This document shows, piece after piece, positions 1-64,000 of a stretch of 64,000 bases of DNA. Numbering within the stretch: position 1 is the stretch's first letter; every line of letters starts with the position of its first letter. Under the pieces are notes generated by a model. That model was given only the letters and a program-made list of their open reading frames with translations. It ran no database searches and was not told where the DNA came from. The stretch lies in assembly GCA_045629745.1 (NCBI GenBank), contig JAZQRU010000042.1:100039-164038 (forward strand). The letters are read 5' to 3'. Both the position numbers and the translations under genes were made by a program. Origin of the DNA: Eubacteriales bacterium. GTDB taxonomy: Bacteria > Bacillota > Clostridia > Oscillospirales > CAG-272.

Positions 1-8400: not shown

Positions 8401-11400
8401 GCGAGCACGAGCTCAAGGCCTTTTACTTCAATGCATCTCACCATACTCACGAGTGCGAGTGCGGTTATAAGACCGGCGCAATTGACGGCAAGCTTACGAA
8501 TGACTACGATACCAACGAGCATTGGCAGAAATGCGAGCACGGTTACAAGACCGACGTAGAAGAACACGAATTCGTTGCGGTTATTTCCCAGTCGGGAGCA
8601 GATCACTCCTTGGTGTGCGAGTGCGGTTGCACCGTTTCAGGCGTAGCTCACGAATACAAGGCGGTATACGTTTCTGATGCTGAACATAAGCACGTTTGCG
8701 AGTGCGGTCACACATCAGAGGTCTTCGCAACTCCGTTGACTTATGCAAGCGACGCTGATAATCACTGGCGCGTATGCGAGCACAGATACGTAACGGATGC
8801 AAGCGAGCACTCTTTTGCTCCCGACCGTGACGAAAATAAACACTGGAACGGATGCGTTTGCGGTTGCACGACAAACGTTGAAGAGCACGAGTACACAGCA
8901 GTTTCCGTTTCGGAAACCGAGCATAAGCACGTATGTAAGTGCGGTTACGAAACCGAGGCAATAGTTGGCAAATTAGTCGGCGCAAGCGATCCGGATTACC
9001 ACTGGACAGAATGCGAGTGCCATATTATTGCAAGTGAGAAGATAGCTCACGAATTTGTCGGCAAAAATAATGAGACGGAACACTGGCTTGAATGCGAATG
9101 CGCTTGCAAGAAAGACTTTTCTTCTCATACTCTCGTTTCAAATAACGACGCAACGGGACACTGGACTGAGTGTGAGTGCGGCTTCAAGACCATAGTTGAA
9201 AATCACGAATACAACGCAGCTTACAACCTCGTTCAGCATTGGAAGGCTTGCGAATGCGGTTACGAAACAAATTTCTCAGATCACGAGCTTGAATATGCAA
9301 GCGACGAAAACGGACACTGGCTTGTATGCGAGTGCGGTTATGCGTCCGAGTCCGTAGCTCACGACCTTGAATCAAATCACGACTACGGCAAACACTGGAC
9401 CGAGTGCGACTGCGGCTACAAGACCAAAGGCATAGAACACGAGTTTAACAAAACAAAATTCAATAACGTTCAGCACTGGGTCGAATGCGAGTGCGGTGAA
9501 ATCAGCGGCATAGAGGAACACGTAATAACGGGTGTTCATTCAAGCGAAACAGGCCACTGGCACGAATGTTCCTGCGGTTATAACGATACTGAAACCAACC
9601 ACAACTTCAAGCCTGTTTACGTTTCCGAGAGCGAGCATAAGCACGTTTGCGAGTGCGGTTACGAGAGCGCGGTAATTGACACCGCTTTGACTCTTGGATA
9701 TACAGACGAAAACGGACATTGGCTTGAGTGCGACTGCGGCTACAAGGCAGATACTGCAGCTCACAATGTTGAAACGAAGACTAACGCCCTTGAACACTTT
9801 GGCGAATGCGCATGCGGATATAAGACCGCTAAAGAAAGCCACGGATTCAAGGCAGAGTTAGTAAGCAACGGTGAGCACAAACACGTTTGCGAGTGCGGTT
9901 ACGAGAGCGCGGTAATTGACACCGCTTTGACTCTTGAATATACAGACGAAAACGGACATTGGCTTGAATGCAATTGCGGTTACAAGGCAGAGCTTACGGC
10001 TCACGAAACAAGCATTCAAATGATTGACGAAAATCAGCACGTATTCGTTTGCGAGTGCGGATATGAAAGCGCGCCTGTTAATCACGAATATGAGGCAGTA
10101 TACGTTGACGACACCGTTCATAAGCACGTATGCGAGTGCGGTCACGAGTCAGAGCTTATTGACGGTACTTTAACCGTTGAATACAACGAAACCGTACACT
10201 TCGGCAAATGCGAGTGCGGTTATACGACCTACACGGAAGATCACAACGCAAACGTAAAATACGACGAGGACAGCCACTGGACCGAGTGCGATTGCGGTTA
10301 CACGGCAGGCGATACGCTTCACGTATACGAGACTGTATACGTAGATGACACAACGCATTATCACGCTTGTGCGTGCGGCCATACAAGTGGAATCCTCGAA
10401 GGCGGCTTAAGCGTTAAGTATAACGGTGAATCCCACTGGCTTGAGTGCAAGTGCGGATACACAGCTTACAATGCTCTTCATACTCTCTCCCCTGCAAATG
10501 ACGAAACGGGACATTGGACCGAGTGCGACTGCGGTTACAAGACCGCCGTTATTCCTCACAATTTCGAGCTCGAGGTTGTAAGCGATACTCAGCATTGTCA
10601 CGTTTGCGACTGCGGTTACTATGAATTTATTTTATCAGGCTCCGTAGCTCTTGACTATAAAGACGGTGAGGGACACTGGATTAAGTGCAATTGCGGTTAT
10701 GAGTCCGTAGTTGTAAATCACAGCCTTGTACGCAATAACGACGACAGCACACATTGGCTTGAGTGCGTGTGCGGATACAAGCAGAACGTTGAGCTTCACA
10801 AGCTCTCCCCTGTATACATCAACGAAGAACAGCATTACCACGTTTGCGATTGCGGTTACGAAACCGACGTCGTTACGGGCAACATTTGGGCAGCTTACAC
10901 CGATAACGATGGACACTGGATCGAATGCGGTTGCGGCTACAGCTCTGATGCGGCAGAGCATCAGCTCACTTATCATTACAGCGAAACCGAGCACTACGGC
11001 GTATGCATCTGCGGTTACACAACCACCGCTAAGAGCCATAATCTCAAGGCGGAATTCGTTAATAGCGACGAGCATCGCCACGTATGTGAATGCGGCTACG
11101 GTTCCGAAACCGTAGTCGGCGGCGTTGAAATCAAGTTCAACGAAACCGAGCACTACGGCGAATGCGAGTGCGGATATAAAACAGATAAGGAAGAGCATTT
11201 CCTCGAAACAGTAACCAACGGCGCTCACCACTGGAAAGCATGCGAGTGCGGTTACGACACCTTAGCCGACGCAGAGCTTACCATTAAGTATGATTCTAAC
11301 ACTCACTGGTTAGAGTGCATCTTCGGTTGCAAGACCAACGAAGAAGAACATAGCTTCGTACCGGGCGGCGACGAAAATGCCCACTGGCTTGAGTGCGAGT

Positions 11401-13097
11401 GCGGCTACAAGAAAGATATTGAAACGCACTATCTCAAACTCCAGTACGACGGTGCTAAGCATTGGTACTCCTGCAAGTGCGGTTACGAAAGCGTTGCCGC
11501 AAATCACAGCTATGCAATGTCTCTTGGTGACGAGTCTGAACACAAGCTTAAGTGCTCTTGCGGACATGAAACCGCAGAGCCCCACAACTATACTTACGTT
11601 TATCTTGACGAATCAACTCACACACCCGTATGTGCATGCGGTTACAAGGCAACTCCCAAAAATCACGACTACGCAGACACCTACAGTGCCGACGGACACT
11701 GGATTGAGTGCCGTTGCGGCTCCGAAGTTGATTTCGCCTCTCACGAGCTTGAGCCCAAGTCCGATGCTACTGCCCACTGGGATGAATGTGCGTGCGGATA
11801 CACGGTTAACTATAAAGTTCACGAATTTGAGTATACCAATGCAAATGATGCAGCTCACACAGTTGCTTGTGTTTGCGGATATACAACTGATTCTAATCAC
11901 GTATTCAAAGTATACTTCACCGATGCTACAGGGCACTGGGCCGAGTGCGATTGCGGTTACAAGAACGAGCTTCTAGAGCACAATCTTGTTATCACTTACC
12001 TTGACGCATCAGGTCACTGGCACAAATGCTCTGACTGTGGCTATGAGACCAAAAAGACGAGCCACGTTTGCAAGCTCATAAAAGACGACGATGGACACAC
12101 TTTAGTATGCAACGAATGCGGATACGTTGATATTCCCTACACTCTTCACACCGAAAGCGCTTTTGAAATCACCGTCGAAGCAAGCTGCACCGAAAACGGT
12201 TTAATTACTTACTTCTGCGAATGCGGAGTAGTATGCAGAGAAGAAATACTCTACGCTTCCATCTCTTCTAATCACAATAACCTGAAGCACGTTCCTGGAT
12301 ACGAGGCTTCTTGCGGTGAGGCGGGAAGAATTGAGTACTGGTACTGCGGTGATTGCGGAAATTACTTCAAGAACGCTGAGGCGACAGAGCTCATATCCTA
12401 CGAGGATACCTTCGTTTACGTAACTCACAACTTCGCAGACGGAGAGTGGGTTCTTAACGAAAACGGAACCACTCACGCAAAGAAGTGCGCTAACTGCGGT
12501 ATTCTCTCCGGTTGGGCAGATCACGTTATTACACGTTACTCCTCTGATGCTACCTCTCACTGGGTAGGCTGCGAATGCGGATACGTGAAGAGCGGTGAGA
12601 GCGTCGAAGAGCATAGCTTCGTTTATGCTTACAACAACGACTCTCACTACTACTCCTGCTCCGTATGCGGCTACACTGCCGTTGAAGATCACGAGCTTAT
12701 TTATAATATGAATGAAACTCATCATTGGTACGAATGTATATGCGGATACAAGACTCCCGAATTGCTTCACAAATTTGAGGCAAATTACAATGACGGCATT
12801 CATTATGAAGTATGTCCTTGCGGACACACCAAAAATGAAAGTCATCACACTCTCGTATTAACCTTTACGCCTGATGAACACTGGGTGGCTTGTACCGGAT
12901 GCGATTACACCGCCAAGCATACATCTCACGAGTTTGAAGTCAAGCATAGCGACACAAAGCATTGGATTGAATGCGCTTGCGGCTTGACAGCTTCTGTCGA
13001 AAATCATTCTATGAACACAATAACCGAAGGTAATTATTACTGGACGGAATGTAATTGCGGATTCAAGACCGCAAAGGTTGAAAAAGAAAACGAGTAA
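5484..13097 (+). CDS. giant Cys/His-rich repeat lipoprotein (2,537 aa), unknown function
   Basis: Uninterrupted ORF with a strong RBS. Signal peptide with lipobox (VFGFTAC|G). N- and C-terminal C-x3-G-x5-C-x2-C knuckle modules flank a central array of H-x3-C-x-C-G-Y units. Confidence 0.9.
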   Translation: MKTMKKLCLCILALLLVSITVFGFTACGNEEAEECVHEWGEWETVTEPTCVTAGKEKRVCALDTEGAHPEEREIPMLGHTFTTYVSNNDATCTADGTKSSACDVCGEVQKSSDFGSMLAHTFDKKVATEAYLNTPADCDDKATYFYSCECGEKGTKVFEDGDYLHTYAEAFSYDENKHWHACVCTDASCICDKRTGEAEHVWDDGKVAAQPTCDTEGNFVYTCACGATKSELIPFKHTLARTAKKNATCEADGNIEYWHCSDCGRYFTDAEAKTEIIADAIIINKLSHDFAGGNWICTETAHYKKCADCNTTDEENAKAHDFTPMSTSHQHWQGCECGYKKDVQDHSLTLRMNSEKHWFECLCGFKSAEQDHEEARDAIPSSSKDNTCFEDGYEIHKCATCNLDFTKIIPAAHSALNHFGSSDATCTEEGGIEYWQCELCDKYYKDNAATQEIQLKDISTAPLGHDFENGILKRDGEYHYTVCSRNECGVVDTESREAHTYESGFNATHHYDACSICGYKINESEHVWASSTVEREPTCTVEGIRKYTCECGATKEEAIPIRHELIYVDAKASTCTATGNIGYWYCAKCEKNFSDSSAQNELSASDIITDKTPHNFEEGVWTYDNAKHAKICKDCDATSEYKNHNYNINGKDSEKHWNECECGCRINVSAHGLVAEYIDENTHSISCVCGYGVSSAEHVLNAVYVNDFEHKHACVCGYETDVMPGALTAEDYDENRHVFACGCGYYTVTENHELYTVEIGISHHRHICECGYISEIIIGAVTYTHDSNGHFGECDCGYDTVAESHNLTVGYTDDTQHWHECECGYVTEIINTSVTIKYVDGQSSLYAASNTLGGHYAECDCGYRSELDSHTLVAAYDGEKHYEACGCGYITNEVNHSFKPVYVSDSEHKHECECGYVSETIDGGLGYSHDTIQHWVACGCGYTLEAEDHTVESGYNETKHYEGCACGYIETESEHELKAFYFNASHHTHECECGYKTGAIDGKLTNDYDTNEHWQKCEHGYKTDVEEHEFVAVISQSGADHSLVCECGCTVSGVAHEYKAVYVSDAEHKHVCECGHTSEVFATPLTYASDADNHWRVCEHRYVTDASEHSFAPDRDENKHWNGCVCGCTTNVEEHEYTAVSVSETEHKHVCKCGYETEAIVGKLVGASDPDYHWTECECHIIASEKIAHEFVGKNNETEHWLECECACKKDFSSHTLVSNNDATGHWTECECGFKTIVENHEYNAAYNLVQHWKACECGYETNFSDHELEYASDENGHWLVCECGYASESVAHDLESNHDYGKHWTECDCGYKTKGIEHEFNKTKFNNVQHWVECECGEISGIEEHVITGVHSSETGHWHECSCGYNDTETNHNFKPVYVSESEHKHVCECGYESAVIDTALTLGYTDENGHWLECDCGYKADTAAHNVETKTNALEHFGECACGYKTAKESHGFKAELVSNGEHKHVCECGYESAVIDTALTLEYTDENGHWLECNCGYKAELTAHETSIQMIDENQHVFVCECGYESAPVNHEYEAVYVDDTVHKHVCECGHESELIDGTLTVEYNETVHFGKCECGYTTYTEDHNANVKYDEDSHWTECDCGYTAGDTLHVYETVYVDDTTHYHACACGHTSGILEGGLSVKYNGESHWLECKCGYTAYNALHTLSPANDETGHWTECDCGYKTAVIPHNFELEVVSDTQHCHVCDCGYYEFILSGSVALDYKDGEGHWIKCNCGYESVVVNHSLVRNNDDSTHWLECVCGYKQNVELHKLSPVYINEEQHYHVCDCGYETDVVTGNIWAAYTDNDGHWIECGCGYSSDAAEHQLTYHYSETEHYGVCICGYTTTAKSHNLKAEFVNSDEHRHVCECGYGSETVVGGVEIKFNETEHYGECECGYKTDKEEHFLETVTNGAHHWKACECGYDTLADAELTIKYDSNTHWLECIFGCKTNEEEHSFVPGGDENAHWLECECGYKKDIETHYLKLQYDGAKHWYSCKCGYESVAANHSYAMSLGDESEHKLKCSCGHETAEPHNYTYVYLDESTHTPVCACGYKATPKNHDYADTYSADGHWIECRCGSEVDFASHELEPKSDATAHWDECACGYTVNYKVHEFEYTNANDAAHTVACVCGYTTDSNHVFKVYFTDATGHWAECDCGYKNELLEHNLVITYLDASGHWHKCSDCGYETKKTSHVCKLIKDDDGHTLVCNECGYVDIPYTLHTESAFEITVEASCTENGLITYFCECGVVCREEILYASISSNHNNLKHVPGYEASCGEAGRIEYWYCGDCGNYFKNAEATELISYEDTFVYVTHNFADGEWVLNENGTTHAKKCANCGILSGWADHVITRYSSDATSHWVGCECGYVKSGESVEEHSFVYAYNNDSHYYSCSVCGYTAVEDHELIYNMNETHHWYECICGYKTPELLHKFEANYNDGIHYEVCPCGHTKNESHHTLVLTFTPDEHWVACTGCDYTAKHTSHEFEVKHSDTKHWIECACGLTASVENHSMNTITEGNYYWTECNCGFKTAKVEKENE
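7440..12130 (+). repeat. in-frame coding tandem array of ~59 units of ~26-27 aa (super-repeat of 3 units, ~240 bp)
   Basis: I counted H-x3-C-x-C-G-[YHC] cores by eye from HWNECECGC (nt ~7450) to HTLVCNECGY (nt ~12125). Every third unit is of the EH[KYRC]HVCECGY type. Confidence 0.85.
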
Positions 13098-13229
13098 ACT
13101 TTAAAATTCACAATTCTTAAAACCAAATGATTGAGCTTGCCCGAATTTCGCTAAAAGCGTTTTTCGGGTGAGGCTCACGGACTTTGAAGAAGCAAAATAA
13201 TTTAGTGTTACATATTAAGGAGAAAGATT

Positions 13230-15290
13230 ATGAAGGCAAAAAGAAGGTTCTTGCTTTGCATTCTTTGTCTTGCGGCTCTTTCCACGGCAGTTTTCGGACT
13301 AAGCTCGTGCGGCGAAGAGACACTTGAAGAATGTCCACACTCTTGGAACAGTTGGGAAACCGTAATTCCCCCCACCTGTCAGGCAGAAGGACTTGAAAGA
13401 AGAGCTTGCAAGCTCAATTCTACACATATAGAAGAAAGAACGGTTGTAAAACTCGACCATTCTTTCGAGAATTACGTTTCAAATAATGACGCAACCTGCG
13501 CAAAATACGGCACTAAGACTGCTTATTGCACAACTCTCGGTTGCACTGTTTCAAATACTGTTGACGATATCGGATCACAGCTCCCCCACGATTTCACAGA
13601 AAAGGTAATCAGTGACGATTATCTTTTGAGAGCGCCTTCCTGCACTAAGCCCGCGTCTTACTACTACTCCTGCTATTGCGGCGCTTGCGGCACGGAAACC
13701 TTCCAAAACGGTGATCCCGTACACAGCTTTGGCACTGAGCTTGTTTTCGACGAAGAAAGCCATTGGTACGAATGCTCACTTTGCGGTGAAAAGAATGAGC
13801 TTGCAGCTCACGAGTGGGATGAGGGCGAAGTCGTCAGCGAGGCAAATTGTACCGAAGACGGTAAAAAGGTTTACACATGCGAATGCGGAGCCACGAAAGA
13901 AGAGACAACTCCCGCGCATCACACTCTCACTTACGTTAAAGAAGTTTCCGCCACCTGTACTCTTGAAGGAAGCATTGCTTACTGGCAGTGCTCAGTAGAA
14001 GAATGTGGTAAGAAATTCTCTGATGAAAAGGCAGAGAATGAAATAACGGAGATTAAGACTCTTATCGTTGAACATAGCTACGCATTGTGGACTCACGATA
14101 AAGACGGTCATGCTAAGAAATGCATCTGGTGCGAAGAAACTATTGACGAAAAGGCTCACGAGTTTAAAGACGGATACGACGCAGGATATCATTTCACAAA
14201 ATGCGAGTGCGGATACGTATCCTCATCTGAAGCTCACAATATTTCCGTTCATAAAAACGCAGACGCACACTGGAACGAGTGCACAAAATGCGATTACGTT
14301 TCCGCAAAAGCGGAGCACACCAACGAAACTCGCTCATCTTCAACTCAGCACTGGGAAGCTTGCACTTACTGTGACTGCGCGCTTGATAGATTCAATCACG
14401 AGTACGACGACGGTGTTGTAACGAAAGAGGCGAGCTGCACTGAATACGGAATTAAGACCTACACCTGCGCTTGCGGCGCAACCGTTACCGAAAAGATAGC
14501 TCCACATCACACGTATTCCGAGCTTATTCCTACGGTTGATTCGACCTGTACAGAAGAGGGCACAAAGGCTCATTACGTTTGTCTTGTATGCGAAAAGCGC
14601 TTCGTAAATACTCTCGGTATGACAGATAACTTAACCATAGCAATAAAAGAGCATAGCTGGGCTAAAAAACACGTTTCCGCCGAAGGTCACTTTAATGAAT
14701 GCGTTGACTGCGGCGCGAAAGAGCTTAATGCACAGACTAATGAAGTGATAATTGTGCCTCACACCCTTGTTCCCTCTATGGGTGACGGAGAAGCGCATTA
14801 CGATGTGTGCGAATGCTCTTACAAGGAAAACGTTGAAACTCACTTCTGGGGCGGCGGTATTGTAACCACCCCCGCAGATTGCTTCAATAACGGTGTAAAA
14901 ACCTATACCTGCTATTGCTGCGGCAATACAAAGACCGAGATTGTTCCGTGCCATACCTTGACGTTTGTTGAGGCTAAGGCCGCTACCACATGCGAAGACG
15001 GCAATATTGCTTATCTCCGTTGCGACGTTTGCCAGAATGCTTATTATGCCCCTGGCGCAACTGCAGGCAATCACGACCATCTCACCGCGCCTGACGTTAT
15101 AATCCCTGCTCCCCACGATTTTGTGGGCGGCGAGGTTAAATATGGCGATAACGGTCACTGGATCGTGTGCGTTCACTGCGATGAAACCTCCGCCGTAGTG
15201 CCTCACTCAACCGAAAGAACAGGTCCGGATGCAGACGGTTATTTCTGGATTGAGTGCAAGGATTGCGAACATAAAAAGAGAGAAAATTAA
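13230..15290 (+). CDS. Cys/His-rich lipoprotein (686 aa), short paralogue of the giant protein
   Basis: AAGGAG RBS and lipobox (VFGLSSC|G). The first ~300 aa are collinear with the giant protein (ECPHSWNSWETV.PPTC... versus ECVHEWGEWETVTEPTC...). It contains a few HW.EC.CGY-type units. Confidence 0.88.
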   Translation: MKAKRRFLLCILCLAALSTAVFGLSSCGEETLEECPHSWNSWETVIPPTCQAEGLERRACKLNSTHIEERTVVKLDHSFENYVSNNDATCAKYGTKTAYCTTLGCTVSNTVDDIGSQLPHDFTEKVISDDYLLRAPSCTKPASYYYSCYCGACGTETFQNGDPVHSFGTELVFDEESHWYECSLCGEKNELAAHEWDEGEVVSEANCTEDGKKVYTCECGATKEETTPAHHTLTYVKEVSATCTLEGSIAYWQCSVEECGKKFSDEKAENEITEIKTLIVEHSYALWTHDKDGHAKKCIWCEETIDEKAHEFKDGYDAGYHFTKCECGYVSSSEAHNISVHKNADAHWNECTKCDYVSAKAEHTNETRSSSTQHWEACTYCDCALDRFNHEYDDGVVTKEASCTEYGIKTYTCACGATVTEKIAPHHTYSELIPTVDSTCTEEGTKAHYVCLVCEKRFVNTLGMTDNLTIAIKEHSWAKKHVSAEGHFNECVDCGAKELNAQTNEVIIVPHTLVPSMGDGEAHYDVCECSYKENVETHFWGGGIVTTPADCFNNGVKTYTCYCCGNTKTEIVPCHTLTFVEAKAATTCEDGNIAYLRCDVCQNAYYAPGATAGNHDHLTAPDVIIPAPHDFVGGEVKYGDNGHWIVCVHCDETSAVVPHSTERTGPDADGYFWIECKDCEHKKREN

Positions 15291-15302
15291 ATACTAAAAA
15301 CC

Positions 15303-15330
15303 AAAGGGCTTCCAAATTGGAAGCCCTTTT
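15303..15330 (+). terminator. rho-independent terminator after the lipoprotein pair
   Basis: AAAGGGCTTCC-aaatt-GGAAGCCCTTT hairpin running into a T tract. Confidence 0.65.
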
Positions 15331-15370
15331 ACTTAATATTGGGTTGTACCGATCAGCTTTATTATTAACA

Positions 15371-15396
15371 AAAAAGAGCCTTTTGAGCTCTTTTTT
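15371..15396. terminator. A/T-flanked hairpin, probable terminator of the convergent minus-strand glycan operon (bidirectional)
   Basis: AAAAAGAGC-cttttga-GCTCTTTTT, symmetric A and T tracts. It sits between convergent genes. Confidence 0.55.
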
Positions 15397-15435
15397 ATTT
15401 ACATATTTTATCTAAAATATTTTATTGCGCTTTAT

Positions 15436-16632
15436 TTAAAATACATCTTTACGCCAAACCATTTTATTTACAACGCCCGTGTAGCTTTGAATTATTTTAA
15501 CGACCTTTGTCGAAACGTTTTCTTCGACGTAATCTGGAACGGGAATGCCGAAATCGCCGTTTTCTGTCATTGAAACGGCAGTATCAACCGCCGTAAGAAG
15601 CGATTTTTCATCAATTCCCGCGAGGATAAAGCACGCCTTATCAAGCGCTTCGGGGCGTTCCGTTGAGGTTCTTATGCAAACCGCCGGAAATGGATTTCCG
15701 ACGCTTGTAAAGAAGCTTGATTCCTCAGGAAGCGTTCCGCTATCCGAAACGACTGCAAATGCGTTCATTTGAAGCTTATTGTAATCGTGGAATCCCATAG
15801 GCTCGTGACGAATTACCCGTGTGTCAAGCTCAAATCCCGATGCATCAAGTCTGTTGCGGCTTCTCGGGTGGCAGGAATAAAGTATCGGCATATTATATTT
15901 TTCCGCCATTTTATTTATAGCGGTAAATAGTGATTTGAAATTCTTTTCCGTGTCAATATTCTCTTCCCTGTGAGCCGATAAAAGTATGTATTTTTTAGGC
16001 TCAAGTTCTAAGCGAGTGAGAATATCGCTCGCCTTGATTTCTTCTAAATTATTATGAAGCACCTCCGCCATAGGCGAGCCTGTTACGTAAGTGCGCTCCT
16101 TGGGAAGTCCGCACTCGTGAAGATAACGGCGCGCGTGCTCCGAATAAGCAAGATTAACGTCGGAGATTATATCAACGATTCTTCTGTTAGTTTCTTCGGG
16201 TAGACATTCATCCTTGCAACGGTTTCCTGCTTCCATATGGAAGATCGGGATGTGCAGTCTCTTTGCGGCGATCGCAGAAAGACAAGAATTAGTGTCACCG
16301 AGAATGAGAAGCGCATCGGGCTTTATTTGGCTCATCAGCTTATAGGAGCAGTTGATGATATTGCCCACCGTTGCGCCGAGATCATCGCCAACCGCATTCA
16401 TATAGACTTCGGGATCGACAAGCTTCAAATCCTTGAAGAATACTCCGTTAAGGTTATAATCGTAGTTCTGCCCCGTGTGAGCTAAAATGCAATCAAAATA
16501 CTGACGGCACTTATTTATTACGGCAGAAAGTCTTATGATTTCAGGGCGCGTGCCAACGATTATAAGAAGCTTTAATTTGCCGTTTTCTTTAAATTTTACA
16601 TCGCTGTAATCGAGTTTTATATTCATTTCCAT
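15436..16632 (-). CDS. fnlC: UDP-N-acetylglucosamine 2-epimerase (non-hydrolysing), FnlC/Cap5G type
   Basis: 398 aa. N-terminal LLIIVGTRPEIIRL epimerase signature. Last gene of a CapE/CapF/CapG-like triad. The TAATG junction gives a 1-nt overlap with the upstream gene. Confidence 0.85.
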   Translation of the reverse strand: MEMNIKLDYSDVKFKENGKLKLLIIVGTRPEIIRLSAVINKCRQYFDCILAHTGQNYDYNLNGVFFKDLKLVDPEVYMNAVGDDLGATVGNIINCSYKLMSQIKPDALLILGDTNSCLSAIAAKRLHIPIFHMEAGNRCKDECLPEETNRRIVDIISDVNLAYSEHARRYLHECGLPKERTYVTGSPMAEVLHNNLEEIKASDILTRLELEPKKYILLSAHREENIDTEKNFKSLFTAINKMAEKYNMPILYSCHPRSRNRLDASGFELDTRVIRHEPMGFHDYNKLQMNAFAVVSDSGTLPEESSFFTSVGNPFPAVCIRTSTERPEALDKACFILAGIDEKSLLTAVDTAVSMTENGDFGIPVPDYVEENVSTKVVKIIQSYTGVVNKMVWRKDVF

Positions 16633-26085: not shown

Positions 26086-27354
26086 TTAAATTTCTTCAAA
26101 AAGCTTACGAACGTTCTGACTAACCGAATTAGCATCATGATAAGAGCGAGCGCAAGCTAAAGCATTTATAATCTTTTCTTTTCTAACGTTTTCATCATCA
26201 AAAGCTAAAAGCAGCTTATCATAAAGCTCATCTTTTGACGTTGCCGTAATGGCAGAATCGTTTTTCAGAAGATACCTAATTGACGCGACGTTCTCAGGGC
26301 CGTAAGCAAAAAGCGGAATACCGCTTGAAAGACTGTCTGCAATTTTAGTTGAAACAGAATGCTTGACAAGGTCGATGCTTTTTTCGTCAAAGGCTTCCGT
26401 ATGCAAAAGAATATCGGACGACAGAAAGGCTTTATTAAATTCATCGCCCGTAACAAAACCGCAGAGCTTTATGGATTTTATACCGTCAAAATGAGATAAA
26501 ATATCCGTGTCCTTTTCCGAAGTATAAATGCAAAGCTTGTAATCTGTATTGCGCTCGAAATTTATTTTATCAAGAGCGTTTCCTATTTCTGCAAGAGAAT
26601 AAAATCTGTTGCAGCGTACATTACCGAAATAACTTATACTTTTCGGTTCTTTTATATCCCGTGGCTTTTCGGCAATGGGAAAACCTGCGCCCGTCATTAC
26701 CGTTGTTGCAGGGACTGAAAATTCTTTAGAGTACGCTTCATTCAGCTCGTCGCATATTGTTATAACGTGCTGTGATTTTATCATAGTTTTTTTGATTTTT
26801 TTTCTAAGACTATCTCTGTTTAATTTAGCGAGAACCCCTTTGGGTTTCTTTACAAAATAATAATCATCACAAATATAAGTGACTATCGGGAGATTATGTT
26901 TCTTTGAGATTTTTAAAGCTACGTCATATATGAATTTAGCGTTTCCCGGAGCTAAAAATATGCACGTCGGCTTTTCCTTTTCAATCCAAGCTTCAAGCTC
27001 TTTATTATACCAACGAGAAAGCTTCCACATAAGGTCACGCAAAATTTTTCGTGATGCTTTTCTATTTGCTCGATTTCTGTAAAAAGCTTCATCATTAGGG
27101 TTTTCGTAAGAAGAATGCTGATTTAAGTCAGGCTCAACAACTTTTCCGCAAACGTGAAATTTATAATAAGACCTTAAAACGTCTTTATCTGTAATTCTAT
27201 AGTAAGAGCTTGCTTTATCAGTGTCCGGAATTTGAGGATATATGTATAACTGGCACAATTCGAGAGGTGATACCTCAGAAAGCAGCGAAAGCAAGGTTTT
27301 TCCCATACTCTGTTGCGTATTCAATGAGTTATGACTTATTAAAAGAATTTTCAT
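26086..27354 (-). CDS. putative GT-B fold glycosyltransferase
   Basis: 422 aa. MKILLISHNSL N-terminus and C-terminal HTEAFDEKSIDLVKHSVSTKIADSLSSGIPL block. Locus context. Family not resolved by eye. Confidence 0.5.
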   Translation of the reverse strand: MKILLISHNSLNTQQSMGKTLLSLLSEVSPLELCQLYIYPQIPDTDKASSYYRITDKDVLRSYYKFHVCGKVVEPDLNQHSSYENPNDEAFYRNRANRKASRKILRDLMWKLSRWYNKELEAWIEKEKPTCIFLAPGNAKFIYDVALKISKKHNLPIVTYICDDYYFVKKPKGVLAKLNRDSLRKKIKKTMIKSQHVITICDELNEAYSKEFSVPATTVMTGAGFPIAEKPRDIKEPKSISYFGNVRCNRFYSLAEIGNALDKINFERNTDYKLCIYTSEKDTDILSHFDGIKSIKLCGFVTGDEFNKAFLSSDILLHTEAFDEKSIDLVKHSVSTKIADSLSSGIPLFAYGPENVASIRYLLKNDSAITATSKDELYDKLLLAFDDENVRKEKIINALACARSYHDANSVSQNVRKLFEEI

Positions 27355-27383
27355 CTCTCAATCCCTTTCTCGTATTACCTTTT

Positions 27384-28265
27384 TTAAAGCAATTTTTTCT
27401 CGTCTGAAAAATCATTAACTTGTTTGCAATACTCACGGAAATCTTTATCCGTATCCCAAAACTTTGCGTGTTGCTCCCACTTAATTCTTTCAGGCGACGG
27501 CGGCTTCATATAATCACCAAAACGGAAGCTTAAAAAATCGTGCAGATTTTCGGGAATTTTAAGCTGCACCTTTTCAAACGGAGCATATACCGTCGGTTCA
27601 AACCAAGCTCTTTCATAAATCGCATTTTTGAAAACTGCTTTGCCCATAAAATTACACAAGCATTTTGTGTTTTTGTTTCGATATTTATATACCTGTTTCA
27701 ATCCGTGCTTAACAAGAAAGCGATCGGGAAACAGCGCCATTATCTTCAAAGCAAATCCCAAGAACCCACGACGGCGCTTATATCCGCGCGCAGCCAAACC
27801 TTTCATTACAACATACTTTGCCCAAAGGCATTGATGCCATCTTGCAATTTTATTATTGGGGCAATTATGCAAAATGAAAATGTCAATATAAATACCGTGA
27901 TGTATATCTTCGTTTTCCAAGAGTTCTTCTATATAAGTCGTACCGTTCATACGAATTTTTGAAATGGTGACCATACCGTTCGTTTCGCCCCACTCTTGAA
28001 GATAATACTTTTCGTGATTTCCACGTTCTTTAAAAGCGGCGCGAAATTTTTCATAATTATCAGGCGTCATAAAAATATCAAGATCATCATCCCAAGGTAT
28101 AAATCCGCCGTGACGTTTTGCTCCCAAAGCAGAACCGCCCATTAAGCAATAGTCCACTTCGTTTTCAGCACAAAAACGATCAACGTCTACAGCGATTTCC
28201 AAAATTTTATCCTGTAACTTCAAAAACCCGTAGCTGTCATCCAGTTCATCTCGCATATAATCCAT
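27384..28265 (-). CDS. licD: LicD-family phosphotransferase (alditol-/choline-phosphate transferase type)
   Basis: CLMGGSALGAKRHGGFIPWDDDLDIFM (LicD DxD signature). The ATG at 28265 overlaps the upstream stop codon (TGATG). Confidence 0.8.
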   Translation of the reverse strand: MDYMRDELDDSYGFLKLQDKILEIAVDVDRFCAENEVDYCLMGGSALGAKRHGGFIPWDDDLDIFMTPDNYEKFRAAFKERGNHEKYYLQEWGETNGMVTISKIRMNGTTYIEELLENEDIHHGIYIDIFILHNCPNNKIARWHQCLWAKYVVMKGLAARGYKRRRGFLGFALKIMALFPDRFLVKHGLKQVYKYRNKNTKCLCNFMGKAVFKNAIYERAWFEPTVYAPFEKVQLKIPENLHDFLSFRFGDYMKPPSPERIKWEQHAKFWDTDKDFREYCKQVNDFSDEKKLL

Positions 28266-29452
28266 CAATTTATCCCCAACATCTTTTTCATTATCTTTCT
28301 TATGAAATTAGGCATTGCATAATACACTTTTTTGGTGTAAGATTTCGTTCCGTCCAAATATCTTTTTACTACAATGTCGAATGGCTCTTCCTGTAAGGCT
28401 TTTATAAATTCATCGCGATTTGCAGGCTTTTGAGTACCGCCTCGCATCAATTCTCTGTCGTCAAAAAGTACAGAAAAATCTAAAGTGTGATATATTGTGT
28501 TTCCGCAAACACCCTTCCACAAATCCATACCCTTTTCGGTATTTATACATACTGTAGAAACACCGTCGAATCTGTTGATACCCGAAATATATTTGTCAAT
28601 TCCGTGAAAATCGCCAATAGTAATATCTGACACTCTGTTGCTATGCGAAAATTGACAATCATAGCAGCTGTCTCTCATTGTTATGTACTTCTGGAAGCCA
28701 TTATAGAACAGCGAATCAACGTAAAGCTTTGTTTTTGTCTTCTTTTTGCCTTTTTTCAGATAGGTGAGTTTGTAGTAATGCGGTGTTGTGCCATTTTTCT
28801 TTTTCGCTCTAAACTGATAAGACAAGAACTTTATTTTATCTCTCTTTTCTTCATATTCTCTGCACTTATCGAAAAGCTTTTGAGAAGGAACACCGTGACA
28901 AACAAAGTCAACTGTATAAAGGTTTTCATAATCTTTTTTCAAAAACAACTGCAAGGCGAATACTTGGCAAGGTGTAGAAACAAACAGCACTTTCTTTCCA
29001 TCTTCCAATTGTTTTTTTATGGCAAAAAATTGTCCGTTTAAATCACTTTGAATATACTTGGATTTATATAACGGCAATAAATCGCTTTTTGTTTCCGCCG
29101 ATTTGCATTTCAATTGTAAATCTTCATCAAAGGCTGCGCCGTAAACAATTCCCTCGGAATTGATGATATTCTCCGCAAACAGACCAAACATACCGCCTGA
29201 GGATCCGTTATACCGAACGCTCGGATCTTTCGCATATACAGCAAAAACGCTATGCTCCATACATTCAGCATTAGCGTGATTTATAACAGGACAGGTTTTA
29301 TTGCATAGATTACAATCAACGCACTTGTTGTAATCAAGGTTTGGAAAAACAAACCCGCATTCATCCTCTTCCATACGTATCGCGTTTTGAGGACAAATTA
29401 TCGCACAATTGCCACATCCGCAGCACTGTGATTTTTGCTTGATATCAATCAT
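28265..29452 (-). CDS. FrhB/FdhB-like 2x[4Fe-4S] flavoprotein (coenzyme F420 hydrogenase beta-subunit-like), free-standing
   Basis: CCGCGNCAIICP and CVDCNLCNKTCP ferredoxin motifs. The remainder is collinear with the C-terminal half of 21387-23684 (FGAAFD, LFVSTPCQ, VCHGVPS, RDSCYDCQF). Confidence 0.7.
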   Translation of the reverse strand: MIDIKQKSQCCGCGNCAIICPQNAIRMEEDECGFVFPNLDYNKCVDCNLCNKTCPVINHANAECMEHSVFAVYAKDPSVRYNGSSGGMFGLFAENIINSEGIVYGAAFDEDLQLKCKSAETKSDLLPLYKSKYIQSDLNGQFFAIKKQLEDGKKVLFVSTPCQVFALQLFLKKDYENLYTVDFVCHGVPSQKLFDKCREYEEKRDKIKFLSYQFRAKKKNGTTPHYYKLTYLKKGKKKTKTKLYVDSLFYNGFQKYITMRDSCYDCQFSHSNRVSDITIGDFHGIDKYISGINRFDGVSTVCINTEKGMDLWKGVCGNTIYHTLDFSVLFDDRELMRGGTQKPANRDEFIKALQEEPFDIVVKRYLDGTKSYTKKVYYAMPNFIRKIMKKMLGIN

Positions 29453-29874
29453 TTTTTATCCTCTTGCAATTTTTGAGCAATCTCCGTAGAAGATGTGCCG
29501 TCTGTATGCGGCAAGAACACAACTTTGACGCCTACCTCTGCAAATTTATTTTCATAGTCGTCGTAAAGCTTAGAGCCTTTCCAATCGCTTCCGTGAAACA
29601 AGGCATCAAATTTCAGTTGCTTCCACGCTTCAAACTTGTCCATTGAGGTCTGCGGAACAACCTTATCAACGTATTTTATAGCGTCTACAATAGCTATTCT
29701 CTCGTGATATGGAATGATAGGTTTTTTATTTTTATACGTCTCAACAAGCTCATCAGTCGAAACGCCGACAATCAAAAAATCGCATTGCTCTTTGGCGCGA
29801 CGAATTATGTTTAAATGTCCAATGTGAAAGAGGTCAAACACGCCTGTGGTGTATCCTATTTTATATTTCTTCAT
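29449..29874 (-). CDS. tagD: glycerol-3-phosphate cytidylyltransferase
   Basis: 141 aa. GYTTGVFDLFHIGHLNIIRRAKEQCDFLIVGVSTDE (HxGH cytidylyltransferase signature). Stop overlaps the downstream start (ATGA). Confidence 0.88.
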   Translation of the reverse strand: MKKYKIGYTTGVFDLFHIGHLNIIRRAKEQCDFLIVGVSTDELVETYKNKKPIIPYHERIAIVDAIKYVDKVVPQTSMDKFEAWKQLKFDALFHGSDWKGSKLYDDYENKFAEVGVKVVFLPHTDGTSSTEIAQKLQEDKK

Positions 29875-29878
29875 AACT

Positions 29879-30706
29879 TCAAGCTCTTTTCCTTGCGAAT
29901 TTTTTGAAAACCCAACCGCGAAGCTTATTCGGCATCAAGACTTGAACGATAAAACGTTTAAGCACGTTGGAAACGTAGGTTGGATAGCCTATGATTTTTT
30001 CTTTAAGCATAAATTTCTGCAAGCGTTTTTCACTTTTGAAATATTTTAGTCCGCCGCGGCGCTGATACATTTCATTGCCGACTCTTACGTTTACAAGCAT
30101 CTCGGGGACGTTTGCGAATTTCATATCTGCCAAAGTCATTCGCACCCAAAGATAATAGTCCTCTTCACAGTACCAGTCGATAAAACCGCCCGCGGCATTT
30201 ACGGAAGATTTTTTGAACATTACGGTTACGAGATTCATAGGGCATCTTTTTTTAAGATATTCCTTTATCTCAGCGTCGCTCTCGGGAACTATTCTGCTGC
30301 CGACAATATTTTCAGGCTCTCCGACGAATTCCGTTATGTTTCCGCCGACGATATCAACGGAGTCATCACTCTCAAAAGCCTTTAATTGCACTTCAAATCT
30401 ATCGGGGGCGCTTATATCGTCAGCGTCCATAATCGCAACAAGCTCATTCGTGCATTTTTCAAGGCCGAATCGTCTTGCTTTTCCGTGGCCCTTGTTTTCT
30501 TGGAAACGGTAAACCTTAAAAAAATCAAATTCCGCGTATTTTGAAATCACCGCATCAATTTCGTGCGGTACGGGGCCGTCAACGACTAAGATAACTTCCG
30601 AGGGCTTTACGCTCTGGTTTATAATACTGCCAACGGCAATATCAAAATGCTCGGGATTATTCTTACCGTAAACGCACATTGAAACGGAAAACTGCTTATA
30701 ATCCAT
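29879..30706 (-). CDS. GT2-family glycosyltransferase
   Basis: FSVSMCVYGKNNPEHFDIAVGSIINQS N-terminus and MDADD (DxD) motif. Confidence 0.8.
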   Translation of the reverse strand: MDYKQFSVSMCVYGKNNPEHFDIAVGSIINQSVKPSEVILVVDGPVPHEIDAVISKYAEFDFFKVYRFQENKGHGKARRFGLEKCTNELVAIMDADDISAPDRFEVQLKAFESDDSVDIVGGNITEFVGEPENIVGSRIVPESDAEIKEYLKKRCPMNLVTVMFKKSSVNAAGGFIDWYCEEDYYLWVRMTLADMKFANVPEMLVNVRVGNEMYQRRGGLKYFKSEKRLQKFMLKEKIIGYPTYVSNVLKRFIVQVLMPNKLRGWVFKKFARKRA

Positions 30707-30709
30707 AAC

Positions 30710-31402
30710 TTACACCCTCAAGAGTTCTTTAGCTTCGGTTTGAAGCTTTTCGTAGTCCTCGGCGGAAACCTCACCTTTTTCAAGCAAATAATCGCCGAAG
30801 TCAATGTCGCTCACCGTTCCCTCTCGAACAGTATCACTTCTTTTGAAAACCTTGCCGACGGTCATAAATATGATTTTAAGGTCGCCGAAAAAGGTTATTT
30901 TTTTTATGTACTCAAGGTCGCACTCAAATTTGTGCTCCCAGCTTATGTTGTTTCTTCCGCTAACCTGCGCAAGCCCCGTAAGTCCCGGGCGCACGCTGTG
31001 GCGAAGCCTTTGCTCTTCCGTCATAAATACCATATCGCGAACAAGCTGAGGGCGAGGACCGACTATTGACATTGTGCCGATTAGGATATTGATAAGCTCA
31101 GGTAATTCGTCAAGTGAGGTTGAACGAAGAAATTTTCCGTATTTATTGAGCCTTACGTCATCGGGCAACAGATTGCCGTCCTTATCCTTGGCATTGGACA
31201 TAGTACGGAATTTTATAAGCTTAAAGATTTTTTCCTTGCCGTCCTTGCCGATTTTTCCCGGGCGGTATTGCGTGAAAAAAGGATTTCCGCGCATTGCAAC
31301 AGCGCCGACTGTTATGAGCACAATAAAGATCGGGGATAAAGCAAGCAAAGCTATAAGCGAAAGAAAGAAATCTATCACCCGTTTAAAAAACCTCGCGTAC
31401 AT
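30710..31402 (-). CDS. small undecaprenyl-phosphate sugar phosphotransferase (PglC/WcfS-like initiating transferase)
   Basis: 230 aa, single N-terminal TM. Conserved DELPQL-like block (SLDELPELINIL) and GPRP motif (IVGPRPQ). Confidence 0.85.
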   Translation of the reverse strand: MYARFFKRVIDFFLSLIALLALSPIFIVLITVGAVAMRGNPFFTQYRPGKIGKDGKEKIFKLIKFRTMSNAKDKDGNLLPDDVRLNKYGKFLRSTSLDELPELINILIGTMSIVGPRPQLVRDMVFMTEEQRLRHSVRPGLTGLAQVSGRNNISWEHKFECDLEYIKKITFFGDLKIIFMTVGKVFKRSDTVREGTVSDIDFGDYLLEKGEVSAEDYEKLQTEAKELLRV

Positions 31403-31421
31403 TATGTAAACCTCTCAAATT

Positions 31422-32681
31422 TTATTTGAAACAGCTTCTTATAATTTCGATAACCGCATCTTGCTCATCGGTGGTCATTTTATTATCACTTGGCAGACAA
31501 AGTCCGCGGTTGAATATATCCGCACCGACGTCAGCGCATCCGCCTGCGATATAGGCGTTCGTTTTGCAGCGTCCGCTTCCCTCTCTGGTAATAAAGTCAT
31601 GCAAGCGGTACATGGGCTGCATATGCATAGGCTTCCAGATAGGTCTTCCCTCTGCATTATATTCCGCAAGCTTTTCAAGTATTTCGGTTGGACAGGTTTT
31701 TCCTGCTTCTTTCACATAAAGTGCCTCGTTATCGCTTCTCACCTGACGGCACATTGCATTCTCGTCGATAATCATACACGACAGCCAATAATTAGGCTCT
31801 GTGCCCTCTGTTATCGGGTTCATTTTTACGGGCAAATCCCTAAATGCCTTTTCATATCGTTCATAAACGGCTTTTTTGCCTGCGATATGCTCTTCAAGGT
31901 GAGGATACTGTCCGCGCACAACTCCCGCTATAACGTTACTCATTCTGTAGTTGTAGCCGACTTCCTCGTGCTGATACCAGGGCGCGTTTTCTCTTGCTTG
32001 AGTAGACCATTTACGAGCTTTATTTGCAACCTCTATATCGTTTGTCAAAAGGCAACCTCCCGACGAGCCTGTGATAATCTTGTTACCATTGTAGCTAACC
32101 GCGGAATAATCGCCGAATGAGCCGCACTGCTTACCGCCTATAGTTGCTCCCATAGCCTCAGCGGCATCTTCTATCAAAAGTGCGCCGTGTTTTTCGCATG
32201 TTTTTTTAATTAAGTCCATACGTCCAGGGAAGCCGTAAAGCTCCGCAGAAACGACGAGCTTAACATCCGGGTACATTTCAAAGGCCTTTTCAAGCGCTAC
32301 GGGATCCATATTCCAAGAATCTCTTTCGGTATCAATGAACACGGGAACTCCACCCTCGTAAACAACGGGGTTAAGCGTTGCGTCAAAGGTCATATCTGAG
32401 CAAAAAACACGTTTTCCCTCGAGCGCGCCGTGGCTTACCGCGGGTTTTCCGTAAAGCGTTTCTCCCGCGTGCTTCACAGCAAGATGAAGCGCCGCAGTAC
32501 AGCAGGAAAGACCTACCGCACACTTCATTTCCGCTTTCTCGGCGGCAATTCTTTCCACTTCGTTTATATTTTCGCCGACTGTACTCATCCAGTTGGTTTC
32601 ATAGGCTTTTTTTACGTATTCCAGCTCTTCTCCGTGCATTGTCGGTGAGGCGAGCCAGACCTTTTTCTCAAATCGTGTCAT
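31422..32681 (-). CDS. DegT/DnrJ/EryC1/StrS-family PLP sugar aminotransferase (PglE/WcfR-like)
   Basis: 419 aa with typical family blocks (ASPTMHGEE, CTAALHLA, SYNGNKIITGSSGG with the PLP lysine context). Positioned between the dehydratase and the initiating transferase. Confidence 0.8.
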   Translation of the reverse strand: MTRFEKKVWLASPTMHGEELEYVKKAYETNWMSTVGENINEVERIAAEKAEMKCAVGLSCCTAALHLAVKHAGETLYGKPAVSHGALEGKRVFCSDMTFDATLNPVVYEGGVPVFIDTERDSWNMDPVALEKAFEMYPDVKLVVSAELYGFPGRMDLIKKTCEKHGALLIEDAAEAMGATIGGKQCGSFGDYSAVSYNGNKIITGSSGGCLLTNDIEVANKARKWSTQARENAPWYQHEEVGYNYRMSNVIAGVVRGQYPHLEEHIAGKKAVYERYEKAFRDLPVKMNPITEGTEPNYWLSCMIIDENAMCRQVRSDNEALYVKEAGKTCPTEILEKLAEYNAEGRPIWKPMHMQPMYRLHDFITREGSGRCKTNAYIAGGCADVGADIFNRGLCLPSDNKMTTDEQDAVIEIIRSCFK

Positions 32682-32705
32682 AGTAAATTCCTCGGTTGAT
32701 TTTGT

Positions 32706-34574
32706 CTATACGGTTGCGCACTCTTTTTTCTCTGCGCGGGTATCTATTGCGTAGGTTGAAACAAGCTTTTTGACAAGCTCCTTCATTTCGTCGCTTTCCG
32801 CGTGGGCGGCGGCGTAAAGCTCGTCAAGGTGAGCGAAAAGATTTTCTTCGTCGAAGGGGATGGGGCGGGCGACGCTGATAAGGCCATTCGCTGTTTTTTG
32901 AAGGCCCTCTTCTTCCATAAGGCGCTCTTCATATAGCTTTTCACCCGGGCGAAGCCCTGTGCATTTAATTTCGATATCAATATCGGGCTTAAGACCCGAG
33001 AGGATTATAAGATTTCTTGCGAGGTCGTAAATTCTGACGGGCTCACCCATATCGAGAACGAAAATCTGACCGCCCCTGGCGTATGCGCCCGCCTGCAAGA
33101 CGAGGGAAACCGCCTCGGGAATTGTCATGAAATAGCGAATAATATCCTTATGCGTTACGGTGACGGGGCCGCCTTCTGCGATTTGACGCTTGAAAAGCGG
33201 AATAACTGAGCCGTTTGAGCCGAGAACGTTTCCAAAGCGCACGGCAACGAAGTTTGTATTCTTACTGTGCCTGCCTATCGTTTGGATAATCATTTCACAA
33301 ATGCGCTTCGTCGCGCCCATAATGTTCGTCGGATTAACTGCTTTGTCAGTTGAAATCTGAACGAATGTTTCCGCGCCGAACTCGTCTGCCGCGCGAGCGA
33401 CGTTAAGAGTGCCAAAAACGTTATTTTTAACAGCCTCGTTAGGACTCGTTTCCATAAGTGGAACGTGCTTGTGCGCCGCTGCATTGAATACGATATTCGG
33501 GCGGTAATCTTCAAATACTTTTCTTATCTTAAATTCGTCGCGCACACTCGCAATAAGTGTGAGAAGATTTACCTCAGGATAACGGCGCTTAAGCTCCTGC
33601 TCTATATCGTAGGCATTGTTTTCGTAAATATCGAGAATTATCAGAAGCTTCGGGTTATGGCTTGCTATCTGCCGGCAAAGCTCGCTTCCGATAGAGCCGC
33701 CACCACCCGTTACGAGAACCGTTTTATTCTCTATGTAGCCCATTATTTCGTCAAGGTTTACCTTGACTGGCTCTCTTCCGAGTAGGTCCTCTATTTCAAC
33801 ATGGCGAAGCTTTGAAACACTTACCTGACCGTCGGCAAGCTGATAAATACCGGGCAAAACCTTGACGGGAAGTGACGTTTCGTTTGCACGAGCCACAATA
33901 TCTTTCATTATCTGCGAGGGAACCGATGGCATTGCGACAAGGATTTCCTCAACATCGAAAATGTTTGCGTAATGCGAAATGCTGTAGGTATCTCCGACGA
34001 CGCGCACACCCATTATTGAGGTTCCTATCTTTTTAGGGCTATCGTCTATTATACAGACGGGATGGTATTTAATTTTATCAGTGTAAAGCATTTCGCGAAC
34101 CAGGGAGCTTCCTGCATCACCCGCACCGATTATCATAACGCGTTTTCCGCCCTTTGTGTTACGGCGCAAGCTGTTTTTGACGGTTACGTAAATTCGTTTT
34201 GAGAAGCGCATACCGCCCGTGCTTAAAAATACAAACACCGTGAATACCACGACGGCTCTTAAGCCTAGGTCAAAAGTTTTGCCCCACAAAAGCGCAATGA
34301 TAACGTTCACGCACCCAAGCGCCCAGACCGAAAGCGATATACGCATAGCGTCGAGAACGCTTATGTTGGAAAAGGAAAATGAATACATTCCGAAGAGGAG
34401 ATAGAGCGCAAACAAAAAAGCGACATTTAAGAGTGCCCAAAAAAATTGAGGAAGAGACATTTTAAATTCTCCGCCCTGCACCCAAATTGCCAAGAATGCC
34501 GCTAAAAAAACAAAAAGAAAATCGAAAATCGGAATGAATATTCGCTTAGATTTAATGAGTCTTTTGATATTCAT
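32706..34574 (-). CDS. membrane-anchored UDP-GlcNAc 4,6-dehydratase (CapD/PglF/WbpM family)
   Basis: 622 aa. N-terminal TM bundle, two Rossmann regions (MIIGAGDAG; VTGGGGSIGSEL), FNAAAHKHVP block. Confidence 0.85.
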   Translation of the reverse strand: MNIKRLIKSKRIFIPIFDFLFVFLAAFLAIWVQGGEFKMSLPQFFWALLNVAFLFALYLLFGMYSFSFSNISVLDAMRISLSVWALGCVNVIIALLWGKTFDLGLRAVVVFTVFVFLSTGGMRFSKRIYVTVKNSLRRNTKGGKRVMIIGAGDAGSSLVREMLYTDKIKYHPVCIIDDSPKKIGTSIMGVRVVGDTYSISHYANIFDVEEILVAMPSVPSQIMKDIVARANETSLPVKVLPGIYQLADGQVSVSKLRHVEIEDLLGREPVKVNLDEIMGYIENKTVLVTGGGGSIGSELCRQIASHNPKLLIILDIYENNAYDIEQELKRRYPEVNLLTLIASVRDEFKIRKVFEDYRPNIVFNAAAHKHVPLMETSPNEAVKNNVFGTLNVARAADEFGAETFVQISTDKAVNPTNIMGATKRICEMIIQTIGRHSKNTNFVAVRFGNVLGSNGSVIPLFKRQIAEGGPVTVTHKDIIRYFMTIPEAVSLVLQAGAYARGGQIFVLDMGEPVRIYDLARNLIILSGLKPDIDIEIKCTGLRPGEKLYEERLMEEEGLQKTANGLISVARPIPFDEENLFAHLDELYAAAHAESDEMKELVKKLVSTYAIDTRAEKKECATV

Positions 34575-34615
34575 TTTTTGGTCCTACATTTCTTTTATTT
34601 ATTATTTATAATTAC

Positions 34616-34644
34616 ATTATATAGCTTTTGACTAGTAAAGTCAA
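34616..34644 (-). promoter_or_regulatory. sigma-A-type promoter of the ~19-kb glycan operon
   Basis: Minus strand: TTGACT (rc of 34639-34644), 17 nt, TATAAT (rc of 34616-34621). Lies ~40 nt upstream of the capD-like start. Confidence 0.6.
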
Positions 34645-34786
34645 GGCAGGTGTCTAAAAACCGGAAGTTCGCACAAATATTTACAGAGTAATATGGCAAA
34701 ATTAACGAAAAAATACCGCAAACTTCTTGACAAAATATCAAAAAGTGATAAAATATACGTATATTTGACACACGGGGTACGGTTTT

Positions 34787-53847: not shown

Positions 53848-54042
53848 ATGGCAGTACCAAAGAGAAAGGTATCTCATTCGAGACAGAACAAAAGACGCTC
53901 CAGTGTTTGGAAGCTTGAAAACCCCACCAATATCGTAAAGTGCCCTCAGTGCGGCGAGTACAACAGAGCTTACCGTGTTTGCAAGGCTTGCGGTTACTAC
54001 AAGGGTGTTGAGGTTGTTGCTAAAAATAACGCAACCAAATAA
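53848..54042 (+). CDS. rpmF: 50S ribosomal protein L32
   Basis: MAVPKRKVSHSRQNKRRS...CPQCGE...VCKACGYY is the canonical zinc-ribbon form of L32. AGGAGG RBS. Confidence 0.93.
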   Translation: MAVPKRKVSHSRQNKRRSSVWKLENPTNIVKCPQCGEYNRAYRVCKACGYYKGVEVVAKNNATK

Positions 54043-54046
54043 TTAA

Positions 54047-54088
54047 GAAAATGGGCTGACTCGTTTAGTGAGTTGCCCATTTCTTTTT
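54047..54088 (+). terminator. rho-independent terminator after rpmF
   Basis: GAAAATGGGC ... GCCCATTTC hairpin followed by TTTTT. Confidence 0.65.
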
Positions 54089-54223
54089 GCCTGTCAAAAT
54101 ATCAAAGCTTGCTTGACTTCCCGGCAGCACGGCTGCTGATCCTCATTAAAAAAAGCTGAATACGGCTTAAAAACATCCGTTTTATTTAACACGGGTATCT
54201 TGCAAGCAGATTAAAATACATAA

Positions 54224-54262
54224 AGAAGCGTGGCGCTCCGAAGAACGCCACGCCGTTTTTAT
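54224..54262. terminator. GC-rich hairpin terminator at the end of the four-lipoprotein operon (works on either strand)
   Basis: GCGTGGCG-ctccgaagaa-CGCCACGC with T-rich flanks on both strands. It lies 33 nt past the stop of 54295-56343. Confidence 0.6.
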
Positions 54263-54294
54263 TTGTCGTAAATTCGACCTTTAAACTGTTTCGC

Positions 54295-56343
54295 TTATGC
54301 TGCGGGTGCAGGATCCGGAGCAGGAGCGGGATCAACGTCGTTAACTATGAAATATCCTTTGGTAACGGTAGTGCTCTCGGGTGTTACAACAGTGGTAACG
54401 GTGTTAAGAATTACGTACTGTTCACCGTCAATTGTGCAAGTCTGGAAGTTATAAGTGTCAACACCTGCGCAGATAAGAGTATTGCTGCTACTGTATATGG
54501 AGTAGGTGTAGCCGATGATGCTCTGCTGCTGAGTATCAGGATCGGTAAAGATGGTGGGAACCTTTACTACGTAGTAATTAGAGCTCATACCGTACCAAAC
54601 GATTTCCTTTGCAGAAGAATCATTAAAGAGAAGCACAGGAGCCTCAAGAGTGGTATTCCAGTAGTAAGTGTTGTAAACTACGGTTTCAACCTCTTCAACA
54701 GTGGTCTTAACTTCCTCAACGAGAATCATATAAGCACCGTTATTATATACGTTCTTGTACTTAGTAAGGTCAAGCTTAAGCTTGAGGTCGTAGGTGTAAA
54801 CGCCCTTGCCGCCAAGAATAATGCAATCGTCAAATACTTCATAGCTCTCGGGGAGATAGTTAAGGAACTTGCCGTTTGCATCGTATACAGCTGTATAGTC
54901 TTCTCCGTTAAGATCTATGCTCTTAAGGTAAAGGCCGTCAGCAACGAGGGTGGACTCAAAGGCAGCGTCGAGATCGCAAACGATTTCAAGAGCATTGCTA
55001 ACAGCAAGAGCTTTGTAGCTGTCGACGTCAACAGTGCCGTTAACTATAGGCATTACAACAAAGAGGTTTTCGAGTTTAGCGGTGATATCTTCCATCTCGC
55101 CATCGTTTGCCATTACTGTCAAAACAACGTAACCAAATTCGGTTTCCGTTACAGTTTTAGCTGCGGGATCAACAATGAAATAATCAAGGTCGTACTTTGC
55201 GTCTTCCCATTCAACGTCATAGTTTATTGCAGTGTAAGGAAGAGCCTTTGCAGTCTGAATAAATACGTTGCCATTCTGAAGAATAAACCAGTTAGCGTTC
55301 TGGCCGTATGTGAAGGAATAGGTGTAGGTGCACTCAAGCCACTTTGAAAGATCAAAGAAGGAGATCTTTTCGTCGTCCTCGATAATACCGAATGCGTCGG
55401 TAACGTAATCAAACTCGGGGCGATCAAGGAAGAATATTTCTTTCTCGGAGTGAATGATGTTACCCTCAGCGTCAATTACGTAAACGATTTCGTCATTGGT
55501 AAACTGGAAGGTTTCGTTGTTGCCTTCGCCTATGTATTCATAGATATCAGACGTTCCGTCGAGAGAAAGAGGCTTGGTGTTCAACTTAGTATAGTTCTCG
55601 GTATAGTAGTAATACTCATCACCGCCGAGCACAACCGCATACAAGCCGTCAAGGTTGTAGTAATTGAATGAGGGTGCCTCATCCCAATACTCGTTAACGT
55701 CAGTCGTCGAAGCGTTGTCCTCTACGAAATCGTAGGGCTCGGTGGTTATAAGCTCAATAGCCTTACCGGTTATATCGTTAATGAGAGTGTACGTATCCTT
55801 GCGGGTAGCATACTTAGACTCGTCAGTATCGGTAGTTGCGGGATCGTCAACAACGGGATCGCTAACCTTTACCGAGGTCTTGATAATGTAGTAGTGATTA
55901 CCAAGCTCTTTAACGATATTAAGCTCAACGTTGGTCTCTGCGGGAGTGTATACGTGAGCGTAAAGGGTAAGAGTTCCGTTTACGTAATCAAGCTTTACGT
56001 AATCGCCGAGAACAGCGTCGGTGGGAACAGGTTTAACAACCATAGGAACGTACTCTTCCTTAGCAATAGGAACGAGAACTTCAACCTGATTCTCTATAGT
56101 GTTGGTGATTATAACGGTATCGCAGTTTTCAGTATCGCAAAGTCCGTCGCGGTTTGCATCCACGTGATTTGTACAGTTGGGTTCCTCGGGTTCGGGAAGC
56201 TGAACAACGTCCTCGCAGCCTTCGGTATCACAAATACCGTCACCGTCTGCGTCAAGGTGAGTCGTACATTCTTCCGAGCAGGAAACGAAGAGCACGCTTA
56301 CGCAAAGCAATGCGATAAGCAACGAAATAAGTTTAATTTTCAT
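54295..56343 (-). CDS. acidic lipoprotein, paralogue 4 of 4 (682 aa), unknown function
   Basis: Lipobox LFVSC|S. Two N-terminal C-T-x-H-x-D-A-x-x-D-G-x-C-D-T-E-x-C motifs. Tyr/Asp/Asn-rich body with hydrophobic-x-D-x-x-G-x-hydrophobic strand repeats. NGNVFIQ motif. PAPAPDPAPAA tail. Confidence 0.85.
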   Translation of the reverse strand: MKIKLISLLIALLCVSVLFVSCSEECTTHLDADGDGICDTEGCEDVVQLPEPEEPNCTNHVDANRDGLCDTENCDTVIITNTIENQVEVLVPIAKEEYVPMVVKPVPTDAVLGDYVKLDYVNGTLTLYAHVYTPAETNVELNIVKELGNHYYIIKTSVKVSDPVVDDPATTDTDESKYATRKDTYTLINDITGKAIELITTEPYDFVEDNASTTDVNEYWDEAPSFNYYNLDGLYAVVLGGDEYYYYTENYTKLNTKPLSLDGTSDIYEYIGEGNNETFQFTNDEIVYVIDAEGNIIHSEKEIFFLDRPEFDYVTDAFGIIEDDEKISFFDLSKWLECTYTYSFTYGQNANWFILQNGNVFIQTAKALPYTAINYDVEWEDAKYDLDYFIVDPAAKTVTETEFGYVVLTVMANDGEMEDITAKLENLFVVMPIVNGTVDVDSYKALAVSNALEIVCDLDAAFESTLVADGLYLKSIDLNGEDYTAVYDANGKFLNYLPESYEVFDDCIILGGKGVYTYDLKLKLDLTKYKNVYNNGAYMILVEEVKTTVEEVETVVYNTYYWNTTLEAPVLLFNDSSAKEIVWYGMSSNYYVVKVPTIFTDPDTQQQSIIGYTYSIYSSSNTLICAGVDTYNFQTCTIDGEQYVILNTVTTVVTPESTTVTKGYFIVNDVDPAPAPDPAPAA

Positions 56344-56361
56344 CGTTTTTCTCCTTCTCTA

Positions 56362-58344
56362 TCATTTAATAGTGGTGTAGCGAATATAGTCGCCTCTGTC
56401 ATTCTTTTCGGAACGTGTTTCCAAAACAATTACGTCACCGTAATCTTCGAGTATATTAGTTACGTCATACTCGTCATAAGAATAAGTGTAGTAAGAGTAG
56501 GAATAATCGTCCGCATAGAAGCTTGCTACGCTTTCGCCCTTTACGTTGACGAAGTTCACGTAGTAGCGATCGTCTTCGCTGTTATAAGTGATTACGCGCT
56601 CAACTCTTCCGCTTAGGTAAGAGTCGGTTTGAACAATGCGGCCGTCATCGTCAGAAACGGTGCAAACGGTCTTCTTAACAACGGTGTCGTTCTCTGCGTT
56701 ATAGTAGCAAACAGCAAGAGAGGTGTACTCGTCTTTTTCATTATAGCTTCGAACAAGCAAAGAAACGATGTCGCCACTTTCGTTGCACATATATTCTTCA
56801 ATCATTACGAAGTCGCCGATAATTACCTTGCCGCTGTAATCGATAAGGTTACGGCAGGATTCGCCGTCTTCATTCTCAGCTTCAACTATGAGCATACCGG
56901 GATAGGAGGAGATTATCTTATAGTCGTATGCATAGAATTCTCCGTCAGTTACGCGGTAATAGAAGTTACTATCATTGTTCATAGTTGCGGGGATAAGCAC
57001 CGTATCCGCATCGCGAATCTCTATAAGACTTTTCTGGTTGGGAATGATCTCGGGGAGTACTTCCTTAACGGTGAGATCCAAGTTAAGAGCAACGTAGGAA
57101 AGCTCGGAGGACACCATCTGTTTTTCAAACGTGAAAGCCTCGATAACTACGCAGTCACCCGCAAGCGCGGCGTTTCTGCTGCCCAAAGCATCGTACCATT
57201 CGGTAATGATATATGCAAATTCAATTTCGGAAACTTTTCCGCTAGCAACGTCAAACACCTTCGTAACAACGTCATACTTCGCGTTGGTTTCATAATCGTA
57301 AACGTCGTATGTCTTAGCGCCTTCGCTGACCTCGATTGCGTCCTGCATAAGAACGTTTCCGTTAGGAAGGAAAATTTCAACTTCGCTGTCGCAGTTATAT
57401 TCGCAAACGTATTTTCCATTAAGATCGAAGATCAAAGCTCTATCTTCATTATGAAGGTCATATACGAAATAGTAGCTGCCGATCTTGTCTATTTCCGAAG
57501 AGCCGTAAGTTGCCTCAATGAAGGGATCCTCAGTGTAAAGCTCTTCTGCCACCTTCTTTATAAAATTGCCGTCGTTATCAAGAACGTAGGCAGTTCCGTT
57601 AAGAATAAAGGCGTTGGTAAATTCTGTGGTTTTCGTATCATAATCCCAGTAGTTCTCAGCCTCGCCGAGAAGAGTTCCGTCTGCAAGATAAAACTCGTAG
57701 TAGGTCTCCTTGAGAGTATAGCCGATTATTTCGGGAGTTTCGGTTGAACCCTCGGGAAGCTCCTCATAAACGGCATCCCAGTTTTCGTATTCTACACGGA
57801 ATATACCGTAGAATATATCGGTATCTACGGATACAATAGTAGAATCGCTGAGAATTTCGCTCTCATCTTCAAGATTCATTAAATATGCGTTTTTATAAGA
57901 GAAGATGGGCTCGTCTTTGCCAAAAATGTTGTAAACTCTGATGGTTTCTTCAACTCTGGTCTTCCAAAGCTCTTCGAACTCGCCGTGGATCCGCTTTGTT
58001 TCGGTCTGAACCAAAACGCCGTAGGTATCAGCGCCGACGAAATTGTGAGTTTTGTCGTCAAGGCTTGCGGTGGAGTCTGAAGATGCTGCATCGAGTGATT
58101 TTACGTCATACTTGAGATACTTCTGCCAAACAGCAAGCTTGCCGGAGGCGGTAAGAGTATCAACTGAGGGAACGTCACTTGTTCCTGAGCTCGCATCATC
58201 GGTAAGGATAATGCCGTTTTCGTGTATGGGGTCGTTTGCAAGCACGTCGTTATCAGGAAGTGCTGCCGATCCGGTACACGAAGAAAGAGCCATCACTGCA
58301 CAAAGCAGAGCAGAAACAAAAACAATAAGTTTTCTGTTTTTCAT
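56362..58344 (-). CDS. acidic lipoprotein, paralogue 3 of 4 (660 aa), unknown function
   Basis: Lipobox ALSSC|T. NGNVLMQ motif. Repeats such as YVLDNDGNFIKK and LIFDLNGKYVCEY. 18-nt gap to the next gene. Confidence 0.85.
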   Translation of the reverse strand: MKNRKLIVFVSALLCAVMALSSCTGSAALPDNDVLANDPIHENGIILTDDASSGTSDVPSVDTLTASGKLAVWQKYLKYDVKSLDAASSDSTASLDDKTHNFVGADTYGVLVQTETKRIHGEFEELWKTRVEETIRVYNIFGKDEPIFSYKNAYLMNLEDESEILSDSTIVSVDTDIFYGIFRVEYENWDAVYEELPEGSTETPEIIGYTLKETYYEFYLADGTLLGEAENYWDYDTKTTEFTNAFILNGTAYVLDNDGNFIKKVAEELYTEDPFIEATYGSSEIDKIGSYYFVYDLHNEDRALIFDLNGKYVCEYNCDSEVEIFLPNGNVLMQDAIEVSEGAKTYDVYDYETNAKYDVVTKVFDVASGKVSEIEFAYIITEWYDALGSRNAALAGDCVVIEAFTFEKQMVSSELSYVALNLDLTVKEVLPEIIPNQKSLIEIRDADTVLIPATMNNDSNFYYRVTDGEFYAYDYKIISSYPGMLIVEAENEDGESCRNLIDYSGKVIIGDFVMIEEYMCNESGDIVSLLVRSYNEKDEYTSLAVCYYNAENDTVVKKTVCTVSDDDGRIVQTDSYLSGRVERVITYNSEDDRYYVNFVNVKGESVASFYADDYSYSYYTYSYDEYDVTNILEDYGDVIVLETRSEKNDRGDYIRYTTIK

Positions 58345-58379
58345 TTTTTTCTCCTTTTCAGTATCGGGTCATCGACCTG

Positions 58380-60320
58380 TTATTTAATAAAGTAGGTGCG
58401 TCCTACACCCTTGATTACAGTTGTCATCTCGTATGCATCAAGATAATCGTTGAATTCCATCTTAATTTTGTTCATACTGATAAACAAAAGCTCGAAGTTA
58501 CGGTTGTAAAGCTCGTAGGTTTCGTCTTCGCCGTTGTAGAGAATGATGTAATCGGAGCGGTTCTCTTCTACGTCTTCAATATCTTCAAGCTCGGACTTTT
58601 TAATAACGTAGACAGGCTTCGTTTCTTCCTCGTCCTCACCGTCTTCTTCGTTTGATTTGTTCTGAGTAGATTCCTCGAGAGTCAAGCGATAGAACGTAAG
58701 CTTTTCTTCATTATAGATAGTATCGGGGTTATCCTCGATTTCTTCTTTCATAATGATACTGTCGCCGATATAAGCTGCTACAGACTCGCCCTCGTCGAAC
58801 TCGTAGAGGCACTCGAAATTGTAATCGAAGATTCCGTAGCTATTGACGATAAAATCGTTTCTGAGCACGTTATCGGAATCAAGATATCTTACGAAGTTGC
58901 CTTCGGGATCATAAAGAGCTATGTAATTGTTAAGTGAAACATTTACGTAGCTATATCCGTTATCAAGCTTTTCAAATCCGAAATCACCCGAAATCGGAAC
59001 GATTTCCTCGGGAACGTACTGAACTTTAAGATCGTTGTCAACAAATACCATCAAATCATCCTCGTCGGAAGGCATAACGATGGCTCTATCCACAATCTTT
59101 AATCCGTAAGCAAGGTTAACAAGCTTATCGCCTATTACAAAGTCGGAATCGCTCGCAAGGTCTTTAAGAGAGCTTGCACCGACAATGCTCAAAAAGATGT
59201 AGTCAACCTCAACGGGAGTTTCAAGAGCCTTGAATACACCGTTCTCATTCGTGAACTGCACGGTATAGCTGTCAAGCATATACGTTTCGCCATTGAGGTG
59301 GAAATCATAAGCTTCGCCTGCGTATGCTTCGCGAACCTCCTGAATGAATATCTTGCCGTCTTCAAGAACGTTAACGCTAGCTTCTTCACCGTATACCTTA
59401 TGGTAAACAAGCTTTCCGCTTGCCTTTTCATAAACCTGGATAGCATAATTTTCATAATGCGCAGCTCTGAGATAGTATCCGTAGATTTCATTCTCGTAGT
59501 CATAACCGAAGTGTGCAAGAGAGGTTGCTTCAAACGCACCATCATACTTGCCATCCTTATCCAAGAGGTAGCAATAGCCGTCGTGAGCATAGATAACGTA
59601 AGCAACGTAAGACTCTGCAGCAAAAAGCGCCGAATTGTTTGACGGAATAGCGTAGAAGCCTACAAAATCCTCGTCAAGACCTGCCTGCTTGTTTTCAAAT
59701 ACGCTATTGCCGTGAAGGTCATATACGCTGTAATTCACGGATTCAACGTAGAATCTGTCTTCGTTTTCGATGTAATAGCTTTCATCTCTCATCTCGTCGG
59801 TTATCTGAGCGTACTTAACGTCCATAACCACGATAACAGCCGCATCGTTTGTTTCGTCAGCGCCAAGAGCGTCAGGATTCAAAAACGAAACGTAAATTTC
59901 ACGGTCAGGATTTGCCTGATCTAAGGTATGCTTCCATTTTTTATAGCTTTCGCCCGTCTCTATGTTAACAACCTCGTAGCTGTAAGTCATCTGATTATTT
60001 GAATCAACAGAGCTTTCATACATAAGATAGAAGTTTTCATAAACGTCAACAACTCCCTCGGGAGCATCCTCAACGGTAGTGTAAACCTTATCTCTATCTA
60101 TAAATTCAATGAAATCAGAGAACGTAAGCGGCTCGGTTCCTTCAACTCCAACGTTGGACGATCCGGTCGTGTCAGAAAGGGATGGAATCGTTCCTGCCGT
60201 ACCCGACAAGGAGTCAACGCCGTTCGTTTCGGGAATAACCGCTGAATCAGCACAGGAAACGAACATAACAACGACACAGAGCAACGCGGCGAGAAGCTTA
60301 ATTATATTAGAGCTTTTCAC
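58380..60320 (-). CDS. acidic lipoprotein, paralogue 2 of 4 (646 aa), unknown function
   Basis: GTG start with an AAGGAG RBS. Lipobox MFVSC|A. DGKIFIQ variant of the shared motif. Repeats such as YLLDKDGKYDGAF and ALYDPEGNFVRYL. Confidence 0.85.
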   Translation of the reverse strand: MKSSNIIKLLAALLCVVVMFVSCADSAVIPETNGVDSLSGTAGTIPSLSDTTGSSNVGVEGTEPLTFSDFIEFIDRDKVYTTVEDAPEGVVDVYENFYLMYESSVDSNNQMTYSYEVVNIETGESYKKWKHTLDQANPDREIYVSFLNPDALGADETNDAAVIVVMDVKYAQITDEMRDESYYIENEDRFYVESVNYSVYDLHGNSVFENKQAGLDEDFVGFYAIPSNNSALFAAESYVAYVIYAHDGYCYLLDKDGKYDGAFEATSLAHFGYDYENEIYGYYLRAAHYENYAIQVYEKASGKLVYHKVYGEEASVNVLEDGKIFIQEVREAYAGEAYDFHLNGETYMLDSYTVQFTNENGVFKALETPVEVDYIFLSIVGASSLKDLASDSDFVIGDKLVNLAYGLKIVDRAIVMPSDEDDLMVFVDNDLKVQYVPEEIVPISGDFGFEKLDNGYSYVNVSLNNYIALYDPEGNFVRYLDSDNVLRNDFIVNSYGIFDYNFECLYEFDEGESVAAYIGDSIIMKEEIEDNPDTIYNEEKLTFYRLTLEESTQNKSNEEDGEDEEETKPVYVIKKSELEDIEDVEENRSDYIILYNGEDETYELYNRNFELLFISMNKIKMEFNDYLDAYEMTTVIKGVGRTYFIK

Positions 60321-60357
60321 TTTCTGTTTTCTCCTTTTTTAATTATGTGGTGTTTTG

Positions 60358-62205
60358 TCAATCAATAACAAAATTATGCTTTACTGTTTTTTCAACCATA
60401 TAGTCGTAGTAGCTAACGGTAACGTAAAGAGAATTGTTATGCTCTTCTACATCAATGCAGCCTCTTGAGCTCTCAAGAAGAAGAGTTCCCTCAGCATTGT
60501 AGATAGAGTGCACACAGGCGTTGCAATCGAGCTTAGCGCAATCGCTTCTGAATGTGCAATATTCATCTCTGCAATTGCTAAGCTCGCATTCATCGTAATG
60601 CGCCTTGCACTGATCACAGAATTCGCAAAGAACGTAGTAGCTATTACCTATATCGCATACAATTGCATTGAGATTGTCCTGAAGCACCTTCAATTCGCCG
60701 CTTGCGGGATCAAGAAGAGCTAAGTCGGATTCACCATCGTGATTGAAATCGTATTCTACACAAATCTTATTGTTGATAAATACTTTTCCGCTCTCTTCCT
60801 CGAAGAACAAGAGATTGTTCTCGGATGCAACGTATATAAGATTGAAATCAAGGTCATATACAACACCGTCGCAAACGATGTACTTATCGCTGATATACTC
60901 AATCTGAGGAACGCATTTTACAACGTTTCCGTAATAGTCAAACGCATAGTCAATCGAGCCGTACTGTCCGAAAAGACCTGCAACTATGTACTTATCGCCG
61001 ATAGCGTAAGCCTCGTATGCAAGAGAGTCAACGTCAAGGTTGGGCTCTATTATCGGGAATACGAACTCAACGTTAAGGTCGTTGTCGATTACAACGTACT
61101 GTCCGTTATCGTCGTCACCGTCTTTATCGAAGCGATATATAACAGCCTGGTTCTGCTTACCCTCTACAAGCTCAAACGAGAAGTCTGTGCCGTGCTTTTC
61201 TGCGGAATACGCGGATTCAAGATCGGAGATCCAGAAATCAACGCTTGCCGTTTTGTCGGTAAGAGCGCCCGTCTTGTAGTTCATAATGTTAGTTGTGGTC
61301 TTTATTCTGGTACCGTCACCGTAGATGTAGTTGAAGTCAGCCTCTGCGCTCATATCAAGAACAACAAGGTCTTCCTGAATTACAACGTTGCCGTTGTTAA
61401 GGAAGCTGAAGCTGCTCCATTTAGAGTTAGCGGGAGAGTTGTACTCAACCACGCACGCACCGTCTTTGTCGTAAATATAAAGTGATTTATCACCTGCAAA
61501 GTAGAGGTATCCGCCGTACTCATATCCATAAGCGAAGCCCTTGTCGTAATAGAAATCGCTGCTCATTTCAAATACAGTTTGATTTTCGGAGCCGTACCAT
61601 CTGACGATTTCTGTTCCAACAACGACAGTAAGGTTACCGATAACCTTGTACTCCACTACGTCAGTTCCGTCATAAAGCTTAGTGGGAGCCGCAGTATCGC
61701 TGTACTGATAGTAAGAACGTGAGTAAGTCGTTTCACCGTCAGTGTAATCGAGGCTTGCTACCTCAAAAATAAGAATGCCGTCGTCGAAATAAAGATCAAC
61801 TTTCTTCTCAACGTTCTCACTAAGAGAATAGCTTACCTTGGGGAATTCGTACAAAACCGCACCGTTTCTGTAAAGCTTAACCTCGATAACGTCGTTGTTG
61901 AAGTGATCAACGTCCTCGGCAACCGTAGCCATAAGCTCAGTTCCATCGGGGGTTTCAACCCATATAATGTCCCCTTCAATCGCCTCTGCATTTGTGAAAA
62001 GCTTGTTCTCCACGTAGTAATCATTGTCCGTGGAGTCTATCACAAAATAGCTGAGAAGATCGGGAAGCTTGGGTTCTTCCGGAGTTTCATCGGGCGTGGG
62101 ATCGGGATCGGGATTTTCATTTCCCGTTAAGTTGCATCCCGTCAAAAGCATCGACACACACAACGAAACTACCACAAACAAAAATAAAAGTTTGTGTTTT
62201 CTCAT
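60358..62205 (-). CDS. acidic lipoprotein, paralogue 1 of 4 (615 aa), with C-terminal Cys cluster, unknown function
   Basis: AAAGGAG RBS. Lipobox LLTGC|N followed by a Pro/Asp linker. NGNVVIQ motif near residue 270. Ten Cys within ~45 aa near the C-terminus. Confidence 0.85.
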   Translation of the reverse strand: MRKHKLLFLFVVVSLCVSMLLTGCNLTGNENPDPDPTPDETPEEPKLPDLLSYFVIDSTDNDYYVENKLFTNAEAIEGDIIWVETPDGTELMATVAEDVDHFNNDVIEVKLYRNGAVLYEFPKVSYSLSENVEKKVDLYFDDGILIFEVASLDYTDGETTYSRSYYQYSDTAAPTKLYDGTDVVEYKVIGNLTVVVGTEIVRWYGSENQTVFEMSSDFYYDKGFAYGYEYGGYLYFAGDKSLYIYDKDGACVVEYNSPANSKWSSFSFLNNGNVVIQEDLVVLDMSAEADFNYIYGDGTRIKTTTNIMNYKTGALTDKTASVDFWISDLESAYSAEKHGTDFSFELVEGKQNQAVIYRFDKDGDDDNGQYVVIDNDLNVEFVFPIIEPNLDVDSLAYEAYAIGDKYIVAGLFGQYGSIDYAFDYYGNVVKCVPQIEYISDKYIVCDGVVYDLDFNLIYVASENNLLFFEEESGKVFINNKICVEYDFNHDGESDLALLDPASGELKVLQDNLNAIVCDIGNSYYVLCEFCDQCKAHYDECELSNCRDEYCTFRSDCAKLDCNACVHSIYNAEGTLLLESSRGCIDVEEHNNSLYVTVSYYDYMVEKTVKHNFVID

Positions 62206-62345
62206 TGTCTTCTCCTTTGTTTATTTTGGTTTTTGCGAAAAACAATTTCAATCCGCAACGCACATTCTGCGCACGCAGCTGACGGATCTGCGATAGCATA
62301 TGTTCGCGTCATACGCACGCGAGTGCGCACACGGTTTGTAAGATA

Positions 62346-62374
62346 ATTATAGATTTTATTCGGTTCAAAGTCAA
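62346..62374 (-). promoter_or_regulatory. sigma-A-type promoter of the four-lipoprotein operon
   Basis: Minus strand: TTGACT (rc of 62369-62374), 17 nt, TATAAT (rc of 62346-62351). It leaves a ~134-nt 5' UTR. Confidence 0.6.
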
Positions 62375-62639
62375 TAGAAAAAGCAAATTAAATAGCAAAA
62401 AAAATATTTTTTAGAATTTTATGTAAAATTTCTCGCCGCCTTTTTGTGCACTATAAACAGTTATGTTCATTTGATCAAGATAAATGAAAAATCGACGCGG
62501 CTCTCCATATAATATATGTAGGAAACTATTTTCGATTACAAAAATTCGCGCAAAAAGGCGAGGGCTCCTTTCGGAATACACTCGCCGTTCAGTCAAACGT
62601 TGCAATTCGTTATTGAAGAATATCAGCTCTTAAAGAGCA

Positions 62640-64000: not shown

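What the first reader, a model, noticed from the sequence alone, without database searches (positions are those of the whole stretch)
13230..15290. Adjacent short paralogue shares the cap modules of the giant protein: a two-gene family locus
The 686-aa lipoprotein immediately downstream is collinear with the first ~300 aa of the giant protein. Examples: ECPHSWNSWETVIPPTCQAEGLERRACKL / ECVHEWGEWETVTEPTCVTAGKEKRVCAL; YVSNNDATCAKYGTKTAYC / YVSNNDATCTADGTKSSAC; EANCTEDGKKVYTCECGATKEETTP / QPTCDTEGNFVYTCACGATKSELIP.

It also shares the knuckle module C-[TD]-x-x-G-x5-C-x2-C-(G) followed by H-x-[FLW], which also caps the C-terminus of the giant protein (nt ~12130-13090). It has only a handful of H-x3-C-x-C-G-Y units.

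The family therefore seems to consist of conserved N- and C-terminal cap regions with an expandable middle. The gene pair may represent short and long isoforms of one surface structure. The 132-nt spacer (13098-13229) has a bulged hairpin (GAGC..CCCGAA / TTCGGG..GCTC) but no T tract, so the two genes may be co-transcribed with partial attenuation.
Basis: seen in the sequence. Interest (0 to 1): 0.6.

Follow-up and report, generated by a model that had tools for sequence, protein, structure and literature searches.

The report
Short paralogue of giant metal-stapled lipoprotein
Next to a 2,537-residue surface lipoprotein of an uncultured gut Clostridia bacterium lies a conserved 686-residue sister gene that copies only the giant's membrane-anchored base, so the cell probably displays one fixed-length and one variable-length rod built from the same putative zinc-clamped mini-modules.

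Summary
The 686-aa lipoprotein (13230-15290) aligns in one collinear stretch over its whole length with residues 1-661 of the upstream giant (34% identity, E 2e-104). With every Cys and His masked, the alignment score is still 76 sd above shuffles.

The "cap module" is a roughly 138-aa super-module of three four-ligand sites (HCCH, CCCH, CCCH). It occurs three times in the short protein and 3+1 times in the giant.

Seven related metagenomic or MAG loci keep the pair. The short is always 684-688 aa, while complete giants range from 1780 to 2689 aa through array size alone. Both genes are under purifying selection (dN/dS 0.12-0.32), and the duplication predates the split of these lineages.

No Pfam or NCBIfam model matches. 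The only solved-structure relative by sequence is the Thomasclavelia ramosa IgA protease, in its predicted zinc-binding rod domains ZBD1/2 (= CTD2/4). AlphaFold models are all-beta and confident (pLDDT 80 and 89), with no PDB fold match.

The spacer hairpin is real and conserved with compensatory changes.

Verdict: a new variant of a recently proposed module kind, of moderate interest.

The parts
5408..5436 (+). Promoter of the giant gene: TTGCTT, 17 nt, TG-extended TATAAT
   Evidence: Read from the sequence. Conserved in 5 related loci. The consensus scan did not list it because the -35 hexamer matches only 3 of 6.
5484..13097 (+). Giant paralogue, a 2537-aa lipoprotein. It comprises an N-terminal base (aa 1-~655), an array of about 60 H-x3-C-x-C units (aa ~656-2215), and a C-terminal region holding a fourth super-module (aa ~2216-2537).
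13132..13177 (+). Conserved bulged hairpin in the intergenic spacer, without a T tract
   Evidence: Fold. In the alignment of 7 loci, 5 of the 23 predicted pairs of the whole-spacer consensus fold are kept through changes on both sides; all five lie in this hairpin. Unique in the genome.
13178..13229 (+). Nearly invariant 3' block of the spacer, ending in the Shine-Dalgarno sequence AAGGAG (13217-13222) 7 nt before the ATG
   Evidence: It is more conserved than the coding sequence (57-75% aa identity). No clear consensus promoter lies in it.
13230..13310 (+). Signal peptide and lipobox (L-S-S-C27) of the short protein
   Evidence: Sequence. The model shows a helix at aa 2-24 and a low-confidence tether at aa 26-36. 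Lgt and LspA genes are present in the genome.
13311..13709 (+). Non-repeated base region, aa 28-160, with three Cys/His sites. It is shared with the giant and with other giant lipoproteins of the genus.
13710..14123 (+). Super-module 1 (aa 161-298), with sites H178/C182/C185/H194, C207/C217/C219/H231 and C243/C254/C259/H282
   Evidence: AlphaFold2 gives pLDDT 88.9.
14124..14297 (+). Start of the run of single HCCH units, aa 299-356, with the sites starting at H294, H321 and H347. The H374 unit lies at the start of the super-module 2 segment and is an extra unit absent from the giant.
14298..14711 (+). Super-module 2 (aa 357-494)
14742..15155 (+). Super-module 3 (aa 505-642)
15156..15290 (+). 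Last HCCH unit (H643/C647/C650/H659), a degenerate terminal unit that aligns with the first array unit of the giant, and the stop codon
15303..15329 (.). Strong two-way terminator hairpin after the short gene: 12 pairs, followed by TTTTACTT on the + strand

Best explanation
The gene at 13230-15290 encodes a lipid-anchored extracellular rod of fixed length. After a short flexible tether, the whole mature chain (about 660 aa) is a string of about 17-18 small beta-hairpin or beta-sheet modules. Each module is clamped to the next by a four-ligand Cys/His site (HCCH or CCCH) that most probably holds zinc.

The gene is an old tandem duplicate of the base (first ~660 aa) of the upstream giant lipoprotein. 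It has been kept under purifying selection at constant length. The giant instead carries a repeat array of variable size plus one more super-module at its far end.

The cell would thus display two stalks from one module kit, a short one and a long length-variable one, both without any recognisable enzymatic or adhesive head. They would act as surface spacers or fibrils.

The two genes are probably read from the giant's conserved promoter. The conserved T-less hairpin between them would then set the ratio of the two messages.

Shown here: paralogy, collinearity, conservation of the pair, the ligand pattern, homology to the IgA-protease ZBD modules, and the all-beta prediction.

Inferred: metal binding, rod shape and length, surface display, co-transcription, and function.
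For: Paralogy and collinearity:
- Paralogy is shown.
- The pair is conserved in 7 loci. Shorts are 684-688 aa; the five complete giants are 1780-2689 aa.
- The first-370-aa tree gives a giant clade (support 84/94) and a short clade (91/92).
- dN/dS is 0.12-0.30 for the short gene while dS reaches 1.9.

Ligand pattern:
- Among 9 orthologues, 45 of 49 mature Cys and 27 of 37 His are invariant, against 35% of all residues.
- In 33 aligned super-modules the only invariant residues are H18, C22, C25, H34, C47, G51, C57, C59, H71, G87, C94, C99 and H122.

Metal rather than disulfide:
- Sites with three Cys plus one His give odd Cys counts.
- Two array units of the giant read C-E-H where the others read C-x-C.
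- No DsbB or VKOR is found in the 94%-complete genome.

Homology:
- The only PDB sequence relative is 9qa6_A, the T. ramosa IgA protease, at E 3e-8 for the single sequence and 2.5e-10 for the profile. The match falls in the stretches corresponding to ZBD1 and ZBD2.
- Two 2025 papers describe those domains as putative 2His+2Cys and 3Cys+1His zinc sites that link small beta sheets. SAXS shows an extended rod (PMC12237041; PMC12415215).

Structure prediction:
- The whole-protein model has pLDDT 79.7 and pTM 0.27, with 49 short strands and no helix outside the signal peptide.
- The super-module model has pLDDT 88.9.

Lipoprotein processing: Lgt and LspA are present.

Stalk use elsewhere: relatives combine these modules with cohesin, BspA-type LRR, SLH, CBM_X2, dockerin and transglutaminase-like domains.

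Transcription:
- The giant has a conserved TG-extended -10 promoter. The spacer has none that is clear.
- The hairpin is conserved with compensatory changes.
Against: - No experiment shows metal binding for this module in any protein. In the IgA protease the ZBD regions are predicted, not resolved.
- I could not inspect model coordinates, so the ligand geometry in my models is unverified.
- No expression data could be obtained, so co-transcription and even expression are inferred from selection alone.
- A weak promoter inside the conserved 3' spacer block (TTGAAG, 16-19 nt, TTACAT) cannot be excluded.
- No head domain means no direct clue to a ligand or partner.
- The organism is uncultured, and its wall architecture is assumed from its taxonomic relatives.
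Confidence: 0.6

Rival explanations
1. The short protein is not an independent stalk. It would be a partner of the giant: its base-like rod would pair side by side with the homologous base of the giant, or seed or anchor it, to make a hetero-oligomeric fibre root.
For: The two proteins share the whole base region in collinear order. They are always adjacent and co-oriented. The short one stops exactly where the giant's array begins. The fixed length of 684-688 aa matches the fixed length of the giant's base.
Against: There is no evidence of interaction. The PNAS paper argues that the Cys/His sites are fully coordinated and leave no site free for metal-mediated oligomerisation. At 34% identity the surfaces have diverged strongly. 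Four other giants of the genus with a related N-terminus have no such neighbour.
Confidence: 0.12
2. The main role of the pair is to bind metal at the cell surface, as a zinc or other thiophilic-metal buffer, store or detoxifying sink. The short protein would offer about 18 sites and the giant about 90.
For: The density of conserved Cys/His four-ligand sites is very high: 7.6% Cys in both proteins, with 5.4% His in the short and 7.4% in the giant. There is no other domain.
Against: Fully coordinated Cys/His sites of this kind are, from general knowledge of structural zinc sites, tight and slow to exchange, which makes them poor buffers. The same modules serve as linkers in proteins with enzymatic or binding heads. 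No metal transporter or regulator lies nearby.
Confidence: 0.08
3. The Cys form disulfide bonds, as in EGF-like or knottin-like extracellular repeats, and the His are incidental.
For: The protein is extracellular and Cys-rich, and nothing shows metal directly.
Against: Many modules have three invariant Cys plus one invariant His. 73% of the His are invariant. There are Cys-to-His swaps at ligand positions. The genome lacks DsbB and VKOR. The host lineage consists of gut anaerobes. Neither the experimental structures nor the predicted models of the IgA protease show any disulfide bond.
Confidence: 0.07
4. The short gene is a functionless leftover of a partial duplication of the giant's 5' end.
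For: It corresponds exactly to a 5' fragment of the giant and ends within the first array unit.
Against: dN/dS is 0.12-0.30 with saturated dS. Frames are intact and lengths are 684-688 aa in all seven lineages. The Shine-Dalgarno sequence and lipobox are conserved. The gene has its own strong terminator. It has gained one unit that the giant lacks.
Confidence: 0.03

Closest known systems
ZBD1/ZBD2 (PLoS Pathog 2025, PMC12237041), also called CTD2/CTD4 (PNAS 2025, PMC12415215), of the Thomasclavelia ramosa M64 IgA protease (PDB entry 9qa6 holds the sequence; these domains are not resolved)
   Same: Sequence homology, at E 3e-8 to 2.5e-10. The same ligand grammar: 2His+2Cys and 3Cys+1His sites between small beta sheets. 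Both are all-beta with no hydrophobic-core domain, and neither has a solved structural homologue. Both are extracellular in a Bacillota organism.
   Different: In the protease, two short inserts (130 and 70 aa) sit in the stalk of a sortase-anchored enzyme. Here the whole mature protein consists of such modules (about 18 sites in the short, about 90 in the giant). It is anchored at the N-terminus by a lipid, has no head domain, and occurs as a tandem pair of paralogues.
Periscope proteins (variable-length repeat stalks such as SasG, Aap and Rib-domain proteins, as discussed in PMC12415215)
   Same: Works alike: a rod of repeated small domains whose number differs between relatives. The giant ranges from 1780 to 2689 aa, which would change how far the tip stands from the cell.
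   Different: Repeats are 60-83% identical at the DNA level and Tandem Repeats Finder finds no array. There is no functional head. The anchor is a lipobox, not LPXTG. The short paralogue does not vary in length.
Classical zinc ribbons and zinc knuckles (for example the TFIIS C-terminal domain and the RNA polymerase I A12.2 ribbon)
   Same: Four Cys/His ligands carried on beta hairpins. There is a weak partial fold match to 6hlq_I (48 columns, probability 0.41), in line with the remark in PMC12237041.
   Different: No Pfam zinc-ribbon model reaches its threshold. The sites bridge successive modules in a continuous extracellular rod and do not form an isolated intracellular domain.

Membership tests
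ZBD/CTD2-4 'metal-associated periscope' module of T. ramosa IgA protease | Detectable sequence homology to ZBD1/ZBD2 | tested here: met
   phmmer gives E 3.2e-8 and the profile of 9 orthologues gives E 2.5e-10. Matched chain residues are 852-971 and 1062-1141.
ZBD/CTD2-4 'metal-associated periscope' module of T. ramosa IgA protease | Sites of 2 His + 2 Cys or 3 Cys + 1 His recurring along the chain | tested here: met
   Invariant columns are almost only C and H. About 17-18 such sites can be laid out along the short protein, accounting for nearly all of the 49 mature Cys.
ZBD/CTD2-4 'metal-associated periscope' module of T. ramosa IgA protease | Small beta sheets placed end to end, forming an extended rod | tested here: inconclusive
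   The models are all-beta with short strands. pTM is 0.27 for the whole chain and 0.59 for one super-module, which fits a rod. No coordinates or SAXS data were available to measure shape.
ZBD/CTD2-4 'metal-associated periscope' module of T. ramosa IgA protease | Zinc actually bound | not testable with these tools
   Zinc binding is also unproven for the reference domains, which are described as 'putative, pending experimental validation'.
Bacterial lipoprotein (Lgt/LspA pathway) | Signal peptide with a lipobox Cys | tested here: met
   The sequence reads MKAKRRFLLCILCLAALSTAVFGLSS-C27. This is conserved in all orthologues.
Bacterial lipoprotein (Lgt/LspA pathway) | Lgt and signal peptidase II encoded in the genome | tested here: met
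   PF01790 is found at E 7e-67 and PF01252 at E 4e-37.
Periscope proteins | Length variation by number of tandem repeats | tested here: not met
   The short protein is 684-688 aa in every locus. The feature is met only by the neighbouring giant.
Periscope proteins | Near-identical DNA repeats | tested here: not met
   Tandem Repeats Finder finds nothing. Units are 60-83% identical. The one exception is a single 85-nt duplicate in the giant.
Periscope proteins | A functional head domain carried on the stalk, with a wall anchor at the other end | tested here: not met
   There are no Pfam or NCBIfam domains. The anchor is an N-terminal lipobox.
Pfam zinc-ribbon and zinc-finger families | A match above the curated threshold | tested here: not met
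   The best hit is Zn_ribbon_NUD at 13 bits against a cut-off of 24.8.

The most novel reading that the evidence does not exclude
The giant and the short protein together form a previously undescribed kind of bacterial surface appendage: head-less, lipid-rooted fibres stapled by metal ions. The fixed-length paralogue would set or template the base, for example by spanning the wall and the adjacent glycan layer. The array of the giant would tune reach. Fibre integrity would depend on zinc availability in the gut.
Probability: 0.15. Interest if true: 0.7.

Novelty: new variant of a known kind. Interest (0 to 1): 0.45.

Why it matters
The Cys/His rod module was proposed only in 2025, from two inserts in one IgA protease, and it has no Pfam model and no solved structure. 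Related modules are nevertheless very common: 20,524 cluster representatives match, as do about a third of the genomes sampled across this order.

This locus offers the module in pure form and in two natural sizes. The 660-aa short protein, or its 138-aa super-module (predicted at pLDDT 89), is a far more tractable target than the 2,537-aa giant. It could be used to test zinc stoichiometry, to test chelation-dependent folding, and to obtain the first structure.

The conserved long/short pairing also raises the question of whether gut Clostridia build layered surface brushes from such rods.

Tried and rejected
- Pfam and NCBIfam scans of both proteins found nothing above threshold. The same is true for the third family member.
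- An Rfam scan of the whole window found no family.
- Tandem Repeats Finder reported no array.
- Foldseek of the whole-protein model returned only spurious beta-propeller hits (TM 0.05-0.08, rmsd above 40 A). For the super-module model the best E-value was 0.19.
- The promoter-like site at 13078-13107 from the scan is not conserved in the related loci, and I dropped it.
- I tested whether the spacer derives from the giant's upstream region. The similarity is limited to the Shine-Dalgarno sequence and the start of the gene (score 30 against a shuffle maximum of 25).
- I tested one-to-one relationships between the super-modules of the short protein and those of the giant. Each positional copy is monophyletic across species, but the deep branching is unresolved.
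- I looked for the same pair elsewhere in the genus. None of 200 sampled species has an orthologue of the short protein. None of the four related giants I could check has a family member within 7 kb downstream.
Full report
**What is there.** ORF 13230-15290 (+) encodes 686 aa, and ORF 5484-13097 (+) encodes 2537 aa. Both begin with a basic n-region, a hydrophobic core and a lipobox Cys (LSSC27 and FTAC27). The genome encodes Lgt and signal peptidase II. Both proteins are 7.6% Cys. His makes up 5.4% of the short protein and 7.4% of the giant. Neither matches any Pfam or NCBIfam model.

**Check of the observation.**
- BLASTP aligns short 1-677 with giant 1-661 in one collinear HSP: 34% identity, 10% gaps, E 2e-104. 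The short protein is therefore collinear with the giant's N-terminal 660 aa over its whole length, not only over 300 aa.
- The first ~365 aa are the most similar part (42%).
- The Smith-Waterman score is 1010 against 65 +/- 12 for shuffled sequence.
- With every Cys and His masked it is still 439 against 41 +/- 5.
- The masked short protein against a same-sized piece of the giant's array scores only 59. The similarity is thus not a Cys/His framework effect.
- Identity at non-C/H positions is 28%.
- The short protein ends inside the giant's first array unit (FWIECKDCEH against HWNECECGCR). It carries one HCCH unit (aa ~366-392) that the giant lacks.

**Module anatomy.**
- A super-module of about 138 aa recurs three times in the short protein (nt 13710-14123, 14298-14711 and 14742-15155).
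- It recurs four times in the giant, three in the base and one near the C-terminus.
- Across 33 copies from seven loci, the only invariant residues are H18, C22, C25, H34 / C47, G51, C57, C59, H71 / G87, C94, C99, H122. These correspond to three four-ligand sites, of which the first is HCCH and the second CCCH. The third is also CCCH, but only C94, C99 and H122 are invariant; its first Cys (C83 of the segment) is displaced by one column in the third super-module copies.
- Between and after the super-modules lie single HCCH units.
- In total I count 8 H-x3-C-x(1,2)-C units and 7 units of the type C-x2-3-G-x4-7-C-x1-4-C.
- That is about 17-18 sites, which account for nearly all of the 49 mature Cys.
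- Among nine orthologues with 58-95% identity, 92% of mature Cys and 73% of His are invariant, against 35% of all residues.

**The pair is conserved, and only the giant varies in length.**
- Orthologues of the short protein (57-95% identity) were traced to seven further contigs or MAGs.
- In each, a giant gene lies directly upstream in the same orientation.
- Shorts are 684-688 aa. Complete giants are 1780, 2537, 2605, 2682 and 2689 aa.
- In all giants the A-type modules of the base sit at the same positions and the last ~300 aa are conserved. The H-x3-C-x-C array holds 35 to 64 units.
- Tandem Repeats Finder sees no DNA array, and units are mostly 60-83% identical.
- One 85-nt segment recurs 240 nt downstream with a single mismatch, which shows recent exchange in three-unit register.
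- A tree of the first 370 aa separates giants (84/94) from shorts (91/92), so the duplication predates the split of these lineages.
- Each positional super-module is monophyletic across species, but which short copy pairs with which giant copy is unresolved.
- dN/dS is 0.12-0.30 for the short gene, 0.16-0.28 for the giant's base and 0.20-0.32 for its C-terminal region, with dS up to 1.9.

**Distribution.**
- HMMER against 1.84 billion representatives finds 20,524 proteins at E <= 1e-3 and 7,290 at E <= 1e-10, some up to 7,583 aa long.
- Relatives in the word-indexed search carry cohesin, BspA-type LRR, SLH, CBM_X2, Big_2, dockerin or transglutaminase-like domains. Elsewhere, then, the modules sit in proteins with working heads.
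- The module is present in 71 of 201 genomes drawn across the order, covering 50 of 121 genera.
- Named relatives are MAGs of Acutalibacteraceae, Oscillospiraceae and Clostridia.
- The pair itself is narrow in distribution. None of 200 sampled congeneric species has an orthologue of the short protein.
- Nineteen of those species have ORFs with a related stretch. The five best of these, on ORFs of 1377-3120 aa, match the short protein's N-terminus: three over aa 1-123/124 at 43-45% identity, one over aa 1-110 at 41%, and one over aa 1-311 at 36%.
- None of the four such giants that I could inspect has a family member within 7 kb downstream.
- The window's own genome has one further member, on another contig.

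**Closest known.**
- The only PDB chain with sequence similarity is 9qa6_A, the IgA protease of Thomasclavelia ramosa, at E 3e-8 for the single sequence and 2.5e-10 for the profile.
- The match covers chain residues 852-971 and 1062-1141. Allowing for the construct offset, these correspond to ZBD1 and ZBD2.
- PMC12237041 describes these domains as predicted. Each putative zinc site is bound by two His and two Cys, or by three Cys and one His. [quoted passage not shown] The cryo-EM model ends before these domains.
- PMC12415215 calls the same domains CTD2 and CTD4. SAXS shows that isolated CTD2 is a fully extended rod, and the authors propose an 'uncharacterized periscope domain fold'.

**Structure prediction.**
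- The whole short protein, folded with a 20-sequence alignment, gives mean pLDDT 79.7 and pTM 0.27. It has 49 short strands, a helix only in the signal peptide, and a disordered tether at aa 26-36.
- Super-module 1, folded with 33 aligned copies, gives pLDDT 88.9, with 100 of 138 residues at 90 or above.
- Foldseek against the PDB gives only spurious propeller matches for the whole chain. For the super-module nothing falls below E 0.19. The one suggestive partial hit is the zinc ribbon of Pol I subunit A12.2.
- I had no access to coordinates, so ligand geometry was not checked.

**Metal or disulfide.** Five points favour metal.
- Many sites have three Cys plus one His.
- The His are strongly conserved.
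- Two giant units read C-E-H where all others read C-x-C.
- DsbB and VKOR are absent from a 94%-complete genome.
- The relatives are gut anaerobes.

None of this is direct proof.

**The spacer.**
- The 132-nt spacer holds a bulged hairpin at 13132-13177, with no T tract after it.
- In seven loci the hairpin is kept: all five pairs of the spacer's consensus fold that are maintained through changes on both sides lie in it.
- The 52 nt from 13178 to the ATG are almost invariant, more so than the proteins.
- They contain the Shine-Dalgarno sequence but no convincing consensus promoter. TTGAAG followed after 16-19 nt by TTACAT is the best candidate.
- The giant has a conserved TTGCTT-17-TG-n-TATAAT promoter at 5408-5436.
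- A strong terminator follows the short gene at 15303-15329.

**How it most likely works.** The short protein is a lipid-rooted rod of constant length that repeats the giant's base. The giant adds a variable array and a terminal super-module. From the model, each ~26-aa unit contributes two 5-6-residue strands. If each unit adds about 2 nm, the short rod would be a few tens of nm long and the giant well over 100 nm. This is a rough estimate and was not measured. Neither protein has a head domain, so I read them as surface spacers or fibrils of two lengths made from one kit. The partner, metal-sink, disulfide and dead-duplicate readings are listed as rivals.

**Novelty and score.** The module kind is known, though only as a 2025 prediction. 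An earlier follow-up in this scan reached the same comparison for the giant. I had found the PDB hit independently beforehand. What this finding adds:
- the conserved fixed-length paralogue;
- the definition of the super-module;
- evidence that only the array varies;
- the conserved intergenic hairpin.

I rate it a new variant of a known kind, with interest 0.45.

Noticed in passing
own genome contig C26:12973-14697 (-), outside the window: A third family member. The ORF is 575 aa and encodes a lipoprotein (VLVSCGG) with several modules of the TC..G....Y.C..C...TE type. It ends in a Cys-free C-terminal domain of about 190 aa that has no Pfam match.
   Followed up: partly
window 14916-14918 (aa 563): The window's copy reads YTCYCCGNT where all eight orthologues read YTC[YF]-C[GS]. 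This is a one-codon insertion that adds an extra Cys at a ligand-bearing knuckle.
   Followed up: no
window 5356-5411: Two blocks upstream of the giant's promoter (CATTTGTGCATATTGTCTATCTTTTT and TATTTTACGCGCAAAAT) are nearly invariant in five loci whose proteins are only 62-86% identical. They may be an operator for an unknown regulator.
   Followed up: no
window 8508-8570 and 8750-8793: Two array units of the giant encode C-E-H-G/R-Y instead of C-x-C-G-Y. This Cys-to-His swap at a ligand position fits metal binding better than disulfides.
   Followed up: partly
window 9643-9727 and 9883-9967: An 85-nt segment is repeated 240 nt downstream with one mismatch. This points to a recent three-unit exchange inside an otherwise diverged array.
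   Followed up: yes
window 15291-15435, compared with L013, L014, L015, L017-L022: In at least nine of the related loci an iron-type alcohol dehydrogenase gene (365-369 aa, minus strand) lies between the short gene and the next downstream genes. In this window it is missing, and the UDP-GlcNAc 2-epimerase gene follows directly after two terminators.
   Followed up: no
window 13178-13229: The last 52 nt before the short gene's start codon are almost invariant across lineages with saturated synonymous divergence (dS up to 1.9). This is more conservation than a ribosome-binding site alone would need. The block is unique in the genome.
   Followed up: partly

What the first reader, a model, noticed from the sequence alone, without database searches (positions are those of the whole stretch)
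54295..62205. Operon of four paralogous, highly acidic lipoproteins of unknown function (about 7.9 kb)
Four consecutive minus-strand genes (615, 646, 660 and 682 aa) are separated by only 18-37 nt. They are driven by one promoter (62346-62374) and end at one terminator (54224-54262).

All four have signal peptides with lipoboxes (LLTGC, MFVSC, ALSSC, LFVSC) and very acidic Asp/Glu/Tyr/Asn-rich bodies with few basic residues. They are paralogous rather than merely similar in composition. A mid-protein block is shared: SFLNNGNVVIQE, IFLPNGNVLMQD, FILQNGNVFIQT and VLEDGKIFIQE. About 10-15 residues after this block comes a conserved YD/Y-x-D segment.

Each contains many strand-like repeats of the form hydrophobic-hydrophobic-D-x-[DN]-G-x-hydrophobic (YIYDKDGACVVEY, YLLDKDGKYDGAF, YVLDNDGNFIKK, LIFDLNGKYVCEY, YVIDAEGNIIHSE, AVYDANGKFLNYL). 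This pattern is typical of beta-propeller blades. I do not recognise a named family.

Four co-expressed diverged copies suggest a hetero-oligomeric surface assembly or a panel of binders with different specificities for nutrients, host glycans or calcium. Together with the Cys/His-repeat pair, predicted lipoproteins of unknown function occupy more than a quarter of this window.
Basis: partly seen in the sequence, partly recalled or inferred. Interest (0 to 1): 0.78.

Follow-up and report, generated by a model that had tools for sequence, protein, structure and literature searches.

The report
Conserved four-paralog lipoprotein operon, unnamed family
Four neighbouring genes encode four distantly related, very acidic, all-beta membrane-anchored surface proteins; the same set of four, in the same order, recurs in many uncultured gut and rumen Clostridia, belongs to no named protein family, and most likely builds a four-part surface complex whose job is unknown.

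Summary
There are four minus-strand ORFs of 615, 646, 660 and 682 aa, with gaps of 37, 35 and 18 nt. A near-consensus sigma-70 promoter and one strong terminator flank them. All four have lipoboxes, pI is about 4.1, and the shared L-x-N-G-N-h-h-h-Q block is real.

The locus is more than a local duplication. It holds one member each of four old subfamilies of a large unnamed lipoprotein family: 1,086 clusters at 50% identity, with no Pfam or NCBIfam model and no source name. Every locus whose contig is long enough carries exactly four members, in the order 1-2-3-4. This holds across at least four lineages that share only about 25% identity and have unrelated flanking genes.

AlphaFold models (pLDDT 77 and 82) are all-beta. 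Foldseek returns almost only beta-propeller proteins, but at TM 0.25 or below. A deep profile reaches NHL-repeat propellers only marginally (E = 0.003). No catalytic constellation is conserved and no transporter or enzyme partner recurs.

The best reading is a 1:1:1:1 hetero-oligomeric, non-enzymatic binding or scaffold platform tethered outside the membrane, at a confidence of about 0.45. The ligand is unknown. The family is new; the function is inferred, not shown.

The parts
62346..62374 (-). Sigma-70-type promoter, TTGACT-17-TATAAT
   Evidence: It matches 11 of 12 consensus positions, the best site in the region. CTATTGACTTT and TATAAT are invariant in the window and in six orthologous loci, although the surrounding intergenic DNA cannot be aligned.
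62206..62345 (-). Conserved 5' leader of about 140 nt. It carries the invariant boxes CCGTRTGCGCACT..GCGTGCG, TCCGTCARCYGCGTG and TGTTTTTCGCAAA, followed by the Shine-Dalgarno AAAGGAGAA.
   Evidence: The leader is far better conserved than the proteins it precedes. It is predicted to form a long hairpin plus a helix that pairs UUGUUUUU with the Shine-Dalgarno region (z = -2.3). Covariation support is weak, with one compensatory pair. No Rfam family matches. Whether it acts as RNA or as a DNA operator is unresolved.
60358..62205 (-). Gene A, subfamily 1 lipoprotein, 615 aa. Lipobox LTGC with Cys24, then a Pro/Asp/Glu-rich tether and an all-beta body.
   Evidence: Its best hits in every other quartet are the position-1 proteins. 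The family profile scores it at E = 6e-117.
60508..60627 (-). Cys-rich insert in A, residues 527-566 (CEFCDQCKAHYDECELSNCRDEYCTFRSDCAKLDCNACVH)
   Evidence: It is present in the close relatives L001, L004 and L008, which have 10-12 Cys in the last 150 residues. The distant position-1 proteins have only 1-4. It is a lineage-specific addition.
58380..60320 (-). Gene B, subfamily 2 lipoprotein, 646 aa, GTG start. Lipobox FVSC with Cys23.
   Evidence: It is orthologous to the position-2 proteins in 7 of 8 comparisons. The family profile scores it at E = 1e-98.
56362..58344 (-). Gene C, subfamily 3 lipoprotein, 660 aa. Lipobox LSSC with Cys23. This is the fastest-evolving subunit.
   Evidence: The AlphaFold model has pLDDT 76.6 and is all-beta. 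Subfamily 3 has lost two Asn residues that are conserved in subfamilies 1, 2 and 4.
54295..56343 (-). Gene D, subfamily 4 lipoprotein, 682 aa. Lipobox FVSC with Cys22.
   Evidence: The AlphaFold model has pLDDT 82.2 and pTM 0.72. It shows the strongest cross-lineage orthology of the four, at 84-190 bits.
56122..56268 (-). Two copies of a mini-motif, C-x2-H-x-D-x-[DN]-x-D-G-x-C-D-x3-C, directly after the lipid anchor of D (residues 26-43 and 57-74)
   Evidence: The motif is specific to subfamily 4: 13 of 20 representatives carry it, against 1 in the other subfamilies. It occurs in 1-2 copies in L005, L009, L011, L012 and L021. Matches to EF-hand, Excalibur, TSP3_bac and zinc-ribbon models are all below threshold. 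Metal binding is an inference.
61375..61401 (-). Family signature L-x-N-G-N-h-h-h-Q in A (LNNGNVVIQ, residues 269-277). The equivalent blocks are B 59340-59366, C 57343-57369 and D 55255-55281.
   Evidence: L is conserved in 97%, G in 98% and Q in 95% of 133 members. The block aligns with the '..sNGnIlV' strand of NHL repeats.
54298..54333 (-). Pro-Ala tail of D (DPAPAPDPAPAA)
   Evidence: It is present in the close relatives L001 and L004 and absent from the distant position-4 proteins.
54217..54254 (-). Intrinsic terminator: 12-bp stem (8 GC pairs), 4-nt loop and a T-rich tail
   Evidence: the sequence is shown. It lies 41 nt after the stop codon of D, convergent with rpmF (L32).

Best explanation
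Shown. This is a single transcription unit encoding one member each of four ancient paralogous subfamilies of a large, unnamed family of acidic, Tyr-rich, all-beta lipoproteins. The body is propeller-type with NHL-like blades. The family is found in uncultured Clostridia (Eubacteriales MAGs from gut and rumen samples).

Inferred from the signals. Each precursor is exported by Sec, lipidated on the lipobox Cys by Lgt and Lsp, and held on the outer face of the cytoplasmic membrane by a disordered acidic tether. The tethers of A-C are about 25-60 residues long. In D the corresponding segment carries the two Cys/His/Asp mini-motifs.

Main inference. The four different subunits assemble 1:1:1:1 into a hetero-oligomeric platform at the membrane-wall interface. 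This platform does not catalyse a reaction; it binds or organises something. The ligand is most plausibly a cation-bridged or carbohydrate polymer, meaning a cell-wall glycopolymer or an external glycan.

Secondary inference. Subunit 4 contributes one or two DxDxDG-type mini-motifs bracketed by Cys/His next to the anchor. These look like Ca2+ or metal sites.

Expression. Transcription starts from a near-consensus sigma-70 promoter. Four near-identical Shine-Dalgarno sites would favour similar output of each subunit. A conserved leader that can sequester the first Shine-Dalgarno site may gate expression in this lineage.
For: Fixed copy number and order.
- Exactly four family members, adjacent and co-oriented, are found in every locus with enough contig: the window, L001, L004, L005, L009, L011, L012 and L021.
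- The fourth gene is present but cut by the contig end in L006 and L008.
- No fifth copy lies within the fetched flanks (up to 10 kb on either side where the contig allows) or anywhere in the 64-kb window.
- Best hits are position-specific (1-1, 2-2, 3-3, 4-4) across lineages that share only about 25% identity.
- 160 of 178 representatives fall cleanly into one of the four subfamilies.

Self-contained module.
- Flanking genes differ between lineages.
- The adjacent HAD genes of two lineages are not orthologous.

Coupled expression.
- Gaps are 15-48 nt, or the genes overlap by 1 or 4 nt.
- The four Shine-Dalgarno sites are alike.

No sign of catalysis.
- Family-wide conserved residues are Tyr, Gly and Leu plus one Gln, one Asp and three Asn. 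No His, Ser, Lys or Glu set is conserved.
- Subfamily 3 has lost two of the conserved Asn residues, which suggests the subunits have specialised.

Fold and anchoring.
- Two AlphaFold models are all-beta.
- Foldseek top hits are almost all propeller proteins, many of them scaffold subunits.
- The lipobox Cys is 98% conserved.
- Acidity and Tyr-richness run through the whole family.
Against: - No physical association was tested.
- A fixed order could simply be inherited.
- Only about ten loci were sampled out of more than 1,000 clusters, and they were chosen for long contigs.
- Shorter family members that fit none of the four subfamilies exist, and one (P0009 in L007) sits alone. A single protein of this family can therefore function by itself.
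- Foldseek TM-scores are 0.25 or below and the coordinates could not be inspected. Blade number and even toroidal closure are unverified.
- The ligand is a guess.
- Glycoside hydrolase and AraC genes lie near the quartet in several lineages. That would fit a nutrient-capture role as well as, or better than, an envelope role.
Confidence: 0.45

Rival explanations
1. The four are a set of independent surface binders that do not form a complex. Each subfamily recognises a different ligand, for example different dietary or host glycans. They sit in one operon only so that they are expressed together. This would be the monoderm counterpart of accessory glycan-binding lipoproteins.
For: Glycoside hydrolase and AraC-type regulator genes lie next to or near the quartet in several lineages: GH3 plus AraC directly upstream in L005 and L006, GH78 rhamnosidase directly upstream in L021, GH88 plus AraC in L012, and GH4 plus AraC in L011. 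The proteins are Tyr-rich (8-9%), like many carbohydrate-binding surfaces. A singleton member exists.
Against: Binder panels normally vary in copy number and expand within lineages. Here the number is fixed at four, with one member per subfamily. No transporter is linked to the quartet in any locus. Glycoside hydrolase and AraC genes are very common in gut Clostridia, so adjacency may be chance. The window lineage has none nearby.
Confidence: 0.25
2. They are extracytoplasmic beta-propeller enzymes. Examples would be Ca2+-dependent lactonase, lyase or phytase-like enzymes, or glycoside hydrolase or polysaccharide lyase-type propellers. They would act in sequence on an extracellular polymer.
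For: The fold is propeller-type. There is a marginal link to NHL-type blades, which also occur in several metal-dependent hydrolases and lyases (plus general knowledge). The surfaces are acidic and subunit 4 has a possible Ca2+ motif. Asn, Gln and Asp residues are conserved.
Against: No Pfam or NCBIfam enzyme family is hit even at E = 10 in 44 diverse members. No conserved His, Glu, Ser or Lys is present. The conserved Asn residues lie only 23-24 positions apart, too close to be equivalent tunnel positions on different blades. Subfamily 3 lacks two of them. Foldseek gives no enzyme match above TM 0.25.
Confidence: 0.12
3. They are structural envelope components or regulators of wall synthesis. 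The propeller lipoproteins would dock onto peptidoglycan or teichoic-acid machinery, or onto a sensor kinase, in the way LpoA/LpoB, BamB or LpqB work in other phyla. Alternatively they form an S-layer-like acidic coat.
For: They are anchored at the membrane-wall interface by flexible tethers. Their acidic surfaces could bridge through divalent cations to wall polymers. They have a constitutive-looking consensus promoter and housekeeping neighbours in the window lineage, including FTHFS, YceD, L32 and Mur ligase. BamB is among the Foldseek hits.
Against: No envelope-synthesis gene or kinase is consistently linked to the quartet. The distribution appears narrow, covering uncultured Clostridia only, which argues against a core envelope function. 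Evolution is fast, at about 25% identity between lineages, which is more typical of exposed surface proteins.
Confidence: 0.13

Closest known systems
NHL-repeat beta-propellers (Pfam PF01436; for example Thin 6d69 and Brat 1q7f)
   Same: The blades have a similar sequence pattern: h-x-V-[FY]-D-x-x-G-x-h followed by '..sNGnIlV'. The family signature LxNGNhhhQ aligns to that second element. A profile of 133 members hits Thin at E = 0.0026 and Brat at 0.14. The fold is all-beta and propeller-type.
   Different: No Pfam NHL hit appears in any of the 48 proteins scanned. The proteins are twice the size of a six-bladed NHL domain, with about 45-50 strands and extra N- and C-terminal beta domains. 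Foldseek does not place NHL structures at the top, and all TM-scores are 0.25 or below. At most this is a remote, blade-level relationship.
Propeller lipoproteins that act as scaffolds, such as BamB (YfgL)
   Same: Both are lipid-anchored extracytoplasmic propellers with no catalytic site that work by protein-protein contact. BamB (4xga) is among the Foldseek hits.
   Different: BamB is a single eight-bladed protein of about 390 aa in diderm bacteria and is part of a complex of unrelated subunits. Here four paralogs of 615-682 aa occur in a monoderm lineage. Sequence similarity is undetectable.
Csc cell-surface complex clusters (cscA-D) of Lactobacillus plantarum and relatives (PMC1534035)
   Same: Both are conserved clusters that encode only cell-surface proteins, generally with one copy of each of four families. 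In both cases the proteins are proposed, from genomics alone, to form a surface complex.
   Different: The Csc families are unrelated to each other, use WxL and LPXTG-type anchoring, and were reported as absent from clostridia. Here the four are paralogs, all are lipoproteins, and none hits a Pfam family.
Mce operons of Actinobacteria, with six paralogous Mce proteins in fixed order forming a heterohexamer (from general knowledge, not tested here)
   Same: They set the precedent that an operon of diverged paralogs, kept in fixed number and order, encodes the distinct subunits of one hetero-oligomer.
   Different: The fold is unrelated (MCE domain plus helical needle). Mce operons are coupled to YrbE permeases and an ATPase. 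No membrane or ATPase partner accompanies this quartet.
DxDxDG calcium-binding motifs (Excalibur, bacterial TSP3 repeat, EF-hand loop)
   Same: The subunit-4 motifs D-A-D-G-D-G-I-C-D and D-A-N-R-D-G-L-C-D resemble the DxDxDGxxC[DE] core. Weak hits were found to EF-hand_1 (E = 0.034), TSP3_bac (0.62) and Excalibur (0.63).
   Different: All hits fall below the curated cut-offs. The flanking C-x2-H and C-D-x(1-4)-C knuckles look more like a zinc ribbon: other subfamily-4 copies hit Zn_Ribbon_1 and DZR at E of about 1e-3 to 1e-2. Which metal binds, if any, is unknown.

Membership tests
Bacterial lipoprotein (Lgt/Lsp substrate) | An N-terminal signal peptide with a basic n-region and a hydrophobic h-region, ending in a lipobox [LVIFM]-x-[GAS]-C | tested here: met
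   The lipoboxes are LTGC, FVSC, LSSC and FVSC, each after a K/R-rich start and a hydrophobic core. The Cys is conserved in 98% of 133 members. A lipobox-like N-terminus is found in 159 of 178 representatives. The models show an N-terminal helix followed by a low-confidence linker.
Bacterial lipoprotein (Lgt/Lsp substrate) | Actual diacylglyceryl modification and signal peptidase II cleavage | not testable with these tools
   This needs globomycin sensitivity assays, palmitate labelling or mass spectrometry.
Beta-propeller fold | Four-stranded antiparallel blades arranged around a central axis | tested here: inconclusive
   The models are all-beta, with about 45-50 strands that group into roughly 11-12 four-strand units. 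The top 50 PDB hits for both models are, with one exception (an Rhs-repeat core), propeller-containing proteins at probability about 1, but TM is 0.25 or below and rmsd is 15-30 A. Coordinates could not be inspected. HHalign self-comparison gives only a weak internal repeat (probability 26%, shift of about 160 residues).
NHL repeat (PF01436) | A match to the NHL repeat model or to proteins of known NHL structure | tested here: inconclusive
   Pfam gives no hit at E up to 10. Profile searches against PDB sequences hit Thin NHL at E = 0.051 with 18 sequences and at 0.0026 with 133 sequences, and Brat at 0.14.
ABC-transporter solute-binding lipoprotein | A two-lobed alpha/beta SBP fold, with permease and ATPase genes adjacent | tested here: not met
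   The models are all-beta. No SBP Pfam family is hit. No permease or ATPase is consistently adjacent in the ten quartet loci. The ABC exporter genes upstream of L010 are not matched in any other lineage.
Csc (cscA-D) surface-complex cluster | WxL domains, DUF916/DUF3324-type CscB and CscC proteins, and an LPXTG CscD | tested here: not met
   No Pfam domain is hit in any of the four proteins or in 44 relatives. All four are paralogs with lipoboxes. The resemblance is in organisation only.
Glycoside hydrolase or BNR/Asp-box propeller enzymes | A match to a GH, PL or BNR model, with conserved catalytic acid/base residues | tested here: not met
   No such Pfam hit appears at E up to 10. The conserved polar residues are only Gln, Asp and Asn.
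DxDxDG calcium-binding motif (Excalibur, TSP3, EF-hand) in subunit 4 | A match above threshold to one of these models | tested here: inconclusive
   Scores of 10-19 bits fall short of the cut-offs of 22-25 bits. The best PDB hits are EF-hand proteins at E of about 1.
Known anti-phage defence systems or phage proteins | A match to PADLOC or PHROG models | tested here: not met
   PADLOC gives no hits. PHROGs gives only signal-peptide-level matches at E of 0.01 or above.

The most novel reading that the evidence does not exclude
The quartet is a previously unrecognised four-subunit lipoprotein machine of the clostridial cell surface. Its subunits A, B, C and D have been kept distinct since before the divergence of many uncultured gut and rumen lineages. 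It would perform a surface function, either polymer capture or envelope organisation, for which monoderm bacteria have no described dedicated complex. The family is invisible to current annotation because it occurs only in unannotated MAGs and metagenomes.
Probability: 0.3. Interest if true: 0.8.

Novelty: new variant of a known kind. Interest (0 to 1): 0.64.

Why it matters
Size of the gap. Lipoproteins of unknown function are a large blind spot in gut Firmicutes. This family has more than 1,000 clusters at 50% identity. It has no Pfam or NCBIfam model and no source name beyond 'hypothetical protein'.

Why the layout is informative. The genomic organisation is unusually tidy: four subfamilies, one of each, in fixed order, forming a self-contained module. 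That pattern is what one expects of a multi-subunit assembly.

Why it is testable. The hypothesis can be checked with multimer prediction, co-expression and metaproteomics, without first culturing the hosts.

What could follow. If the complex binds glycans or wall polymers, it would add a new type of surface apparatus to monoderm gut bacteria. The family also deserves a curated model so that these genes stop being annotated as four unrelated hypotheticals. In addition, the conserved leader is a candidate new cis-regulatory element.

Tried and rejected
1. Pfam, NCBIfam, PADLOC and PHROGs on the four proteins, and Pfam on 44 diverse relatives at E up to 10, returned nothing usable.
2. Two of the three word-indexed protein searches used alignments as queries and returned essentially only orthologues of the first sequence. 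The third was wasted.
3. The genome-contig scan failed with the mixed alignment. With the C alignment it used signal-peptide patterns and found a single species representative, so taxonomic breadth could not be measured.
4. A metagenome scan with a 22-mer from the leader returned only chance hits inside high-GC coding DNA.
5. Foldseek against PDB (twice) and BFVD gave only generic propeller matches, with no specific structural homologue.
6. HHalign self-comparison for internal repeats gave a weak signal only.
7. The HAD hydrolase was considered as a conserved partner and rejected. The HADs next to the window and L010 quartets are not orthologous.
8. The unannotated 533-aa neighbour at 48475-50076 was considered as a fifth member and rejected.
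9. The Cys/His-rich giant lipoproteins at 5484-15290 were checked for the subunit-4 motif and do not share it.
10. Rfam found nothing in the leader or anywhere in the window.
11. Literature searches found no description of this family.

Full report
**Observation**

The gaps between them are 37, 35 and 18 nt. Each gene has an AAGGAGAA-type Shine-Dalgarno site at normal spacing.

The best sigma-70-like site in the region is TTGACT-17-TATAAT at 62374..62346, matching 11 of 12 positions. The best terminator-like hairpin, with a 12-bp stem, lies at 54254..54227, 41 nt after the stop codon of D.

All four proteins begin with a basic, hydrophobic signal sequence that ends in a lipobox: LTGC, FVSC, LSSC and FVSC. 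They have pI 4.05-4.13, 17-20% Asp+Glu, 5-7.6% Lys+Arg and 8-9% Tyr. Thirty other ORFs of the window have a median pI of 7.85, 12.7% Lys+Arg and 4.3% Tyr.

**Paralogy**

With composition-corrected BLASTP the mid-regions match at C-D 7e-9, B-D 1e-6, A-C 4e-5 and A-B 0.011. In a 133-sequence alignment it is the most conserved element of the family: Leu 97%, Gly 98% and Gln 95%, with an 80%-conserved Asp 13 residues downstream.

The h-h-D-x-[DN]-G-x-h motif is enriched, with 11 observed against 0.68 expected. It occurs only 2-4 times per protein.

**The family**

Pfam and NCBIfam hit nothing in the four proteins. The word-indexed search found only eight orthologues of C plus one distant relative.

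An exhaustive HMMER search with a profile of the four paralogs and their orthologues gave a very different picture. It found 1,086 representative clusters (50% identity) at E up to 1e-3, and 833 at E up to 1e-10.

None of 44 diverse members hits any Pfam family, even at E = 10, in a way shared between members. The 20 clusters checked come only from unannotated NCBI MAG assemblies, ENA, JGI and Logan. The only source name among them is 'hypothetical protein'. PADLOC and PHROGs are negative.

The only species representative recovered from GTDB is labelled 'MAG: Eubacteriales bacterium'. Sample names point to ruminant and other gut metagenomes.

**The quartet is the unit**

Contexts were fetched for members from several lineages. 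A family HMM run over all ORFs of every locus finds exactly four adjacent, co-oriented members wherever the contig allows: the window, L001, L004, L005, L009, L011, L012 and L021. In L006 and L008 the fourth gene is present but cut by the contig end. There is never a fifth copy.

Bit-score comparisons show that the protein at each position is most similar to the protein at the same position in the other genomes. A few exceptions occur in the weakly conserved subfamily 3. Between the window lineage, the L005/L009/L021 lineage, L011 and L012, same-position identity is only about 25%.

Of 178 representatives, 160 fall cleanly into subfamily 1, 2, 3 or 4. The four subfamilies therefore predate the divergence of these lineages, and their number and order have been kept.

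The flanking genes differ by lineage:
- WYL regulator, HAD, YceD, L32 and FTHFS in the window lineage.
- GH3 with AraC, or a conjugation module, in L005, L006 and L009.
- Other neighbours in L011, L012, L010 and L021.

The HAD genes next to two of the quartets are not orthologous. No transporter, enzyme or membrane protein travels with the quartet. Gaps between the four genes are 15-48 nt, or the genes overlap by 1 or 4 nt.

About 18 of the 178 representatives are shorter (505-555 aa for most) and fit none of the four subfamilies. One of them, P0009, is a singleton in L007.

**Structure**

AlphaFold2 gave a model of C with an 18-sequence alignment (pLDDT 76.6, pTM 0.59) and a model of D with a 133-sequence alignment (pLDDT 82.2, pTM 0.72, with residues 281-580 at 85-97). 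Both consist of:
- a signal helix;
- a low-confidence linker;
- about 45-50 beta strands with almost no helix.

The strands fall into roughly a dozen four-strand units. They are longer at both ends of the chain and short and blade-like in the middle. This reading comes from the DSSP strings only, because the coordinates could not be inspected.

The top 50 Foldseek PDB hits for both models are, with one exception (an Rhs-repeat core), propeller-containing proteins. They include IFT-A and other WD40 tandems, DDB1, EMC1, eIF3b, the DPP4 and prolyl tripeptidyl peptidase propeller domains, the clathrin terminal domain and BamB. Probabilities are near 1, but TM-scores are 0.25 or below and rmsd is 15-30 A. 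The viral library behaves the same way. The fold class is therefore supported, but there is no specific structural homologue.

At sequence level, the family profile hits the NHL repeats of Thin at E = 0.051 with 18 sequences. With 133 sequences the hit improves to E = 0.0026, and Brat appears at 0.14. The family signature aligns to the NHL '..sNGnIlV' strand. This is a marginal, blade-level link. It does not establish membership.

**Subunit-specific features**

A, B and C have disordered Pro/Ser/Thr/Asp/Glu-rich tethers of about 25-60 residues after the lipid-anchored Cys.

D instead has two copies of C-x2-H-x-D-x-[DN]-x-D-G-x-C-D-x3-C. This mini-motif, in one or two copies, is specific to subfamily 4 in every lineage examined. 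It matches EF-hand, Excalibur, TSP3 and zinc-ribbon models only below threshold. Metal binding is plausible but unproven.

The Cys-rich insert in A and the Pro-Ala tail of D are confined to the window lineage.

Family-wide conserved residues are mostly Tyr, Gly and Leu, plus Gln363, Asn357, Asp376, Asn426 and Asn450 (D numbering). The last two are lost in subfamily 3. No acid/base, nucleophile or His constellation is conserved.

**Regulation**

In seven loci of the window lineage the promoter hexamers are invariant. So are several boxes of the roughly 140-nt leader. The A proteins in these loci are only 54-78% identical, and the rest of the intergenic region does not align.

The leader can fold into a long hairpin plus a helix that pairs UUGUUUUU with the Shine-Dalgarno region (z = -2.3). 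Only one compensatory pair supports this structure. The boxes can equally be read as a direct repeat, CCGT-N(5-10)-GCGTGCG, that could serve as a DNA operator, for example for the HTH-WYL-WCX protein encoded two genes upstream.

Rfam has no match. Distant quartets also have consensus-like promoters and leaders of 110-210 nt, but with no obvious shared sequence.

**Mechanism**

The fixed 1:1:1:1 set of ancient subfamilies, tight coupling, lack of partner genes and lack of a catalytic signature are best explained by one model. In it, four distinct lipoprotein subunits assemble into a hetero-oligomeric binding or scaffold platform, tethered outside the cytoplasmic membrane. I put this at about 0.45.

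The rivals are:
- four independent binders, possibly for glycans, given nearby GH and AraC genes in several lineages (0.25);
- envelope-machinery regulators or a structural coat (0.13);
- propeller enzymes (0.12).

No physical interaction, ligand or expression has been shown.

**Comparison and novelty**

The closest sequence relatives are NHL-type blades, and that link is marginal. The closest functional analogues are scaffold propeller lipoproteins such as BamB.

The closest organisational analogues are two. The first is the four-family csc surface-complex clusters of lactobacilli (PMC1534035). The second, from general knowledge, is the Mce operons, whose paralogs in fixed order form one hetero-oligomer. 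Membership in each of these families fails or is inconclusive.

I rate this a new variant of a known kind: propeller-type surface lipoproteins, in a new family with a new, conserved four-paralog organisation. Interest is 0.64.

Noticed in passing
window 62206-62345 (minus): The 5' leader of the operon has invariant boxes in seven loci whose proteins are only 54-78% identical. It can form a long hairpin and an anti-Shine-Dalgarno helix. It could equally be a direct-repeat operator. No Rfam family matches it. It is a candidate new cis-regulatory element.
   Followed up: partly
window 62640-63290 and 63303-63893 (minus); L001 973-2621: An HTH-WYL-WCX regulator (cut by the window end) and a HAD-IA phosphatase lie directly upstream of the operon in all loci of the window lineage. 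They are not found next to the distant quartets. The WYL protein is a candidate regulator acting on the conserved leader boxes.
   Followed up: partly
window 5484-13097 and 13230-15290 (plus): There are two Cys/His-rich predicted lipoproteins of 2,537 and 686 aa, with about 7.6% Cys and 5-7% His and lipoboxes FTAC and LSSC. They have repeated C/H motifs and do not share the subunit-4 motif. Together with the quartet they cover about 28% of the window.
   Followed up: partly
L007 180-1736 (P0009) and about 17 other representatives: These are shorter family members (most 505-555 aa) that fit none of the four subfamilies. The one context seen is a singleton next to an ABC ATPase, two unannotated proteins and an AraC regulator. 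It may represent an ancestral or stand-alone form.
   Followed up: partly
window about 20000-30000: A low-GC stretch (0.35-0.38, against 0.42-0.49 around it) with strongly negative GC skew spans a long run of minus-strand genes. It may be a horizontally acquired cluster.
   Followed up: no
window 48475-50076 (minus): This 533-aa ORF has no Pfam hit. It is rich in coiled-coil-like Glu/Lys/Ala sequence and has a Pro/Tyr-rich segment (YGPNPYGAPYPPYPPYYPGYDY). A gene of similar size sits at the same syntenic position in L001 and L004. It is unrelated to the lipoprotein family.
   Followed up: partly
window 55894-56616, 56629-57747 and 60739-61485 (plus): Long antisense ORFs of 240, 372 and 248 aa overlap genes D, C and A. 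A similar antisense ORF appears in L008. They look like by-products of the codon composition of the sense genes rather than real genes.
   Followed up: no
L009 1-7956: In one distant lineage the quartet lies directly downstream of conjugation or type IV secretion genes (T4SS pilin, a TraG-like ATPase and a 2,624-aa protein). This raises the possibility that the module can be carried on mobile elements.
   Followed up: no
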